In this document: positions 1-64,000 of the stretch, piece by piece
Position numbering within the stretch: position 1 is the stretch's first letter
Layout: each line of letters starts with the position of its first letter
Source: an uncultured virus (IMG/VR IMGVR_UViG_2061766007_000276)
Taxonomy: Duplodnaviria > Heunggongvirae > Uroviricota > Caudoviricetes
DNA: 64,000 nt
IMG/VR virus record: IMGVR_UViG_2061766007_000276
Strand: one strand, 5' to 3'
Program-made: the position numbers and the translations under genes
Notes under the pieces: generated by a model
What the model was told of the DNA's origin: nothing
Seen by the model: the letters and a program-made list of their open reading frames with translations, nothing else
The model's database searches: none

Positions 1-32
1 ACCCTCGAAATTTCTCCGGCGGTTTATTTTTC

Positions 33-194
33 TAAGGTTTTCTGGTGGAATACCCTTGGCGTGTCTTAAGGTAACCCCTCTGCCAAACGGACATGTGTCA
101 TCTGACAAAAGAGACTGTTTCCGCTCCTTTCTACCTCCTTCCAAAACTGAGTCCAATCTTGGGCTAAGTTGGGGTATTCCACTAGAAAGTCTTA
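33..194 (+). ncRNA. Candidate structured RNA with a 24-bp closing helix and anti-SD-like loop sequences
   Basis: 33-56 (TAAGGTTTTCTGGTGGAATACCCT) pairs continuously with 171-194 (GGGGTATTCCACTAGAAAGTCTTA), and all four non-Watson-Crick pairs are G-U. The loop contains CTCCTTTCT and ACCTCCTT (124-140). Confidence 0.55.
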
Positions 195-224
195 ATCAAA
201 TGAGCTATTCAAGGAGAAAGTCGT

Positions 225-569
225 ATGGCGAAAAAGAAAAGTGTGGACGAAAATCCAAAAACGCGTCCTGCGACGTCTCCGAAGGACCGAGAAGACGAGC
301 TTATAAACCTTGCAGTTAGGTTGGCCGAGCAACAGCTTCGGGATGGGACAGCTTCGACGCAAGTTATAGTCCATTATCTCAAGCTCGGATCCACTAGGGG
401 GATGCTGGAGCAGGAGATGCTGGAAAACAAGACCAAGCTCGTTCGCGCCCAGACCGAATCCATCCAGGCATCCAAGAAGAACGAGGAGCTTTACGAGAAC
501 GCGCTCAAGGCGATGAGCATCTACAGTGGATCCGGTGAGCAAGATGAAGAACCTTATGACGTATACTGA
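225..569 (+). CDS. Putative terminase small subunit / packaging-region protein
   Basis: 114 aa, SD AAGGAG. Helical protein that is the first gene of the packaging cluster, upstream of HNH and TerL. Function inferred from position. Confidence 0.55.
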   Translation: MAKKKSVDENPKTRPATSPKDREDELINLAVRLAEQQLRDGTASTQVIVHYLKLGSTRGMLEQEMLENKTKLVRAQTESIQASKKNEELYENALKAMSIYSGSGEQDEEPYDVY

Positions 570-972
570 GCTTTCCAGACTGGAGTCCTTCGAAGAGAGG
601 TTCGATTACCTCAAGCTCGTCGGACGAGTCGGCGCGGAGACGTTCGGGTCGAGCAGATATTTGAACCAAGGGTTCTACACCTCGAGGGAATGGAAGTCGA
701 TAAGGGACGACGTCATACTCAGAGACGAAGGCTGCGATTTGGGAGTGCCAGGCCGTCTGATACGCGGACGGATAATCATCCACCACATAAACCCGGTAAC
801 GGAAGACGAACTCGTCCACGGCGATACGAGCCTTCTCGATCTGGACAACTTGATTTGCACTAGCTTCGTGACGCATCAAGCGATACACTACGGAGACAAG
901 AGCCTTCTCTTTCCAGATCCGATCGAGAGGCATCCTAACGACACGTGTCCTTGGAAAGGAGGACGTATATGA
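544..972 (+). CDS. HNH endonuclease (packaging-associated)
   Basis: WKSIRDDVILRDEGCD...IIHHINP...NLICTSFVTHQAIH has the HNH pattern. Start uncertain (544 or 556). Confidence 0.85.
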   Translation: MKNLMTYTELSRLESFEERFDYLKLVGRVGAETFGSSRYLNQGFYTSREWKSIRDDVILRDEGCDLGVPGRLIRGRIIIHHINPVTEDELVHGDTSLLDLDNLICTSFVTHQAIHYGDKSLLFPDPIERHPNDTCPWKGGRI

Positions 973-1358
973 CCGAGTCCGGTCCGTTTTACGAGAGCAT
1001 CCTGAACTCCGTGAAGAAGAACCTAGGAATCATGGAGGACGTCACCGCTTTCGATCCAGACATCGTCCTTTTGATAAACTCCACATTCGCCAAGCTCCAT
1101 CAAATGGGAGTCGGCCCCGAGGACACATACGAGATAGAAGACGAGACCAACACATGGGACGAATTCTACACCAACAAGGACATAGCCATGGTGCGAGGAT
1201 ACATGTTCCTGGAAGTGCGCATGATGTTCGACCCTCCGACCGCTAGCGTCCTCTCTTCCTTGGAGAAGAAGATCGCCGAATACGAGTGGAGGTTGAACGT
1301 CGCCGATGACGACTTGATCTACGGGAGCAATCAAAATGGAAACGAATCAGATCTTTAG
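969..1358 (+). CDS. Head-tail connector/adaptor protein
   Basis: SD GAAAGGAGG. SILNSVKKNLGI...FDPDI...FDPPT...EYEWRL resembles siphovirus head-tail connectors. Confidence 0.7.
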   Translation: MTESGPFYESILNSVKKNLGIMEDVTAFDPDIVLLINSTFAKLHQMGVGPEDTYEIEDETNTWDEFYTNKDIAMVRGYMFLEVRMMFDPPTASVLSSLEKKIAEYEWRLNVADDDLIYGSNQNGNESDL

Positions 1359-2100
1359 CGAGACCTTGGCCCCGTCCGAAGATTCTCTGGAGCATTACGG
1401 CGTCAAGGGAATGCACTGGGGCGTATGGAACGCGGAGACGGCGGCGCGGTACGCCCACGTCGCCAAGAAGAAGATCGGAGCCGCGAAGGAACGTTCGAAG
1501 GCCCGTTCTAAAGCTCGTTCCGAGGCCCGCGTCGAGAAGAGGACGGCTGCGAAGAAGCGAAAGGCCGAAACAAATTCGCAGCGGAGAGAACTCGGGATGG
1601 ATCCGGTCAAGTACGCGAAGCTCCGCAAGCAAACTTTGAAGTCCCACGATCCGGCCGTTATCGCAAGGGGCATGCACACCTTGACGGACGAGGAACTCGG
1701 GGAGAAGATCCGACGTCTTCAGCAAGAAGACATCGTGTACAAGATGTCGCAGAGCAGGGCCCAAGAAGCTTACCGGACTAGTCAAGCGAGACGTAATGCC
1801 GTCTCCGCCAATCCCCTCGTCAAATTCGCGGACAAGCAATTCGACAAATTCTCGAACCGTGTCCTAGATACGGTTCTTCCTAAGAAGAACAAGGACGAGA
1901 AGGAAAAAAATAATGACGTCGAGCAAGAAAGCAATAACGAGAGCAACAAGAGCGACACTAAAAACAAGAACGGGAAGAACGGCAAGGGTACTGTCGAGGG
2001 CGAGATAATCGACATCCAGGACATACCGGTATCCTCGACCTACACCCCCGCAAACAGGCAGCTGCCGGAAGCAATAGCTAAGAAGCGGATCAACGTATAG
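1336..2100 (+). CDS. Basic protein with LEHYGVKGMHWG leader (HxGxKGxxWG family)
   Basis: 254 aa, Lys/Arg-rich. The N-terminal motif is shared with ORFs at 4225, 48632, 52869 and 54465. Confidence 0.75.
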   Translation: METNQIFSETLAPSEDSLEHYGVKGMHWGVWNAETAARYAHVAKKKIGAAKERSKARSKARSEARVEKRTAAKKRKAETNSQRRELGMDPVKYAKLRKQTLKSHDPAVIARGMHTLTDEELGEKIRRLQQEDIVYKMSQSRAQEAYRTSQARRNAVSANPLVKFADKQFDKFSNRVLDTVLPKKNKDEKEKNNDVEQESNNESNKSDTKNKNGKNGKGTVEGEIIDIQDIPVSSTYTPANRQLPEAIAKKRINV

Positions 2101-2109
2101 GACGGATCT

Positions 2110-3916
2110 ATGAACCTATCCAACACGGCCACCCCGATCTACTACGGTAAGTTCCGGGATGCCGTGATCCGGGGTGAGATACCAGTTTGCAAGGAAATCT
2201 CGATGGAGATGAACCGCATCGATGCGCTCATCGAGAATCCCGGAATCTACTACGATCCGGATGCCATCAACGGTTACATCGCCTTCTGCGAGGCGGAGCT
2301 CACGCTTACCGACGGCAGCCCGCTCTACTTGCTCGACACGTTCAAGCTCTGGGCGGAGCAGGTGTTCGGCTGGTACTACTTCGTCGACAAGAGCGTGTTC
2401 ATACCGGATCCGGAAGGCGGTCCTGGCCGTTACGAGAGGCGCCGTGTCAAGAAACGCCTCACGAACAAGCAGTACCTCATAGTCGGACGAGGCGCTGCTA
2501 AGTCCATGTACGGCATGACGATGCACGCTTTCGTCGAGAACATAGACACGAGCACCACCGTTCAATTGGCCACCGCCCCCACCATGAGGCAGGCCGAAGA
2601 GGTCGTGATGCCGTACAGAACGGCCATCACCCGAGCGAGAGGACCGCTCTTCAAGTTCCTGACAGAGGGATCGTTGCAGAACACCACAGGAAGCCGGGCG
2701 AACAGGGTCAAGCTGGCCTCCACGAAAAAGGGCATCGAGAACTTCCTGACCGGATCTCTTCTCGAGGTACGCCCGATGAGCATCGACAAGCTCCAGGGTC
2801 GCAGAGACAAGCTCGCCACAATCGACGAATGGCTATCCGGGGACGTCCGCGAGGACGTTGTAGGCGCCATCGAGCAGGGCTCGTCCAAGGTCGACGACTG
2901 GCTCATCATCGCGATGAGCTCCGAGGGCACGGTCCGCAACGGCACCGGCGACACCATCAAAATGGAGCTGATGTCCATCCTCAAGGGAGAGTACATCAAC
3001 CCGCACGTGTCGATCTGGTACTACAAGCTCGACGACATCGACGAGGTAAACGATCCCAACATGTGGATCAAGGCACAGCCAAATCTCGGCCGGACCGTTT
3101 CCTACGAGACCTACCAGCTCGACGTCGAGCGCGCCGAAAATAATCCAGTCGCCAGGAACGACATCCTTGCCAAGCGCTTCGGCATACCTCTCGAGGGATA
3201 CACCTACTACTTCACGTACGAGGAGACCCTCTGCAAGCCGAGGCGGGAGTACTGGAACATGTCTTGCGCGTTGGGCGCCGACCTATCGCAGGGAGACGAC
3301 TTCTGCGCGTTCACGTTCCTCTTCCCACTGAGACGCGGCGAGTTCGGCGTGAAAACGAGGAGCTACATATCCTCGAACACGCTCATGAAGCTTCCGAACG
3401 CCATGCGGTCCAAATACCAGGAGTTCATAGACGAGGGCACCCTCGTTGTGCTCGAAGGGGCGATNNNNNNNNNNGTACCAGGAGTTCATAGACGAGGGCA
3501 CCCTCGTTGTGCTCGAAGGGGCGATTATCGACCTTATGGAGGTGTACGACGATCTCGACGCCTTCATAGACGAGATGCAGTACGACGTATCGTGCTTCGG
3601 GTACGACCCATACAACGCCAGATCGTTCATCGAGCGATGGGAACTGGAAAACGGACCGTTCGGCCTGGAGGTCGTACGCCAGGGAGTAAAGACCGAGTCC
3701 GTCCCCTTGGGCGAGATCAAGAAGCTGGCAGAGGACAAGATGCTCTGGTTCGACGAGAAGATCATGTCGTTCACGATGGGCAACGCCATCGTCCTGATAG
3801 ACAACAACCGGCAGAAGAAGCTCATGAAGCGACGCTACGATCAGAAGATCGATAACGTCTCCGCCCTCATGGACGCCTTCGTGGCCTACAAGCTCCACAA
3901 GGAGAATTTCGAATGA
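2110..3916 (+). CDS. terL: Terminase large subunit (one gene split by an N gap with duplicated flanks)
   Basis: Walker A GRGAAKS, Walker B LATIDEW, nuclease motifs GADLSQGDD, GYDPYN and KIDNVSALMDA. About 48 bp is duplicated on either side of the gap at 3465-3474, which explains the frame break. Confidence 0.93.
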
Positions 3917-4203
3917 TTTGCAGATGCACTTTCGAGGACGGATCCACAGCTATTCTATCCCACACCGCCTTGACCCAAGAGGAGCTCGCCAAGCGCAAGT
4001 ACGCCTTCCCGGAGCAGAGGAAGTTCCCGCTCCCTGATCGCGACCATGTCCTTTCGGCAATAAAGTTCTTCAACTACGTGGAACCGAGGAACGAGAGAAA
4101 GCTGGCGAACGCGATTCTCAAGAGGATGCGAGAGCTCGGCATGGCCGATGTCAACGTCGGAGACACCAACCGGTTCAAGAAGTACTACAATCCGGAACGG
4201 TAA
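3913..4203 (+). CDS. Small conserved protein (DUF6582-like) with FEDGS...LSH leader
   Basis: YAFPEQRKFPLPDRDHVLSAIKFFNYV resembles DUF6582 (from memory). ATGA overlap with TerL. Confidence 0.65.
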   Translation: MICRCTFEDGSTAILSHTALTQEELAKRKYAFPEQRKFPLPDRDHVLSAIKFFNYVEPRNERKLANAILKRMRELGMADVNVGDTNRFKKYYNPER

Positions 4204-4224
4204 GAAAGGATCCATGATGTCAAA

Positions 4225-4773
4225 ATGGACTACATAGTGACATTCGAGGACGGCTCCGAAGCCTATTTGGCCCATCATGGCATCAAGGGCCAGAAGTGGG
4301 GAGTCCGCACGAAGGACTACGTCAAGAAAGGGCTGCGGAACGTAGGCGGAGCCAAAACCGCGAAAACTTCCAAGCCGTCGATCTCTTCCCTGAGGGCGTC
4401 TCGGCAGCAGAAGAAGATAGACAAGTACGCAGCGAAGGTGACGCACCAGAAGGCCAAGGTTTCCGCCATCGACGCCAAAGTCAAGGCAAGGAACACCGGT
4501 CTGATAAGCAAGTACATGTCGAAGCAGCTCGGAGCCAGGGCCAATTACTGGTCGACGCACAACTCCGAGTACAACCAGCACATAACGAAGCAAGGCCGCA
4601 AGATACGAGAGCGCTTCTCCGACGACATCGCCAAAGTGAAGGACCGAAAGGACTGGGTCGACAACGGCATGTTCTGGGAGCAGAACGCGAAGAGGAAAGC
4701 CCTCAAGAAGGCGGCCGATTCGCAGAGGAAGCTCGACAAGGCCCGTGCGGCCAAGAGAAGGCTCGAGGCATAG
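4225..4773 (+). CDS. Basic protein with TFEDGSEAYLAHHGIKGQKWG leader
   Basis: 182 aa, very Lys/Arg-rich, carrying the family leader. Confidence 0.75.
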   Translation: MDYIVTFEDGSEAYLAHHGIKGQKWGVRTKDYVKKGLRNVGGAKTAKTSKPSISSLRASRQQKKIDKYAAKVTHQKAKVSAIDAKVKARNTGLISKYMSKQLGARANYWSTHNSEYNQHITKQGRKIRERFSDDIAKVKDRKDWVDNGMFWEQNAKRKALKKAADSQRKLDKARAAKRRLEA

Positions 4774-4827
4774 ACGATACCATCTAGCCGTATAGAAATA
4801 GAAAGCACTACGTAGGAAAGGACTGAT

Positions 4828-6411
4828 ATGCCAGGACAATCTTACGATGCTTCGGAGATCACTTCCTTCGGGGAGTACCTGAAGCATCAGTGGAACGTGT
4901 TCCGGAACAAGGACCCGATCTACCAGGACATCGGAAGGGTCAATTCCAGGGAAAGGGTGCAGCAGTACTCTCCTGGTGCCATTTCCTACATGCATCCGGA
5001 CCATAGGCGCTTGTCGCCGATGACCGACAGGACGTTGGCTGCGGCAATATACAGCCGCATAGCCACCGATGCCTGCATCGCGCACATCCACCACATCAAG
5101 ACCGACGAGAACGGGATGTTCAAGGAGGAGATGAAGTCCGGGCTGAACAACGTCTTGACATGCGAGGCCAACATCGACCAGACAGGAACCGCGTTCATGC
5201 AGGACCTGATCATATCGATGCTGGACGAGGGCGTCGTAGCCGCGGTTCCGATCGACACGAGCGTCGACCCGAACAACGGGAACGTGTTCGACATCCTGAC
5301 CATGCGAGTCGGCAAGATAGTCCAATGGGAGCCGGACCGCGTGCAGCTGGAAGTGTACAACGACCAGTTAGGGCGTCGTGAGCTCGTGAAGATGATGAAG
5401 CGTTCCGTCGCAATCATCGAGAACCCGTTCTACCAGGTGATGAACGAGCCGAATTCGACGTTGAAGCGCCTTGTCCGCAAGCTGTCGCTCATGGACCAGG
5501 TCGACGACGAGATCGGAAGCAAGAAGCTGGACGTCATCATCCAGCTGCCTTACGTGGTCAAGAACCAGACCAAGAGGGAGCAAGCGGAGGAACGCCGCAA
5601 AGCCCTCGAGGAACAGCTAGTCAACTCCCAACTCGGAGTTGGTTATATAGATGGCACCGAGCGGATCGTGCAATTGAACCGCTCGTTGGAGAATAACCTC
5701 ATGAAAGAAGTCGAGACCCTTACGAGTATGCTATACAGCCAGTTGGGGATAACGGCGGAGATCATGAACGGAACGGCGACTGAAGCTATGATGATGAACT
5801 ATTACAAGCGCACGGTCGACGTCATCCTCCAAGCCATATGCGAGGAATTCGAGAGGAAGTTCCTCTCGAAGACCGCCCGCACTCAGCATCAGGCCATCAA
5901 GTTTTACAGGGATCCTTTCAGCCTGACGCCGACGACGGTGATAGCCGACATAGCCGACCGCTTCACCAGGAACGAGATCCTCTCTCCGAACGAGGTGCGC
6001 GGCATAGTCGGGTTCATGCCGTCAGCAGACGAAGCTGCGAACGAGCTTCGTAACCGCAACATAAACCAAACTGGCGACGGCGGCTCTCTTCCCTTCGCCA
6101 CCACAGGCGAGGGAGGTGAAAGCGCAGATGGATCCTTAGAAGGACAAATAGGACAGTCCGGCCAAACGGTGCCTCTAAGCTCCCTTGTCGATAGGGAAGC
6201 GGTTCCAGAGAAACCGGATAGGCCAGAACGATCGGGCGGCGAGCCCGAGGAAAAAGTACCGATAGCCGAGATCGAAACTGGTCTCGGGGGGTTGTCCGAG
6301 GAGGGCAGACCGGAGAAGAGGGTCCCCATATCGAGGCTCATCGAAGTGGAATACCCCATCGAAAAGCTGTTCGACGAGGACGAGGTCCAGATCGAGGAAC
6401 TGTTTGACTGA
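4828..6411 (+). CDS. Portal protein with acidic C-terminal extension
   Basis: 527 aa between TerL and protease. Motifs AIYSRIATD, IENPFYQVMNEPNSTL and RNEILSPNEVRGIVG. Confidence 0.9.
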   Translation: MPGQSYDASEITSFGEYLKHQWNVFRNKDPIYQDIGRVNSRERVQQYSPGAISYMHPDHRRLSPMTDRTLAAAIYSRIATDACIAHIHHIKTDENGMFKEEMKSGLNNVLTCEANIDQTGTAFMQDLIISMLDEGVVAAVPIDTSVDPNNGNVFDILTMRVGKIVQWEPDRVQLEVYNDQLGRRELVKMMKRSVAIIENPFYQVMNEPNSTLKRLVRKLSLMDQVDDEIGSKKLDVIIQLPYVVKNQTKREQAEERRKALEEQLVNSQLGVGYIDGTERIVQLNRSLENNLMKEVETLTSMLYSQLGITAEIMNGTATEAMMMNYYKRTVDVILQAICEEFERKFLSKTARTQHQAIKFYRDPFSLTPTTVIADIADRFTRNEILSPNEVRGIVGFMPSADEAANELRNRNINQTGDGGSLPFATTGEGGESADGSLEGQIGQSGQTVPLSSLVDREAVPEKPDRPERSGGEPEEKVPIAEIETGLGGLSEEGRPEKRVPISRLIEVEYPIEKLFDEDEVQIEELFD

Positions 6412-6440
6412 GGTAATCAAAATGGAAGGAACAGCGGACT

Positions 6441-9071
6441 ATGAGTTATGATTTCAGTGGCTATGCCACTAGGCATAACATCCGTTGCTCGGACGGGCGT
6501 ACGATCATGCCCGACGCGTTCAAGGAATGCGATGGCCAGATCGTTCCGTTGGTGTGGCAGCACATGCACGATTCGACAGACAACGTGCTAGGCCACGCAG
6601 AATTGGAGAACCGTCCGGACGGTGTTTATGCGTATTGCTCGCTCAACAGCACCTCAAGTGCTGAAAACGCACGCGAGCTAGTAAAGCACGGCGATATTTG
6701 CGCCTTGTCGATTTACGCCAACCGTTTGCAGCAAGTCGGCCAGAACGTAATGCACGGCGTCATCCGCGAAGTGAGCCTGGTTCTCGCAGGAGCGAATCCC
6801 GGCGCCACGATAGACAACTTGGCCTTCGCGCATGCGGACGGCACCAAGGAGATCATCGACGACGAGGCGTGCATCACGTTCGTAGACGAGCCGTTGAAGG
6901 TCGTCATGCATTCCGACGAGGAAAACGTGAAGACCGTTGGCGAGATCGTCGACACCATGAATGACGAGCAGAAGGAAGCCGTCATGGCCATCATCGAGGC
7001 CCTTTCCGGCGATGGGGAGGACCTCTCCCATTCGGAAGGCGGAGACGGTGGTGACGGCGGCGATGGCGGCGATGGCGGAGATGCAGTCGACGCCGAAGCC
7101 GAAGAAGGGCTCGACGAGGAAGAGGACGACGAGGAAGAGGACGACGAGGAAGAGGACGAAGAGGATCCCGACGATGACGTCGAGGAGACGATAGCCGACA
7201 CCCTCGATACCCTCGACCCGGACCAGGCACAGGCCCTTGACGACATCCTCGAGGCCCTTTCCGGTAATCCCGACGCCATCGACGAGAAGACCAAGGCGAT
7301 CTTCGACACGTTCGACGATGCGCAGAAAGAGGCCGTCTTCGCGATGGTTGGCCTCGCCGTCAAGGAGTCCGAAGAGCTCGAGCACGCCGACGAAGAAGGC
7401 GAAAGCATGGACGACGAAACCATCGAAGACGTCGTCGGAACGTTGGACGACGAGCAACGCGACGCGATGGACGAGATACTGGAGGCCCTCTCGTCCGGGG
7501 AAGGCCCCGTGGACGAGGAGACTGCCAAGGTTTTCGACACGTTCACAGATAAGCAAAAGGACGCCGTCTACGCCCTCGTCGGTTTGGCCGTCGAGCAAGG
7601 CGGGGAGATGGAGCACTCCGAAGATCTCGATCTCGAGGCCGTCATCGACGCCATGGACGACGATCAAGTAGCGGCCATCGAAGCGATTCTCGATGCAGTA
7701 GAAAAAGGAGAGGACTCCGTTCCGCTGGAAGTGAAGAGAATCGTCGACGCCATGGACGACGAACAGAAGGCAGCCGTTCAGGAGCTTCTAGACGCCGCTC
7801 AGGAAGATAACGAATCCGAAGATGAAGAATCTGAGGACGAGGAAGAGATAAGCCATTCTACCTATGGAGGAAATTCAATGAAATACAACGTTTTCGATGC
7901 AGATCTGGCCGAGACCGCCGTTCTTTCCCACGATGACATGCAGGCCGTGTTTGATGACGCCCCCCGTTACGGCAGCCTGAGGGAAGCCGCCCTGCAGCAC
8001 GGCATCACGGACATCGAGGTGCTGTTCCCCGAAGCACAGGCCGTCAACCGCCAGCCTTACGAGATCGCCCGCCGCATGGAGTGGGTCTCCGTCGTCCTCA
8101 ACGGCGTGCATAAGAGCCCGTTCTCCCGCATCAAGTCGACGGCCGTCAACCTGACCGAGGAGCAGGCCCGTGCCAAGGGTTACATCAAGGGCCGCAAGAA
8201 GATCGAAGAGCAGATCTCCGCTCTCCGCCGCGTGACGACTCCGCAGACGGTCTACAAGCTGCAGAAGCTCGACCGCGACGATGTCATCGACATCACCGAC
8301 TTCGACGTCGTGGCGTGGATGAAGAAGGAAATGCGCATGATGCTGGACGAGGAAGTCGCCCGTGCGATCCTGGTTGGCGACGGCCGCGTTGGCACCGATC
8401 CCGAGAAGATCTTCCCGGATCACATCCGCCCGGTTTGGAGCGACGACGAGATGTACACCATCCACCAGGTCATCGCCTCCGCGAACGCCACCGACTACAC
8501 CGGCATGATCGACTCCGTGGTCCGCAGCCGCAAGGCGTACAAGGGCTCCGGCAACCCGGTCATGTTCATCGGCCCGGACATCCTCACCGAGATGCGCCTG
8601 CTCAAGGATCAGGACAACCGTTTCCGCTACGAGTCCGACGCCAAGCTGGCCGAGGCGATGCGCGTTTCCAAGATCGTGGAAGTCGAGCTCTTCGACGAGC
8701 TCACCCGCACGGTCGACGGCAAGGACCGCAAGCTCGTGGCGATCATCCTCAACCTGGCCGACTACACGGTCGGCGCCGACAAGGGCGGCGAGGTCTCGAT
8801 GTTCGACGACTTCGATCTCGACTACAACAAGCTCGAGTACCTGATCGAGACCCGCATGTCCGGCGCATTGACGCAGCCTAAGTCCGCGATTGCGGTCGAG
8901 ATCCAGACCACCACGGACTCCACGCCCGAGGTCAAGTACAAGAAGGTCACTTCGCCGGTAGTCGCCGACATCGCCGATTACTACGATCAGGACGAGTACG
9001 GCCGCTTCCAGAAGACCGTCGACGTCGCGATCGTGACGGGCAAGACCTATTGGGAACTTGACGAGGACTAG
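6441..9071 (+). CDS. Prohead protease-scaffold-major capsid polyprotein
   Basis: N-terminal HK97-type protease (FSGYAT, PLVWQH, VLGH, LSI, IREVSLVLAGANPGA), an acidic repetitive linker, then a capsid domain from about MKYNVFD. Confidence 0.9.
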   Translation: MSYDFSGYATRHNIRCSDGRTIMPDAFKECDGQIVPLVWQHMHDSTDNVLGHAELENRPDGVYAYCSLNSTSSAENARELVKHGDICALSIYANRLQQVGQNVMHGVIREVSLVLAGANPGATIDNLAFAHADGTKEIIDDEACITFVDEPLKVVMHSDEENVKTVGEIVDTMNDEQKEAVMAIIEALSGDGEDLSHSEGGDGGDGGDGGDGGDAVDAEAEEGLDEEEDDEEEDDEEEDEEDPDDDVEETIADTLDTLDPDQAQALDDILEALSGNPDAIDEKTKAIFDTFDDAQKEAVFAMVGLAVKESEELEHADEEGESMDDETIEDVVGTLDDEQRDAMDEILEALSSGEGPVDEETAKVFDTFTDKQKDAVYALVGLAVEQGGEMEHSEDLDLEAVIDAMDDDQVAAIEAILDAVEKGEDSVPLEVKRIVDAMDDEQKAAVQELLDAAQEDNESEDEESEDEEEISHSTYGGNSMKYNVFDADLAETAVLSHDDMQAVFDDAPRYGSLREAALQHGITDIEVLFPEAQAVNRQPYEIARRMEWVSVVLNGVHKSPFSRIKSTAVNLTEEQARAKGYIKGRKKIEEQISALRRVTTPQTVYKLQKLDRDDVIDITDFDVVAWMKKEMRMMLDEEVARAILVGDGRVGTDPEKIFPDHIRPVWSDDEMYTIHQVIASANATDYTGMIDSVVRSRKAYKGSGNPVMFIGPDILTEMRLLKDQDNRFRYESDAKLAEAMRVSKIVEVELFDELTRTVDGKDRKLVAIILNLADYTVGADKGGEVSMFDDFDLDYNKLEYLIETRMSGALTQPKSAIAVEIQTTTDSTPEVKYKKVTSPVVADIADYYDQDEYGRFQKTVDVAIVTGKTYWELDED
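7878..9071 (+). CDS. Probable internal in-frame start giving the major capsid protein alone
   Basis: GGAGG at 7866-7870 lies 7 nt before an in-frame ATG at 7878, at the linker/capsid boundary. Confidence 0.55.
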   Translation: MKYNVFDADLAETAVLSHDDMQAVFDDAPRYGSLREAALQHGITDIEVLFPEAQAVNRQPYEIARRMEWVSVVLNGVHKSPFSRIKSTAVNLTEEQARAKGYIKGRKKIEEQISALRRVTTPQTVYKLQKLDRDDVIDITDFDVVAWMKKEMRMMLDEEVARAILVGDGRVGTDPEKIFPDHIRPVWSDDEMYTIHQVIASANATDYTGMIDSVVRSRKAYKGSGNPVMFIGPDILTEMRLLKDQDNRFRYESDAKLAEAMRVSKIVEVELFDELTRTVDGKDRKLVAIILNLADYTVGADKGGEVSMFDDFDLDYNKLEYLIETRMSGALTQPKSAIAVEIQTTTDSTPEVKYKKVTSPVVADIADYYDQDEYGRFQKTVDVAIVTGKTYWELDED

Positions 9072-9099
9072 TCTAGGCTAGCATCGTCTTAATCCGCAT

Positions 9100-9148
9100 C
9101 GGGAACGGCTAGGGAGCTTTCCGCCGGTCGGCTCCCGGCCGTATCCCG
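9100..9148 (+). other. GC-rich hairpin after the capsid gene (no U-tract; stabiliser or attenuator)
   Basis: Nested stems CGGGA/TCCCG, ACGGCT/GGCCGT and GGGAGC/GCTCCC. Confidence 0.55.
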
Positions 9149-9170
9149 TCGATTCGAAAGGAGCCAAGCA

Positions 9171-9458
9171 ATGGCTGTATGCAACGGAATTACGGAACAG
9201 AAGTTCCGCTCGATCGCCAAGAAGGCGGTAGTAGAGTATTGGAACGGAAACCAGAACCTGGTCAAGAAGTTCGGGACCGTTACGGATCGCAAGGTGTACG
9301 TCACCTGGCAGTGCAAGTGCATCCAGAACTTCAAGGCGCTTCTCGGCGTCAGCTTCGACGGTGACGGCATGTACTTCGAGTTCACGTGGAACGGCGACGA
9401 GGCCGAGGGTTATCTGGACGTATACAAGAAGCAGAAGCATCTGACGATCAAGGAATAG
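9171..9458 (+). CDS. Conserved phage protein (DUF6275-like)
   Basis: VYVTWQCKCIQNFKALL...GMYFEFTWNGD...YLDVYKK; SD GAAAGGAG. Confidence 0.75.
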   Translation: MAVCNGITEQKFRSIAKKAVVEYWNGNQNLVKKFGTVTDRKVYVTWQCKCIQNFKALLGVSFDGDGMYFEFTWNGDEAEGYLDVYKKQKHLTIKE

Positions 9459-9478
9459 GCTTCGGAGGGAATTTCAAA

Positions 9479-9799
9479 ATGGCCAAGTTCTACGGAAACA
9501 TCGGATTCGTCGAGACGGTCGAGACGTCCAAAGACGTGTGGGACACCGTCGAGACGCCGAGGCCGTATTGCGGAGATCTTGTCAGGAACCAGCGAAGATG
9601 GGAAAACGGCAGCGAGTCGGTCAACGAAAACCTGACCATATCGAACGAAGTCAGCATAATAGCGGACAAGTTCGCCATGGAGAACCTCAACGCCATGAAA
9701 TGGGTGGAGTTCGGAGGAGCCAAATGGCGCATCAACTCCGTCACCATAAACTATCCCCGCATAGTCTTGACGATAGGAGAGGTCTACAATGGAGGTTAA
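9479..9799 (+). CDS. Head closure / head-tail joining protein
   Basis: MAKFYGNIGF...ISIIADKFA...YPRIVLTIGEVYNG; SD GGAGG; position after capsid. Confidence 0.7.
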   Translation: MAKFYGNIGFVETVETSKDVWDTVETPRPYCGDLVRNQRRWENGSESVNENLTISNEVSIIADKFAMENLNAMKWVEFGGAKWRINSVTINYPRIVLTIGEVYNGG

Positions 9800-10133
9800 C
9801 CGTCTCGAGCTGAGCGGCATTCTGGGAGGCGTAATGGAGAGGTGCGGGGAAGACCCCCACCTGTATTTTCAACCTCCGGAAAGCGTAAAACTCGAGTACC
9901 CCTGCATCGTCTACAAGCTGAGGACGATGACAAACTCGTATGCCGATGACGCTCCATACATGACGAACATAGGGTACGACATAACCTACATAACGAGGTC
10001 TCCTTCCAGCAAAGTTCCGACGGAAATGGTCAAGGAGCCAATGATCGGTTTCGACCGTTACTACACGGCCAACAGCTTGCATCATTACGCATACACTTTC
10101 ACGAATACCTTGAAGGAGGTATCTAATGACTAA
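9789..10133 (+). CDS. Tail completion/terminator protein
   Basis: LYFQPPESVKLEYPCIVY motif; lies directly before the major tail gene. Confidence 0.75.
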   Translation: MEVNRLELSGILGGVMERCGEDPHLYFQPPESVKLEYPCIVYKLRTMTNSYADDAPYMTNIGYDITYITRSPSSKVPTEMVKEPMIGFDRYYTANSLHHYAYTFTNTLKEVSND

Positions 10134-11013
10134 ACTCAAGTGGGATCAGGATACCCAACGCACCTATGAAACTGGCTTGAAGAACGGCGTCCTGTTCACC
10201 AAGAAGGACGACGGCACCTACAACAAGGGTGTGGCGTGGAACGGCCTCACCTCGGTTTCCGAGTCGCCTTCCGGCGCTGACGAGACTGCCCTTTACGCCG
10301 ACGACCAGAAGTACCTGTCCCTCCGTTCCGCCGAGGAGTTCGGCGCCACCGTCGAGGCGTACACCTATCCGGACGAGTGGGCCGAATGCGACGGCTCCGC
10401 CTCCCTCGCTCCCGGCATCATGATCGGGCAGCAGACGCGTCGCGGTTTCGCTCTGTCGTACCGCACCACGCTCGGCAACGACGCCATGGGCAACGACTAC
10501 GGCTACAAGCTTCACATCATCTACAACGCCATGGCTTCCCCGTCCGAGAAGTCCTATGCTACGATCAACGACTCTCCCGAGGCGATCACGTTCTCGTGGA
10601 CGCTCACCACGACGCCGATCGAGTTCCGTTCCGATCTCAAGAAGTCGGCTACGCTCATCATCGATTCCACCAAGATGGCCGACTGGGATCCCGTCACCAA
10701 GACTTCGGCGACCCTCCAGGCAATCGAGGACAAGCTCTACGGTTCGAGCGAAGGCGACTCCGAGCTCCCGACTCCCGAATGGATCATCAACCTGATCGGA
10801 GGTGCCACGCCTACTCCCGAACCTACTCCTGAGCCAGAGCCAGAGCCGACTTACACGGAAGTTGATTCCACCCAGGCAGGTTACTCGACGATGAATCCCT
10901 CAGAGAAGGGCTGGTACGAGCGCAGCGGCGAAGAAGGCAGCTACGTCTACACGCTTAGCGAGGACACGGAAGTCAACAACGAAAAGACGTACTACGAATT
11001 GGATCAAGAGTAA
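10126..11013 (+). CDS. Major tail protein with Pro-rich linker and C-terminal NPxxxGWYE module
   Basis: GVAWNGLTSVSESPSG, YADDQKY, EAYTYPDE, GYKLHIIYN; PTPTPEPTPEPEPEP linker. Confidence 0.9.
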   Translation: MTKLKWDQDTQRTYETGLKNGVLFTKKDDGTYNKGVAWNGLTSVSESPSGADETALYADDQKYLSLRSAEEFGATVEAYTYPDEWAECDGSASLAPGIMIGQQTRRGFALSYRTTLGNDAMGNDYGYKLHIIYNAMASPSEKSYATINDSPEAITFSWTLTTTPIEFRSDLKKSATLIIDSTKMADWDPVTKTSATLQAIEDKLYGSSEGDSELPTPEWIINLIGGATPTPEPTPEPEPEPTYTEVDSTQAGYSTMNPSEKGWYERSGEEGSYVYTLSEDTEVNNEKTYYELDQE

Positions 11014-11032
11014 TATCTGGTCCGACAAGATC

Positions 11033-11070
11033 GACGGAGGACTTTCAAACCGGAGGTCCTCCGTCCTTCT
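11033..11070 (+). terminator. Terminator-like hairpin after the major tail gene
   Basis: GACGGAGGAC/GTCCTCCGTC stem with a weak pyrimidine tail. Confidence 0.55.
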
Positions 11071-11096
11071 GCATCAGCAATTAGAAAGGAGCGAAC

Positions 11097-11528
11097 ATGC
11101 TTGCAAAGCCCATCACCTACACCGATTACAACGGGGACACGCTAACGGAGACGTTCTACTTCAACCTTTCGAAGGCCGAGATCGCCGAGCTTCAACTGAC
11201 GCATCCCGGCGGTTATGCCGAGTACCTGCAGCGCATCATAGACGCGAGGGATCAGGCAGAGCTGGTGAAGGCGTTCAAGGACCTCATCATGATATCCTAC
11301 GGCGTCAAATCCGAAGACGGGAAGCATTTCCGCAAGTCGGATCAGATCTCCAAGGATTTTGAGCAGAGCGAGGCCTACAGCGAGCTCTTCATAGAGCTTC
11401 TCAGCGACGCCGACGCCGCCGCCAATTTCGTGAACGGCATAATGCCGATCATCGACCTTCCGGAGGAGCAGAAGGCCGAATTGGCAGCTCGTACCAAGAA
11501 TCTCATAGAAGAGAAGAAAACCGAGTAA
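11097..11528 (+). CDS. Tail assembly chaperone
   Basis: ITYTDYNG...FYFNLSKAE...YGVKSEDGKHF; position between tail tube and tape measure. Confidence 0.75.
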   Translation: MLAKPITYTDYNGDTLTETFYFNLSKAEIAELQLTHPGGYAEYLQRIIDARDQAELVKAFKDLIMISYGVKSEDGKHFRKSDQISKDFEQSEAYSELFIELLSDADAAANFVNGIMPIIDLPEEQKAELAARTKNLIEEKKTE

Positions 11529-11553
11529 CGGTGCGAAGAGGGGGGACAGGGGA

Positions 11554-12093
11554 ATGCTCGTACTAGAGATTTCGGGGACCGAATTCTACGACGAAGAAAA
11601 AGAAGAATTCGTTCAGATGAAACCCGTAGAGCTGAGATTGGAGCATTCCCTAGTCTCCATATCAAAATGGGAATCCAAATGGAAGGTCCCCTTTCTTTCC
11701 ACAAAGAGGATGTCCTTGGAGCAGACCAGGGACTACATAAAATGCATGACGATAAACCAGAACGTGGACCCGCTGGTCTACTCGACCATAAACGCCGAGC
11801 AAATGGCCAAGATAAACGAGTACATTTCCGACGAGAGAACGGCCACCACGTTTTCCAACAATGGAGGACCACCTAACAGGCAGGTGGTAACTTCAGAGCT
11901 TATATATTTTTGGATGGCCCAATACAACATACCGATGGAGTGCCAGAAATGGCATTTCAGCCGTTTGATGACCTTGATAAGGATCGCGAGCATAAAGAAC
12001 GCGCCGGAGAAGAAGATGACGAGGGACGCGATACTATCGCAAAACAAGAGCTTGAACGCGGCTAGACGAAAGGCCATGCGGTCCAAAGGGTAG
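11554..12093 (+). CDS. Second tail assembly protein
   Basis: LEHSLVSISKWESKW...TSELIYFWM...CQKWH; position. Confidence 0.7.
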   Translation: MLVLEISGTEFYDEEKEEFVQMKPVELRLEHSLVSISKWESKWKVPFLSTKRMSLEQTRDYIKCMTINQNVDPLVYSTINAEQMAKINEYISDERTATTFSNNGGPPNRQVVTSELIYFWMAQYNIPMECQKWHFSRLMTLIRIASIKNAPEKKMTRDAILSQNKSLNAARRKAMRSKG

Positions 12094-12100
12094 GTGCAAA

Positions 12101-12487
12101 ATGCCAGGGTTTTCTTTGAAATACAAGCAGCAAGGTCCAAAAACCGAGAAGTATCTTGAGAAGTTGCAGCGGAAAGATTATCTCAGGATACTTAACAGCT
12201 GTGCCGAGAAGGGAGTGCAGGCCCTGGCGAACGCGACTCCGAAGCGAACCGGAAAAACCGCGGCGTCGTGGTCGTACGAGATTTCCTCTGGAGGAGGAAT
12301 GACCACGATCTACTGGAAGAACGACAACGTCACGAGGGACGGAGATCCAATAGCCATAATGCTCCAGTACGGGCATGGGACTGGAACCGGTGGATATGTC
12401 GTCGGCAGAGATTACATAAACCCGGCCATACAGCCGGTGTTCGATAACATAGCGGACGAGGTGTGGAAGGTAGTCACAGAATTATGA
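12101..12487 (+). CDS. HK97 gp10-like neck/tail component
   Basis: ATPKRTGKTAASW...QYGHGTGTGGYV...YINPA. Confidence 0.75.
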   Translation: MPGFSLKYKQQGPKTEKYLEKLQRKDYLRILNSCAEKGVQALANATPKRTGKTAASWSYEISSGGGMTTIYWKNDNVTRDGDPIAIMLQYGHGTGTGGYVVGRDYINPAIQPVFDNIADEVWKVVTEL

Positions 12488-15400
12488 GTAATTCCGTTGA
12501 CCAACGAATAGTCGAGATGGTGTTCGACAACGCCCAGTTCGAACGCGGCGTGTCGTCCACGTTGGCATCGTTGAAGACTTTGGAAAGTGGGCTCCAGCTC
12601 CAAAACGGGGCCAAGGGCCTTCAAGAAGTCCAACGTGCCGCGGAAAGCATACGATTCGACAATGCGACTGCGCAGGCCACAGGTTTCGGCGGCGCTCTGG
12701 AATCCCTTAAGAACACCGCCAGCGGAGTCTTCTCGCACATAACGGACGCCATCGGGAACATGTCCACCGGCATCAAGGTCGCCACGGGTCTTCTCGGATC
12801 CGGCCTTGTCGGAATGATGGTATCCGGAGCTTGGAGCAGGGCGTCGAACATAAACGAGGCGACGTTCAAGCTTACCGGAATGTACGAGGCTATGGCCAAG
12901 GAAGGCGAGGATGCGTCTGCCAAGGTCCAATTGGCGATGCAGAATGCGACGGATGCCGTCGACGGCACCGCGTACTCGTTGGACTCCGCGGCCATGGCCG
13001 CAGCCAACTTGGCCGCTTCCGGTGTCGAAGCCGGCGATCAGCTGTACGGAACCCTCCGCTCGATAGCGGGCATCGCCGCCATGTCAGGCCGCGACTACGA
13101 CAGCGTGGCACAGATAGTCTCCACCATCGCCGGTCAAGGCAAGCTCATGACGATGCAATTGAGGCAGTTCGAGATGAGCGGCCTCAACGTCGCGGCCGTC
13201 ATGGCCCAGGCCATGGACAAGACCGAAGAAGAGATCCGCGATATGGTCACCGCCGGAGACATCAGCTTCGAGCTGTTCTCCGAGATAATGGAAGAGAAAT
13301 TCGCAGGTGCGGCCGGCAAGGCCAACGAGACGTTCAGCGGATCGCTTGCCAACATCCGGGCGGCTCTCAGCAGGACTTTGGCGGACTTCTTCCAGCTAGG
13401 CCAGCAGGGCATGGTCCCGATATTCAACGGCATCCGAATGGCCATCAACGGTGTCAATACCGCTCTTAGCCCGCTTCTTGGAAAGGAAGGCGTCCTCACG
13501 CTAGGGGCGAAGGATGCGCTCACCGCGATAGGCGAGACCATGAAGGCGTGGTTCGGCTACGAGGAAGTGTATAACGAAGCCACCAAGAAGATGGATAAGA
13601 AGTGGTTCCACCAAGAAGAGCTGGACCACATGAAGGCTACCGTCCAGGGGATCGCCGATGCCCTGAAGACACCGATGGACATAATGACGCAAGTCATGCC
13701 CAACATCGTCATGACCTTCATTCATTTCGGAGCGGCTTTAGGAGAGGTTCTCCGTCTTTTCGGCGAACTTGTCGGTCCGGTGTTCTCCGCGTTCAGGAAC
13801 GTCTTCTCTGATAACTTCTTCGGAGCAGTGTCCGGATGGATCGCCGGATTGGCCAAGCATATTTATGATCTTGTCTCGGCCCTTCACATAGGCCGTGCGT
13901 ACACGGTTCTCCTAGAAGGTGCGTTTACCGCCATATTCGGAGTGGTGAAGGCCGTTGCCGGCGTTCTTGGAACGGCGCTCACCGTTGCTGTTCGCGTGGT
14001 CTCCGATGCGTTCTTCGTTCTGGTGAAATCCATAGAGATCGTACTCGACGTCATAGGTGGAGTGATAGATCTTATCGGAATGGCCGTCGGGTTCTTCGCC
14101 GACTTGTTCGGCTGGGTTGTCCGGATGGGCGAAAGCGATTCCGGATTTGCCCTGATAGCCAACACGTTCCAGAACATCGCGACGGCGATAGGTATGATTA
14201 TAGACGTGATCTCCGGCAAGGAGGGCGCGTTCGAAACCCTGGTCGAGTTCATATCCGGGCTGAACCCGGAAGCCGGGGCCAAACTAGAAGCGTTCGGTTC
14301 CGCGTTGAGCTTCCTCGGGGAATGTTTCGCGAACTCGCACGAGTTGATACGAGCCGGAGTCGAGTCCATAGCAGACTCCGTCTACAAGATATTCGAGCCT
14401 GCTCTTCCGGACCTCAAGCTGGGATTGTCCAAGCTCGGAAAGGGCATCACGGACTTCATCAAAACGTTCAGTAGCGGTTTGTCGAGTCTGATACCGGAAA
14501 AGATAAGGGGTATCGGAGAAGGGATCGCCGGCTTCGTCGGGGCTGTAACAGGACTCGACGGGCAGGGTAATCTTATCGAGAGAATACAGGGTTTCTTCTC
14601 CGGTTTGAAGGAGAACCTGGGTTCCGGTGACTGGATGTCCCTGGCAGCGTCCAAGGTTCAAGAGTTCGCGAAAGGATTCAACGAATTCGCGGGGTCTTTC
14701 AAGGACCATGCCGTCGAGACGGCCCAGAACGTTTTATCCAGTATCCAGGGGACACTCGAACGGTTGAATCCAATTCTCGGTCCGATATCAGAGAGGTTCT
14801 CGAAATTCGGGGAAGCCGTGCAAACGGCGTTCGAGAGGTTCTTCGCCGTTCTTAGCTCCAACGGAATAGTCGACGCTATCAACGTGTTCGGGAACTGGCT
14901 CGACCGGGCGTTCAGAGGCTTGCTCGGCAATGTTCAGGATAGCCTGGGCAAAGATCTAGCCAACGTATTCAACAACTTGGGGCCGATGATAGCAGGGGCG
15001 CTTTCGAGCGCGTTCACCGCCGTGATGGATTTCGTGTCCTCGGTGCCTGAGAAGATAGCTTCCGCGTTCGCTGGCATTGGCGATGCGCTTCGCTCCATAG
15101 GTTTGGACCAGGTGGCTTCCGTCGTGGAAACGATCGGCAGCGGCCTGTCCTTCGTGGCGTCCGTTCTCAGCATCGTGTTCCAGGCAGTCGCAGGGATCGC
15201 CGGAGTGGTGTCCGTGGCGGCGCTGTCCGCTTTGGCAGCCGCGATCAGCGCGATATATTCGGCGCTAAGCTCCTTGGCGCCTTACGCGGAGTCCGTGAAG
15301 AACTCCGTCGTTGGCTTCTTCCAGTCCATAGCCGACGTGTTCTCTGCGGCAGGATTCACGGCCGAACCATTCGTCAATTTCGCCGAAAGGGTCAGAAACG

Positions 15401-18400
15401 CCATCACCTCCTTGGTCGAAGGCGTGGCTAGCGGCAAAGACTTGAAGTCCATGTTCAAGCTTTTCGGCGAGAAGATAAAGACGTCGTTCGACTCCCTAAT
15501 CCACAACATAGGTCCCAAGGTAAAGGGGCTTTTCGAAGGATTGTGGAAAGCCGTTTCCGAAAACCTCGGCTCGGTCGTAACGAACTTCATAACGATGGTC
15601 ACCGAAGCTTTGGCGAATTTGCCGAAGCTCATAGGAGATGCGCTCGGTTCGCTTGATTCGCTCGGCGTGTTCGACGGGCTGAAGTCGGCTGGCTTCGAGG
15701 GTCCTCTCAACGCGTTGATGGATTTCTTCAGCAACATAGCCCCGGAGACGATCCGAGGTGTTGGCGAGGCGATAGGGAAGTTCGGAGAGTTCATACAGCC
15801 TGTGATGGAGCATATCTCCGGTTTCAAGGACGGAGTGCTCGAGGCGTTCAGCGGTGCCGGCTTCAACGCGGAACCGGTGAAGAACTTCTTCTCGTCGATA
15901 GGCGGGGCTTTCACCGACCTGTTCTCCAGCATATCAGAAGGTACTATAGACGCCGATGGTATACGCCAGTTCGCAGGTAAGATACTCGACGCGTTCAAAG
16001 CCGCCTTCGAGGACATCGGGCCGAAGATCGGAAAGCTCTTCAGCGGAATCTGGACCGCCCTTGCCGAGAACATAGGCGGGCCTCTCGGCGATTTCATGAA
16101 GGGGCTTGGAGACAAGCTCTCCATAATCCCGCAGATCCTAGGTTCCATAGCCGGAGCTATCGATGTTTTCGGGATATTCGAAGGTTTGAAGAACCTCGAT
16201 TTGTCCGCTCCGTTGGAATCCATAAAGAATTTCTTCTCCTCGTTCGGAGACAGCGATATCGGAAAGGGGATACAGAATTTCCTCGGCCTTGGAAAGGACA
16301 AGGCCGGATTGTCCGGTACCAAGAGCTTCTTCGATACCGTGGGAGATATAGTAGGAGACAAGAGCAAGTACAAGAGAAGTCTCCGCGATGTTTGGAACAG
16401 CGTCATGGGCGGGAAAGATACCGCCAAGGAAATAGAGGAAAGCGGGGGCCTTATAAACTTCGCCCTCAGCAAGTTCCAAACGTTCATACAGGATCCTGTC
16501 GGATCTATAGTCAACGCGCTTTCCGAAGCGGTCAAGAGCATCGGCAAAGGCTGGTCCGACTTCAAGAAGAAGATCGACACCCCAAGCGTCAAGCAGATGG
16601 TGGACGACATCGTCGACATCGTCAAGAAGGCTGCCGGCCTTGCTTTGGCGTGGCAGGGAATAAAGGCCCTGAACGCCGTGGCCACGTTCTTCGCCACCTT
16701 CGAGCGCTTGATCGTTTCGATGAAAGGCATAGCAGTCAATGTCAATAAACTAGTCAAAACAGCAAGATACTGGCTAATGGCGAACATAGTCGTCGAGATA
16801 GCCGTCGCTATGGGGTTGATAGTCGGCGCCATTGCCGTGTTGACTCATCTCATAAAGAGCAACGATCCCGACACCATGAGATGGGCGTTGGGCACCGTAG
16901 CGGTTCTTTTGGTTGCTTTGGCTGCGATACCGGTGGTCATAGGAAAGGTGTTGAAGCCAGATGACGTCGCGGAGGTGATGACCGCCATCACTCTCATACA
17001 GGCCATCGGCTTGATCATAGCGGAACTGACCGCAGTGACGTTCATTCTAGGGAGCATGGACCAGAATGCTTTGGTTAGGGGAGCCGGGGCCATAGGAGCT
17101 CTTCTCGTAGTCATAGCCCTTGTCATGGCAGCAGCGGCAATGATCGATGGAAGCAAGCTCGGAAACTTGCAGGGGACCCTTATAGGGTTGGCTGTCACAT
17201 TAGGGGTTGTGGCTGCAGCCGTCTATGTCATCGGCGGGATGAACGTAGGGCAACTTCTCCAGGCCGGAATCGCCTTGGCCGCCATATGCGTGGGGCTGCG
17301 CATCTTGGCTAAGGAAATGATAAAGATCGGCCCAGAACTTGCCGGGTGCGTCAACGGCTTCATAACCATATCCTTGGCGATAGGCATCCTGTCCGTTTCC
17401 CTCGCCGTTCTCGGAGCCGCTTGCTCCGTTTTCGGACCCGGGATAGTAGGAGGGCTCGTATCCCTTGCCCTCATAATGGCGATGCTCGTGGTGTGCATCA
17501 AGGTTATGAGCGGCGTGAGACCTGATCGGATGATCGAGATATCGTCTACTTTGTTGACGTTCGCCGCCGCAGTTCTGATCATATCGGCCGCACTTGCCGG
17601 TCTGGCCGTGGTGGCCAGGCTTGTCGGCGATGTTGCTGCATTCATAGGCCCACTGGTTGCCTTGGCGGCAGTGATATTGTCCTTGGCGGTTGCCGTAAAG
17701 ATAATGAGCACCGCAGGTCCGATGGCCACTGCGAGTGCTGCGGCCCTCACGGCATTGGCTTTCGCCGTAGGCGTCATAGCCATCGCAATAGGTGCGTTGG
17801 CCTTGATTCCGTTCGAAAAGATAATCGGGCCGTTCGGGTTGATCATCTTGGTGATAGTAGCTCTCGCCGGAGCATTCATAGCGATCTCCGCGGCAGCCAC
17901 TGCGGGAACTGTAGGCTTGCTTCTCGTCATCGGGGTACTTCTAGCTTTCGGGGCGTCGGCTTTGATGTTCGGAACGGCTGTTAGCATGATTGTCGAATCC
18001 GTCTCGAAGCTGATAGAAACCGTCTCGACCGTCGGGCCGGAATTCGAAGCCGGACTGAAACGGTTCTGCACGGCGTTGTCGAACTCCAAGGAGGAGATGG
18101 CGCAAGGTGCGGAAGCTATCGGATACGCGGTGGTAAGGGGCCTCGGTTCCATGATCTCCCCGATCGGGGAGGCCATGTTCGGCCTTCTGGGCGAAATAGG
18201 CAGGCGCCTCGTGGAAGGTGCCGGTCCTGCGTTGGAGGCTGCCGGCAAGTTCGTCATAACGTTGATGAAAGGCCTTGCCGGTTTCATAAGGGACCATGGT
18301 GGCGAGATAAAAGACGCCCTCCTGGAAATAGGAGGGGCCATCATAGACGGCATAGGCGGGATATTCTCCGATGCGTTGACCGGTTTCGGCGATTGGCTAG

Positions 18401-19812
18401 CGGAAGTGACCGGAGTCGGAGTGCAGCACGAGGACGAAGCCAGGCAGGTAGGCGCGGACATAGGCCAAGCCGCCGTCGATGGTTACANNNNNNNNNNNNN
18501 NNNNNNNNNNNNNACCGACGACAAGCTGGCAGCCACCAAGGAAGCCCTGGCCAATTCCAAATTCGATCTCAAGGAGGCGACGGAGGAAGCTGGTTCCGGC
18601 ATATCCGAAGGCGCGGAGAACAGCGCCAAGGGTTTCGACTTCCTGGAGAAATTCGGTTTGGGCAGCGAGGCGCTCACTCTAGACTTCGACGCGTTAGGAG
18701 CCTTGCTACAGGAGAAGGGCTTCAGCCTCGAGCAGTTCCTGTCCGAGGGATTGTCGTCGGGAGCGTTACAGCTTCCCACCAACGTCGAGTTGTTCGACGC
18801 CAATGGGACGTTCGACTTCTCGGCTTTGGAGGGTATCAACCTCGAGGGTGGTCTCCAATCGATCCTGGCCTTCGGAGGAGGCGAGGAGCAGGGAGTCGCT
18901 TCACTCACGAACATAGACGCCTTGTTGGAGCAGGGCGGTCACATAGACCAGGCCGCGATATCCGAGCAATTCACGCAAGCAGGCGCTAACGCGGCGGAAT
19001 CTTTCGGGACTGCGTTCGAGGAAAGCCTCGTCATAGATGGAACCGGACCTGTTGAAGAAGCCGCCAGCAAGATGGAAATGGTATCTAAATTCAAGCATTC
19101 CGGAGACCTCAACGGTAGAGCTGCTGTGGACGGACTTTCCTCCGCCTTGAAACAGTATTCCAAGAAAGCAGCAGAGTTTGCAGAGAAGGCCGTAAACGAA
19201 ATCAAGAACAAGAAGTCCTCTGGCCATTCCGCAGCGTACAGTACCGGAAAGGCCATAGGAGACGGCTTGGTTTCCGGTTTGTCGTCATGCGAAGCCAGCG
19301 TCGTTGCCATATGCAATCGAATAATCGACAAGATAAACGAGATGCTCAGAAAGAAAGCGGAGGTTAAATCTCCTTCGAGGATGACCATGCGCATAGGCCG
19401 TTACATAGGCGAGGGTTTGGCCGTCGGTCTCGACCAGATGAGAAGCGAAGTCGGATATTCCGCTTCCGGTCTCGTGGATGCTATGGAGTCTGGATTCGCG
19501 TTCCAAGAATCGTATCTTGACGGCCTGCTTTCCGATATAGAGGAAAGACCTGTTATAAGGCCCGTGTTGGATCTGACCGACTACAACGCGACTCTTGCCA
19601 CCATGCGCGGATTCGACACGGCTCCGATGATGCTAAGGGCCCAGATGGCGACCGGTTTTGCTAGGTCGGATACGTCTGCTGGGCAGAGCTTGGCTGGAAC
19701 CACCAATAACGTCAGCATATACTTGAATTACGACGCATCCGCAGATGCCAACCAGATAGTCATGGACATAGCGCAGGGATTGGAAACCCGTTTGGCGATG
19801 GAAGGTGTGTAG
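12484..19812 (+). CDS. Tape measure protein (~2440 aa)
   Basis: Very long Ala/Gly-rich helical ORF with an N-terminal tape-measure domain, a long hydrophobic block and C-terminal KSPSRMT..IG..IGEGL. One N gap. Confidence 0.92.
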   Translation: MSNSVDQRIVEMVFDNAQFERGVSSTLASLKTLESGLQLQNGAKGLQEVQRAAESIRFDNATAQATGFGGALESLKNTASGVFSHITDAIGNMSTGIKVATGLLGSGLVGMMVSGAWSRASNINEATFKLTGMYEAMAKEGEDASAKVQLAMQNATDAVDGTAYSLDSAAMAAANLAASGVEAGDQLYGTLRSIAGIAAMSGRDYDSVAQIVSTIAGQGKLMTMQLRQFEMSGLNVAAVMAQAMDKTEEEIRDMVTAGDISFELFSEIMEEKFAGAAGKANETFSGSLANIRAALSRTLADFFQLGQQGMVPIFNGIRMAINGVNTALSPLLGKEGVLTLGAKDALTAIGETMKAWFGYEEVYNEATKKMDKKWFHQEELDHMKATVQGIADALKTPMDIMTQVMPNIVMTFIHFGAALGEVLRLFGELVGPVFSAFRNVFSDNFFGAVSGWIAGLAKHIYDLVSALHIGRAYTVLLEGAFTAIFGVVKAVAGVLGTALTVAVRVVSDAFFVLVKSIEIVLDVIGGVIDLIGMAVGFFADLFGWVVRMGESDSGFALIANTFQNIATAIGMIIDVISGKEGAFETLVEFISGLNPEAGAKLEAFGSALSFLGECFANSHELIRAGVESIADSVYKIFEPALPDLKLGLSKLGKGITDFIKTFSSGLSSLIPEKIRGIGEGIAGFVGAVTGLDGQGNLIERIQGFFSGLKENLGSGDWMSLAASKVQEFAKGFNEFAGSFKDHAVETAQNVLSSIQGTLERLNPILGPISERFSKFGEAVQTAFERFFAVLSSNGIVDAINVFGNWLDRAFRGLLGNVQDSLGKDLANVFNNLGPMIAGALSSAFTAVMDFVSSVPEKIASAFAGIGDALRSIGLDQVASVVETIGSGLSFVASVLSIVFQAVAGIAGVVSVAALSALAAAISAIYSALSSLAPYAESVKNSVVGFFQSIADVFSAAGFTAEPFVNFAERVRNAITSLVEGVASGKDLKSMFKLFGEKIKTSFDSLIHNIGPKVKGLFEGLWKAVSENLGSVVTNFITMVTEALANLPKLIGDALGSLDSLGVFDGLKSAGFEGPLNALMDFFSNIAPETIRGVGEAIGKFGEFIQPVMEHISGFKDGVLEAFSGAGFNAEPVKNFFSSIGGAFTDLFSSISEGTIDADGIRQFAGKILDAFKAAFEDIGPKIGKLFSGIWTALAENIGGPLGDFMKGLGDKLSIIPQILGSIAGAIDVFGIFEGLKNLDLSAPLESIKNFFSSFGDSDIGKGIQNFLGLGKDKAGLSGTKSFFDTVGDIVGDKSKYKRSLRDVWNSVMGGKDTAKEIEESGGLINFALSKFQTFIQDPVGSIVNALSEAVKSIGKGWSDFKKKIDTPSVKQMVDDIVDIVKKAAGLALAWQGIKALNAVATFFATFERLIVSMKGIAVNVNKLVKTARYWLMANIVVEIAVAMGLIVGAIAVLTHLIKSNDPDTMRWALGTVAVLLVALAAIPVVIGKVLKPDDVAEVMTAITLIQAIGLIIAELTAVTFILGSMDQNALVRGAGAIGALLVVIALVMAAAAMIDGSKLGNLQGTLIGLAVTLGVVAAAVYVIGGMNVGQLLQAGIALAAICVGLRILAKEMIKIGPELAGCVNGFITISLAIGILSVSLAVLGAACSVFGPGIVGGLVSLALIMAMLVVCIKVMSGVRPDRMIEISSTLLTFAAAVLIISAALAGLAVVARLVGDVAAFIGPLVALAAVILSLAVAVKIMSTAGPMATASAAALTALAFAVGVIAIAIGALALIPFEKIIGPFGLIILVIVALAGAFIAISAAATAGTVGLLLVIGVLLAFGASALMFGTAVSMIVESVSKLIETVSTVGPEFEAGLKRFCTALSNSKEEMAQGAEAIGYAVVRGLGSMISPIGEAMFGLLGEIGRRLVEGAGPALEAAGKFVITLMKGLAGFIRDHGGEIKDALLEIGGAIIDGIGGIFSDALTGFGDWLAEVTGVGVQHEDEARQVGADIGQAAVDGYXXXXXXXXXTDDKLAATKEALANSKFDLKEATEEAGSGISEGAENSAKGFDFLEKFGLGSEALTLDFDALGALLQEKGFSLEQFLSEGLSSGALQLPTNVELFDANGTFDFSALEGINLEGGLQSILAFGGGEEQGVASLTNIDALLEQGGHIDQAAISEQFTQAGANAAESFGTAFEESLVIDGTGPVEEAASKMEMVSKFKHSGDLNGRAAVDGLSSALKQYSKKAAEFAEKAVNEIKNKKSSGHSAAYSTGKAIGDGLVSGLSSCEASVVAICNRIIDKINEMLRKKAEVKSPSRMTMRIGRYIGEGLAVGLDQMRSEVGYSASGLVDAMESGFAFQESYLDGLLSDIEERPVIRPVLDLTDYNATLATMRGFDTAPMMLRAQMATGFARSDTSAGQSLAGTTNNVSIYLNYDASADANQIVMDIAQGLETRLAMEGV

Positions 19813-19816
19813 CTTT

Positions 19817-22800
19817 ATGGCGAAAAGTAGTACAAAAGTGTCGATCACCGCAAAGCCGAACGTGGCGCCTAATGGTTTGAAGCTCATCGTTACCCACAAT
19901 CGCACGGCAATGTACGTAAATGTGGAATGGGGATATCCGAACAAATCTACCGATAAGACAAATCCTAGGCGAATGACGAGCGTATGGCTTCGAGTCATGT
20001 TGGATACCGATGTGAGGCAAAACGTCACCGGCACAAAGACCGTCAAAGTGCGGGATACCATACAGGATCAGATAGACAAGCTGAAAAAGACGAAGCCGAT
20101 GACCAAGAAAATAAAGGCGAAGATAAAGAAGCTGGAAAAAGAGCAGGACAAGAACAAGCTGACGAAGAAGAGCAAGACAAAGGTAGCTGTGACGACGGTG
20201 ACCAGCGGCGTCAAATACAAATACATCACCAACGTCGACACGGAAGGTTTGAAGAAGAAGTGGTCTTGCCCCACCGTAGACTTGTCCGGCTATTTCCCTA
20301 CCAAAGACAACACGTACATACAAAGCGTGGTCGTACAAGTTCAGGGTAGGAACACCAAGTGTAAGAATGGCTGGAATTCCGACGTTCCTTATGCCACGAA
20401 ACAAGTCCAGTTTGCTGCTCCTGAGACCCCACAGGTAGAGAAAAGTTACGTGGCTACCACGAGAGAAACCACGTTTACGGTCACTGGTTCCGATCCTAGC
20501 GACGGAACCAGGCCTGTTTACAAGATGGTTGGGACGTTCACCGTAAAGAAGATAACCTATAACGAATCGAGAAAGACTTATTCCGACGACACTATAAGGA
20601 ACGAGAACGTTTCTGTCGACGGTCTCGAAGACAATAGGAAATTCAGGTTGGATGCAAACAATTTCATAACCTTGAACCAGTCCATAACCGCCGAGCTGAC
20701 CATGAGGGCTCAAGGATGCTGCGGGGAAAGCGGATCCGATTCGAAAAGCTATAAGTGGGCATATCCAGGCGACAAGAAGATAACCAGCATAAGCACCGGC
20801 GGGGATTTGCGGACGATATACGTCAGCGACGATGGAAAGCAGGATCATAGAAGAACAGATGCCATGTGGCTCGAACGCTTCCATAGTTTCGTCCCTAACG
20901 CCAGGTACATATTCGACACCGATGCGAAATGGGAAGAGCTCGTGGCAGCGGAAAGCGGTTGGGAGAAATGCGGAGACGATTTCGCAGGCGACAATACCCG
21001 TTTCGTTCGATCCTATATGTTGGACAAGCAAACTGGGTCGTCCCCGTATGCTAGAACCTATTACCGCGTGGCCACTAAAAACGAGATTTTCACGCCAGAA
21101 GGGTTCTATAGGTACAGCCATCCGTTCGCCCTTCCAGGCTTCCATAGAGTACCTTCCGCTAAAAACGAGATCGTGGATTTTCTGGAATGCGTTCCAGAGG
21201 CAAACGGCACATCCGTTCGAGTCGTGCTTGCCTACCGGATAACGACGACACAGCAAGGAGATCCAAACTCCGACGGATGCGAAGTTACCTGGTCTGACGA
21301 TCCGAACGCCTGGATCAGCAACACGGCGCCAGGATCGTTCGACATGCCGGACAAAGACAACGTCGGTTCTTACAAGTACCAGGTGGATCCGTCGACTTTG
21401 TCGTCTCCGGACGATCAATGGCTAGTTCCCAAGAGCTGGCAAGGTGTCGACGAAAGAACTGAAGGCGGCGTAGTAACGGACAAGTACACCAGAAAGCTAA
21501 ACGCGCTGAAGAACAAATACCACTACTCTTCGAACGCGAGTCAGAACCAAGCCCACACATCCAAGTGCTACATAAACGGCCTTTCGGAAGGGACGAAATA
21601 CTATTTCAAAGCCAGGCGATATTTGGAGGAAACCGACGATACGCCTCGTACATATAGCGCCAAGTATACGGATTTCACAGCGAACACGGCTTATGAGGAC
21701 GAGGGATCCGCGCCCAAGCTCGTGGAGCCTTCCACCGTTCCAAAGAATATAAACGTGAAGGTGAAAACGGCCATTCCGATAGGGAAAGACGCAGAAATCG
21801 TTTGGACATTCGAAGGAGAAGGTACGCAATCAGCCTGGGAGGTTCTTTGGTATTCCCCTTCCGACATAGAGCTTGACGAAAAGGCCACCGCAAGCCAATC
21901 AAGAGTTCTACCTGGGGAGGAAAAAGCCAAAATCTGGAAAGTCAAGGGAACGGCAACTGGGACCTTGCTGAAAGAAGGTCAAGACGCATCCGGTTACACC
22001 GTCATACCGTATTATCCCGTCTACAACGATGACAATACTCTTAGAGAGCGGGGAATAGTAGAATTCCTTCAAGGTGCGTCGATCTTCATAGCAGTCAGGA
22101 CGAAGACCACCGGAGATTTCGGTTTGTCCGCTCCAGTGCAGCTATCTTACAAGACGTCTCCAGAAGCGGCCTTGGGATATCCTGCTATAGTGACGGCTCT
22201 TCCGTTCTACTTGACAATCGGGACGAACGACATCTCGTGCGAAGCGTCCTTGAAGATAACTGCGGTGAATAGCGCGTCAGAACAACATCCGGATGGGATG
22301 TTCATGCAACCGGAAGGTTCCGTGGTATTCAGCAAGAAGTACACACCCACTGAGATAGGATGGATGAAGGACAACCCTCCGGCTCTTCCGGAGACAGACC
22401 CTGACAAATGGCACGATATCAATAACGTCCCCTACAGAGAGGACACGTCGGTTTTATATAGAGTTTACCGTAGCGGGAGCTCTTACACCGTGCCGGAGAA
22501 AGATATTCCCCTGTACGAGCTGAAGGAACTTGGAATAGAGGCCATTGATCCCGTAAAAGTGTGGAAAATAGGAGGAACCGACGAACCGGCGCTTCCAATG
22601 GAGATAAAAACATCTTCCAATGGCTATTACTCTTCCAACCCGTCTGCAAACGGATGGTACGAAAGACTTGGCAAATACGGGGAGTATGCTTACGTCGAAA
22701 CCTCGGACACGAGCATTCCGGCGACGTCTAGTAAAACATATTACGACGTGTCCACCGGGTGGTCAACCGAGCCTCCTGCTTATAATCCGGTGAAACCCAA

Positions 22801-23965
22801 CTACTACTATGCATACAAATATTCCGTAGCAAACGACGAAGCCGATGCCGCTGAGAAAACCGCCTACGCTTGGACTTCTGTGCAACTGGACGAGGGCATG
22901 AGCTCATTGAAAGCCGATCAAAACTATCAAGGCGACGCAATCGATCTGTACCGTTCATCGACAGACGCCGGATATTTCGCGAACGTCCAAATACCGAGAG
23001 GACTGGATTTCTACGATAGCAAGAAATACAGGATATCCGTGGTTATAAAAGATACCGAGAGCAAACTCGACTCGAGGCTTTTGAACGAAGACAACGAATT
23101 GACGCCTTTAGAAAGGGAGTTCGAAGTACAGTTCGAACGGGAATCTTTGGCTCCGAGAAGGGACTCGGCGTATATATTCTCCGATCCGTCTTCGCTATCT
23201 ACGACAATAGTGTTGAACAGGCCTATTCTCCAACCCGAAGGAGACGTTTGCGATATTTACCGTGTTACTCCAGACGGGGCCGAGAAAATACTCTCGGATG
23301 TATCATACGGTCAAACGGTAACAGATCTGTATGCCCCATATGCCACGAACAAAGTTTCGTACAGCAACCCGCAGGAAAAAGCCATCAACACTAGATATAG
23401 AATAGCGAACAAAACTCCGGACGGCATGATGGCCTGGGACGATTACCAATACAGTTTAAACCATACAGCCATCCGTTTCGATTGGGGAGATCCTAACGAA
23501 AACGAATGGGGGTACAATCATCTAGAAATACCCTACAATTTAAACTATACCGATACGTTCAAGAAGTATTTCGAGGCCAGACATCATCTTGGTCAGAAAA
23601 AACCGGTTGGGTTCTGGGTAACGAATCTGGATCGTACGAGCTCCATATCGACAGATATCATAAAATACGACGATCCTAGGGATAAAGAGGCTTTAAGGGC
23701 GTTGGCCAGTTATTCAGGTCCTGTCATGGTGCGCCGCCCAGATGGATGCGCATATTTGGCAAATGTCGAAGTTAACAAAATACAGAACAGTTACGATTCC
23801 CAGGTCGTTCCTGTGTCATTCGAGATAACGGAGATAGAACTGACAGACGAGTTCGGGGGATCTTCCGGAGAGCATCTTAACGAGGAAGACAAGGTTTATC
23901 TGAATACGTTGGACTCGTTACCATCGACGTTCGCCACAGAGAAGGTGCATGAGCTGACAGCATAG
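19817..23965 (+). CDS. Large minor tail / tail-tip protein (beta-rich)
   Basis: About 1380 aa directly after the tape measure. FN3-like segments (GLSEGTKYYFKARRY) and an NPxxxGWYE module. Confidence 0.7.
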   Translation: MAKSSTKVSITAKPNVAPNGLKLIVTHNRTAMYVNVEWGYPNKSTDKTNPRRMTSVWLRVMLDTDVRQNVTGTKTVKVRDTIQDQIDKLKKTKPMTKKIKAKIKKLEKEQDKNKLTKKSKTKVAVTTVTSGVKYKYITNVDTEGLKKKWSCPTVDLSGYFPTKDNTYIQSVVVQVQGRNTKCKNGWNSDVPYATKQVQFAAPETPQVEKSYVATTRETTFTVTGSDPSDGTRPVYKMVGTFTVKKITYNESRKTYSDDTIRNENVSVDGLEDNRKFRLDANNFITLNQSITAELTMRAQGCCGESGSDSKSYKWAYPGDKKITSISTGGDLRTIYVSDDGKQDHRRTDAMWLERFHSFVPNARYIFDTDAKWEELVAAESGWEKCGDDFAGDNTRFVRSYMLDKQTGSSPYARTYYRVATKNEIFTPEGFYRYSHPFALPGFHRVPSAKNEIVDFLECVPEANGTSVRVVLAYRITTTQQGDPNSDGCEVTWSDDPNAWISNTAPGSFDMPDKDNVGSYKYQVDPSTLSSPDDQWLVPKSWQGVDERTEGGVVTDKYTRKLNALKNKYHYSSNASQNQAHTSKCYINGLSEGTKYYFKARRYLEETDDTPRTYSAKYTDFTANTAYEDEGSAPKLVEPSTVPKNINVKVKTAIPIGKDAEIVWTFEGEGTQSAWEVLWYSPSDIELDEKATASQSRVLPGEEKAKIWKVKGTATGTLLKEGQDASGYTVIPYYPVYNDDNTLRERGIVEFLQGASIFIAVRTKTTGDFGLSAPVQLSYKTSPEAALGYPAIVTALPFYLTIGTNDISCEASLKITAVNSASEQHPDGMFMQPEGSVVFSKKYTPTEIGWMKDNPPALPETDPDKWHDINNVPYREDTSVLYRVYRSGSSYTVPEKDIPLYELKELGIEAIDPVKVWKIGGTDEPALPMEIKTSSNGYYSSNPSANGWYERLGKYGEYAYVETSDTSIPATSSKTYYDVSTGWSTEPPAYNPVKPNYYYAYKYSVANDEADAAEKTAYAWTSVQLDEGMSSLKADQNYQGDAIDLYRSSTDAGYFANVQIPRGLDFYDSKKYRISVVIKDTESKLDSRLLNEDNELTPLEREFEVQFERESLAPRRDSAYIFSDPSSLSTTIVLNRPILQPEGDVCDIYRVTPDGAEKILSDVSYGQTVTDLYAPYATNKVSYSNPQEKAINTRYRIANKTPDGMMAWDDYQYSLNHTAIRFDWGDPNENEWGYNHLEIPYNLNYTDTFKKYFEARHHLGQKKPVGFWVTNLDRTSSISTDIIKYDDPRDKEALRALASYSGPVMVRRPDGCAYLANVEVNKIQNSYDSQVVPVSFEITEIELTDEFGGSSGEHLNEEDKVYLNTLDSLPSTFATEKVHELTA

Positions 23966-23978
23966 AAGGGAGCAGACG

Positions 23979-25034
23979 GTGATCGATTTCTCCAAAGCAT
24001 ACGTTTCCCATTGGAATGTCGTGAAGGTAGATCCTGACACTTGGGTCGATGGCGAAATCGTCACCTCTGTGGCGTCTGTTTCCGTGAACAGAGATGCTAC
24101 AGATTCCGTACCATTGCTCGAGACGGCAACCCTAGAAATGGACGCAGATATTCTAGACGATTTCAATGACGGGTGGTATCGAATAATCCTGAACGCTCGC
24201 CAAGGAGGGCTATACGAAAGGCATCCCATAGCGACGGTTCTGTTCCAGAAAACGGATGACACCGTAGCTTATGGGAGGGCCACCGTGTCGCTTTCCGGCG
24301 CATCGGTGCTGAAACCGTTGGAGGAACGGAAGAATGTAGGAACAAATTACAGGTATGTTCCAAAGGGCACGAACGGAGCCAAGTGGGTGAAGAATCTGAT
24401 AGACGAAGCCTGCTTATCGGATTGCGTCGTTTTCGGAGAAGGGTTCACGTTGAACAACAACATAGTGTTCTCTCCGGGCGTGTCATATCTTGAAATGGTA
24501 TGGAACGTGCTCGATACCGGAAAGTGGTGCATGATGATAGACGGCGAAGGCACCATAAGCGTTCTTAAAAAGCCTACAGAACCAACAGTCACTTTGAACC
24601 AAGCTTCGGCGAGAAACATAATGCCGTCTGTCAAGAGGACTTTGAGCCGGGAAAACGTGCCCAACAGATATTATGCCATCGACCGTGACGGCACGAGAGA
24701 AGTCGCGGAAAACCACCTTCTTTCTAGCAAGCTCAGCTATGAAAACCGTGGGCGCTGGATAGACTATGTGGACGCCTCCCCAAACAAGATCAACGGCGAG
24801 ACGCTTTACTCGTATGTGAGGAGGCGTTTGGAGGAGGAAAGCACGTTGATGCGCTCGTTTTCCTATACCAGGGAGTATTGGCCTAATGTTTACCCGTTTT
24901 CCATGGTTTCGGCTTCGTTACCTTGGGAAGGTCTTGACGGAGATCTTAGGGTTCTGTCGCAGAGCATTTCCTGTGGTGTTGGTATCACAGTCGATGAGAC
25001 CGCGGGATTGGAAATCAAGGAGTGGACGGCATGA
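23979..25034 (+). CDS. Minor tail (hub-like) protein
   Basis: 351 aa, GTG start after GAAGGGAG. NVPNRYYA motif; tail-module position. Confidence 0.65.
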   Translation: MIDFSKAYVSHWNVVKVDPDTWVDGEIVTSVASVSVNRDATDSVPLLETATLEMDADILDDFNDGWYRIILNARQGGLYERHPIATVLFQKTDDTVAYGRATVSLSGASVLKPLEERKNVGTNYRYVPKGTNGAKWVKNLIDEACLSDCVVFGEGFTLNNNIVFSPGVSYLEMVWNVLDTGKWCMMIDGEGTISVLKKPTEPTVTLNQASARNIMPSVKRTLSRENVPNRYYAIDRDGTREVAENHLLSSKLSYENRGRWIDYVDASPNKINGETLYSYVRRRLEEESTLMRSFSYTREYWPNVYPFSMVSASLPWEGLDGDLRVLSQSISCGVGITVDETAGLEIKEWTA

Positions 25035-27473
25035 GCAACCTATCTCCGGACGTTTTGGATTGGCTGGAATCGGTCATTGACCGCAAGATTCAAAATGCGC
25101 TTCTGAAAGTGACCAAAACCACACATCGTTCAAAGGTCTTGTCTACAGACAAGGATGGCACCATATATGTCGACATTCCGGGTTTGGCCTACAATGTGCC
25201 GATAGAGACTTCTTACTCCGAAGTTTCCCCGGGGGATACCGTGCAGGTCGAAATAGAGAATGGCAAGTACGGTAAAATTGTCGGCAACGAATCTGATCCT
25301 GCACAGACGGCTTCATCTTCGGCCAAAGTCGCATACGGCGTGATGATCGAAAATGCAGACGAGATAATGGGGTCCGTCATCGAACGGGAGCTTGGAAGGT
25401 TCAAGCAGCTCGAAGTAGACGAAGCTTTTATTCGGAGTTTGATCGCGGACAAAGCCGACATAGATTTCGCGAACATAAACATCGCGAATATGAACAAAGC
25501 CACCATAACAGATCTTGTGGCGGCTTCAGCTCTTTTCGACGAGATAAGGGCGCAAGACGGGAGTTTGGATAATCTGAGCGCCCATTTCGCCACCATCGAC
25601 TTCGCGAACATAGACATCGCGAATATGAACAAAGCCACCATAACAGATCTTGTGGCGGNNNNNNNNNNNNNNNNNNNNNNNNNNNNNNNNNNNNNNNNNN
25701 NNNNNNNNNNNNNNNNNNNNNNNNNNNNNNNNNNNNNNNNNNNNNNNNNNNNNNNNNNNNNNNNNNNNNNNNNNNNNNNNNNNNNNNNACCTGCGGGCCC
25801 ACTTCGCCGACATCGACTTGGCGAACGTACAGACCCTCATAGCGGAGAGCGTCGACGCTCAGCTCCTCGAGGCCGTCAAGGCCAGGCTCACGTACCTTAT
25901 AGCGCATTCCGCGTACATCGACAGGCTCGTGGCCCAGGACGGCAGCTTCACCGACTACCTGCAGGGCGTCACCATCTTAGGCGACCTCATCAAGGCCAAC
26001 ACCATCATGGCCGACCGGATCATCTATCCTGGCGAGAACGGCATGTACTACATGCTGAACTACCACGGCGGATATTCGCAGGTTGTCATGACGGTCGACA
26101 TGGATCCGAGCGAGGAGGGGCTCCTGGAGCTGGTGGAGACGGAGGACCCCGTAACAGGCAAGATCTCCGTGCAGTACGTTCCAACCCAGGACACCACGAG
26201 CTTCATATGGGTGCGCGTCCTCCCAGTTTCGGCAGATGCGAATCCGAGCGAGGCCGGATATTACGAATCTGACGGACAGGGCGGTTACGTCCCATCGGCT
26301 NNNNNNNNNNGCACCATCATGGCCGACCGGATCATCTACCCTGGCGAGAACGGCATGTACTACATGCTGAACTACCACGGTGGATATTCGCAGGTTGTCA
26401 TGACGGTCGACATGGACCCGAGCGAGGAGGGGCTCCTGGAGCTGGTGGAGACGGAGGACCCCGTAACNNNNNNNNNNGGACCTGCAGCCCGAGGACAATC
26501 CGTCCGACCACGGATATTACGAGTCCGACGGGGAAGGCGGGTACGTCCAGACGCAGGATACCGCGCCGGAGTCCGGGAAGACCTACTACAGGCAGGACTC
26601 CGATGGCATCACGTACTATGTCAAGTCCTTGAACGGCAAGAAATACTACATCCAGGAGGACGGCTACGACATTCCCCTGGACGACGAGAAGTATCGGAGC
26701 GCCCTCGACGGCAGCCGAATAGTCGCGAACTCCATAACGGCCAACCAGTTGAACGTCGAGAACATCACGGCCACTGGAAACGCNNNNNNNNNNNNNNNNN
26801 NNNNNNNNNNNNNNNNNNNNNNNNNNNNNNNNNNNNNNNNNNNNNNNNNNNNNNNNNNGCACATCCTCGTTGCCGATCACACTCCAGGTGTGGAAGGTGG
26901 GGAGAACCAGCCGGAGCTCGGATTCTACAACGGCAAGGACACCATATACGCTCCGAAGGACTTCCCCAAGGACATCTCGGAGCTCTACGAGGAAGTCGGG
27001 GGCCTGTCCGCTTCCGACGATCCCGAGGCGTTGGGATATTACGAATCCGACGGCCAGGGCNNNNNNNNNNNNNNNNNNNNNNNNNNNNNNNNNNNNNNNN
27101 NNGTTAAGCGGACGCCTTTCCAGCTCGGATATTACGAGGTGGACGGAGTCGACGGTCTTGGAAACCCGGTCTACGTCCCGACGTTGGACGACGAGTGGCT
27201 TTACCTAGTCGTCGAGGATCCCGAGGAGGATCCGTCGGACGCCGGATATTACGAGTACGACGACCAGNNNNNNNNNNNNNNNNNNNNNNNNNNNNNNNNN
27301 NNNNNNNNNNNNNNNNNNNNNNNNNNNNNNNNNNNNNNNNNNNNNNCATCGACGGGCGTCAGCTCCTGATTCCGTTCTCGGTCGTTCTCAACCAGATGAT
27401 GTTGGGCGACTGGGCATGGACTTACAGGCATAACGGTAACATGGACCTGGTCTACATGGGCTCGGAGGACTGA
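25031..27473 (+). CDS. Tail spike/fibre protein (broken by several N gaps)
   Basis: N-terminal OB-like segment (VSPGDTVQV), repeated IDFANI, IxANSITA, several NP/DPxxxGYYE modules, and C-terminal GDWAWTYRHNGNMDL. Continuity across gaps is inferred. Confidence 0.6.
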
Positions 27474-27474
27474 A

Positions 27475-29985
27475 ATGGCTGATTTCACGATAGGCGACTA
27501 CGACTACACTATAATTAGCGGGACTACGAACGTGTCGATGGAGGTGCACGACGACACTAAGACGTCATACGCGGATCCCACAGGTACAGTCGTGTACGAT
27601 GGCGTCACTTACACTGTCACGAGCATGTACGAATGCTTCTCAGAATGTACTAATTTAGTTGCGCCTCCTGCCCTTTCGAACCTGACGGCCGTGACGAATA
27701 TGGGGGAATGCTTCTACAAGTGCTCCAGCCTGACCACGCCACCTGACCTTAGCAACTTGACGCTTGTTACGGATATGAGCTACTGCTTTACCTTCTGTAC
27801 CAGCCTCGCGACCCCGCCCGACCTTTCAGGCATGGCCGCCGTCACGAACATGAGCAATTGCTTCTTGGGATGCTCCGGCCTCACCACCCCGCCCGACCTC
27901 AGCAACATGACGGCCGTTACGAACATGACCCTCTGCTTCTACGGCTGCACCNNNNNNNNNNNNNNNNNNNNNNNNNNNNNNNNNNNNNNNNNNNNNNNNN
28001 NNNNNNNNNNNNNGGGCAACTGCTTCGAAGACTGCACCAGCCTCACCACTCCGCCCGACCTCAGCAACTTGACCGCCGTCGATTACATGAGCTGCTGCTT
28101 CGAAGGCTGCACCAGCCTGACCACTCCGCCCGACCTCAGCAAATTGACCGCCGTCGATTCCATAGCCTACTGCTTCCGCAATTGTACCAGCCTGACCACT
28201 CCGCCTGATCTCAGTAACCTGACGCTTATTACGGATATGTTACGCTGCTTCGAAGGCTGCACCAAAATCAGGGGCTTCCTCCGCATAGGCACTCCCACGG
28301 TACCGTCTTCGCTCGGCCAATATGCCTTCGGCCCCTCGTCTCAGGTCAACGAAGCCGATCTCTACCTCATCGTCCCATCGTCGCAGAGGACGAACTGGAC
28401 AAACTACTCCAAGCCGTCCCGGGTCAAGGTCATAGCCGCAAGCGCCTCCAACACGCAGGTCAGTTTTGGCGACTATAACTACACATACTCCACGGATGCC
28501 AGCGGCCAGCTCGCGTCCCTTGCCGCCAAGGTGATAGACACGACGAAGTCTTCCTACGAGTCTCCTTGTCCGTTGGTCACGAGCTTGGCCGAATGTTTCA
28601 AAGGATGCGCCAACCTAACCACTTCCCCGGATCTCAGCAACATGACGGCCGTTACGAACATGCGCCAATGCTTCCACAATTGCTCCAGCCTGGCCACTCC
28701 GCCTGATCTCAGCCATATGACGTTGGTTTCGAACATGTCAAACTGTTTCTTTTCTTGTCTAAGCCTTACTACTCCTCCGGACCTCACCAACATGACGGCC
28801 GTTACTATCATGGAGGGCTGTTTCTATTACTGCACCAGCCTGACCACTCCGCCGGATCTCAGCAACATGACCGCTGTGACGCACATGGGCAGCTGCTTCT
28901 CCGGTTGCTCCAGCCTAACCACTCCGCCGGACCTCAGCCATATGGCCTCTGTGACGGACATGGGCAACTGTTTCCGCAGTTGCTCCAGCCTGACCACTCC
29001 GCCGGATCTTAGCGCCATGACGGCGGTCGACAGAATGGTCGGTTGTTTCTCCGGTTGTACTAGCCTGGCCACTCTGCCGGACCTCAGCAACATGACCGCC
29101 GTGACAAATATAGGCTACTGCTTCCAGAACTGCACCAATCTCGCCACTCCTCCGGACCTCTCCAACATGACGGCGGTTACTAACATGGAGGGCTGTTTCG
29201 ACGGTTGCACCAAACTCGGAGGAGTTATTGACATAGCCACGGAGACATCGCCGTCCACTTTAGGAACTAATATTTTCGGTTCCTCGAGCCAGGTAAACGA
29301 AAGCGAGCTCCTGGTCTACGTTCCGGTGAATACCTATTCTGAGTGGGCTTCGTACACAGTTCCGGAGGGGGTGACGTTTGCGCCGTGCTATATTGCGATC
29401 GACGGCTACAGGTACGTGCCAGGAGACGATAACTGGTCGATTTCCATCATTATCAATGACAAAACGAAGACGTCCTATCCTCCGCCATTGGGAACCATAC
29501 CTTACCACGGGGAACGGCGCCCGGTCACGTCCTTGAAGGACTGCTACAAGAACTGCGTCAACCTCGAGGAAGGTCCGGATCTCTCGAACATGGTCCACGT
29601 CTACGATTTCCGCTCGTGTTTCGAGGGTTGCACTTCCATGGAGGTTCCGCCTGACATGTCCAAGTTGAAGAGCCCCGTCCTCATGTCGAGGATGTTCAAG
29701 GGCTGTTCGTCGTTGAAAACCCCGCCGGTTCTATCGAAGTGTCATATCATCACGGACATCGAGAGGTGCTTCGACGGGTGCGTCAACATGTCGGGCGTGC
29801 TCGAGATCGACAGCGGCAACGTCGTGAAGGCGGACCATTGTTTCGATGGGGCCGCCACCGGGCAGAATGTGGNNNNNNNNNNNNNNNNGAGGAGCACTAT
29901 CCCGATATTCGATTCCATAAAGAACGCCGAGTACAGGGATCCAGAGGGGTCATACCGGTACTCGATATTCATAGCAGGAGATTAG
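27475..29985 (+). CDS. LRR-repeat (BspA/DUF285-like) protein 1
   Basis: About 23 copies of a 23-aa repeat CFxxCTSLTTPPDLSNMTAVTNMxx in three blocks. Confidence 0.8.
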   Translation: MADFTIGDYDYTIISGTTNVSMEVHDDTKTSYADPTGTVVYDGVTYTVTSMYECFSECTNLVAPPALSNLTAVTNMGECFYKCSSLTTPPDLSNLTLVTDMSYCFTFCTSLATPPDLSGMAAVTNMSNCFLGCSGLTTPPDLSNMTAVTNMTLCFYGCTXXXXXXXXXXXXXXXXXXXXXGNCFEDCTSLTTPPDLSNLTAVDYMSCCFEGCTSLTTPPDLSKLTAVDSIAYCFRNCTSLTTPPDLSNLTLITDMLRCFEGCTKIRGFLRIGTPTVPSSLGQYAFGPSSQVNEADLYLIVPSSQRTNWTNYSKPSRVKVIAASASNTQVSFGDYNYTYSTDASGQLASLAAKVIDTTKSSYESPCPLVTSLAECFKGCANLTTSPDLSNMTAVTNMRQCFHNCSSLATPPDLSHMTLVSNMSNCFFSCLSLTTPPDLTNMTAVTIMEGCFYYCTSLTTPPDLSNMTAVTHMGSCFSGCSSLTTPPDLSHMASVTDMGNCFRSCSSLTTPPDLSAMTAVDRMVGCFSGCTSLATLPDLSNMTAVTNIGYCFQNCTNLATPPDLSNMTAVTNMEGCFDGCTKLGGVIDIATETSPSTLGTNIFGSSSQVNESELLVYVPVNTYSEWASYTVPEGVTFAPCYIAIDGYRYVPGDDNWSISIIINDKTKTSYPPPLGTIPYHGERRPVTSLKDCYKNCVNLEEGPDLSNMVHVYDFRSCFEGCTSMEVPPDMSKLKSPVLMSRMFKGCSSLKTPPVLSKCHIITDIERCFDGCVNMSGVLEIDSGNVVKADHCFDGAATGQNVXXXXXXRSTIPIFDSIKNAEYRDPEGSYRYSIFIAGD

Positions 29986-32900
29986 CGAGGTCATATCATG
30001 CCGTATGCGTTCCATGACGACGATTACAACTACGTCTTGACGCCGTCTTCCGACGGGACGGGCAGCTACCAGCTTTCGGCTAAGGTCAGGGATACGACGA
30101 AGGCGTCCTACGCGCCTCCAGCTCCAGAAACCACAAGCTTGTATCAATGCTACAAGGATTGCGTCAACCTCGTGACCCCTCCGGATCTGAGCCTCTTGGT
30201 TGATGTTACGGATATGAGCAGTTGCTTCCGCAATTGCTCCAGCCTGACCACTCCGCCGGATCTCAGCGACATGACCGCCGTTACGAACATGCACAGCTGC
30301 TTCTCCGATTGCACTAGTCTGACCACTCCGCCGGACCTCAGTAACATGACCTCCGTGACGTATATGTACAGCTGCTTCTACAATTGCTCCCGCCTTACCG
30401 CTCCTCCGGATCTCAGCAACATGACCGCCGTGACGAACATGGCAAGCTGCTTCGAAGGTTGTACTAGTTTGGAAACTCCTCCGGATCTCAGCAACATGAC
30501 TGCCGTGACGAACATGGCAAGTTGCTTCCAAGGTTGTACTAGTTTGGAAACTCCTCCGGATCTAAGCGGCATGGCATCGGTCACCAACATGACAAGCTGC
30601 TTCCAAGGTTGTACTAGTTTGTCGACTCCGCCGGACCTCAGCAACATGACCGCCGTTACGGATATGGGCTCTTGTTTTCAAGATTGCACCAGCCNNNNNN
30701 NNNNNNNNNNNNNNNNNNNNNNNNAACTTGACCGCCGTTACGGATATGGGCTACTGTTTCTCCGGTTGCACCACTCTGACTGGTTTCCTCCGCATAGGCA
30801 CTCCCACGGTACCGTCATCGCTCGGCCAATATATCTTCGGACCCTCGTCTCAGGTCAACGAAGCCGACCTCTACCTCATCGTTCCCTCCGCGCAGAGGTC
30901 GAATTGGACGAGTTACGAAAAGCCGTCCCAGGTACAAGTCATAGCGGCTTCCGCATCCAACACGCAAGTTAGCATAGGTGATTACAAATACACCTACTCG
31001 ACGGATGCCAACGGGCAGTTGACGAGTTTGGCGGCTCAGGNNNNNNNNNNNNNNNNNNNNNNNNTCGTCACGAGTCTTGAAAACTGTTTTAAAGATTGCT
31101 CCAGCCTGACCGCTCCGCCGGATCTCAGCGACATGACCGCGGTCACTAATATGTACGGTTGTTTCGATGGGGCCGCCAACTTGGTCACCCCTCCGGATCT
31201 CAGCAACATGACGGCCGTTACGAACATGTCGCGTTGTTTCATCAGTTGCACCAGCCTGACCACCCCGCCGGATCTCAGCAACATGACGGCCGTTACGAAC
31301 ATGGCCGCTTGTTTCTATGATTGCGCTAGCATGGCAACCCCTCCGGATCTCAGCAACATGACTTCGGTCACGAACATGGGCAGCTGCTTCGTCGGATGTA
31401 CCAGCCTGACTACCCCGCCCGATCTCTCCAATATGACCTCGGTCGATAATATGGGTTTCTGCTTCTGGGCATGCACCAACTTGGTCGTTCCACCGGACAT
31501 GAGCAACATGACTGCGGTAACGAACATGGACTATTGCTTCTCCGGTTGCACCAGCTTGACAACCCCGCCGGATCTCAGCAACATGACGGCCCTTACGACC
31601 ATGTCAAGATGCTTCTACAACTGCACCAGTCTTACAGGTTTCCTCCGCATAGCCGTCACCTCGACCCCGGGCTATCTCGGGGCGTATCCAAACGGTGCCA
31701 TTTTCGGTCTTCTTGATCAAGTCAACGACGGTCCCCTCTATCTCATCGTCCCCTCCGCCAAGAGGTCGTATTGGGAGAGTTACAGTAAGCCGTCGCAAGT
31801 GCAGGTCATAGCTGCGAGTGCGTCCAACACGCAAGTTAGCATAGGTGATTACAAATACACCTACTCTACGGATGCCAACGGGCAGTTGACGAGTTTGGCG
31901 GCTCAGGTGCTTGATACCACGAAGTCCTCCTACGAGCATCCTAGTGTTTTGGTTACGGATATGACAAGATGCTTCTACAATTGCTCCAGCCTGACCACTC
32001 CGCCGGATCTCAGCAACATGACGGCGGTCACCACCCTGGACGGTTGTTTCGGCAGCTGCACCAGCATGACCACGCCTCCTNNNNNNNNNNNNGTCACGAG
32101 TATGCAGCAGACCTTCCAGAATTGCTCTAGCTTGACGACTCCGCCGAACACGAGCAGCATGGTCGCCGTCAGGGATATGTCGGCGTGTTTCGATAGATGC
32201 ACGAATCTGACCGCACCGCCTGACATGAGCGGTATGTCTAGCCTTTCGATGGTAGGGTATTGCTTCTACAACTGCTCCAACCTCGCATCAACGCCTGATT
32301 TCAGCAACACCCAGGTAATGATAATGCACTACTGCTTCTACGGTTGCTCGAGCCTTAAGGGGTTTATCGAAGTTCCAACGCTTTCCTCTGGGAGCAGGTT
32401 GAGCTACATCTCAAACATCTTCGCCGGCGCCGCCCAATTCGGGAACATCTACGTTTCCGTTCCTTCTTCCGAGCTGTCCACATGGCAGTCCAGCTCCGGA
32501 GCCGGGGCGAACGTGAAGCTCGGCACGCTTTCCAGCGGCTCGTTGACGTACCGCGAGGGCGANNNNNNNNNNNNNNNNNNNNNNNNNNNNNNNNNNNGCG
32601 GACCGGTCGTTGGCGACTTTGGCAGCGGTAACATACGACAATACGAAGGCGTCTTACGGGGAGTTGGATCCAGAGGTTACGGACATGAGCAGCTGCTTCC
32701 GCAATTGCTCCAGCCTGGCCACTCCGCCCGATCTCAGCGACATGACGGCGGTCACGGATATGGGCTACTGCTTCTACGGTTGCACCAGCCTCGTTACTCC
32801 GCCTGATCTCAGCAGTATGACCGCGGTTACGGATATGAGCTACTGTTTTGACGGTTGCACCAGCCTGACCACTCCGCCGGATCTCAGCGACATGACGGCG

Positions 32901-34750
32901 GTCACGGATATGGGCTACTGCTTCTACCATTGCTCCAGCCTGGCCACCCCGCCCGATCTCAGCAACATGACGTCGGTTACGAACATGCACGGTTGCTTCC
33001 GCTGGTGTTCCAGCCTGGCTACTCCGCCGGACCTTAGCAACATGACCGCTGTTACGGATATGGAACAGTGTTTCTACGATTGCGTCAACCTCGTGACTCC
33101 GCCGGACCTCAGCAACATGACTGCTGTGACGAACATGAACAGCTGTTTCGCCGTTTGTACCAGTTTGACCACTCCGCCGGACCTCAGCAACATGACCGCC
33201 GTTACGAATATTAAAATGTGTTTCTACAGGTGCAACAGCCTGACCACTCCGCCGGATCTCAGCAACATGACGGCGGTCACCGAAATGAGCTCTTGTTTTC
33301 AAGATTGCACCAGTCTCAGCGGTTTCCTCCGCATAGGTACTTCCACGGCACCGTCTTCGCTCGGCAGCAACATCTTCGGCCTTTCGAGCCAGGTTAACGA
33401 TGGAAAGCTCTATCTCATCGTGCCGGCGGCGCAGAGGACGAATTGGACGAACTACTCTAAACCGGCCAAGGTTGTTCTCGTGTCGACGTCTGCGACGAAC
33501 ATGACCGTGGACGATGTTTCAGGGGATTACAGGTACTTCTACAGTACCGATGCCGATGGGCAGCTTACCAGGTTGTACGCCCAGGTGTTCGGGGACAGGA
33601 CCAAGACCGTCTACGATCTTCCCAGCTTGTTGACGACCGATTTGTCGAGCTGCTATAAGGATTGCTCCAACATGAACTCCTATCCGGATCTCACCAAGCT
33701 GATCTACGTTACGGACATACACTACTGTTTCTGCAACTGCACCAGTTTGGTCGTTCCGCCGGATCTCAGCAGCATGCCTAATGTCACGACCATGAGCGTT
33801 TGCTTTTGGGGTTGCACTAACCTGGTTGTTCCTCCGAATCTGAGCCATATGACAGCAGTAACGGACATGGGAGGTTGTTTCCGAGATTGTACCAGCTTGA
33901 TAACGCCACCGGATATGACCGGTATGGCCAACAGCTTGCGAGATGTGCAGAACACCTTCCGCGAGTGCACCTCTATGCTGGCGTCTCCCGATGTCTCGTG
34001 TATAACTACCGTGCGCTATCCATATTGCTTCATGTACAATTGCTCTGCCGTGACTTACCTTCCGGATATTTCCGATTGGAGTCTCGTCACGGAGTTAAAG
34101 TACGTCTTCGAAGGGTGTTCTTCTGCAATCACTCCCGGCAAGCTACCGTTGTCGGCTTCGGCGACCTCGTTGCTGGAGTGCTACAAGAACTGTTCGAACC
34201 TGACCTATCCTCCGGACATGCGGTTTACCACGCAGAGCCTTACGACAATGGAGGAGACGTTCATGGGATGCTCTTCCCTGACGTCGGCTCCTTTTGTGGA
34301 CTCCACGAACGGAATGCCGTATTATTCCTTGACGACCATGAAGAACTGCTTCAAGGGTTGCACGAGCCTGGAGGATCCCCCGGTTCTCGACAGGGACCTC
34401 TCGGCGTTGACCGATTTCACGGGATGCTTCGAGGGCTGCTCGTCTATGGAGTCCTTCCCTGGGATCACGTACTTGGGGAGCGTCGAGCATCTGGACTCCT
34501 CCTTCAAGGGCTGCACCGCCCTGACGTCCACCCCGGATATTTCCGGTTTGACTTACGTACAGACCGCGGAATCGGTCTTCGAGGGATGCTCCGGTCTCAC
34601 GGTCACCCCCGATTTCTCGAACATGACGCTCCTGACGGATCTCGCCTACGGCCTCAAGGGCTGCACAGGTTTGACGGACACGCCGGATATTTCTGGCAGT
34701 CCCAACCTCTCTTCTGTAACCGGGCTGCTCTACGGATGCTCGTCCATGAG
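27630..34750 (+). repeat. 69-bp coding tandem repeat array (~70 units, ~8 blocks)
   Basis: Recurrent tgcaccagcctgaccactccgccggatctcagcaacatgacggccgttacg core. Spacer domains are duplicated at ~28270, ~30780, ~31640 and ~33320. Confidence 0.9.
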
Positions 34751-36503
34751 CGGGGATCTCAACGTGGGCTCGGTCGTCGGCACCTCCGCCGATCCGNNNN
34801 NNNNNNNNNNNNNNNNNNNNNNNNNNNNNNNGGGGAGATATGGATCGTCCCGACAAGGGACGCCGTCAGGGGCCGCACGGCAACCAACGCCGTGACGGTA
34901 GGCGACGCGTGGTACTACAGGGTCTACCGGGATCCCTCCACGCCGTCCAACGTCCGCTTCCTTTCCGCCGCCATGAACCACGATCCGACGTTCACGTTCG
35001 ACGTGAAGAGGATCGAGGACATGAGCGACTACCTTCTGGAGACGGCTGCTGGCACGTGGATAATGGGGGCGTTCGGATCGTTCGCCACTTATGCCGAGAC
35101 GCAGAAGATCGCCCCGAAGATCGACCGCATAATCATGATCTCCGCCAACATAGAGTATCGGACGGCGCTCGAGACGTTGGGGACTTCGGTCATAACCTAC
35201 GATCAGTTCGTAGGGNNNNNNNNNNNNNNNNNNNNNNNNNNNNNNNNNNNNNNNNCGCGTCTTCTACTACTGGGTCCCGAAGGGCAAGGAGCCGGTTCCA
35301 TACAGGTACTCCAGCTTCGGCGATACGCCGGGCGACAACAGCCGCGTGCATCCTTACGACGATGGCACGGGCGACGACCTGCAGGAGCTCTTGGACCCCG
35401 TCCTCTTCGAGGGAGCCAGTCTCTATGCGTTCATCAACCGCAACACGGAATCGCAGCTCGTCATAGCTGCGGTTAGGGACACGCTCGGTAACGTCGGACT
35501 GCTTTCCATCGTCGTGCCGAAGGCCTACTCCACGTTCTCGTTCCTGAAACCGGGTCGAGGCATCGGAGTCGGAACTCCGGCGCATAGGCAGGGCTTCGAT
35601 GTCGACATGCAGTCGTATTTTACCCACAACCTGGTCATGAACGATTCTCCCACCCTTCCCGTGGTCGTTCGCTACGAGGAGGATCCTCCAGAATACGGGG
35701 ACTACCCGGATCCTTGCGTCGTCGTATGCGTGGATCCGAAGTACCTCTGGTCGCTCGTCATGGCGCAGCAGGGAGCTTCCGATCCCATAAAGGCCGAGGA
35801 TACGTTCGGTGTCCGGATATTCCTAAGGGGAACGAACCTGTCGGCCGTGCCGAGTTCTTCCCCGGGTTTCTTCATCACATCGGAGCCCTACGTGGCGACG
35901 GTGTCCGGAGTCAGGACCGAGAGCGACAGCTGGCGGTCCAGCGGCATCATATTCGGAAGGGACGGCGCGGAGGAGATGATACATTTCCCGCTCGCAGGTC
36001 CGGTGACCCCGTCTCCCTCGTCGGGGGTCGAGGGCTTCAAACCCGTAGACGTGTCCAATTCCGAACCGCTCATCATATCCTTCATCGGCTACAAGACGGT
36101 GAAGCTGAAAGCGGTGAGCGGCGAGGATCTGAACGGCGTGCCGTGCATCCTGGAGGTCTACGACCTGGACGTGGACGACGTCGATCACTCCGTCCCGTTG
36201 GAGGAGGTCCTGGACGTCTCGTACAGGGAGACGTACAACACCAGTGTGAACATGGACAAGACCTACTACAGGAAGGTCATCGGGCAAGGTTACGTCGAGG
36301 TCAGCAAGACGCAGGCCGGATATTCCGAGATGAACCCGTTCGCCCAGGGCTGGTACGAGCAGGATAGCGAGATGTGCTACAAGTTCTCGGGTCTCATGGG
36401 GATGCCGCATTTAGTCAAGGTCAAGGCCCGGGCCCTGGAGGCTGACGAGGCCGTGGAATCCGGCGACGCGATGGTCCGGATATCAGGGCGCGTCCACGCG
36501 TAG
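29998..36503 (+). CDS. Giant LRR-repeat fibre protein 2 (probably one ORF of ~2100 aa across N gaps)
   Basis: ORF fragments 29998, 30728, 32610, ~34832 and ~35256-36503 change frame only at N gaps. About 47 LRRs in five blocks, then a C-terminal region with GRGIGVG and an NPxxxGWYE module. Confidence 0.65.
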
Positions 36504-36514
36504 AAAGGAGTTCC

Positions 36515-36631
36515 ATGCAGACGATACCGATAATCGGCGACTGTCCGGAAGCTCGTCCGAGCTTACTGGGAGGGTTGACCCGAGAATTCAAAATGGCCTT
36601 CTTTTCTCATGGAAGGAGGCGGCGTAGATGA
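36515..36631 (+). CDS. Small hypothetical protein (38 aa)
   Basis: Strong SD AGAAAGGAG. MQTIPIIGDCPEARPS...RRRRR; ATGA overlap with the next ORF. Confidence 0.4.
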   Translation: MQTIPIIGDCPEARPSLLGGLTREFKMAFFSHGRRRRR

Positions 36632-36819
36632 GCGCTCAAGTGGCAGTCCTTCAGGTCTATCCTGGACCGAACGCCATACATATAATGGACCATACTCCCA
36701 CCATCTCGGAACTGCATTCCCTGGCAGCGTTGCCGTGCTTCGTCATGAACTCCGCAACCAAGGTGCTCTACTACTGCGATTTTTCAGGGGTCTATCCGAT
36801 GACAGCGGTCTGGGGGTGA
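36628..36819 (+). CDS. Hypothetical protein (63 aa)
   Basis: SD GGAGG; directly upstream of the Cys-rich gene. Confidence 0.6.
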   Translation: MSAQVAVLQVYPGPNAIHIMDHTPTISELHSLAALPCFVMNSATKVLYYCDFSGVYPMTAVWG

Positions 36820-36823
36820 TCAG

Positions 36824-38051
36824 ATGACTGTGATAGGTTACAGCGCCTCGGATTTCAACGCATTGAAGACGAGGNNNNNNNNNNNNNNNNNNNNNNNNNN
36901 NNNNNNNNNNNNNNNNNNNNNNNNNNNNNNNNGACGCCATCTACGCGTCGCAGGGCCAGGCACTCATCGACGACGCTCTCAAGATTGCAGACATCAGCGG
37001 ATTCGCAACCGTGCAGCAAGGCGACCTGTTGCCAGATATGAGTACTTTCAATACTCGTCTCACAGCATGGGAAGCTGAGTCTAAGACTGGTTCAAGTTCA
37101 TGCCGCTCGCAATGCACTGGGTTATGCGTGTCAGCATGCTCTTCCGGATGCACGAGCGGATGTACGGCAAGCTGTTCTGGCTGTGCCGGTTGTTCTGGCA
37201 ACTGCGGTAACAATTGTTATTCGGCATGCTGGGCAGCTTGCAAGACTGGATGCTCAAGTTGTTCTGGAGGATGTACCAATGCCTGCACTAATTCCTGTTC
37301 GTCGAATTGCCATAGCTCATGTTCCGGCTGTTCAAGCTGTGGAAATGCTTGCTCTGGAAAATGTGGCGGCAATTGCACTGGAGGTTGTGGCGACTCCTGT
37401 CGAGGATGCAGCGGTAACTGTGTGGCAACTTGTGAGGCGTCTTGTAGTGGTACGTGCCGCGCTGGATGCGATAGCACTTGTACGAAGAATTGCGTGAGCA
37501 TATGCGATTCTACAGCCACAGGATGCAGCTCTGGCTGCAAAGGCCATTGCAAAGCTAAATGCAGCAAGACATGTTACGGATCCTGTAAGGGCCTCTGTTC
37601 TGGTTGTAGCGGCACATGCAGAGTTGCCCAATGCGGTGGTGGTTGCGCTTCGACTTGCAAAGGTTGCGGAGGCAATTGCTCGGGTGGATGCTACAACCAT
37701 TGCTCTGCCAACTGCTCCTCCAATTGTGCGACGTCTTGCTCAGGGTGCAACAGCTGCGGAGGTGCTTGCTCTGGGAAATGCGGTGGGAACTGTACTGGAG
37801 GCTGTGGAAGCAATTGCTCTGGGTGTTCCGCGAATTGCGCCGCCAAATGCGGGAATAACTGCACTGGAGCTTGTGGAAATAGCTGCACTGGCAATTGTGG
37901 ATCTGGGTGCGCGTCAAGTTGTTATACAGGCTGCTCTGCATCATGCACTGCCTGTACTGCTACATGCTACGGATCATGTCAGAGCGGATGCTACGGGTCA
38001 TGTCAAAATACGTCAACCTTTGTTGCGTATGGAAGAGGAAGCACAATATAG
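36824..38051 (+). CDS. Cys-rich CXXX-repeat protein (radical SAM modification target)
   Basis: Starts MTVIGYSASDFNALKTR, then an N gap, a leader, and about 78 Cys spaced CxxxC/CxxC among Ser/Gly/Thr/Asn/Ala. The join across the gap is inferred. Confidence 0.85.
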
Positions 38052-38063
38052 AAAGGAAACGTT

Positions 38064-38345
38064 ATGGAAAAAATCATTATCGACGAGGATTTGAGGAACA
38101 AGATCGAACGTTGCCATTACGAGTACACAGCGTTTGTGAACGTCGAGAAGACGTATCTCGACTCGCATATGCTCGACGACGATACGACAGCTCTCGACGG
38201 CGTCGTCTTCAAAGCCTACCACGAGAAGCTCGTCAAGGCGCTGAAGGACTATGAAGAGGCTAAGTCTGAGATGACGGAGAAGTACGGCATCGGTAACGCG
38301 AGTTGGAGCCTCGACTTCAAGACATGCGAGGTCGAAATTGTATAA
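38064..38345 (+). CDS. CXXX-repeat modification system small partner protein
   Basis: 93-aa helical protein ending WSLDFKTCEVEI, lying between substrate and maturase as in the CXXX-repeat systems I recall (TIGR04116-like). Confidence 0.7.
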   Translation: MEKIIIDEDLRNKIERCHYEYTAFVNVEKTYLDSHMLDDDTTALDGVVFKAYHEKLVKALKDYEEAKSEMTEKYGIGNASWSLDFKTCEVEIV

Positions 38346-39705
38346 GGTAGAAAGCGAGGAAGCCTACCAGGACATGGTACATAGGCTTTACCCTGAACTA
38401 CACATAGGAACCAACACAAGCTGCAATGCTAACTGGATTCTCACCCGCAATGTCACATGGCAGGTAACCGATGCGTGCAATCTAGCTTGCACCTACTGCT
38501 ACCAGCATAACAAGGGCACGCGTAGGATGAGCAAGGAAACGGCGTTTGCTTTCGCAGACATGCTCCTCGACGAGGATATGTGCGGAAGCTACATCAACCT
38601 TGAAAACTCACCTGGCATCATCCTTGAATTCATTGGTGGTGAACCGTTTCTCGAAGTTGAGCTGATTGACCAGACTATTGACTACTGGGTCAAAATCACA
38701 TCGGAAAGAAACCATCCGTGGGCTGTTAGATTCATGGTGTCGATTTGCTCGAATGGAGTACTCTATCGCACGCCTGAAGTGCAGCGGTTCATACAAAAGC
38801 ACAAAGACCACCTTTCGCTTTCAGTAACCCTTGACGGCACGAAGGCCCTGCACGATTCATGCAGGGTCTTCCCTGATGGCAAGGGGAGCTACGACCTTGC
38901 CGCAGACGCATGCCTCGACCTCATGCAGAAGAGGAGCGAGCCTGGCACGAAGATAACCATTGCCCCTGGCAATGTGGACAAGCTCTACGAGGCGCTGAAG
39001 TTCATGGTCATGTTCGGTTACAGGGAGATTAACGCTAACTGCGTCTATGAGAAGGGTTGGACGGAAGAGCATGCAACCGAGCTCTACAGGCAGATGAACG
39101 CGTTCAGCGACTATCTCTTCGAGCACGATATGGAGGAAGAGGTCTACTGCTCACTCTATGAGGAAGAGTTCTTCTGTCCGAAGCCTGAAACCGATCTTGA
39201 GCTCTGGTGCGGTGGTGACGGGATGATGCTTTCATGCGATCCTGACGGGTATTTATATCCGTGCATACGGTTCATGGAGTCAAGTCTTGGAGACAACGTG
39301 CCTCCAATACGGATCGGCCATGTCAGTCGTGGGATAGGGAAGCTCCCAGAAGAGGAAGCGTACATTCATTGCATGGATTGCATTACACGTAGGACTATGA
39401 GCTCAGATGAATGTTTCTACTGCCCTATAGCAAATGGATGTAGTTGGTGCGCCGCATACAACTACGAAGCGAACGGGAAGCTCGACAGCAGGGCAACGTT
39501 CATATGCCCCATGCACAAGGCGAGGGCATTGGCGAACGCTTACTTCTGGAACATGTACCACATCAAGCACGATGACGGGAAACGGTTCAAGGTCCACGTC
39601 CCGAAGGATTGGGCAGTACCGATCATCGGGGAAGAGGAATACGATTGGCTGCTTTGGCTCAGCCAGGGAGGTCGGAGAACTACGACGACCGCTCGACGAG
39701 CGTGA
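38338..39705 (+). CDS. Radical SAM/SPASM peptide maturase, CXXX-repeat target family
   Basis: CNLACTYC, FIGGEPF, SVTLDG...HD..R, and SPASM cysteines WCGG...YPCIRF...CFYCPIANGCSWC...FICPMH. Confidence 0.92.
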   Translation: MYKVESEEAYQDMVHRLYPELHIGTNTSCNANWILTRNVTWQVTDACNLACTYCYQHNKGTRRMSKETAFAFADMLLDEDMCGSYINLENSPGIILEFIGGEPFLEVELIDQTIDYWVKITSERNHPWAVRFMVSICSNGVLYRTPEVQRFIQKHKDHLSLSVTLDGTKALHDSCRVFPDGKGSYDLAADACLDLMQKRSEPGTKITIAPGNVDKLYEALKFMVMFGYREINANCVYEKGWTEEHATELYRQMNAFSDYLFEHDMEEEVYCSLYEEEFFCPKPETDLELWCGGDGMMLSCDPDGYLYPCIRFMESSLGDNVPPIRIGHVSRGIGKLPEEEAYIHCMDCITRRTMSSDECFYCPIANGCSWCAAYNYEANGKLDSRATFICPMHKARALANAYFWNMYHIKHDDGKRFKVHVPKDWAVPIIGEEEYDWLLWLSQGGRRTTTTARRA

Positions 39706-39949
39706 GCTTGACACTGACGAAGGAAATCGCATCCGCGTAATCGGTAGTCCGAAAGACGATACAGCCGCGCCTGTGACCGGCATGGGACAATCGGGGAAAC
39801 GGGAGAAAGAAGGCAGGCGTGGACATGACGCCATATGTAGGGTCGAAAAGCAATCGGCAGTTCTTAAGGCGATGTTCTGACATATAATAAAACTCGAAAA
39901 ACTTTTAAAGGAGCATTTTCTACAAGGTAACGGACGAAAGAAGGTAAAG

Positions 39950-40450
39950 TTGACGGACTTCGCACAGAAAGTGCTCTTGGTGGTGATAACGGCGCTCATA
40001 GGAGTCGTCACCACCTTCGTGGCCGGACCCAGGCAGGATATTCAAATAGTCATCTACCTGGTCCTGGCGATGGCGGTGGGATTCACCCTCTGGGCCATCA
40101 GCGCTCGAAAACATAGGAAGGAGCGCGATGAAGCGGAGGCGAAATACCGCGAACAGCGCGACAAGGAGGACAAGGAGTGGAAGGACGCCCTCATGGAGCG
40201 TCTTGACAGAGGTGACGAGGTAGACAAGGCAATACTTAGGAACGAGCTCGTCAAGGGGCATCGTGAGTGGGTGGAGCGCAAAGGGTACATCACCCTAGAG
40301 TCCCTCGAAGTGCTCGACAAGATCCACAGGGCCTATAACCTTGTGGATGGCAACGACATAGGCGACAAGATGTGGAATGACATAAAAGGGCTCCCCATCG
40401 AGGAGCACAGGGAGCGTATAGCTTCCGCTATGGCCAACATAATGTCCTGA
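39950..40450 (+). CDS. Holin-like membrane protein
   Basis: Two N-terminal TM helices, a coiled coil, and C-terminal AYNLVDGNDIGDKMW..IKGLP. Confidence 0.6.
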   Translation: MTDFAQKVLLVVITALIGVVTTFVAGPRQDIQIVIYLVLAMAVGFTLWAISARKHRKERDEAEAKYREQRDKEDKEWKDALMERLDRGDEVDKAILRNELVKGHREWVERKGYITLESLEVLDKIHRAYNLVDGNDIGDKMWNDIKGLPIEEHRERIASAMANIMS

Positions 40451-40470
40451 CGTCATAGGAGGTTTACAAC

Positions 40471-40788
40471 ATGGAAGAAAGCAACGAATACGGTTTCGAA
40501 GACAGTGTGGAGGAGATTATAGAGGGCTCCGATCTCGATCCGAACGTGGAGCGGATCAAGGCGGCAGCAACGCTGGTCGTCACGGCGGTGATCAACATTC
40601 TCAACGTGTACGGTTACGCTGTGGACGCCGGCCCGTGGATCAACCTGCTCAGCTCCGTCCTGGCATTCGGCTCGATCCTCTACGCGTGGTGGAAGAACCA
40701 GAACGTCACCAATGCCGCGGTCGCCGGGCAGGCCGTGCTCAACAGGATAAAACGTGGGAAGCATGCGGCCGACGACAAGGTGGCCTAG
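40471..40788 (+). CDS. Holin, SPP1-like family
   Basis: Two TM helices followed by AWWKNQNVTNAA. Confidence 0.85.
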   Translation: MEESNEYGFEDSVEEIIEGSDLDPNVERIKAAATLVVTAVINILNVYGYAVDAGPWINLLSSVLAFGSILYAWWKNQNVTNAAVAGQAVLNRIKRGKHAADDKVA

Positions 40789-40789
40789 C

Positions 40790-41143
40790 ATGACCCCGGT
40801 CCTTCAGACGGCAGTCACCGGGCTGGTCTGGGCGATAAGCGTCAGCCTGGTGATACTGGCCGCCACCTTCTGCACCACATGGGTGCTCAGGGTGACCGAC
40901 GACAAGAAGGCCGTGGAGGTCGAGGAGAAGCTACGGGAGGTGGAGGAGCAGAGGAAGAGGATATCGTACATCTGCGACTTCTCGGCGGACTGCAACTCCA
41001 GCGAGACGTGCCATGCCAACGGAGGCGACTGCACGAGGACGACCTACGTGGAGCACGCGGCCAACTTCCACAAGCTGGACATGCCCTACGGGGCCCAGGC
41101 GTATTACACGGAGAACGACAGACAGGAGAAACCAAATGACTAA
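40790..41143 (+). CDS. Membrane protein with C-terminal Cys/His motif
   Basis: N-terminal TM helix, then YICD...C...C...GDC..T....HAANF. Confidence 0.6.
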   Translation: MTPVLQTAVTGLVWAISVSLVILAATFCTTWVLRVTDDKKAVEVEEKLREVEEQRKRISYICDFSADCNSSETCHANGGDCTRTTYVEHAANFHKLDMPYGAQAYYTENDRQEKPND

Positions 41144-41936
41144 GGCACGTAAGATACTCGACGAGATCTGCGACAACATCAGCGGCGACGCCAAGGCGTG
41201 GATCCGCAGCATCGACAAGCTGGAGAAGAAGGTCAGCTCTCTCGACGCCATCATCGATTCGATGGAGGAGGCCGACGATAACGCCACGTTCCAACTAGTG
41301 ACGTCCCTTCCCACGGCTGCTTCCGCGAAGGCCGACGTGTACTACATCATGTTGAACCCGACGACCGGCAAGTACGAGGAGTATAAGAAGGAAGGCTCCT
41401 CCATGGTCAAGGTCGGCTTGATCGGAGACGAGGTCTACCCGACGCTCCTCACCGGTCCCGTGTACGCCCTCATGGCGAAAGATCAGGAGAACTACGACGT
41501 CTACGTACCGTCCCAGAGGAACTGGTACGAGTACGACGAGAACGGAGACCCGCAGTACACGCTCTCGCAGGACGACCAGACCTGGGTTCCATCGTATTCC
41601 GAGGTCTCCAGCGAGTCCGAGGGCTACGCGGAAGCCAACCCGAAGACGTCCGGATGGTACGAGTCCGATGGCGATGGCGGATACCAGCTCACGAACGACG
41701 AGGACACCACGACGAACTCCGGGAAGAAGTACTACACCATGTCGCACTCCTACGCCAAGGACTACTATTCCGTGAGCAGCATCTACGCCGAGATCCTGAC
41801 GACGTCGCCCGGCTATGCCGACATGAACCCGAAACACCTCGACTGGTACGAGAAGAGCGGGCTCACCTACGTCCCGACCACCGACACGAGCGTCGTCCAG
41901 GACAAGAAGTACTACTTGTACATACTTAACTCCTAG
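41136..41936 (+). CDS. Putative virion accessory protein with ~3 NPxxxGWYE modules
   Basis: SD CAGGAG. FQLVTSLP...YEEY domain followed by repeated modules. Confidence 0.65.
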   Translation: MTKARKILDEICDNISGDAKAWIRSIDKLEKKVSSLDAIIDSMEEADDNATFQLVTSLPTAASAKADVYYIMLNPTTGKYEEYKKEGSSMVKVGLIGDEVYPTLLTGPVYALMAKDQENYDVYVPSQRNWYEYDENGDPQYTLSQDDQTWVPSYSEVSSESEGYAEANPKTSGWYESDGDGGYQLTNDEDTTTNSGKKYYTMSHSYAKDYYSVSSIYAEILTTSPGYADMNPKHLDWYEKSGLTYVPTTDTSVVQDKKYYLYILNS

Positions 41937-41954
41937 ATCGATAAGGAGCCTTAG

Positions 41955-42272
41955 ATGAGACGTGGAAGCACATACGACGTGACCGTGAAGGTCGGGATGG
42001 ACGTAACCTCTGCCGACGTGCTGCACGTGGCGTTCAGAAACACGAAGCGCACCGTCCTCGTGAAGGAGGCCCCGGACGGAGTGGAGATGTCCGTGGAAGA
42101 CGATACGACGTCCATCAGGACGACCCTGTCCCAGGAGGACACGCTCAAGTTCAAGGAAGGCCAGCCCGTGGAGGGCCAGGTGCGTTGCCGCATCAACGAC
42201 ACCGTGTACGCCACCCCGATATTCACCGTGGCCCAAGCAGTCGACCCGATAATAGAGGACGCGGTGATCTAG
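41955..42272 (+). CDS. Small beta-rich structural protein (BppU-N-like)
   Basis: MRRGST...LSQEDTL...QVR. Confidence 0.55.
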   Translation: MRRGSTYDVTVKVGMDVTSADVLHVAFRNTKRTVLVKEAPDGVEMSVEDDTTSIRTTLSQEDTLKFKEGQPVEGQVRCRINDTVYATPIFTVAQAVDPIIEDAVI

Positions 42273-42273
42273 C

Positions 42274-42555
42274 ATGGACGACGTGAACGTGCAGCCGCTG
42301 GACCTTGTCGCGGTGGACGTCGGGTCCGATTTCGAGGATCTCGGCTACGAGCTTCGGACGGATTTCGAGGATCTCGGCTACGAGCTGCAGACGGACTTCG
42401 AGTCTTCCGGCTCAGTGTCCTACGAGACCTTGAAGGACAAGCCGAAGATCGAGGGGAGGACCCTCTCAGGAGAGAAGACTTTCGCGGAACTCGGGCTCTC
42501 GGAACTGTCCAACCTGGAGTTCCTACAGATGTACAACGACATAGTCAGGAGTTAG
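42274..42555 (+). CDS. Small acidic structural protein
   Basis: Tandem DFEDLGYEL repeat, and YETLKDKPKIEGRTLSGEKTFAELGL, a motif common in phage fibre genes. Confidence 0.6.
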   Translation: MDDVNVQPLDLVAVDVGSDFEDLGYELRTDFEDLGYELQTDFESSGSVSYETLKDKPKIEGRTLSGEKTFAELGLSELSNLEFLQMYNDIVRS

Positions 42556-42556
42556 A

Positions 42557-43234
42557 ATGACAGATCCAACGCCCACGACATACCCGTACGTCGGCGAGAA
42601 CACCTTGGCGTTCCTGCTGAGCCTCATGGCCCAGGACTTCGCCAAGAAGAGTGATGTCGCGGGCCTCACGCCGGACACGAACACGACGTACACTATAAGC
42701 CTCAGCGGGACCACGGTCACGTTGACCGGTTCGGACGGTTCCACATCGACGTTCGATATCCCGGCCCAGGTGACCGTCGATTCGTCGATAACCGAGAACG
42801 GGACCAACCCGGTGCAAGGAGGCGCCATCTACACGGCGCTGGCGGGCAAGGCGGACTCCGCGGACATCCCGACGGTGGACTCCTCGGTGGCCCAGAACGG
42901 TGCGAATCCGGTGACCGGAGGCGCCGTCTACACCGCCATCCAGAACGCCCTTGCCGGCATCACGAGCATCGATTTCCAGGTCGTCCAGTCCCTCCCCCAG
43001 AGCGGCACGAAGGGCGTCATCTACCTCGTGGCCAATTCCGGCAGCGCGCCGAACGTGTACGACGAGTACATATGGGCCGGCGCGAGCGGGAGCGAGGCCT
43101 TCGAGAAGATCGGGACGACCGACGTTGATCTAAGCGGATATTGGAGCAAGAGCGAGCTCGTCGAGATGACCAACGCCGAAGTCACCTCGGTGTGGAACAG
43201 CGTGATGAACCAGAGCCAGCAAAGCGGTGATTAG
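42557..43234 (+). CDS. Fibre-like structural protein
   Basis: Two TVDSS...NPV.GGA.YTA repeats and VQSLP..G..GVIYLV...YDEYIW...FEKIG..DVDLSGY. Confidence 0.65.
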   Translation: MTDPTPTTYPYVGENTLAFLLSLMAQDFAKKSDVAGLTPDTNTTYTISLSGTTVTLTGSDGSTSTFDIPAQVTVDSSITENGTNPVQGGAIYTALAGKADSADIPTVDSSVAQNGANPVTGGAVYTAIQNALAGITSIDFQVVQSLPQSGTKGVIYLVANSGSAPNVYDEYIWAGASGSEAFEKIGTTDVDLSGYWSKSELVEMTNAEVTSVWNSVMNQSQQSGD

Positions 43235-43236
43235 CC

Positions 43237-44061
43237 ATGGCGTTCGTAGGCGAGAACCGGCTTTCCCAGATATTCCAGTTGATCAAGGATACGTTTGCGG
43301 CCAGTGATCACCGACACACCTCCCTGGGAAGCTCCACGTCCACAGTGCTTTCCGTAGACACCACCTACTACTCGGTGGCAGAGGGCGGCGGCACGACGGC
43401 GAGCGGATATTATAGCCACGCGGAGGGCGTGGGAGGCAGCGCCACCGGGGCGCAGGCCCATTCGGAAGGGGCTTCTTGCACTGCCTCCGGGGGCCAGTCT
43501 CATGCCGAGGGCACTTCGTCCACTGCTTCCGGGACCCAATCCCATGCGGAAGGATACAACGTCACCGCCTCTGGGAGCCAGGCGCATGCGGAGGGAAGTA
43601 TGACGAACGCGTCGGGGGACCAGGCCCATACCGAGGGAAGTTCCACCAGCGCGTCCGGGGACATGGCCCACGCCGAGGGGCAAGGGACGAAGGCGTCTAG
43701 CGATGCGCAGCATGTAGAGGGAAAGTACAACGTCGAGGACGCCAATGGGACATACGCGCACATAATAGGCGGCGGTTCCGGGAACGGGGCTCGCAAGAAC
43801 ATACATACGGTAGACTGGTCCGGGAATGCCATCTATGCAGGGGACGTCACAGCTACCGAGACGATCGTAGAAAACAACGTCTCGACAACGGTGACGCATA
43901 ACCTGACCGAGAAGGCGGGCATCGCATCCCCGTCTTTCTCCGGCGTCCCCACCGCCCCCACGGCGGCGTCCGGAACGGATACGACCCAGATAGCAACTAC
44001 GGCGTTCGTCATGAACGCCATAGACGACGCTTTGGGGGATATTCTCGACGCGAATTTCTAG
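43237..44061 (+). CDS. YadA-head-like repeat fibre/adhesin
   Basis: About eight 14-aa ASGxxS/AHAEG repeats, then the fibre motif SPSFSGVPTAPTAASGTDTTQIATTAFV. Confidence 0.8.
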   Translation: MAFVGENRLSQIFQLIKDTFAASDHRHTSLGSSTSTVLSVDTTYYSVAEGGGTTASGYYSHAEGVGGSATGAQAHSEGASCTASGGQSHAEGTSSTASGTQSHAEGYNVTASGSQAHAEGSMTNASGDQAHTEGSSTSASGDMAHAEGQGTKASSDAQHVEGKYNVEDANGTYAHIIGGGSGNGARKNIHTVDWSGNAIYAGDVTATETIVENNVSTTVTHNLTEKAGIASPSFSGVPTAPTAASGTDTTQIATTAFVMNAIDDALGDILDANF

Positions 44062-44083
44062 AATACTACAGATCGGAGTTTAA

Positions 44084-45508
44084 ATGACAGGCAGCAATCG
44101 ATCTTCTCTGATCGGGTATTTATCGAGCATAGCCGATGCCATACGAGCTAAAACCGGCGTATCGGGAACCTTCAAGCTTTCCGACATGCCGGGAGCCATA
44201 ACGAATATGCAAACAGNNNNNNNNNNNNNNNNNNNNNNNNNNNNGAAGGCCATCTTCATAGACAGGACGGCCACCGGCTACGAGAACTCGGAACTGACTA
44301 CCTTAAACGACTGCACCTTCTACGGGCAAAGCGGATTCGTTTCGGTGTCGCTTCCCGAGTGTGTTAGAGTTGGTAGCTTTGCTTTTATGAACTGTGTCTC
44401 GTTAACGTCTGCATACATTCCGAAATGCGAGTATATAGGAAACAGTGCATTTTGCAGCTGTTCGACTTTAACGAGCGTGTCTTTTCCCGTATGTTCTTAC
44501 GTGGGCGGTTCAGCATTCCTGTATTGCTCGCAGTTAAATTCTGTGCATTTGCCTTCTTGCTCCGTGGTAAATGCTGGTGCGTTCTGGGGTTGCCGTGATT
44601 TGACGTCAATTTCGCTTCCCGCAACGTCTAGCATATATAATAACGCTTTTTACCAATGCAACAACTTATCGTATATATCGGCTCCGAGTGTCAACCATTT
44701 AGGAGGCTATGCTTTTTACAATTGCTCCAAGCTAGTTTCCGTATCGTTCCCTTTGTGCAGCAGCATCTCAGACAACACATTTGCTGGTTGCCAGATTTTG
44801 AGCTCCGTATATTTCCCAGAGTGCACGTATATTGGCTACTATGCGTTTTCATCGTGTTCCGCCTTAGCCGGAGTGATGTCATTTCCGAAGTGTCTCGTAG
44901 TATCTTACGCAGCATTTTCCAGCTGTTCAAACATAACTTCGGCGTATTTTCCTGCATGCACTTCTGTAGGATCTTACGCGTTTGCCCAGTGCACGAAGTT
45001 GACCTCTGCGAATTTTTCGGCTTGTCTGAGCGTTTCCAGTTCCGCGTTCTGCAGTTGCACGGCATTGGTTTCCGCATACTTTCCGAATTGCACTTACATA
45101 GGAAGCCATGCTTTCAGCGGCTGCACTGCGTTGAAGACGGTGAACATCTCGAAATGCACCTCCCTGAACTACTCCGCGTTTCACAATTGCACCCAGCTGA
45201 CCACGATATCCCTTCCTGTTTGTGGCTGGGNNNNNNNNNNNNNNNNNNCCCTGAGCTTGCCCAAATGCTCGCAGGTAGAAGCGACTTTTATCGATTACTG
45301 TACATCTTTGAGGTCCATTTACCTGATGTCCACGGCAATGGTGTCGATAGTCGGCATGGCGATATATCCTTTTACAAACACTACGCTTTGCAAGAGTAGT
45401 TATCTGGGAAATGTTTATGGATCTCTTTACGTGCCTAAGAGCTTGTTGGCAACGTATAAAGCAAACTCCGTATGGAAAGCTATTTCCTCGAGGATGGTTG
45501 GGGTATAA
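44084..45508 (+). CDS. BspA/TpLRR-type leucine-rich repeat protein
   Basis: About 14 repeats of 22 aa (IGxxAFxxCxxLxSVxFPxC), C-terminal LYVPKSLLATYK...W. More AT-rich than neighbours. Confidence 0.85.
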   Translation: MTGSNRSSLIGYLSSIADAIRAKTGVSGTFKLSDMPGAITNMQTXXXXXXXXXXKAIFIDRTATGYENSELTTLNDCTFYGQSGFVSVSLPECVRVGSFAFMNCVSLTSAYIPKCEYIGNSAFCSCSTLTSVSFPVCSYVGGSAFLYCSQLNSVHLPSCSVVNAGAFWGCRDLTSISLPATSSIYNNAFYQCNNLSYISAPSVNHLGGYAFYNCSKLVSVSFPLCSSISDNTFAGCQILSSVYFPECTYIGYYAFSSCSALAGVMSFPKCLVVSYAAFSSCSNITSAYFPACTSVGSYAFAQCTKLTSANFSACLSVSSSAFCSCTALVSAYFPNCTYIGSHAFSGCTALKTVNISKCTSLNYSAFHNCTQLTTISLPVCGWXXXXXXXLSLPKCSQVEATFIDYCTSLRSIYLMSTAMVSIVGMAIYPFTNTTLCKSSYLGNVYGSLYVPKSLLATYKANSVWKAISSRMVGV

Positions 45509-45572
45509 CGTCTTACTGAGAAATTCAAAAATGGAATTTGAAAGGAGCGAAAAAGATGAGAGGGGTAAAGTC

Positions 45573-46688
45573 ATGAAGCTTCAACTGCTAGTGCCTCATT
45601 ATAAGGAAACGCACGAGGAAATCGAGCCGCTGCTGGACTCCATCGCGATTCAGCAGAACGTCGATTTTTCCGAGGTGGGCGTGGTCATCGCCTACGACGG
45701 CCCCGAGTCGGAGGAGCTTCCCTGGGTATGGTTCGAGAAGCATTGGCCTTCCGACAATCTTGGCGAGTACAAGGAATACCCGTTCGAGATAAAGCGCGTC
45801 GAGCAGGAGGAGCACGTCGGCGTGAGCGCCACCCGCAACGCGGCATTGGACGCGGCGACGGCGGATTTCGTGATGTTCTGCGACGCCGACGACATGTTCC
45901 TGTCGGTGAACTCGCTCAACCAGCTGTTCTACATGATGGACACGCAGGACTTCGACACGCTGGTGTCGTGCTTCATGGAGGAGCAGAAAACCGCGGACAT
46001 CAAGGAACGGATGCTCAAGGAGCAGGCCAACGCCTTTGCCAATATTCCAATGATGACAGGCATTTCGCCACAGAAGGAAATGGAGCTCCCGGAGTTCATC
46101 TACATACCACACGAAATGGACTCCACTTTCGTGCACGGCAAGGTGCACCGCAGGAGCTACCTCCTGGACAAGGGGATCCGATTCGACCCCGACCTCACGG
46201 TCCACGAGGACAGCTACTTCAACATCCTCGCGCAGAACCTGGCAAATCCCGAAAGGGCACGATACTGTCCCACTCCGTTCTACTTGTGGAAATGGCGGGA
46301 CACATCAATCTGCCGGCACGACCCGGACTACATACTCAAGACGTACAACAACATGCTAGACTCCAACGACGCCCTCGTCGACGAGTTCGTTCGCAGGATG
46401 AGGGACGACCTGGCAAACTTCTATACGGCGTTCATGATCTTCGACGCCTACTACACTATGAACAAGCCCGAATGGATGGAAGTGAACCATCAGGACTACC
46501 GCGACGCCGTGGAGAAGAGGTTCGCCCGTTACTACGGGAAGCACAAGGCCCAATGGGAGAAGTTCACCCCAGCCGAGAAAGCGCAGATAAGCGCCAACGT
46601 ACGCATGCGTTCCGTCGGGGAGGGAATGCTCATGGAGTCCATCACGATCGATCAATGGCTGGAACGTGTGGAATCGATAGAGAAGTAG
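45573..46688 (+). CDS. Glycosyltransferase family 2 (GT-A)
   Basis: LLVPHY, GVSATRNAAL, FCDADD, VHGKVHRR, HEDSYFN. Confidence 0.9.
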   Translation: MKLQLLVPHYKETHEEIEPLLDSIAIQQNVDFSEVGVVIAYDGPESEELPWVWFEKHWPSDNLGEYKEYPFEIKRVEQEEHVGVSATRNAALDAATADFVMFCDADDMFLSVNSLNQLFYMMDTQDFDTLVSCFMEEQKTADIKERMLKEQANAFANIPMMTGISPQKEMELPEFIYIPHEMDSTFVHGKVHRRSYLLDKGIRFDPDLTVHEDSYFNILAQNLANPERARYCPTPFYLWKWRDTSICRHDPDYILKTYNNMLDSNDALVDEFVRRMRDDLANFYTAFMIFDAYYTMNKPEWMEVNHQDYRDAVEKRFARYYGKHKAQWEKFTPAEKAQISANVRMRSVGEGMLMESITIDQWLERVESIEK

Positions 46689-46741
46689 GAATTCAAAATG
46701 GAAGAGGAAAGGAAGGTCGAGATGACCAGTAGGAGGACGTC

Positions 46742-47041
46742 ATGGCCAATCTGAAAGAGAAGGTAGTCGAGGATCCCGAGAACGGCAAGAAGGTGCGCTT
46801 CACGGACAACTCCGCCAAGGCGGAGGCCGGGGACTTCTACCCCGAGGACCAGAAACCCAAGCCTCTTATCCTCGACCCGGCCGGGGCCCCGTACTCCGAA
46901 TGGAGGGAGCTCAACGGCTACGAGATAGGGCAGAACTTGAACACCGACCTCAATGCGATGCGGGACCACAGGGCGTGGGCCACGCAGGAGGTCCTAGGTG
47001 CATACCTGGACGCCAAGGAGACAGCCGATGCCGACTGCTAA
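46742..47041 (+). CDS. Hypothetical protein
   Basis: SD AGGAGG, 99 aa, overlaps the endolysin start. Confidence 0.6.
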   Translation: MANLKEKVVEDPENGKKVRFTDNSAKAEAGDFYPEDQKPKPLILDPAGAPYSEWRELNGYEIGQNLNTDLNAMRDHRAWATQEVLGAYLDAKETADADC

Positions 47042-48626
47042 GAAGATGCTGCAGGTAGCCGCCTCCTACATAGGCACGGAGGGCGACTACAACATATTCA
47101 ACAAATGGTACTGGGTGGACTACACCCACAAGTACTCGTCGGATCCCGGCACCGCGTGGTGCGCCTGCTTCTGCAGCTACGTGGCCATGAAGGCCGGCCT
47201 CAAATGCGACTACAGCGCCTCCGCGGCCGGGTTCGGCACCCAGTTCGAGCGCATCCCGGTCGCCAAGGAGGGCACGGTCCGGCCCGGCGACATAGTGGTG
47301 TTCAACTGGGACGGCAGGACGGATCTCGGATGGTGCGACCACGTCGGCATTGTCGAATGGTCCACCATCGCGGAGGACGACCTGTTCGGCACCATCGAGG
47401 GCAACACCGGCAACAAGGCCGAGGGCCAGGTGCTGCGCGTCACGAGACACAACGATGCCGGATATTTCACGGCGTTCTTCAGGCCCAAGTACGATTCCGC
47501 GGCACCTTCCGGCGACGTCACTCCGGCACCAGATACCTCGAAGAAGACCAAGCTCTACGGCATCGACGTGAGCTCCAACCAGCCGTCCTCCATATGCAAG
47601 GACGTGGCCAACGACTTCGCCCTCGTCAAGATGAGCGGAAACCCGATGGCCTACAGCTGGAACTACGTCAACCCGTACGCCAAGGAGCAGGCGGAAGATG
47701 CCTGGAAGAAGCATGGCCGCGTGGGCTTCTACCACTTCACGTGGGGCAAGGACGACGCCACTACCGAGGCCGACTTCTTCTGGAAGAACGTCAAGGCGCT
47801 CGGATATTCCAACAAGGCCATCCTCGCCATAGACTACGAGGCCAACGCCGTCGAGCTCGGCCGCGCATGGGTCAAGAGGTTCGCGGACAGGCTCANNNNN
47901 NNNNNNNNNNNNNNNNNNNNNNNNNNCGCGTCCGGCAGCGTCATCGTGAACCAGAAGCTGTTCGAGCTCGGATATCCCATCTGGTGCGCCAACTACTTCA
48001 AGGGCTATGAGGAGATCGACGGATACGACACGTCCGGAATGAGCATCTACTCCGGCTGCGAGAAGTCGATAATGTGGCAGTTCACCAGCCAGGGATATTT
48101 GAAGGGTTACGGCGGGCCGTTGGACATGAACGTCTTCTTCGGCAGCGACGCTGATTGGAAACGCTATGCCGGAATTTCCCCGGGGGGAGACGAAAAGGAC
48201 GAGTCCGGCAAGAAGGAAGACCCGAAACCCTCCCCGGCCCCGGACAAGAAGTCCATCGCCGCCATAGCCAAGGAGGTCATGGCTGGGNNNNNNNNNNCGG
48301 AAGAAGCGCCTGGAAGCTGCCGGATATTCCTATGACAAGGTCCAGGCCAAGGTGAACGAGTTGGTGGTCGAGAAGGTGGCCAAGGAGGTCATAGCCGGCA
48401 AGTGGGGCAACGGCAACACGAGGAAGAAGAAGCTCGAGGCCGCGGGATATTCCTACGGCAAGGTCCAGGCCAAGGTTAACGAGCTCCTGAACGCCAGGAA
48501 GTCCGTGGACGAGATCGCCCAGGAAGTCATCGCCGGCAAGTGGGGCAACGGCGAAGACCGCCGCANNNNNNNNNNNNNNNNNNNNNNNNNNNNNNNNNNN
48601 ACCGCGTCAACGAGATTCTGGGGTGA
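47028..48626 (+). CDS. Endolysin: CHAP + GH25 muramidase + three CW_7 repeats (N gaps)
   Basis: CHAP (AWCACF, DHVGIV, TIEGN), GH25 (GIDVSSNQ, GFYHF, IDYE, WQFTS, LDMN), CW_7 (IAKEVIAGKWGNG..RK..LEAAGY.Y..VQAKVNELL). Confidence 0.9.
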
Positions 48627-48631
48627 TGATT

Positions 48632-49012
48632 ATGGAACTGAAATTTACTTTCGAAGACGGCTCGGAATCGCTGATGCATTACGGAAAGGTCGGTATGCGG
48701 TGGAGGAAAGGACGGAAATCCGACTGGGAGAACAAGAACGTCGTGACAACCGTCCCGAGAAACCCCAGCGAGAGGAAAACGGCTTCGGGAGCTTCTTCCA
48801 AAACCAGCGGAAAAGGAAAGTCCTATTCCACTTTAGACAAAGCCGCAAACGTCAAGAGGAAAAGCCTTGTAAAGCAGAGGGTATCGAAGCTAAAAGGAAC
48901 GGCGGGCCTTACCAAGGGATACGCCAAGAAGGTAGATGATATAAACAGGCGCTACGAGTCGATCATCGCTCGAAGGAAGCAGCAAAAACTATACGGTCAG
49001 AAGATAACATAA
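48632..49012 (+). CDS. Basic protein with FTFEDGSESLMHYGKVGMRW leader
   Basis: Family leader; Lys/Arg-rich body. Confidence 0.7.
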   Translation: MELKFTFEDGSESLMHYGKVGMRWRKGRKSDWENKNVVTTVPRNPSERKTASGASSKTSGKGKSYSTLDKAANVKRKSLVKQRVSKLKGTAGLTKGYAKKVDDINRRYESIIARRKQQKLYGQKIT

Positions 49013-49025
49013 AAAGGGGACGTTT

Positions 49026-49388
49026 ATGAACGAATCCGATTTTTACAGACAGAAGACCCTCGTCTTCATATCGCAGCCCATGAAAGGGCTCAGCAGGGAG
49101 GGCATCGAACGTGAGCGTAAGCTCATAGAGGACGATCTGCCCGATCTTCTGAAAACGAATGAGATCGAGGTGATCCAGTCCTTGCTGGACGACAAGACCG
49201 TGCAGAAGATGCATCCCCTTTATTGTCTCGGGATGTCCCTCCAGCTGCTTTCCGCGGCAGACGTCGCCGTATTCGCAGAAGGCTGGGAGGAAGCCAGAGG
49301 ATGCCGCATAGAGCACGAATGCGCGTTGCAGTACGGGATCAAGATCATAGACCTCGGCAACGGGCAGATAGAGAACACTAGGGAATAG
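49026..49388 (+). CDS. DUF4406-like (nucleoside deoxyribosyltransferase-like fold) protein
   Basis: VFISQPMKG...ADVAVF..GWEEARGCRIEH..A..YG. Confidence 0.8.
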   Translation: MNESDFYRQKTLVFISQPMKGLSREGIERERKLIEDDLPDLLKTNEIEVIQSLLDDKTVQKMHPLYCLGMSLQLLSAADVAVFAEGWEEARGCRIEHECALQYGIKIIDLGNGQIENTRE

Positions 49389-49392
49389 GAGC

Positions 49393-49932
49393 ATGGAAAT
49401 GGCAAGCACCGACAAGAGGCAACGGGCGACGAAGCAAGAGGAACTGGGCGTCGCGTCGCCTTGGGTGACCTTCGCGCGCAAGGTATACAAGCTGTTCGAG
49501 ACGGATCCGGAGATACGGATCGAGTGGAGCGACAGGGACCTGGAACTGAAGCTGTACGTGGAGAGCCAGGAGAAGGCCGACGCCCTGTCCAAGGTCCTCC
49601 CGGCGTCGAGGAAGTTCGGCAACGTCGAGATGAAGATCACGGTGATACCGGCGAACGNNNNNNNNNNNNNNNNNNNNNNNNNNNNNNNNNNNNNNNNGTC
49701 GTTCACGGACACCGTTGGCGCCTACGGAGGCCAATTCAACTACATCGTATTCCAGCCGGAGGTCGTGCAGTTCTACAACGACGACATGTCCTCCATCTAC
49801 GGCATCGAGTCCACCATATACGAGGACATCGCGGACGAGGTGTTCTCGGAAACCGAGCATGCCGGAATATTCTTCTGCACCGACCTGGAAGACCAGAAGT
49901 TCCTCGGCAAGCCGCTCGGGGAATGGCCCTAG
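49393..49932 (+). CDS. Conserved phage hypothetical protein
   Basis: SPWVTF...EVVQFYNDD...G..STIYEDIA.EVF; one N gap. Confidence 0.65.
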   Translation: MEMASTDKRQRATKQEELGVASPWVTFARKVYKLFETDPEIRIEWSDRDLELKLYVESQEKADALSKVLPASRKFGNVEMKITVIPANXXXXXXXXXXXXXXSFTDTVGAYGGQFNYIVFQPEVVQFYNDDMSSIYGIESTIYEDIADEVFSETEHAGIFFCTDLEDQKFLGKPLGEWP

Positions 49933-50024
49933 ACGCGAAATCGGCCTAGGATCCCGGCAGGAGCGTTTCCTTTCCCGCCCGCATATCAATCGCAAACGAC
50001 CGCCGAAAGGAGGTGATGCCCGTT

Positions 50025-50333
50025 ATGAAGACCATGAGGAAACTCTACGATCAGACCATGGAGGAGCTCGACGGCGTCATCGAGTATTCCAAGTGCGCCA
50101 TGTGCTACAAGGAGATGGAGCCCGAGATATCCAAGATGTACACCGATATGGCCAAAGCCGAAATGGGGCACGCGAAGGCGCTTCACGAGATGTCGCAGAA
50201 GCTGTCCGCCTCCAAGATCGGGGAGAAGAACACCATCGACCCCAGGCTGATGGAGCTCTGGGAGGAGATGGAGGACGTCAAGCTCGACAAGATGGCCGAA
50301 GCGAAGGCAATGCTCGACTTGGCCATCGGATAG
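50025..50333 (+). CDS. Ferritin-like helical protein
   Basis: EELDGVIEY...MAKAEMGHA (ExxH); SD GGAGG. Confidence 0.55.
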   Translation: MKTMRKLYDQTMEELDGVIEYSKCAMCYKEMEPEISKMYTDMAKAEMGHAKALHEMSQKLSASKIGEKNTIDPRLMELWEEMEDVKLDKMAEAKAMLDLAIG

Positions 50334-50363
50334 GGAAGCAGAAGGAGAAAGGAGCGAGCCGAA

Positions 50364-50792
50364 ATGGCAAACTACGCGCATGCCAACCCTAACTGGCAGT
50401 ACAACCCATCCCAAACGACATGGGGGTCCCCTTACCAGTATCCCCAGCCGTCGCCCAGCCCAATGCGGCAGCTGCAACAGCCCTACATGCTGCAGACGTT
50501 CGACAACATAGTCCGCGTCTCCGGGCCGGAGGGCGCCAAGGAATTCAAAATGGGGCCGAATTCCAGGGCCGTCCTGATGGACGACTACAATCCGGTGTTC
50601 TACCTGAAGACCACGGACGACGGAGGCTTCGCCACGATGAGGACCTTCAAGTTCGAGGAGGTCTTTTCGGAGGAGCCCAAGCAGGTCCAGGCGGTGGCCG
50701 TCGATCCCGAGGTCTACGCCACCAAGGACGACGTCAAGGCCATAGAGGAATCCCTGGCCGAGGTAAAGCACATGATGGAAGGACTGATGTGA
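50364..50792 (+). CDS. Hypothetical protein with Gln/Pro-rich N-terminus
   Basis: SD AGAAAGGAG; VSGPEGAK...LMDD..PVFYLKTTD. Confidence 0.7.
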   Translation: MANYAHANPNWQYNPSQTTWGSPYQYPQPSPSPMRQLQQPYMLQTFDNIVRVSGPEGAKEFKMGPNSRAVLMDDYNPVFYLKTTDDGGFATMRTFKFEEVFSEEPKQVQAVAVDPEVYATKDDVKAIEESLAEVKHMMEGLM

Positions 50793-50793
50793 G

Positions 50794-51012
50794 ATGGCGA
50801 ACCCGATATTCGACAACCAGCCCAAGGCCGGTAACGGGAGCATCTTCGAGTTCATCAGAGGGATAAGGAATCCCAAGAAGATGTTCGACCAGATGTACGA
50901 GTCGAACCCGCAGTTCAGGGATTTCGCCAACTCCATGCGTGGGAAGACCCCGGAGCAGGCGTTCAAGGAGAACGGGTTCGATTACGACCAGTTTAAGGGT
51001 ATGATGCGTTAA
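50794..51012 (+). CDS. Hypothetical protein (72 aa)
   Basis: NPKKMFDQM...NPQF...GKTPEQ; adjacent to the previous ORF. Confidence 0.65.
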   Translation: MANPIFDNQPKAGNGSIFEFIRGIRNPKKMFDQMYESNPQFRDFANSMRGKTPEQAFKENGFDYDQFKGMMR

Positions 51013-51081
51013 TCAGCGGGAGCGCGCGGTCCGCCGGTTATATTTTAGATTGCAATCTAGACAGAGAAAGGAGACGTATCT

Positions 51082-51752
51082 ATGGCTGATATGTCACCGA
51101 CAGAGGTAATGGCGCTGACCCGCGACGGCGACGGCTGGGGCTGCGGCAACGGCGGTTGGATGNNNNNNNNNNNNNNNNNNNNNNNNNNNNNNNNNNNNNN
51201 NNNNNNNNNNNNAACGGATGGGGCAACAACGGCTTCGCCAACGCCATCGGCTACGAGAACCTGGCCACCTCGAACGAAGTCCAGCGCGGCTTCGACAACC
51301 AGAACAGCCTGGCCAACGAGCGCGAGATCCTCGCCGCCGTCAACGCCGGCACGGCTCAGTCCGTCGCCACCAGCAACCAGGTGTTCCATGACATGATGCA
51401 GTACACCGGCGACAAGTACATGGAGCTCCAACGCGACATCGCGGCCCTCGGCATCGGCCAGGCCAACCTGCTCGCCAAGGAGAACGAGTGCTGCTGCGCC
51501 CAGCTCCGCGCAATCGACGGCGTGAACTACAACATGGCCATGAACACCGCGGCCATCAACGCCAACACCACCGAGCAGACGCAGAAGATCCTGGACGCGA
51601 TCACCGGCAACCGCATCGCCGACATGCAGAACCAGATCAACCAGCTGCAGCTCGCCCAGGCGATGCAGGGCGTGGTCCGCTATCCGGACAGCTTCGCCTA
51701 CAACGCCGGAAGCAACCCGTTCTGCGGTTGCGGCTGCGGCTGCAACATCTAG
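51082..51752 (+). CDS. Gly/Asn/Gln-rich protein with CCC and terminal CGCGCGC (N gap)
   Basis: SD AGAAAGGAG. Frames 51082 and 51156 join at an N gap. Confidence 0.7.
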
Positions 51753-51867
51753 AACATCTCGGNNNNNNNNNNNNNNNNNNNNNNNNNNNNNNNNNNNNNN
51801 NNNNNNNNNNNNNNNNNNNNGGTCCGAAGGAAAGTATAAGTCACTCACGACAAGGAAGGAGATTGCA

Positions 51868-52153
51868 ATGAGCTGCAATTCCGCAATTTACACTGTGAAC
51901 GCATCCGGCGTGGCCATCACGCCTCCCGACGGCCAGTTCGCCCAGATACCCTTCGGATCCGTCATCCGCCGCTTCGGCAAGGCCGTCCAGCTGGACGGCG
52001 GCTCGATCCTGTGCTGCGGNNNNNNNNNNNNNNNNNNNNNNNNNNGTCCCGACGGCAGAGGGCGAGATCTCGATACAGCTCTTCCAGGACGGCGTGGCCG
52101 TTCCCGGGACGTTGAAGACGATCACCGCGGCTGCAGCCGGCGATTACATCCTC
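51868..52153 (+). CDS. Small beta-sandwich protein (BclA-C/C1q-like; end lies in an N gap)
   Basis: MSCNSAIYTVN...IPFGSVIRRFG...IQLFQDGVAVPG. Confidence 0.5.
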
Positions 52154-52248
52154 NNNNNNNNNNNNNNNNNNNNNNNNNNNNNNNNNNNNNNNNNNNNNNN
52201 NNNNNNNNNNNNNNNNNNNNNNNNNNNNNNNNNNNNNNNNNNNGTATA

Positions 52249-52734
52249 ATGGGATATTCTCTTCCTAGAGGCTCCAACTGCAGGCTTTGCTTCTATCCGC
52301 AAGGAGGGATAAATGTTGCGGATTTGGGAGATCCCGTGGTTGCCATAAAGCAGGAGCTGACCTTCATATCGAAGGACGCTGTGGTGGACGTCGAACACAA
52401 TCGGGTGTATGTCGACCTGACCGAGGAAGATACGATCCAATTGGTCGAGAACGTTGAGACCAAGGTGCAAGTCGTATATTTGAACGATGATTCCGAGATA
52501 GTGTACAGGTTTCCGATACACAACCTGATTATAACCGACACGTTATTCGAGCGGTTCTACGTGCCTCCTACATACACTTACGACCCGGTCGACCCCGCCG
52601 AAGAGGGATACTCCGAGATGAATCCTTCGCAGGAAGGGTGGTACGAGTTGGACGGCAACGACTACAAGCTCACAGAGGACGCGGAAGTCGTGGAATTCAA
52701 ACAGTATTTCACGAGATCTCTAGCGGAGGAATAG
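52249..52734 (+). CDS. Structural-type protein with C-terminal NPxxxGWYE module
   Basis: LTEEDT..L...VQV (similar to ORF 41955), then GYSEMNPSQEGWYE. Confidence 0.6.
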   Translation: MGYSLPRGSNCRLCFYPQGGINVADLGDPVVAIKQELTFISKDAVVDVEHNRVYVDLTEEDTIQLVENVETKVQVVYLNDDSEIVYRFPIHNLIITDTLFERFYVPPTYTYDPVDPAEEGYSEMNPSQEGWYELDGNDYKLTEDAEVVEFKQYFTRSLAEE

Positions 52735-52744
52735 AGGCGCGATA

Positions 52745-52852
52745 ATGACCGATCTAGTGGAAGTAGTCTTCATAATAAACGGGGTCGAGGTGTCGGCCCT
52801 GGACGATACGATAGACGTAGAGGTAGCGACTGTGGAACCGTCGCTCTTCTAA
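52745..52852 (+). CDS. Small acidic protein (35 aa)
   Basis: MTDLVEVVFIINGVEV...; fills the gap between co-directional genes. Confidence 0.4.
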   Translation: MTDLVEVVFIINGVEVSALDDTIDVEVATVEPSLF

Positions 52853-52868
52853 GGACGAAAGGAAAGAA

Positions 52869-54002
52869 ATGACCGCCATAAAATTCACATTTGAGGACGG
52901 TTCCGAGGCGTTGGCCCATTACGGCAAAAAGGGCATGCACTGGGGTACCTGGAACGACGAGACTCGCCAGAAGTATGCCGCCAATCCCGAGTACATGCCG
53001 GAAAACACGGAACGCAGAACCAACGAGCAGCTGTACAACAACTTCGCCAACGCTATGAACCAACATGCCGCCAACCAAGGGGCAAGCGCCGGGCAAGGCA
53101 CCCTTTACAAGGATCCGGAGACCAGGGGCAGGAACCGCATGGGGCTGAACGAACTTCGAAGAGCCCAGAACGCCAAGGATCCCGTGAAGCAGGCGAGCAA
53201 CGCTTTGAACGCAGCGCTCAAAGGTGCAAAGGATTTCGGTGGACAGGTTGCAAAATCCGTATCGGATATCACGAAGCATGCTTCCCGTGCGGTATCAGAT
53301 GCCGGCAAATCCGTAGTCGACTCCGGAGCGAACGCGATCGACAGCCTGTTTGGCACCAAGTTCGGCTCGAAAGCGCAAAACAAGGAACGTGAGAAAGAGC
53401 TTACGAACCGCTGGAACAAGAAGCGTAGCGCCAACAAGTACGCGCAGGAGAACTCCGACCGCAACAAGGTCCTGACCGCCGAGGCCGAATGGCGACAGAC
53501 CCAGAAGAAGGGCAAGGAATGGGCCAGCAAGCAGGCTAGGGAGGACAGCGCCAAGAAGTATGCGGAAGAGAATGCCAAGAAGAATGCCGAGCTGCTGAAG
53601 CAGGCCGAGTCCAGGCGACAAAGCAAGGAAATGCGAGAACGCGGCGAGCAGAAGAACCTACAGAAGAAGTATTCCGACAAGATCCAGAAGAAGAGCGCAC
53701 AGGAATACAACCGCAAGGCGGAGAAGATCGCGAAGAACAAGCAGGCTATAGAAAACGATTACAAGGCAGAGAAAAGGGTCAATGCAGGGGAGAACCTCGG
53801 AGATTACAAGTCTAAGAAACTCGCCAACCTGAGGACCGACGACTTCTACGGGAAGAACGGCAAAGCCGCTCAAGCATCCGAAGCTTATAGAAGACGCAAT
53901 CTTCGCGACAAATCGGAAGCTAACATGAAGAAAAATGGCTATTTCCGAGGCCCCGATGGCGTTTGGCGCAAGAAGACCCAGTCTCTTCGCAAAGGGCATT
54001 AG
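52869..54002 (+). CDS. Basic coiled-coil protein with FTFEDGSEALAHYGKKGMHWG leader
   Basis: 377 aa; leader nearly identical to ORF 54465. Confidence 0.8.
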   Translation: MTAIKFTFEDGSEALAHYGKKGMHWGTWNDETRQKYAANPEYMPENTERRTNEQLYNNFANAMNQHAANQGASAGQGTLYKDPETRGRNRMGLNELRRAQNAKDPVKQASNALNAALKGAKDFGGQVAKSVSDITKHASRAVSDAGKSVVDSGANAIDSLFGTKFGSKAQNKEREKELTNRWNKKRSANKYAQENSDRNKVLTAEAEWRQTQKKGKEWASKQAREDSAKKYAEENAKKNAELLKQAESRRQSKEMRERGEQKNLQKKYSDKIQKKSAQEYNRKAEKIAKNKQAIENDYKAEKRVNAGENLGDYKSKKLANLRTDDFYGKNGKAAQASEAYRRRNLRDKSEANMKKNGYFRGPDGVWRKKTQSLRKGH

Positions 54003-54062
54003 CCCATCGCGATATTATCAGCTTTTAAGGTGGAATGCCATTACTGGAGAAAGGAGCATGGC

Positions 54063-54392
54063 ATGAAGCTTAAGGATTACGATCAATCCATAGACGTGAT
54101 GGACAAGGAGGTGGAAGATATCCTCGATCGTCTCGACAAGATGGATCCGACCACCGAGGAATACGAGAAGGCGGCTAGGAACTTGAAGTTGATCCAGGAG
54201 GCCAAGCAGGTCGAGGTGCGAAACAAAAGCGAGCATCTCAACGGCAAGGTCCCGGCATGGGTGACTTCGATAGCCGGATCCGCCATAGCGGTCATATTCG
54301 GGGCCGTGGTCATGAAGGTCGAGAAAGGAGGGGGCGTCATCTCTTCTCAGGCAATCAACGTCTGGGATAAAGTAGTTCGGAAGTTAGGCTAG
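54063..54392 (+). CDS. Hypothetical protein with C-terminal TM helix (cassette gene)
   Basis: SD AGAAAGGAG; own promoter-like motif and terminator. Confidence 0.75.
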   Translation: MKLKDYDQSIDVMDKEVEDILDRLDKMDPTTEEYEKAARNLKLIQEAKQVEVRNKSEHLNGKVPAWVTSIAGSAIAVIFGAVVMKVEKGGGVISSQAINVWDKVVRKLG

Positions 54393-54414
54393 CGACTTGC
54401 TAGCAGGCATTCGG

Positions 54415-54453
54415 GAAAGGCTGGGATATTCACCCGGCCTTTCTTTTTTCTTT
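54415..54453 (+). terminator. Intrinsic terminator
   Basis: GAAAGGCTGGG-ATATTCA-CCCGGCCTTTC followed by a T-run. Confidence 0.85.
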
Positions 54454-54464
54454 CAAGGAGAGAC

Positions 54465-55178
54465 ATGGGAAACTACAAATTCACATTCGAAGACGGCTCC
54501 GAGGCGTTGGCCCATTACGGAAAGAAGGGCATGCACTGGGGCGAGTGGAACGAAGAGACCCGTCGGAAGTACGAGGCTGATCCCGAGTCGAAGCCTTCCC
54601 TTGAAAGGGATGGAAACGGGAATATCATATCCAGGCAAACGTTCGAAGTTCATAATTCGGACGGAACGGTGGCTCCGTGGACGAACAACCACACCATGGA
54701 GAGGGATCCTCGCACAGGAAACTACTACGATACCAAGAGTTTGGGAGCAGGCATATCCCGTGGTCTGGATAATTTGAAATCGGACATAGAAGATCTTATA
54801 AGAGACCCTGGATACAAGTTGAGCAGCGTTGCCAGCAAGACCGTCCAAGAAGGTAAGAAGCTTCTGGACGGAATTCTTAACCGGGTTGATGAGGAAGCTC
54901 ATTTTCTTGTCGAAGGAAATAAACCAGAAGCGCGAATAGGTTCGACGCAGGCCAAGAAACTGGAAGCGGAGGGGAAACCCTACACAAAAGTTTACGGGTA
55001 CAATTACCATTACGATAAGCCGGCAAATGATACCAAAACTTTTAACGAGACGCTGAAATATGAAAAGGAGCAGAACAGGCAGACCGACGAGCGGGTAAAC
55101 AAAAGAAACCGAGAGCAGACCAGCCGATACAAGAACTCCACGGCCAAGAAGCTCCGCAACCTTGTGGGCCTCGAGTAA
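54465..55178 (+). CDS. Protein with FTFEDGSEALAHYGKKGMHWG leader
   Basis: 237 aa; leader paralogous to ORF 52869, body unrelated. Confidence 0.8.
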   Translation: MGNYKFTFEDGSEALAHYGKKGMHWGEWNEETRRKYEADPESKPSLERDGNGNIISRQTFEVHNSDGTVAPWTNNHTMERDPRTGNYYDTKSLGAGISRGLDNLKSDIEDLIRDPGYKLSSVASKTVQEGKKLLDGILNRVDEEAHFLVEGNKPEARIGSTQAKKLEAEGKPYTKVYGYNYHYDKPANDTKTFNETLKYEKEQNRQTDERVNKRNREQTSRYKNSTAKKLRNLVGLE

Positions 55179-55235
55179 TTCGCAATTTTATCACCTCCTT
55201 TTACGATGGTAAAAGCTACCGGAAGGAGTGATATT

Positions 55236-55433
55236 ATGGAGAACATGAGCAACGCCGCGAAGGCGATCTGCATGGTTCTGGGAGGACTGGCTCTGGTGGG
55301 CCTGCTGGTGATCACCGGACCCATTTGGATGGGTTTAGGAGCATTAGCAGTAGGCCTATTGGAGATATTTCTCCCGATCGTGCTGATCGTGATAGCGGTA
55401 GTGGTGGTCTACAATTATCTGAAAAACCGATAG
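55236..55433 (+). CDS. Small membrane protein (cassette gene)
   Basis: SD GAAGGAG; two hydrophobic helices. Confidence 0.7.
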   Translation: MENMSNAAKAICMVLGGLALVGLLVITGPIWMGLGALAVGLLEIFLPIVLIVIAVVVVYNYLKNR

Positions 55434-55444
55434 GTACCATCATG

Positions 55445-55476
55445 GAAGGGGATGACAACAAGTCCCCTTCTGTTTT
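55445..55476 (+). terminator. Intrinsic terminator
   Basis: GAAGGGGAT/GTCCCCTTC followed by TGTTTT. Confidence 0.7.
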
Positions 55477-55595
55477 CTGCCGAAAAAGCAGAAAGCTCAA
55501 ACGAAGAGCCCGCGATAACATCAACTGCTCTTCGTTTTTCTCCTCGCATATTTTTCACCCCCTTTTACGATAAGAAAACCTGAGTGAAAGGGGAT

Positions 55596-55817
55596 ATGAT
55601 GTTGGAAAGTGTTTTCGTGCTAACGATAGTGTTCGGAAAGATATTTATCGGAATTGCGGCATTGGTAGGCTTGCCTATCTACGTCGCACGGATCATTATA
55701 AGGTTGACCCGTGCGAACAGATGGGTGTCCTCCCATGACGGAGTGCTGATAGGATCGGACGAATTTTTCGCATGGTGCGAAAAGAAAGGAGAAGATCCCA
55801 ATAGGTATTTTATATAA
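55596..55817 (+). CDS. Small membrane protein, paralogue of ORF 57235
   Basis: TM helix plus RW...HDG.LIGS.EFF.WC.K.G.DP. Confidence 0.75.
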   Translation: MMLESVFVLTIVFGKIFIGIAALVGLPIYVARIIIRLTRANRWVSSHDGVLIGSDEFFAWCEKKGEDPNRYFI

Positions 55818-55904
55818 GGATTAGACTCGAGCGACTTCGCTTAAATTGCAGGTCGCTCGAGGTTTCGAAGCCTTTATTTTTTCGCATATTTTACAGTTTC
55901 TATT

Positions 55905-56067
55905 ATGAGAGGAAAGAACTAACGAGAAGTGGTAAAGAGCCCACGGGCTGTGATAGCCGGCGATGCCTACATGGCTAACCGTCTTGATCGGCACAGGTGA
56001 AAACAACTGGACGTCTCGTCCGGGGCAACATCTAGGTAGGCCGCAGGTCGTTTAGTTTTTCTCCCGT
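55905..56067 (+). ncRNA. Candidate multi-stem ncRNA in an ORF-less cassette
   Basis: Follows the motif at 55882. The 5' end pairs with 56048-56067; inner stems GCCTAC/GTAGGC, GGCT/AGCC and CTGGACG/CGTCCGG. No SD-led ORF. Confidence 0.6.
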
Positions 56068-56134
56068 CTATATTTTTTCTCCCGCGATATTTTCACCCTG
56101 CTTTATAGTATGGTCTACTAGAAAGGAGAATACT

Positions 56135-56494
56135 ATGAACGAGAAGATCGAGGAACTGAAGGAATCCGCTAGGGTTTTCGGAAGGAAGGCGAAGGACCAG
56201 GCATGCGACGCTGCCCGCAAGGCGGGGGCATTCGTAGCCAGGAACAAGGAGATGATTGCGATATCTGTGCCTGTCGCCGTCGCTGCGATTCAATCTGGAC
56301 GTACGGTCCTGGTTAACCGCAGGACGAAGCGGGAGCGCAACAGGATTGACAACACCTACTACGATCCGGCCACGGGCTTCCATTGGGAGCTGCGACGCAA
56401 GGCCACCAACGCCGACCGGGCCGAGATCCTGAAGCGGAAGAAAGCGGGGAAGGAGACTTACGAGATTCTGAGAGAGTTGAATCTCATCAAGTAG
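56135..56494 (+). CDS. Basic hypothetical protein (cassette gene)
   Basis: SD AGAAAGGAG; 119 aa; YDPATGFHWELRRK. Confidence 0.8.
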   Translation: MNEKIEELKESARVFGRKAKDQACDAARKAGAFVARNKEMIAISVPVAVAAIQSGRTVLVNRRTKRERNRIDNTYYDPATGFHWELRRKATNADRAEILKRKKAGKETYEILRELNLIK

Positions 56495-56500
56495 GCTTAT

Positions 56501-56530
56501 AGGGGAGTCCCATCAGGGGCTCTCCTTTTT
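56501..56530 (+). terminator. Intrinsic terminator
   Basis: GGGGAGTCCC/GGGGCTCTCC plus TTTTT, running into the next motif. Confidence 0.8.
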
Positions 56531-56584
56531 CGCATATTTAACAGCTCCTTCAACGACGAGGAATTCGACAGAGAGGAGAGCTGC

Positions 56585-56761
56585 ATGGAGATCTGGATCG
56601 GGTTGGTGGCCTTGGTATTGACCGGCATGTTCTTCGCGGCGCTGAATTGGCAGTGCCGGCAGGACGAGCTGGCGTACCGGGACTACGAGCTCAGACGCCA
56701 GGCTGCGAAGCTCAACGGAGCGGCGCATTCCGACGTCGAATGGGAAGTTGCCTATTTCTAG
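56585..56761 (+). CDS. Small membrane protein (58 aa; not in the ORF track)
   Basis: SD AGGAG; MEIWIGLVALVLTGMFFAALNW... Confidence 0.7.
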   Translation: MEIWIGLVALVLTGMFFAALNWQCRQDELAYRDYELRRQAAKLNGAAHSDVEWEVAYF

Positions 56762-56846
56762 GCTCTTCCTTTTTCTCTTCCTTTAATTTTTCTCCCGCGA
56801 TATTTTCAAGCCTTCTGATGAGTGTAATCAAACGAAAGGAGACAAG

Positions 56847-57140
56847 ATGTCGAACTGGGAGGTTTATCCTGAGAATTGGATGGAGCAGGGAAACCGCTGT
56901 ATGATCAGCTACATCGAAGGATTGGAAAATCAGGGCTGGGCTATCGAGTGCTCGAGCTTCAATCCCGACCCTCTGTTCGGAAGGCCCGAATGGGAGGCGG
57001 AGTACGAAGCCGGATACCGGTACTACGTTCTGAAATACAATCTGTTCGATGGGCGGCGTGTGGAGAGTTTTTACAAACATCCAAGGGAAGCTCAGGAGGC
57101 TTTCGAGAAGATGCGAGATCCTCTCGGAAAGCACTCATGA
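56847..57140 (+). CDS. Hypothetical protein (cassette gene)
   Basis: SD GAAAGGAG; 97 aa. Confidence 0.75.
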   Translation: MSNWEVYPENWMEQGNRCMISYIEGLENQGWAIECSSFNPDPLFGRPEWEAEYEAGYRYYVLKYNLFDGRRVESFYKHPREAQEAFEKMRDPLGKHS

Positions 57141-57143
57141 GGC

Positions 57144-57171
57144 GCGGGCCCTTCGGGGCCTGTTCCTTTTT
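57144..57171 (+). terminator. Intrinsic terminator with cUUCGg loop
   Basis: GCGGGCCC-TTCG-GGGCCTGT plus T-run. Confidence 0.8.
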
Positions 57172-57234
57172 CNNNNNNNNNNNNNNNNNNNNNNNNNNNN
57201 ATGAGAAGGAACCAAGAAGAGAAAGGAAAAAACG

Positions 57235-57450
57235 ATGGAGAATCTGGTAATCATGTTGATGGTCTTCGGACCGATCGTTATCGGCGTTATCGGCGTTGTA
57301 GCCATTCCGGTGTGGTTGATTCGGGAATTCGCAGTGAAATCCCCGCGTCGGCGCAGATGGATTGACGCACACGATGGGCACCTGATAGGGTCGGAGGAGT
57401 TTTTCGACTGGTGCAAGAAGGAAGGAGTTGATCCTGGATATTATTGGTAA
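57235..57450 (+). CDS. Small membrane protein, paralogue of ORF 55596
   Basis: TM helix plus RWIDAHDGHLIGSEEFFDWCKKEGVDP. Confidence 0.75.
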   Translation: MENLVIMLMVFGPIVIGVIGVVAIPVWLIREFAVKSPRRRRWIDAHDGHLIGSEEFFDWCKKEGVDPGYYW

Positions 57451-57571
57451 TCCGATCAGACTCAAGCGACTTCGCTTAGATTGCAGGTCGCTTGAGGTTT
57501 TTCGGTACTCTAATTTTTCGCAAATTTGCAAAGCTTTTAACGGAGTTGATCCTAGGACGAAAGGAGCACCT

Positions 57572-57736
57572 ATGAAGGAGACTGCCGAAACCCGTAAGGA
57601 ATACTGGGAAAACCGGGAGGCGGAGAAGGCCGAGAAGAAGGCCCGCGTCCGCTCGATGGTCGATGCCGGATATTCCAGGAAGGAGGTGAGCGATCTCACA
57701 GGTCTCTCTGAGGCTGTCATCAGGACCATGCTCTAA
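57572..57736 (+). CDS. Small helix-turn-helix protein (54 aa)
   Basis: SD GAAAGGAG; GYSRKEVSDLTGLSEAVIRTML. Confidence 0.7.
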   Translation: MKETAETRKEYWENREAEKAEKKARVRSMVDAGYSRKEVSDLTGLSEAVIRTML

Positions 57737-57809
57737 GGTATGGGGCCCGCGATAGCATCAACGGCCCTTTTCTTTTTACCTATTCGTCATTCGCAGAGAG
57801 GGGGCATCA

Positions 57810-58004
57810 ATGCAGGCGATCTACGACGCACCGAGTTCCGACAAGTTCGAGGCCATGGCCAAGGCCGTCGGCGATATCTACCATCCGAATTACTTCTACG
57901 CAGGGCGCAACCGCATCGTGGCCGAAGGCTCTCTCATGGATCACGTAAAGGCCGAGAAGCGCCTTAAGGCCAAGGGCGTGGAGCACAGCTTCCGCCTCAT
58001 CTGA
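57810..58004 (+). CDS. Hypothetical protein (64 aa)
   Basis: SD GAGGGGG; typical codon usage. Confidence 0.65.
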   Translation: MQAIYDAPSSDKFEAMAKAVGDIYHPNYFYAGRNRIVAEGSLMDHVKAEKRLKAKGVEHSFRLI

Positions 58005-58060
58005 TTCGCATATTTTTCCGCTCCTTTTACGAGATCTACAGTCTAGAGAAAGGAATCGAA

Positions 58061-58267
58061 ATGGTACGTTACTACGAGGACTACACTAGGAAGTGCGCCC
58101 ACGAGAATCAGAAGGAACACGGGTACGTGTTTACCATCGAGCAGATTCGTGATGTCTGCGAGCTGGTAAAGGTAGACCGCGTTCCGGACGGTTCGTTTGG
58201 CGACAACGAGTGCAACCTCTGGGAAGTGTTGCACGATTACTTTAGGAAAGGAGAACGGATCTCGTAA
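58061..58267 (+). CDS. Hypothetical protein (cassette gene)
   Basis: SD AGAAAGGA; motif upstream, terminator downstream. Confidence 0.7.
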   Translation: MVRYYEDYTRKCAHENQKEHGYVFTIEQIRDVCELVKVDRVPDGSFGDNECNLWEVLHDYFRKGERIS

Positions 58268-58274
58268 TAGAATT

Positions 58275-58303
58275 CGGGAGTCCGTCAAGGGCTTCCCGTT
58301 TTT
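58275..58303 (+). terminator. Intrinsic terminator
   Basis: CGGGAGTCC/GGGCTTCCCG plus TTTTT. Confidence 0.75.
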
Positions 58304-58361
58304 CTCCTCGCGTATATTTCATCTCCCTTAACGGAACTGAACCCGATAGAAAGGAGCGAAG

Positions 58362-58628
58362 ATGAAGGAGTACAAGAGGAAGAACGTCAAGATTACCGTC
58401 GGGCAGGTTTGCGTGGAGGACGCCTACGATGCGGCCGTTCTGCGGGAGATGGTGGACGAGATCGTTCCCCAACGCCAGTATATTTACGGGCAAGAGGACA
58501 TGATCTACTATGTCACCATCGTGTGCGGGACGCGTTCGGAGTTGGAAGGCGTTTCCAACCTGTTACGGGTGCTCGACGAGCTCGGAATCTACTACGAGAC
58601 GGATTTCGAGCTCCCGACGAAGGTTTAG
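58362..58628 (+). CDS. Hypothetical protein (cassette gene)
   Basis: SD AGAAAGGAG; 88 aa. Confidence 0.75.
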   Translation: MKEYKRKNVKITVGQVCVEDAYDAAVLREMVDEIVPQRQYIYGQEDMIYYVTIVCGTRSELEGVSNLLRVLDELGIYYETDFELPTKV

Positions 58629-58844
58629 TCTCGAGTTCAGGAGGATCTAATCAGGTCCTCCGGGCTTTTCCCAGCCGTTATCCGTATATTCTCCCTATTT
58701 GTCTTTTGCCTGGTCAACGGATTGCTGTGACGGCTTTTAAGACTCGTTTGGAAACGGGACTGGTACTTGTAAGGCTGCTAAGCGTGTACGGACGCGATAT
58801 TTTCAACGTGCTTTATAGTATAGGGCCGATGAAAGGAGAAAATC

Positions 58845-59135
58845 ATGGCCAATTTTGACGACGTCAAGTTTCTAGTTCATTGTGACAAGAAGAACATGAG
58901 GACATTGATCGACATGTACGTCTACGACGGTCCGTTCATGATCGCTGACGATTATCAAGCGAAAACGCGTTGCTCCGACAAGGCACGCGATATCGTGGAG
59001 AGAGGCGCCAACGGCATGGCGACGATCGAACAGGTGAGCACGTTGATCTGCTGGACCGGGATCGTGTTGCAAATAGGAATTGGACTTGGTAAAACGGTCT
59101 ACAAATTGGCCCGCTTCGTAAAGCGGCGCCTATGA
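58845..59135 (+). CDS. Hypothetical protein (cassette gene)
   Basis: SD GAAAGGAG; 96 aa with hydrophobic C-terminus. Confidence 0.75.
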   Translation: MANFDDVKFLVHCDKKNMRTLIDMYVYDGPFMIADDYQAKTRCSDKARDIVERGANGMATIEQVSTLICWTGIVLQIGIGLGKTVYKLARFVKRRL

Positions 59136-59141
59136 GGGATC

Positions 59142-59167
59142 AGGACCTTCGGGTCCTTTTCCTTTTT
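59142..59167 (+). terminator. Intrinsic terminator with cUUCGg loop
   Basis: AGGACC-TTCG-GGTCCT plus T-rich tail. Confidence 0.8.
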
Positions 59168-59217
59168 CGCGTATATTTCAACCTTTTTAACGGTACGACG
59201 ACGAGAAAGGAGTCACT

Positions 59218-59493
59218 ATGGAAGAGAAGCAGTTCGTCTGGGTGGTCGAACGAATCGACTGGGACCAGGACGTGGACGGTCTCCGGCTTTACTGGGAGGA
59301 GAGGAAGATCATGGGCGTTTACAGCTGCGTGGACGACGCGAGGGCGTTCGTCGAGCGCAACGCTGTGATATCCCACGTCCCGTATCCGCTCAGGTGGCAC
59401 GGGACCGGCAAGGTCGTGTATTCCGGTCACGAGGTGTCCGAGCATCTCGACGAAGGAGTTCGCTACGAACTCCACTACACGGCGTTGTACTAG
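59218..59493 (+). CDS. Hypothetical protein (cassette gene)
   Basis: SD AGAAAGGAG; IMGVYSCVDDARAF. Confidence 0.75.
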   Translation: MEEKQFVWVVERIDWDQDVDGLRLYWEERKIMGVYSCVDDARAFVERNAVISHVPYPLRWHGTGKVVYSGHEVSEHLDEGVRYELHYTALY

Positions 59494-59498
59494 GGATT

Positions 59499-59528
59499 CG
59501 GGGGTCCGTCAGGGCCTCCGGTTCTTTT
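59499..59528 (+). terminator. Intrinsic terminator
   Basis: CGGGGGTCC/GGGCCTCCG plus TTCTTTT. Confidence 0.7.
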
Positions 59529-59594
59529 CGCAGGTCAGTTCGCATTTTTTTCAGCTCCTTTTACGAAGTACTATTTCACAGGAAAGGAACTACA

Positions 59595-59735
59595 ATGGAG
59601 AATTTGTGGGATTTCGAAGAGGCTATTATGAATTGGACTTCGTCCACGGAGCAGGCGCTCCTGGACGTGCTCAACCGTAATACCCCGGAGAAGATCCGGG
59701 ACAAATCCGAAATGGAGGAGGTTTACATGAAGTAA
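59595..59735 (+). CDS. Small acidic protein (46 aa, cassette gene)
   Basis: SD GAAAGGA; MENLWDFEEAIMNW... Confidence 0.65.
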   Translation: MENLWDFEEAIMNWTSSTEQALLDVLNRNTPEKIRDKSEMEEVYMK

Positions 59736-59864
59736 GTACGTAAGCTATTGGAGGCATACGGTAATATTATACCCGAGCCCGGTCAACGGCGTTTGCACGC
59801 CCCTCGGCCTGGGCGCGGCGAAACCGGTGCCTCTAGGCTTTTCGCGGATATTTCAACCCGCATT

Positions 59865-59972
59865 ACGACGAGAGAGCTCGAATCCCGTGCGGAACCTGCA
59901 TATGGAGTGAAAGGGGACGGGGAGGTGCCGAACCGGCCGCGTGGTATTCCGTCGAGTATATTTTTTTTTTCG
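59865..59972 (+). ncRNA. Candidate small structured RNA or structured leader upstream of dUTPase
   Basis: Follows the motif at 59842. GAATCCCGTGCGG (59880-92) pairs with CCGCGTGGTATTC (59937-49); ends in a run of 10 T. Confidence 0.45.
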
Positions 59973-59989
59973 AGAAGGGAGAACCTGAC

Positions 59990-60412
59990 ATGGAATGGAC
60001 GATCTTGGACATCAAGGCAGAGGACGAGAAACTCGTGCCCCAGCACGCCAACGAGGGTGACGCGGGCCTGGACCTCAGGGCCAAGGAACCCGCGCTCATC
60101 AAGCCGGGAAAGACGGTGATGGTCGGGACCGGCCTTAAGATGGCGATCCCAGAGGGATATTTCGGGATGGTGGTCCCGAGGAGCGGCCTGGCGGCCAAGC
60201 ACGGCATAACCCTGGCAAACACTCCGGGCATCGTCGATTCCGGCTACAGGGGGGAGGTCAAGCTCCCTCTTCACAATTTGAGCAGTCGCCCTTATGCGGT
60301 CGACGAGGGGGAACGCGTGGCCCAGATGATCCTGGTGCCGTATATTTCGGCGAGATGCCGGCAGGTCGTCGACCTAGGGGAGACCGAACGCGGAAGCGGC
60401 GGGTTCGGATCC
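59990..60412 (+). CDS. dut: dUTPase (trimeric type; stop codon probably in the N gap)
   Basis: GDAGLDL, PRSG, GIVDSGYRGE, RVAQM, RGSGGFGS. Confidence 0.95.
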
Positions 60413-60440
60413 NNNNNNNNNNNNNNNNNNNNNNNNNNNN

Positions 60441-60815
60441 GATTGGAACGCCGTCCGAGGAACTTGCCGGTTCTTCTGGGGCACTGAGGACTGGCCACAC
60501 GCGAATCAGAGGGACGGATATTGCTACTGCGCCAAGAGGGGCTTCAACTTCGGATACGGGGATGATCCGGTCTCGTGCGAGGGATGCGGGCAGATGCTTC
60601 CCATCACCAGGACCAACCTGGAAGCCGTCGTGGCTTCGGATCCGGACTACGTGGCGAACATCCTGGCCGGGCAACGCGTTTGCGAACAGTGCGCCAACGA
60701 GGAGGCATGCGAGCTCCTCGAGATAGAGCCCGACGACAGGACATGCTTCGAGGGGAACCTGGCCTGGCTGAAATCGCCGGAGGAAGCGTCGAAGGTCGGG
60801 AAGCTCCTCCAGTAG
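60441..60815 (+). CDS. Cys-rich hypothetical protein (start lies in the N gap)
   Basis: Frame open from the gap: DWNAVRGTCRFF...CYC...CEGC...CEQC. Confidence 0.55.
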   Translation, partial: DWNAVRGTCRFFWGTEDWPHANQRDGYCYCAKRGFNFGYGDDPVSCEGCGQMLPITRTNLEAVVASDPDYVANILAGQRVCEQCANEEACELLEIEPDDRTCFEGNLAWLKSPEEASKVGKLLQ

Positions 60816-60870
60816 TTTCGCGTGCATTTGTCAACCCCCAGGTAGGTTCGCGATTTTTTCAACCCGCTAG

Positions 60871-60959
60871 ATGGAAGGAGAGACCGACTGTATCGGTACG
60901 AGCGTTTGATCGAACGCAACGTATGCGGTGTAGCCGGTCTTTTTATTTTTTTTCTCCAT
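60871..60959 (+). ncRNA. Candidate rod-like hairpin RNA in an ORF-less cassette
   Basis: Follows the motif at 60848. Nested ATGGA/TCCAT, AGACCG/CGGTCT, CTGTATCG/CGGTGTAG, GTACG/CGTAT and GCGTTT/GAACGC. Confidence 0.55.
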
Positions 60960-60985
60960 TTGTCATTCGAGGAAAGGAGCTTACG

Positions 60986-61279
60986 ATGGAGAGGTCTGTT
61001 TGGGGTTTCAAGATCACGTACTCGAACGCGGACGCGACGTGGATAATGCGCGACGGGTGGATGGCGTTGCTGGAGGACGTGATGTTCCGCACGAGGCAGG
61101 AGGCCGTGGATGCGCTGTTCCGATGCGTGGCGTTGGAGGACAGGACATACTCGAAATGCCTGCACGATGCGGAAGCCGAGAGATACGGAAACGATCCGGA
61201 CTCATTCGTCTTGGAGTCTACGGACGGATATCTGTTCTCGACGATGGTGGACCTTTACGACAAGGTCCTGGTCGCTTAG
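60986..61279 (+). CDS. Hypothetical protein
   Basis: SD GAAAGGAG; 97 aa. Confidence 0.7.
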   Translation: MERSVWGFKITYSNADATWIMRDGWMALLEDVMFRTRQEAVDALFRCVALEDRTYSKCLHDAEAERYGNDPDSFVLESTDGYLFSTMVDLYDKVLVA

Positions 61280-61294
61280 GGAAAGGAGCGCGAC

Positions 61295-62497
61295 ATGCCG
61301 TACATAGTAAACGTCTACACCGGGACGAACCTGCAGAGAACTCACAGGACCCAGTCCCCGATATTCGATTCCAAGGAGCAGGCGAAAGCGTGGGCCGAGT
61401 TAGACTCGTGCATACTGCTACCGGAGGGCGAGTTCGAATGGCACGCGGGGGATATTTACTCGGCTGGGATCTGCCTTCTCCGCATGGTGCCGATGGATTG
61501 GTATTACGTGGAGTACGAGGTGACGGAGATACGGAAGGCCCGTAGGGGACCCGACGGCAAGGACGACAAGTATCTCGTCTTTCCAAACGTGACCTTGTGG
61601 GTGGACGATGACGGGGAGAACCTGTGCCTCCCCCTGGACGAGGAGGACGCCAAGCTGGCTGCGCAAGGTGGATATTCCGTGAAGTTCTCGGACGACCATG
61701 ATTCCTGGTTCGTCCCGCTGGAACCCGCGATCCCGGCGTTCAAGAAGTACGCCTTCGAGATGGCCGACTTCTACTCGTATCGTGACTGCCTTACCAAGGA
61801 TGACCTGGCGGATATCTTCGAACAGGGAACCGGCATCGAGGCGTCTTCCGTGAAGGCGAAGGTGCTCTCGTACAGGAAGTCCGCAGAGTACTCGGGAACC
61901 GGGAAGGAAGTCCGGTTCAAGAGGCTGCACCCCGTTGCGATATCCTTGAAGCAACAAGAGAAGGACGAAGCACAGGACGTGAAGGACCCAGTTGGCCTTT
62001 CGCCGCAACAGGTGCCCCAAATAGTGAACCTGGCTCCTTCCAAGGAGAAAGCCAAACGCGATTTCAGTGAGTTCTACGAGGCCGCCGCAGAACTCGGGTC
62101 CGACGTAGGCTTGCCGCTCCGTGCGAGGAATTGCCTGTTCAGGGGTGGGCTTTTAGATGCTTGGCCGGATATCGACCTGGACGATCTGCAATACATACGC
62201 AAATGCGGTCCGAAGACGAAGGAACTGATACGGAAGGCACACGAGATAGCGAAGGCCGCCGAAGGAAAGGAGACTGAGATGCTGGTGGACGAGATCTACA
62301 TAGAGCGTACGGACGCGGAATCGGAGAAGGCGATATTCGTGGCGTGCCTGAACGAGCCGACTTGCCTGAACACGTCTATCCAAGGCAAGGGAGACGGCCA
62401 CTGGGTCGTGATGGTCGGATGGGCGAGCCAGGAAGACCGGGACCGGTTCAAGGAATCACTGGAGGAGAGGTTCCCGGGATGGACGACCTGGAGGTAG
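61295..62497 (+). CDS. Multidomain protein with an RNA polymerase alphaCTD-like domain
   Basis: VGLPLRARNCLFRGG...DLQYIRKCGPKTKELI parallels the alphaCTD pattern LxxRxxNCLxxxG...GxKSxxE[IV]. Confidence 0.65.
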   Translation: MPYIVNVYTGTNLQRTHRTQSPIFDSKEQAKAWAELDSCILLPEGEFEWHAGDIYSAGICLLRMVPMDWYYVEYEVTEIRKARRGPDGKDDKYLVFPNVTLWVDDDGENLCLPLDEEDAKLAAQGGYSVKFSDDHDSWFVPLEPAIPAFKKYAFEMADFYSYRDCLTKDDLADIFEQGTGIEASSVKAKVLSYRKSAEYSGTGKEVRFKRLHPVAISLKQQEKDEAQDVKDPVGLSPQQVPQIVNLAPSKEKAKRDFSEFYEAAAELGSDVGLPLRARNCLFRGGLLDAWPDIDLDDLQYIRKCGPKTKELIRKAHEIAKAAEGKETEMLVDEIYIERTDAESEKAIFVACLNEPTCLNTSIQGKGDGHWVVMVGWASQEDRDRFKESLEERFPGWTTWR

Positions 62498-62523
62498 GCG
62501 GATATTCGAGAAAGGGGCAAGGA

Positions 62524-62670
62524 ATGGAACAAGCCATAGACTGCATCTACTGGGGGATATTCTTCGACGACGAGGAAGTCCTGCCCGGTCTACGCCAAGC
62601 CGGGCGATGCTGGAATGGACCTCGTCAGCATGGAAGGTTCGGGTCCACGGGGGAAGGAGCAGGGAGATGA
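62524..62670 (+). CDS. Small hypothetical protein
   Basis: 48 aa, ATGA overlap with the next ORF; weak support. Confidence 0.4.
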   Translation: MEQAIDCIYWGIFFDDEEVLPGLRQAGRCWNGPRQHGRFGSTGEGAGR

Positions 62671-63095
62671 CGAAGCCGAAAAGGGCGTTGGATGTCGCAT
62701 ATTTGTGCGACGGTAAGAAGGAGCAATGCGAGGGTAGCGCCGGGTGCTACTGGCAGAACTACGGTGAGTGCAAATGGACGTCGGATATCTCGCATGCCAG
62801 GAACTTCATCCCGGTGCACATCGACGACACCATAATGCGGTACGCGGAGAAGGACCGTTTCGACTCCGTATCGTACGAGTACCACCTCGTCTCGGAAACC
62901 GAGGATGAGTGCAAGAAGATCGCGACGTCGTTCCACAACAAGCTCGTGGGTAACCTGGACTACGTGGAGAACCGCATAATCGTGAACTGCGATGCGAACG
63001 AGCTGACGTTGACCGTCTTCTACGACTCGTTTACGAAGGTGCGGGTGCAGAACGACAGCCGGGGATTCCCGAAGCTGGTGCTCTGGGACAAGTAA
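62667..63095 (+). CDS. Hypothetical protein with N-terminal Cys/His motif
   Basis: YLCDGKKEQCEGSAGC...GECKWTSDISHARNF. Confidence 0.7.
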   Translation: MTKPKRALDVAYLCDGKKEQCEGSAGCYWQNYGECKWTSDISHARNFIPVHIDDTIMRYAEKDRFDSVSYEYHLVSETEDECKKIATSFHNKLVGNLDYVENRIIVNCDANELTLTVFYDSFTKVRVQNDSRGFPKLVLWDK

Positions 63096-63119
63096 GGATA
63101 TTTCGAGGAAGGAGCGAGA

Positions 63120-63452
63120 ATGGGCAGGGTAGTCAGAGTTCTGCTGGCTATGTCGGTATTGGCCTTCTCCATATTCGTTTCCGCGGGCTGTTCCAAGTCC
63201 GGGGACGAAGCCGACAATAGGTACGGCCCGTTCGCAGAGGAGCCGTGCGAGCAGGTGGTCGTCCTATACGGGGACGATGGCAAGGAGATACGGCGCTGGA
63301 CTGGCTCCATTGCGATATCTTCGAGCAAAGACGGCATGGTCAAGTTCTACTGCGACGACGTGAGGACGATGATCTACGGGGGAACCGTAGTAGTGGTTCA
63401 GGAAAGGAGCGAGGATGGGCCGGATATTCGAGCTGGATCCTCTGGGGCCTGA
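63120..63452 (+). CDS. Putative lipoprotein
   Basis: Signal-like N-terminus ending SAG-C. Confidence 0.6.
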   Translation: MGRVVRVLLAMSVLAFSIFVSAGCSKSGDEADNRYGPFAEEPCEQVVVLYGDDGKEIRRWTGSIAISSSKDGMVKFYCDDVRTMIYGGTVVVVQERSEDGPDIRAGSSGA

Positions 63453-64000
63453 CGGATCGACTTTGTACGGCAACCCCACGTTCGAGTTCGAGCCTGGGGT
63501 GANNNNNNNNNNNGCGCGGGGAAGACGACGCTGATGGCCGACATCCAGTACGAGCTGAAAGCCCTGGATATTCCCTACGCCAGGCACTATGTCCACGAGG
63601 CGAAGCAGAAGCTGTCCTACAGGGCTTCCGTCGCGGGAGGAAGCGCATTCATGGACTACGCTGGCAGCGTCTTCGCCAGCGAGGGAGAGGGGATATCCAG
63701 GAGGTTCCAGATCCTGCTGCGGGACGTAGGCCATTTCGTCCTATCGGAATGTTCCGGCAAGGAGGAATGCTGGGTGTTCTTCGACTCGCTGGATTCCGGC
63801 CTGTCGGCGGACATGATGCAGGAGATCGTCGAGTTCCTCCAGGACATGGTGGGCGAGANNNNNNNNNNNNNNNNNNNNNNNNNNNNNNNNNNNNTGGCAG
63901 TCAACTCGTTCGAATTCGCCCGCGCCTTCGACTGCCTGGACGTGCAGACGGCGAAGCACCTGCGGTTTGACGATTACGACGACTACGTGTCTTTCGTCAA
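63415..64000 (+). CDS. ABC-type ATPase (partial; N gaps; runs off the window)
   Basis: SD GAAAGGAG, Walker A ..AGKTT, signature-like SEGE, Walker B/D-loop WVFFDSLDSGLS. Confidence 0.8.

Follow-up and report, generated by a model that had tools for sequence, protein, structure and literature searches.

We show by sequence comparison that a + strand structure and a pyrimidine motif, both conserved, occupy a fixed place between the cos end and the first gene of many phages, among them the uncultured virus IMGVR_UViG_2061766007_000276, whose 64,000-nucleotide stretch is referred to here as the window. The element is a real RNA motif, previously uncatalogued, with a mechanism (transcription, cleavage by RNase III, pairing with Shine-Dalgarno (SD) sequences and the direction of the effect) that we infer. 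It is found in over a hundred sampled IMG/VR contigs, and cultured phages that infect Lactococcus, Arthrobacter and Bifidobacterium have it too. The reading we favor, at a probability of about one half, is that positions 27-200 of the window form a structured + strand leader RNA, the motif of which pairs with SDs and damps the first late gene, and the stalk of which is cut by RNase III. The features on which the argument draws are the following.

1..32, + strand: the physical left cos end, together with a conserved motif close to it (..AAATTTCTCCGGCGG..TATTTTT), from cultured records, contig ends and an adapter fusion.
33..56, + strand: 5' arm of the long-range helix, from the sequence, RNAfold, an inverted-repeat scan and covariation in relatives.
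59..115, + strand: variable interior, with hairpins at 59-96 and 97-115 predicted in the RNAfold minimum free energy (MFE) structure.
116..144, + strand: predicted single-stranded stretch bearing the CU motifs, unpaired in the MFE and centroid structures.
124..132, + strand: CTCCTTTCT, the same 9 nt with which the B. subtilis 16S 3' tail ends; its core CTCCTTTC is kept in relatives.
133..140, + strand: ACCTCCTT, a second anti-SD-like motif, present in some lineages only.
145..170, + strand: predicted hairpin adjoining the 3' arm, in the RNAfold MFE structure only.
171..194, + strand: 3' arm of the long-range helix, from the sequence, RNAfold, the inverted-repeat scan and a covariance-model match.
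211..216, + strand: AAGGAG, SD of the first gene and candidate cis target, complementary to CTCCTT at 124-129 and 135-140.
225..569, + strand: gp1 (..QVIVHYLKLGS..), the first gene after cos; phrog_4259, unknown function.
544-972: HNH endonuclease, downstream ORF.
969-1358: connector protein (PF24829), downstream ORF.
2110 onward: large terminase, downstream ORF.

The stalk is formed by the ungapped pairing of positions 33-56 with 194-171, and its 24 bp consist of 20 Watson-Crick and four G-U pairs (37-190, 38-189, 44-183 and 56-171), with no A-C; the initial annotation, which had described a 24-bp helix whose four imperfect pairs are all G-U, was accurate base by base. RNAfold places this helix in the MFE and centroid structures alike. 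The + strand folds at -61.1 kcal/mol (z -5.24), a value equaled by none of 200 shuffles, and the - strand at -58.5 (z -3.92). Moreover, the stalk ranks first among the 21 inverted repeats detected in the 64 kb window (as 26-55/172-201). RNase III substrates are double-stranded RNAs of about two helical turns, that is ~20-22 bp or more, a length that the 24 bp of the window helix attain. The region at 59..115 is not alignable even with that of the closest relative, L001, and its hairpins are therefore without comparative support. No tRNA or tmRNA was found within the window and, in positions 1-1000, scans returned no sigma-70-like promoter and no + strand terminator-like site, while two - strand terminator-like sites lie inside gp1. 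An intrinsic terminator, which is a G+C-rich hairpin with a U run directly behind it, was rejected as an identity for the element because the + strand has no such site there and because the stalk encloses more than 100 nt.

Position 1 of the window can be identified as the physical left cos end, since cultured records and contigs terminate at the same motif; the helix begins ~30 nt inside it, with only about 25-30 nt between the two. The end motif opens the records of Streptomyces phage Madamato, Gordonia phage Secretariat, Arthrobacter phages Shepard and Qui and Lactococcus phage CHPC971. Many IMG/VR contigs also begin with it (..AAATTTCTCCGGnGG..ATATTTT), 200-300 nt before gp1, and in a scan anchored on cos, 24 of the 80 contigs terminate precisely 5 nt ahead of the end-motif 15-mer. 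In two contigs (L049 and L068), sequencing-adapter sequence is joined directly to the end motif. At the starts of L049, L068, L074, L076, L070, L073 and L072 the motif is of the type CyTnnAAAATTCTCCGGGGG..ATATTTT, and it could serve as a landmark for genome termini and for the true left end. Contigs from two DNA runs begin at window positions 47 and 417. In circularly permuted relatives, genes upstream of cos lie on the same strand, so that transcription across the joined cos is possible. In relatives of this kind (L010, L011, L038, L040, L055, L057 and L071), a G-rich/C-rich hairpin (GGGGGAGGG..loop..CCCCCTCCC) followed by CATCGCGCCGGTCT stands directly before the cos end, at 20-70 nt from it, and may be a right-arm terminator or a cos recognition structure.

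The gene at 225-569 had been labeled a small terminase. This label is at best putative: the gene matches only phrog_4259, and its designation as a packaging gene rests on position. Searches with gp1 yielded no sequence match in Pfam, NCBIfam or PDB and no match by fold, and the predicted structure consists of two helices (pLDDT 77.6). The homologues, of about 107-122 aa, are strongly conserved across L001-L156, with QVIVHYLK invariant in the first of the two samples described below and replaced elsewhere by the variants QVITHYLK or QETTHFLK. Although in most relatives gp1 directly follows the element as the first gene, the element stays in the first-gene leader where that gene is not gp1, as in L072 (CHPC971), L077, L120, L122, L123, L126 and L137. 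The first-gene SD is found 17-82 nt past the 3' arm across lineages. In Arthrobacter phage Shepard the element is 370 nt from cos and 75 nt from the first gene. In L034, L037 and L039, which represent one lineage, a strong AGAAAGGAG SD just ahead of gp1 is followed by a mini-ORF of nine codons that runs across the gp1 start in another frame, possibly an upstream leader peptide. The large terminase of the window phage has only a distant likeness to those of actinophages. It looks frame-shifted (2110-3855, 3446-3916) because of a run of 10 N at 3465-3474, a masking artefact; the window holds 31 masked N runs, with 1183 N in total.

Conservation of the stalk was assessed in two samples. For the first, IMG/VR was searched with the gp1 protein, yielding 69 loci that were dereplicated to 26 lineages; the second was retrieved only via the cos-end 15-mer, yielding 80 loci with 39 distinct helix lineages. 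In sample 1, an ungapped long-range inverted repeat exceeding the 99th percentile of controls is present in 39 of the 69 loci. Another 20 loci, with at least 170 nt of upstream sequence, fall below that threshold: 15 belong to one family with an interrupted long-range helix by RNAfold, three have other coding sequence upstream (L033, L053 and L054) and two, L057 and L058, are without a closing helix. Too little upstream sequence is available in nine loci, including L003 and L005, in which the end motif is present with an 87-nt leader and no element, and one locus is truncated by the end of its contig. Of the 26 dereplicated lineages, 25 lie above the 99th percentile of 714 same-locus control windows, and 16 lie above the control maximum. 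The helix arms cannot be aligned between sample-1 lineages. Within close families, 201 of 218 pairs are invariant, eight are changed on both sides, six vary via G-U and four are unpaired in some member, with pairing kept in 14 of 18 variable pairs. In sample 2, the helix is present in 64 of the 80 loci, absent in 10 and short in three, the remaining three being duplicates; the 10 loci that lack it include several chance matches as well as phages with the first gene ~40-70 nt from the end, such as L082, L084, L103 and L127, in which the element is absent. Ungapped helices in the relatives measure 22-45 bp, with the arms at ~25-55 nt and ~150-250 nt from the genome end and a fast-evolving interior of ~40-145 nt between them.

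A plain MAFFT alignment of 16 sample-2 lineages, not fitted to any structure, was submitted to RNAalifold, which returned a 30-bp helix with 28 of the 30 pairs altered on both sides. Paired cells amount to 94.3%, as against 72.1% in shuffles and 35-45% with slid partners, and the covariation score is 0.836 versus 0.352; on each of five measures, none of 500 shuffles attained the observed value. Each of the 30 pair positions varies yet stays complementary. A covariance model built from the same 16 lineages, relatives independent of the window, matches the + strand of 15 of 37 other loci, among them that of Arthrobacter phage Qui and a human-faecal phage record. With default filters the model finds no match in the window; with filters off, its top match in positions 1-3000 is 27-200 on the + strand (16.0 bits, E 0.008), the - strand scoring 9.4 bits. 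The initial annotation had asked for a test of covariation and had named the loss of helix and anti-SD loop in relatives as a refutation. Covariation of the helix proved strong (28 of 30 pairs; 0 of 500 shuffles), and both the helix and the CU-rich motif are kept in the two samples (26 and 39 lineages). The alignments thus indicate that the helix is real and under selection. The leaders of Shepard (L073 1-604) and Qui (L076 1-613) extend over ~600 nt and hold two or three serial long-range helices of 25-38 bp, with the CU motif in just one; in Qui, the same 21-nt repeat ending in a T run follows each of two helices.

Duplex-DNA protein sites, or gene conversion between repeats, would give symmetric mismatch spectra. 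The spectrum of the arms is one-sided. In sample 1 (26 lineages, 730 pairs) there are 64 G-U pairs, 11 A-C pairs and 20 other mismatches, a G-U bias with p 4e-7 against a composition-expected share of 0.577; in sample 2 (39 lineages, 1162 pairs) the figures are 101, 22 and 36 (p 1e-8). The bias is also seen lineage by lineage: with sample 1 under stricter dereplication (24 lineages), 20 have more G-U than A-C and one has fewer, and in sample 2, 27 have more and two fewer. G-U is, moreover, the commonest pair at two alignment positions. The strand-symmetric divergence of a cosB-like duplex site was thus found in neither sample, although the small subset of cultured actinophages (Shepard, Qui and Secretariat) has eight G-U and eight A-C pairs and hence no bias. 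The excess of G-U over A-C suggests that the + strand acts single-stranded, as RNA in the sense of the downstream genes. The mismatch data therefore support, as the initial annotation had proposed from the window alone, an RNA-type structure of the + strand rather than a DNA inverted repeat (G-U:A-C 64:11 and 101:22).

The 3' tail of B. subtilis 16S rRNA is GAUCACCUCCUUUCU (PMC5732282), in agreement with the 3' end quoted in the initial annotation. Its final 9 nt are CUCCUUUCU, and the identity with the element extends past the CCUCC core. In the window, CTCCTTTCT and ACCTCCTT both fall inside the unpaired 116-144 segment of the MFE structure. The tandem arrangement of two anti-SD sequences thus holds for the window (124-140), but is not a constant feature, as relatives carry one to about four copies. 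The octamer CTCCTTTC occurs 23 times in the window, where 2.95 occurrences are expected: once on the + strand, at position 124, and 22 times on the - strand, where it reads GAAAGGAG on the +. A start codon that opens an ORF of at least 30 codons is located 3-12 nt beyond 18 of these 22 GAAAGGAG sites. The 9-mer AGAAAGGAG occurs 10 times in the window, eight times with an ORF of at least 30 codons. The GAAAGGAG sites are concentrated beyond 45.5 kb (18 of 22, within 45540-63409), in the last 18.5 kb, a right arm of small ORFs; by a crude gene call, ORFs bearing GAAAGGAG number 9 of 34 in the right arm and 2 of 43 in the left (Fisher p 0.009). That the motif is complementary to the SD of many genes, mostly in the right arm, as first suggested, is borne out by these counts. 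The motif is also complementary to the SD of its own mRNA (CTCCTT with AAGGAG at 211-216), and a generic complementarity of 6-8 bp between motif and first-gene SD is present in all lineages tested.

The motif persists in relatives whose interiors have otherwise diverged. In sample 1, the interiors of 18 of 26 lineages contain an exact copy of CTCCTTTC, and 22 of 26 agree with it at no fewer than seven of eight positions; in sample 2 it is exact in 30 of 39, and CTCCTT or CCTCC is present in all 39. CTCCTTT is invariant in the 16 aligned lineages and often terminates a pyrimidine tract of 20-25 nt. Neither Streptomyces phage Madamato nor Gordonia phage Secretariat has a CU motif. Over 25 lineages, the predicted pairing probability is 0.33 for the motif and 0.48 for the rest of the interior (Wilcoxon p 0.003). 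In Lactococcus phage CHPC971, two copies are predicted in hairpin loops of 8-9 nt. In L040 and L008, a single hairpin displays the motif in its apical loop, on a stem of ~35 bp in the former and on one that is somewhat longer, though interrupted, in the latter. Lineage-specific tuning of the interior to the SD of its own first gene was not detected: own versus cross complementarity yielded p 0.63 at n=24 and p 0.06 / 0.14 in a larger set (n=36), and an earlier own-versus-cross duplex test, noisy owing to imprecise start codons and long windows, gave p 0.16. In the window and in L001, the motif fits the SDs of other lineages better than its own. The one positive coupling is weak: interiors that contain ACCTCC tend to go with SDs that reach into GGT (p 0.03, odds ratio 4.0, n=61, without correction for kinship).

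Most likely, as far as the sequences tell, the element controls the late, or packaging, operon post-transcriptionally. It would lead the first operon after cos, which encodes gp1, the HNH endonuclease, the connector and the large terminase, and its interior would display one to about four pyrimidine motifs, mostly unpaired or in hairpin loops, with a core, CUCCUUUC, equal to the 3' tail of Gram-positive 16S rRNA. Single-stranded CUCCUUUC is expected to pair with GGAG-type SDs. The motif may thus base-pair with SDs, of which that of the first gene would be the nearest and the kinetically favored target, and this pairing would damp translation of that gene, the first of the late genes. Were an interior loop to pair with an SD further downstream, the product would be a pseudoknot, a structure outside the scope of the folding tools. 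RNase III acts on helices that reach at least 22 bp; the stalk would be long enough, and RNase III is the candidate processing enzyme. Cleavage of the stalk would split the anti-SD module from the body of the mRNA, with control possibly relieved or fixed as a result, and would set the 5' end of the mRNA.

We consider it unlikely that the interior, closed by the stalk, is instead freed from the late leader by RNase III, in the way that pre-16S rRNA is released from its leader-trailer helix, to act in trans, its copies of the 16S tail titrating other SDs, be they those of the right-arm GAAAGGAG genes or of host mRNAs, or drawing off, as a decoy, the factors by which the 16S 3' tail is recognised. 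The lack of detected tuning to the first-gene SD, together with the better fit to the SDs of other genes, nonetheless keeps a trans or decoy role in play. The motif stays generic CUCCUUUC whatever SD the first gene has, and in the window it exactly complements AGAAAGGAG, which is used before 8-10 other genes but not before gp1. The enrichment of GAAAGGAG SDs in the right arm (18/22 sites; 9/34 vs 2/43 ORFs) and the two to four motif copies of several lineages fit the same idea, as do the loop display, which recalls sRNAs that target SDs, and the additional helix that in Arthrobacter phage Qui stands between the element and the first gene. However, an 8-nt anti-SD must compete with abundant ribosomes, and phage and host SDs are indistinguishable to it. 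Moreover, window positions 1-1000 contain no + strand terminator-like site or other mark of a discrete RNA, and the element is always kept in the leader just upstream of the first ORF. An extended form of the trans proposal, which we hold to be unlikely, is that many Gram-positive cos phages make a miniature pre-rRNA, an RNA released by RNase III that carries one to four copies of the 16S tail and acts in trans at a late stage of infection. Such an RNA may mask strong GAAAGGAG-type SDs, shifting translation off early right-arm or host messages, or may, as a decoy, lure host factors or toxins away from the ribosomal anti-SD tail that they bind or cut. It is quite unlikely, in our view, that the element acts in processing or stability only, as an RNase III site or 5' stabiliser that shields the late packaging mRNA against read-through from upstream, with the pyrimidine motif acting, for instance, as a protein binding site, or a loading site for Rho or another factor, rather than as a partner of SDs. 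The holding of helix length at 22-35 bp, the size of RNase III substrates, fits this proposal, and the Arthrobacter phages with two or three serial helices and the motif in just one, as well as the many lineages in which the motif terminates a polypyrimidine tract of 20-25 nt, are in line with it. Yet an exact identity of 8-9 nt with the 16S tail, over dozens of lineages with unalignable interiors, is hard to credit as unrelated to the SD/anti-SD interaction.

A DNA packaging signal, in which the arms would be inverted terminase or HNH sites by cos, as at lambda cosB, kept alike by co-evolution or gene conversion, appears very unlikely. The element does adjoin the physical genome end and a conserved cos motif, the gene that comes next encodes an uncharacterised small protein, the few cultured actinophage helices are free of G-U bias and the - strand folds well too. 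Against this stand the one-stranded mismatch spectrum in both samples (64:11 and 101:22), the two positions at which G-U is the commonest pair, and the variation of all 30 pairs under complementarity, unlike a protein site with a fixed core. In Shepard, furthermore, the element has moved with the first gene and not with cos, and the conserved motif matches the 16S tail. We give almost no credence to the view that the CU motifs are the SDs of a small minus-strand gene, or that the whole feature is due to chance. Short minus-strand ORFs do exist in the window (1-156 and 66-182), but no start codon is found there 3-11 nt after either GGAG, as had been stated at the outset. Among relatives, only seven of 26 lineages have a minus-strand start at SD distance, and the ORFs so opened, of 4-45 codons, are unconserved. 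No minus-strand ORF of the window thus uses these sites as its SD, and on that strand the A-C mismatches would weaken the helix. Chance was rejected on the grounds of 0 of 200 fold shuffles, 25 of 26 lineages over the control percentile, 23 occurrences of the motif where 2.95 are expected, and 0 of 500 covariation shuffles.

If the favored reading, a leader RNA that pairs with SDs and is cut by RNase III, holds, the element represents a new and very widespread class of phage RNA, situated at the genome end and at the boundary of packaging and late genes. Phages would then reuse the mRNA-docking sequence of the ribosome as a regulatory tool, and the stalk and anti-SD loop would constitute a compact natural module for translation control in Gram-positive hosts; a trans or decoy role, if true, would be categorically new. 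An Rfam search had been suggested by the initial annotation. With Rfam 15 (4227 models, including c4, pRNA, SSU rRNA and phage motifs), no family matched window positions 1-1200 at E<=10, and among 11 relatives searched at E<=1 the sole match was to the unrelated PhrS, below its gathering score and elsewhere in L016. No published description of the element was found in full-text literature searches, although part of it could be among the 8,495 candidate RNAs, without names, that were catalogued from IMG/VR in 2023 (PMC10690425). A 2025 review of phage sRNAs makes no mention of terminase-proximal RNAs, the word "terminase" being absent from it (PMC12197685).

The element would work like anti-SD regulators and like leaders processed by RNase III, yet it is a member of no family tested. 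In T7, at the early and late sites, and in the N leader of lambda, RNase III helices set mRNA ends and can alter translation of the next gene. These are likewise long helices between transcription units or genes, but they are local hairpins with internal loops, whereas the phage element combines a long-range stalk, a large and variable insert and a conserved anti-SD motif. The phi29 pRNA and lambda cosB are both located at the genome end by packaging functions, and the 5' and 3' ends of pRNA form a long helix. The element shares with pRNA the long helix made from its 5' and 3' ends as well as the genome-end location; a phi29-like pRNA was rejected, however, since Rfam gives no pRNA match and the window phage has a TerL/HNH cos system. 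With cosB, the element has in common the location at the genome end by packaging functions, but cosB is duplex DNA and the mismatch spectrum of the element is that of a single strand. In pre-16S rRNA, the leader-trailer helix is an RNase III site. The element resembles this precursor in having a flanking long-range helix and a 3' part in which CCUCCUUUCU precedes the 3' helix strand by some tens of nt (for the tail, see PMC5732282). In contrast, the phage interior is ~40-145 nt, as opposed to 1.5 kb, and has no likeness to the Rfam rRNA models.

In Firmicutes, RNAIII is a C-rich-loop sRNA that targets SD regions. Looped pyrimidine motifs that pair with G-rich ribosome-binding site (RBS) regions, as reported for RsaE (PMC6158497), are a further point of likeness. 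Those sRNAs are, however, free-standing host RNAs with UCCC or CCCC, while the phage leader element carries the extended CUCCUUUC. The c4 antisense RNA is processed from an operon leader. In P1 and P7, c4 is a phage RNA with loops that pair around the RBS, and it shares a transcription unit with its target, ahead of which it is encoded (PMC12197685). The element has no Rfam match to c4; the c4 loops match specific sites and not generic SDs, and c4 serves immunity and not a late or packaging operon. In S. aureus, UCCCCUG in the icaR 3'-UTR base-pairs with the SD on the same transcript, so that initiation is blocked and a substrate for RNase III arises, a precedent for long-range anti-SD control that involves this enzyme (PMC3868564). 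On the favored reading, the phage element likewise has a pyrimidine anti-SD-like motif, distant from the RBS of the mRNA that carries it, that would pair with the SD and block initiation, with RNase III involved. The icaR motif, however, belongs to the 3' UTR, and there RNase III acts on the very duplex that the motif forms (PMC3868564). By comparison with icaR, the phage motif is located upstream, inside a separate pre-formed stalk, is a closer copy of the 16S tail, and recurs in many lineages.

Follow-up and report, generated by a model that had tools for sequence, protein, structure and literature searches.

Complementarity between 5' leaders and their own stop-codon regions in a cassette array of an uncultured phage

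Described systems and the cassette array

In the hok mRNA of plasmid R1, pairing of the 5' and 3' ends through the fold-back (fbi) element sets the stability and translatability of the message and keeps it inert until its 3' end is trimmed. The host-takeover module of Bacillus phage SPO1 is a dense set of small early genes with strong promoters and ribosome-binding sites and many terminators, for which we know of no report of leader/stop complementarity. In T4-type myoviruses, small genes of unknown function are each headed by a conserved promoter-early stem-loop (PeSL), in which a terminator stem-loop is combined with an early promoter; through recombination between such units, related phages come to differ by deleted, inserted, or replaced genes (Arbiol et al. 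2010, PMC2839356). The short, strongly translated, monocistronic hbs mRNA of Bacillus subtilis is described as forming a long-range helix of about 14 bp between its 5' UTR and 3' UTR, which limits nuclease access to the leader while the SD stays available (Braun, Durand and Condon 2017, PMC5737220). In the icaR mRNA of Staphylococcus aureus, the 3' UTR pairs with the SD, blocks initiation, and makes an RNase III site (Ruiz de los Mozos et al. 2013, PMC3868564). The word stem 'complementar' does not occur in two PeSL papers (PMC2839356; Comeau et al. 2014, PMC4122927), indicating that their account of PeSL does not include pairing between a gene's leader and the stop region of that gene. Similarly, the literature searched contained no description of such pairing as a phage mRNA design.

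The window analysed, a stretch of 64,000 nucleotides from an uncultured virus (IMG/VR IMGVR_UViG_2061766007_000276), contains a region best read as a series of small early-gene cassettes, most of them monocistronic, belonging to an uncultured rumen siphovirus (Table 1). The phage is siphovirus-like, with genes for a tape-measure and a major tail protein. Each cassette opens with a box of about 28 bp, continues with a leader specific to that cassette, a strong SD and a short ORF, and closes with an intrinsic terminator. The conserved box, a presumed promoter, has the form ttCGCrTATTTTTCAnCTCCTTTTACGA in the window and the consensus T-run CGCG AAATTTT CA N5 TWTWATG RRA in the family, and arrays with the same box were found in many gut and rumen phage contigs. 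Between box and SD, at box offsets of about +24 to +40, the leader is complementary to the 3' end of its own cassette, namely the last five or so codons, the stop codon itself, and the short stretch that leads to the base of the terminator hairpin. The 5' arm precedes the SD in 12 of the 13 coding cassettes, and its end is a few bases short of the SD. A fourteenth box-led unit (55883-56070) is non-coding, and its ends pair as in the coding cassettes; its 3' segment includes a T-run directly before the next box, and searches for Rfam families and tRNAs gave no match to it. Cassette 8 is followed by a second ORF (57810-58004) that lacks a box.

The array resembles a PeSL-like set of promoter/terminator cassettes; as with PeSL, joints between relatives fall in the conserved box. 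Unlike the PeSL of T4-type myoviruses, it belongs to a siphovirus-like phage, and its box departs from the sigma-70 consensus by which PeSL promoters are defined. The architecture had been put forward as undescribed, which holds for the pairing as far as the literature was searched, but not for the cassette array, given its likeness to PeSL (PMC2839356). As in the hbs message, the ends of one short monocistronic mRNA are joined and the SD is left available; however, hbs is one host gene with an arm in its 3' UTR, whereas here the feature recurs systematically in unrelated phage cassettes, which number dozens to hundreds and all differ in sequence, and the 3' arm overlaps the end of the coding sequence and the stop codon. 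Unlike in icaR, the SD is predicted to be open, with the 5' arm upstream of it. There was no hint of an inert state such as that of hok in these cassettes, and the SPO1 module has no sequence relation to the array.

Table 1. Coordinates of the box-led units in the window, with predicted pairing in the minimum free energy (MFE) fold and cognate rank in the 13x13 duplex-energy matrix
Unit	Span (strand)	Box	5' arm	ORF	3' arm	Terminator	Pairs in MFE fold	Remarks
Cassette 1	54008..54449 (+)	54008-54032	54033-54039	54063-54392	54406-54412	~54413-54449	7 long-range	Box spacer 3 nt shorter than in other boxes; 3' arm 14 nt past stop, adjoining terminator hairpin and T-run
Cassette 2	55181..55476 (+)	55181-55207	55205-55211	55236-55433	55435-55441	to 55476	13	Arms extendable, 5' to 55199 and 3' to 55448; cognate best in row and column
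Cassette 3	55545..55864 (+)	55545-55571	55570-55582	55596-55817	55802-55813	~55824-55864	11	Paralogous to cassette 7, terminators alike
Non-coding unit	55883..56070 (+)		~55910-55925 (segment)	no convincing ORF	~56047-66 (segment)			
Cassette 4	56083..56530 (+)	56083-56109	56112-56119	56135-56494	56490-56497	56502-56530	closure only with start modelled at +27	Possible helix continuation CTTTATA:TATAGGG; cognate best in row and column
Cassette 5	56531..56774 (+)	56531-56557	56575-56582	56585-56761	56761-56768		no closure	5' arm overlaps SD; 3' arm is 3' half of terminator stem; stop codon inside terminator-stem loop
Cassette 6	56796..57172 (+)	56796-56822	56818-56825	56847-57140	57131-57138	to 57172	14	Arms extendable, 5' to 56814 and 3' to 57143; cognate best in row and column
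Cassette 7	57173..57502 (+)		57208-57215	57235-57450	57444-57453		13	Box masked by N run 57173-57200
Cassette 8	57519..57777 (+)	57519-57544	57542-57553	57572-57736	57722-57734	to 57777	no closure	Box spacer 1 nt shorter; cognate rank 4 in row and column
Cassette 9	58007..58303 (+)	58007-58033	58027-58037	58061-58267	58257-58267	58275-58303	13	Perfect 10-bp helix; 12/13 if extended into box
Cassette 10	58309..58669 (+)	58309-58335	58332-58343	58362-58628	58622-58633	to 58669	11	Alternative 3' partner 58630-58639
Cassette 11	58793..59167 (+)	58793-58819	58820-58828	58845-59135	59124-59133	to 59167	10	
Cassette 12	59168..59528 (+)	59168-59194	59192-59200	59218-59493	59483-59491	59499-59528	11	Cognate best in row; variant A59489G in run X3 turns U-A into U.G
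Cassette 13	59541..59842 (+)	59541-59567	59568-59578	59595-59735	59728-59739		11	Cognate best in column; structured trailer of ~100 nt with T-run at its end, then next box at 59843
Further box copy	59843..59870 (+)							~125 nt upstream of dUTPase gene (59990-)
Last box copy in window	60849..60876 (+)							

Cognate complementarity in the window and in other phages

The 13 leader and 13 trailer strings of the preliminary description were all exact in sequence and position, and its placement of the 3' arm at the stop codon was correct (overlapping or at most 1 nt away) in 12 of 13 cassettes, cassette 1 being the exception. Cognate pairs were expected to beat non-cognate ones, and indeed the RNA duplex energies of the 13x13 matrix were clearly stronger for a cassette's own pair (mean -18.0 kcal/mol) than for non-cognate pairs (-12.5 kcal/mol; sd 3.9), with 0 of 100,000 permutations reaching the observed cognate sum. 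The cognate partner was the best in its row in 5/13 cases, among the top two in 10/13, and the best in its column in 6/13. This signal was kept over most of the 30 window definitions tried, was lost if the trailer was limited to the sequence past the stop codon, and was weak for the SD-proximal leader alone. Five controls, consisting of the direct repeat, the reversed trailer, trailers i-1 and i+1, and the own mid-ORF, were null (p = 0.13-0.69). Complementarity of the leader to its own stop region beyond chance is thereby confirmed. The claim that it occurs in all 13 cassettes stands for the string positions but has to be narrowed, as the pairing of cassette 5 is generic (an SD-like leader against a terminator stem, available to most cassettes) and the cognate pairs of cassettes 3 and 8 are mid-rank. 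Similarly, helices of 7-12 bp had been reported; the arms are exact as listed, but several helices in the window are longer (13-20 nt) and enter the 3' end of the promoter box.

The same pattern was found in an independent set of cassettes from 105 other loci, which contain only distant homologues of 6 of 15 window proteins, and whose cassettes were delimited by automatic rules with uncurated starts. Among 197 independent family representatives, the mean cognate z was -0.72 (Wilcoxon p = 1e-8), with 31% in the top decile and 10% better than all 40 non-cognate partners. A repeat with controls gave a cognate difference of -2.18 (p = 1e-11), against p = 0.058 for the direct repeat and p = 0.5 for the reversed control. 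When the whole cassette was searched, the best complement of the leader lay at most 15 nt from the stop in 59 of 192 cases (23.5 expected) and, for strong helices, in 31 of 68 (8.0 expected). Cognate-specific pairing in this set mapped to leader offsets +24 to +40 and, on the 3' side, from 15 nt before the stop to the start of the terminator (-2.58, p = 1.3e-7, n = 85), and none mapped to the terminator stem. A clearly cognate helix was present in only about one third of the external cassettes.

Covariation in orthologous cassettes had been proposed as a check. Native leader/trailer pairs were stronger than swapped ones in 27 of 38 families (p = 8e-4), but column-by-column covariation in 21 families was not above a slid control (p = 0.30), two-sided changes being 37 paired and 39 broken, compared with 125 and 177 in the control. 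In the window/external orthologue pairs compared, the helix was kept in both members with a different sequence, as for cassette 11 and L287, except for the cassette 1 pair. In cassette 6 and L278, a CAC/CAT change in a His codon is paralleled by GTG/ATG in the leader.

Strand of the helix and extent of the transcript

Among 33 helices defined by strand-neutral scoring, the non-Watson-Crick positions comprised 32 G.T and 13 A.C, against a background of 148:147 (Fisher p = 0.010). The earlier argument that frequent G-U pairs point to RNA is supported by this excess; in the window alone, the counts are 3 G.T and 2 A.C. The + strand as RNA was better than the - strand in 10 of 13 window cassettes, and among 81 cassettes strong on either strand the + strand was better in 47 and the - strand in 34 (p = 0.098). 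The sense-strand bias is moderate.

Alternatively, though this is very unlikely, the arms might act as DNA, being cassette-specific inverted repeats that serve in, or arise from, the exchange of cassettes, for instance where single-stranded DNA folds within a mini-circle or a recombination intermediate. The complementarity does persist under DNA energy parameters and with Watson-Crick-only scoring, strand-neutral DNA scoring still giving a cognate effect of p = 0.0005, and mini-circles are formed by PeSL cassettes of T4-type phages (PMC2839356). In addition, the cassettes are mobile, as relatives gain, lose, and reorder them with joints in the box: cassette 11 is wholly missing from contigs of runs X3, X4, and X5 (a box-to-box joint with 7 shared letters), other contigs carry different letters in place of 57172-58005 and 57172-58272 or a changed cassette order, and run X3 has 568 extra letters exactly at the box copy at 59843. 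However, homologous exchange between conserved boxes accounts for such joints without the arms, no strand-changing joint occurred in the contigs compared, and the arms lie 200-400 nt apart and differ per cassette, so that no single protein could recognise them. Furthermore, the wobble bias favours one strand, whereas duplex DNA would show none, and in the external set the own mid-ORF was less complementary to the leader than the ORFs of other cassettes (+0.50, p = 7e-5), an avoidance that suits a folding RNA.

With the start of transcription modelled at +21, the helix was part of the whole-transcript MFE fold in 10 of 13 cassettes, and the mean predicted P(unpaired) was 0.61 for the SD region versus 0.35 for the whole transcript, with the SD region the more open in 12 of 13. 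Closure in the minimum-energy fold is obtained for transcripts modelled with a start at +17 to +24; among 12 window cassettes, closure was obtained in 9/12 at +21, 8/12 at +17, and 4/12 at 0, and six pairs were kept in only 1/12 at +33 and +36. Transcription probably starts at or upstream of about +23, since the SD of 61 of 416 unique related cassettes begins between box offsets +23 and +27, with the ATG near +36 to +40, and the RNA must begin upstream of that SD. Against this, a -10-like element closes the box, reading TWTWAT in the family (+18 to +23) and TACGAT or TATAGT in the window (+21 to +26). With the established sigma-70 spacing of 6-8 nt between -10 element and start, transcription would begin near +30 to +33 and miss most 5' arms, which counts against a helix in the own mRNA. 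Genes for a T7-type RNA polymerase or a sigma region-2 protein were absent from five near-complete records of related phages, so that the host enzyme is probably used.

The -10-like element and the lack of own polymerase and sigma genes in related phages favour a reading in which each mRNA starts downstream of its 5' arm (about +30 to +37) and the arm occurs only in read-through RNA. There, the helix might mark or process transcripts, for instance as a double-strand-specific nuclease site freeing each ORF, or the fold might silence or insulate the downstream ORF. The extended helices (13-25 bp with internal loops) are comparable in size to known RNase III substrates, and a CTCCTTT stretch in the box is complementary to the cassette's own SD. 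The icaR duplex between 5' and 3' ends can also serve as an RNase III substrate (PMC3868564). Nevertheless, this reading is rather unlikely, as a start at +30 would remove the SDs at +23 to +27. Moreover, when the whole box is included (start at 0), local pairing wins, the long-range helix appearing in the 4/12 window cassettes given above and in 21% of the external ones, compared with 17% of a chimeric control, and the strong-looking terminator of each cassette should make read-through RNA a minority.

Proposed role of the helix

Wobble bias, SD offsets, and predicted folds are thus best fitted by an RNA helix, as in the mRNA panhandle originally proposed, although one of the roles suggested for it, namely re-initiation through placing the stop beside the SD, found no support. 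A mainly translational helix in the own mRNA, serving ribosome re-initiation at the own SD or throttled initiation, is quite unlikely. It would agree with a 3' arm that spans the last codons and stop in 12/13 cassettes, so that every terminating ribosome opens the helix, with a 5' arm ending a few bases before the SD, and with the open SD of the predicted folds. However, the 3' arm keeps its place relative to the terminator and not to the stop, as in cassette 1; where the spacer is 6-11 nt, the end of the arm falls at -1 relative to the terminator and at +10 relative to the stop (n = 8), in a search window that itself ended at the terminator and may bias these positions. The non-coding unit closes in the same way without an ORF, and the SD-proximal leader adds little cognate signal, unlike in icaR. 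To our knowledge, no mechanism of through-space ribosome hand-over exists in bacteria.

The most likely structure is an RNA helix in which the 5' leader pairs with the last codons, adjoining the terminator and leaving the SD open. The sequences themselves show the complementarity, its cognate specificity and position, its return in independent cassettes and in orthologues of differing sequence, and the wobble bias of the sense strand; formation of the helix in vivo and its function are what we infer from them and from the predicted folds. The 5' end would be tucked into a stem stacked on the terminator hairpin, the SD and start codon would lie single-stranded at the mouth of the loop containing the ORF, and both ends of the short message would be shielded from 5'-end-dependent and endonucleolytic decay. 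Such end protection, proposed by analogy with the 14-bp helix that joins the two UTRs of the B. subtilis hbs message and was shown to act in this way, fits better than re-initiation, and there is about an even chance that the own mRNA forms the helix with protection of both ends as its likeliest benefit. As the terminating ribosome would melt the helix in every round, stability would be tied to translation. Pairing between the two ends is probable for each message of this array, and the literature searched contains no account of such a design in phage mRNAs.

Architecture of the box-led cassette array

The region of the window between positions 54000 and 60900 contained small plus-strand genes (46-119 codons), each headed by a conserved element, the box, and in addition two ORFs of 237 and 64 codons that lack a box and are listed in the table. 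Relatives' contigs from three other sequencing runs (X3, X4, and X5) carried a copy of the 237-codon gene after cassette 2 instead of cassette 1. The cassettes, numbered 1 to 13 along the plus strand, followed a fixed order of conserved box, leader, strong Shine-Dalgarno sequence (SD; mostly AAAGGAG), ATG, ORF, and GC-rich hairpin plus T-run. The rest of the window encoded a terminase, a portal protein, a capsid-protease fusion, a major tail protein, a tape-measure protein of 2449 residues, and an endolysin, indicating a siphovirus-like phage. Its capsid-protease protein shared 39-57% identity with proteins from uncultured viral contigs and 43-47% with its best matches among isolated phages, those of Gordonia and Arthrobacter, and the window DNA was present in bovine gut metagenomes. 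None of the 15 array proteins scored above the curated cut-off in Pfam, BLAST against isolated phages retrieved no relative of this array or of a related one, and protein searches of IMG/VR and metagenomes found no close relatives; the capsid-protease protein led to five distant relatives, all without the box. No tRNA genes were found, and Rfam returned a single sub-threshold sbrA-like match.

Features of the window beside the regular coding cassettes, and the paralogous pair
Feature	Position	Remark
Radical SAM domain protein	38338-39705	Among tail and lysis genes (PHROG 1802, E=1.6e-62)
ORF of 237 codons, no own box	54465-55178	3' of the terminator of cassette 1
Paralogous cassettes 3 and 7	55596-55864, 57235-57502	42% identity; N-terminal hydrophobic stretch in both
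Box-led unit, no convincing ORF	55883-56070	5' segment (~55910-25) pairs with T-rich 3' end (~56047-66)
ORF of 64 codons, no own box	57810-58004	3' of the terminator of cassette 8
Stretch of ~120 nt, no box or ORF	58670-58792	Between the cassette 10 terminator and the cassette 11 box; in relatives that lack cassette 11, the box-to-box joint begins directly after it
Structured stretch of ~100 nt (GGAGGCA ... TGCCTC, T-run)	59736-59842	3' of cassette 13; no compact terminator; its 3' end directly adjoins the next box

A position weight matrix of the box matched the plus strand at 14 sites from 54008 to 60849 and the minus strand nowhere, with one weak match outside the array (44630); two box sites, at 57519 (spacer 1 nt shorter) and at the masked stretch 57173-57200, lay outside this scoring. 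The family logo reads CGCG AAATTTT CA N5 TWTWATG, or in its fuller form T-run CGCG AAATTTT CA N5 TWTWATG RRA. Boxes of this family were widespread in uncultured phage contigs of 55-82 kb (loci L201-L348, for instance L202:2000-8000), some of which are assigned to the human gut by their record names. A first, looser box pattern had retrieved only single matches in IMG/VR, which were probably due to chance and were set aside. The palindrome TTCGCGAA, within the 5' part of the family box, suggests that a putative dimeric DNA-binding factor acts there; candidate readers of the box are a host sigma factor and a phage factor that would bind this palindrome. The 3' part holds a -10-like element: in the family it is TWTWAT at offsets +18 to +23 from the box start, and window boxes have TACGAT or TATAGT at +21 to +26. 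This reading of the box end as a -10 element is imperfect: a -35 hexamer at 17 bp is missing, nine of the 15 window boxes have C at the would-be -7 T position, and only 44% of the family boxes have A where -11 would fall. The box spacer (55545-55571 and other boxes) often reads CTCCTTT(T), complementary to the cassette's own SD and also like the 3' half and U-tract of terminators nearby; in any transcript that included it, such as read-through RNA, this spacer could mask the SD.

Similar arrays are known from T4-type phages as promoter-early stem-loop (PeSL) cassettes. According to PMC2839356, these are defined by a terminator stem-loop followed by an early promoter with the host sigma-70 consensus, small circular DNAs are mentioned, and exchange between the composites is described as a source of cassette gain, loss, and replacement. 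In the window, a composite of terminator stem-loop and putative early promoter was likewise repeated before small genes, a predicted hairpin plus T-run adjoining the box at about 10 sites. Similarly, relatives' contigs from the three runs differed from the window by joints at 58800->59176, 57172->58005, 59843->59865, and 56537->55544: cassette 11 was absent through a box-to-box joint with 7 shared letters, an inter-box stretch was replaced by other letters, the cassette order was altered at a box, and 568 letters were inserted at box 59843. Such gain, loss, and replacement of genes by exchange between composites corresponds to the behaviour described for T4-type phages (PMC2839356). Unlike in PeSL cassettes, however, no match to the sigma-70 consensus was found in the window box or in its family.

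Cognate pairing of leaders and stop-codon regions

A preliminary description of the array had proposed that the leader of each coding cassette is complementary to its own stop-codon region, and all 26 arm sequences that it listed were found exactly at their positions. RNA duplex energies were computed for all 13x13 combinations of leader (box offset +18 to the ATG) and trailer (stop codon ±20 nt). The prediction that cognate pairs, from the same cassette, beat the others held: their mean energy was -18.0 kcal/mol, versus -12.5 kcal/mol (sd 3.9) for non-cognate pairs, and none of 100,000 shuffled pairings reached the cognate sum. The cognate trailer ranked best in its row for five of the 13 leaders and among the top two for ten, and the cognate leader was best in its column in six cases. 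The effect persisted over most of the 30 window definitions tried. Its source was the part of the leader 5' of the SD, together with trailer positions between roughly 15 nt ahead of the stop and roughly 10 nt past it; the post-stop trailer alone and the SD-proximal leader alone gave weak or no signal. Five controls in the window were null (p=0.13-0.69), namely direct repeat (reverse complement of the trailer), reversed trailer, trailers i-1 and i+1, and own mid-ORF. Weak members were cassettes 3 and 8, with mid-field ranks, and cassette 5, where an SD-like stretch serves as one arm and the 3' half of the terminator stem as the other. The box-led unit without a convincing ORF also closed its 5' on its 3' end, like the coding cassettes; it had no Rfam match and is possibly a small phage RNA.

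The same pairing was sought in external cassettes, retrieved with a box plus SD pattern that matched 72 stretches in IMG/VR and at least 129 in metagenome contigs, many of them carrying arrays with as many as 15 boxes in 10 kb, on one strand throughout. Automatic rules delimited, among the matches listed, 732 cassettes (510 unique) from 105 loci and 233 protein families. As this set contained no more than distant homologues (25-62% identity) of six of the 15 window proteins, it is independent of the window. When each family was represented by a single cassette (197 remained once those with N or short windows had been dropped), the cognate mean was -8.43 versus -6.40 for non-cognate pairs (mean z -0.72; Wilcoxon p=1e-8); 31% of the representatives fell in the top decile, and 10% were better than all 40 non-cognate partners. 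A repeat with controls gave a cognate difference of -2.18 (p=1e-11), versus -0.44 (p=0.058) for the direct repeat and p=0.5 for the reversed trailer. A scan of the leader (+22 to +41) along the entire cassette placed the centre of the best site at most 15 nt from the stop in 59 of 192 cases (23.5 expected), and in 31 of 68 when only strong helices were counted (8.0 expected). Furthermore, leaders avoid the interior of their own ORF, as the own mid-ORF was less complementary than other cassettes' ORFs (+0.50 kcal/mol, p=7e-5), a difference that could stem either from avoiding competing folds or from a base composition in common. The external effect is real but not universal, with a clear helix in about a third of the cassettes.

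On the leader side, cognate-specific pairing occupied box offsets +24 to +40, and its partner began 15 nt ahead of the stop and extended to the terminator foot (-2.58, p=1.3e-7, n=85). The 3' arm ended about one base before the terminator, with the stop 0-5 nt (n=14) or 6-11 nt (n=8) upstream, a position possibly biased by a search window that stopped at the terminator. In cassette 1 the 3' arm follows the stop at a distance of 14 nt and adjoins the terminator. No conserved sequence was found around the stop codons. Several window helices were longer than first listed and reached into the last box bases; extension into the conserved box was rejected as a general rule, as pairing of box offsets 13-24 with the trailer did not exceed that with ORF interiors (p=0.10). 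A long-range antiterminator was also considered and dropped, because neither box offsets 9-22 (p=0.11) nor the leader at 23-41 (p=0.31; n=85) paired specifically with the 5' half of the own terminator stem.

Across orthologues, the helix was kept while its sequence changed in cassettes 4, 6, 9, 11, and 12 and their distant orthologues. For example, trailer CCTA faces leader TAGG in one of cassette 11 and its L287 orthologue and CTTC faces GAAG in the other, and between cassette 6 and its L278 orthologue a His codon CAC/CAT lies opposite leader GTG/ATG; the cassette 1 orthologue reached only -10.2 kcal/mol. Native pairs were better than orthologue-swapped pairs in 27 of 38 families (p=8e-4). 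The covariation that had been proposed as a check did not emerge from a column-wise count over 21 families, which stayed at the level of the slid control (p=0.30), so strict covariation is not shown. Paralogous cassettes 3 and 7 have nearly identical terminators and each its own leader/trailer helix, at different codons, for which reason they were rejected as a clean compensatory pair.

Strand, transcript start, and proposed role of the helix

Frequent G-U pairs had pointed to RNA in the preliminary description. In 33 external helices chosen by a strand-neutral definition, non-Watson-Crick pairs were G.T in 32 and A.C in 13 cases, against a background of 148:147 (p=0.010). The plus strand as RNA was better than the minus strand in ten of the 13 window cassettes, and in the external set it scored -2.94 versus -2.28 (p=0.004). 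A DNA-level role in cassette exchange, for which the helix would not depend on the strand, is quite improbable; beside these strand differences stand the cognate effect in the window under strand-neutral scoring of Watson-Crick pairs only (p=0.0005) and the 81 external cassettes strong on either strand, of which 47 were better on the plus and 34 on the minus strand (p=0.098).

Whether a message contains its own 5' arm depends on the transcript start. In 61 of 416 unique cassettes the SD starts at +23 to +27, with the ATG 7-9 nt further on, so that RNA of such genes must start at or before about +23. Among 12 window cassettes, modelled minimum free energy folds contained the helix in nine for a start at +21, eight at +17, and four at 0, and kept six pairs in only one at +33 and +36; with cassette 7 added, the predicted count at +21 was 10 of 13. 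Predicted closure in external cassettes was 39-40% at +18 and +24, versus 14-16% in chimeric-leader controls, 21% versus 6% at +30, and 12% versus 4% at +36. Transcription usually starts 6-8 nt downstream of a -10 element. Such spacing from the -10-like element predicts a start at +30 to +33, which speaks against a helix within the cassette's own sense-strand mRNA, as does the lack of genes for a T7-type polymerase or sigma region 2 in all five near-complete related phage records. That the helix acts only in read-through RNA, including its processing, is unlikely. In one metatranscriptome run, the only RNA library with this phage, contigs matched the bodies of cassettes 3 (55581-55818) and 6 (56833-57134) without any difference. 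Contigs show neither start nor strand and the library may contain DNA, so their ends at box offsets +36 and +37 were set aside as evidence on the transcript start, and gaps in their coverage carry no weight.

The best-supported explanation, with about even chances in our estimate, is an RNA helix, formed by the 5' leader and the last codons of a message, that stacks on the terminator and leaves the SD open. The 5' arm lay upstream of the SD in 12 of the 13 cassettes, and in folds modelled at +21 the predicted probability of being unpaired was 0.61 for the SD versus 0.35 overall, exceeding the transcript average in 12 of 13. By analogy with hbs mRNA, in which 5'/3' UTR pairing protects the leader (PMC5737220), this helix would most likely serve to keep decay away from the leader and 5' end; a terminating ribosome would open it each round. 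Of the RNA panhandle originally proposed, the helix itself stands as the best-supported reading, and the closed loop that sets the stop codon beside the SD becomes a rival: a mainly translational closed loop is improbable.

Relation to known systems and significance

Bacterial mRNAs whose two ends pair with each other are known from a few single genes, namely hbs, icaR, and hok. The window cassettes resemble hbs in having a predicted message-specific long-range helix of about 10-14 bp or more, but differ from icaR, in which the 3' arm occludes the SD, as their SD is predicted to stay open. In the text of the PeSL papers (PMC2839356 and PMC4122927), the word stem 'complementar' gave no matches and no complementarity between leader and gene end is described. 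Literature searches on PeSL and on long-range UTR interactions in phage early mRNAs, with most subscription journals outside their scope, found no description of the feature, and searches with box strings returned two unrelated papers only.

In this phage, pairing appears as a cassette-by-cassette rule, every cassette having its own sequence, and it recurs in about one third of the hundreds of related cassettes from gut and rumen metagenomes. Somewhat short of an even chance, and hence tentatively, this pairing, stacked on the terminator, may be a selected feature of the cassette's own mRNA, widespread in a gut and rumen lineage and a general rule of phage early 'ORFan' cassettes, which co-evolves with the C-terminal codons and gives nuclease-resistant, translation-tied short mRNAs. 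The idea of mobile promoter/terminator cassettes developed for PeSL is extended beyond T4-type phages, to arrays with a putative promoter box of non-standard appearance. If it acts in RNA, the helix would offer a simple and portable way to stabilise or tune short messages and a marker for transcription-unit boundaries in uncultured phages; the last codons would then be constrained by the leader, which would bear on gene capture and evolution in these phages.
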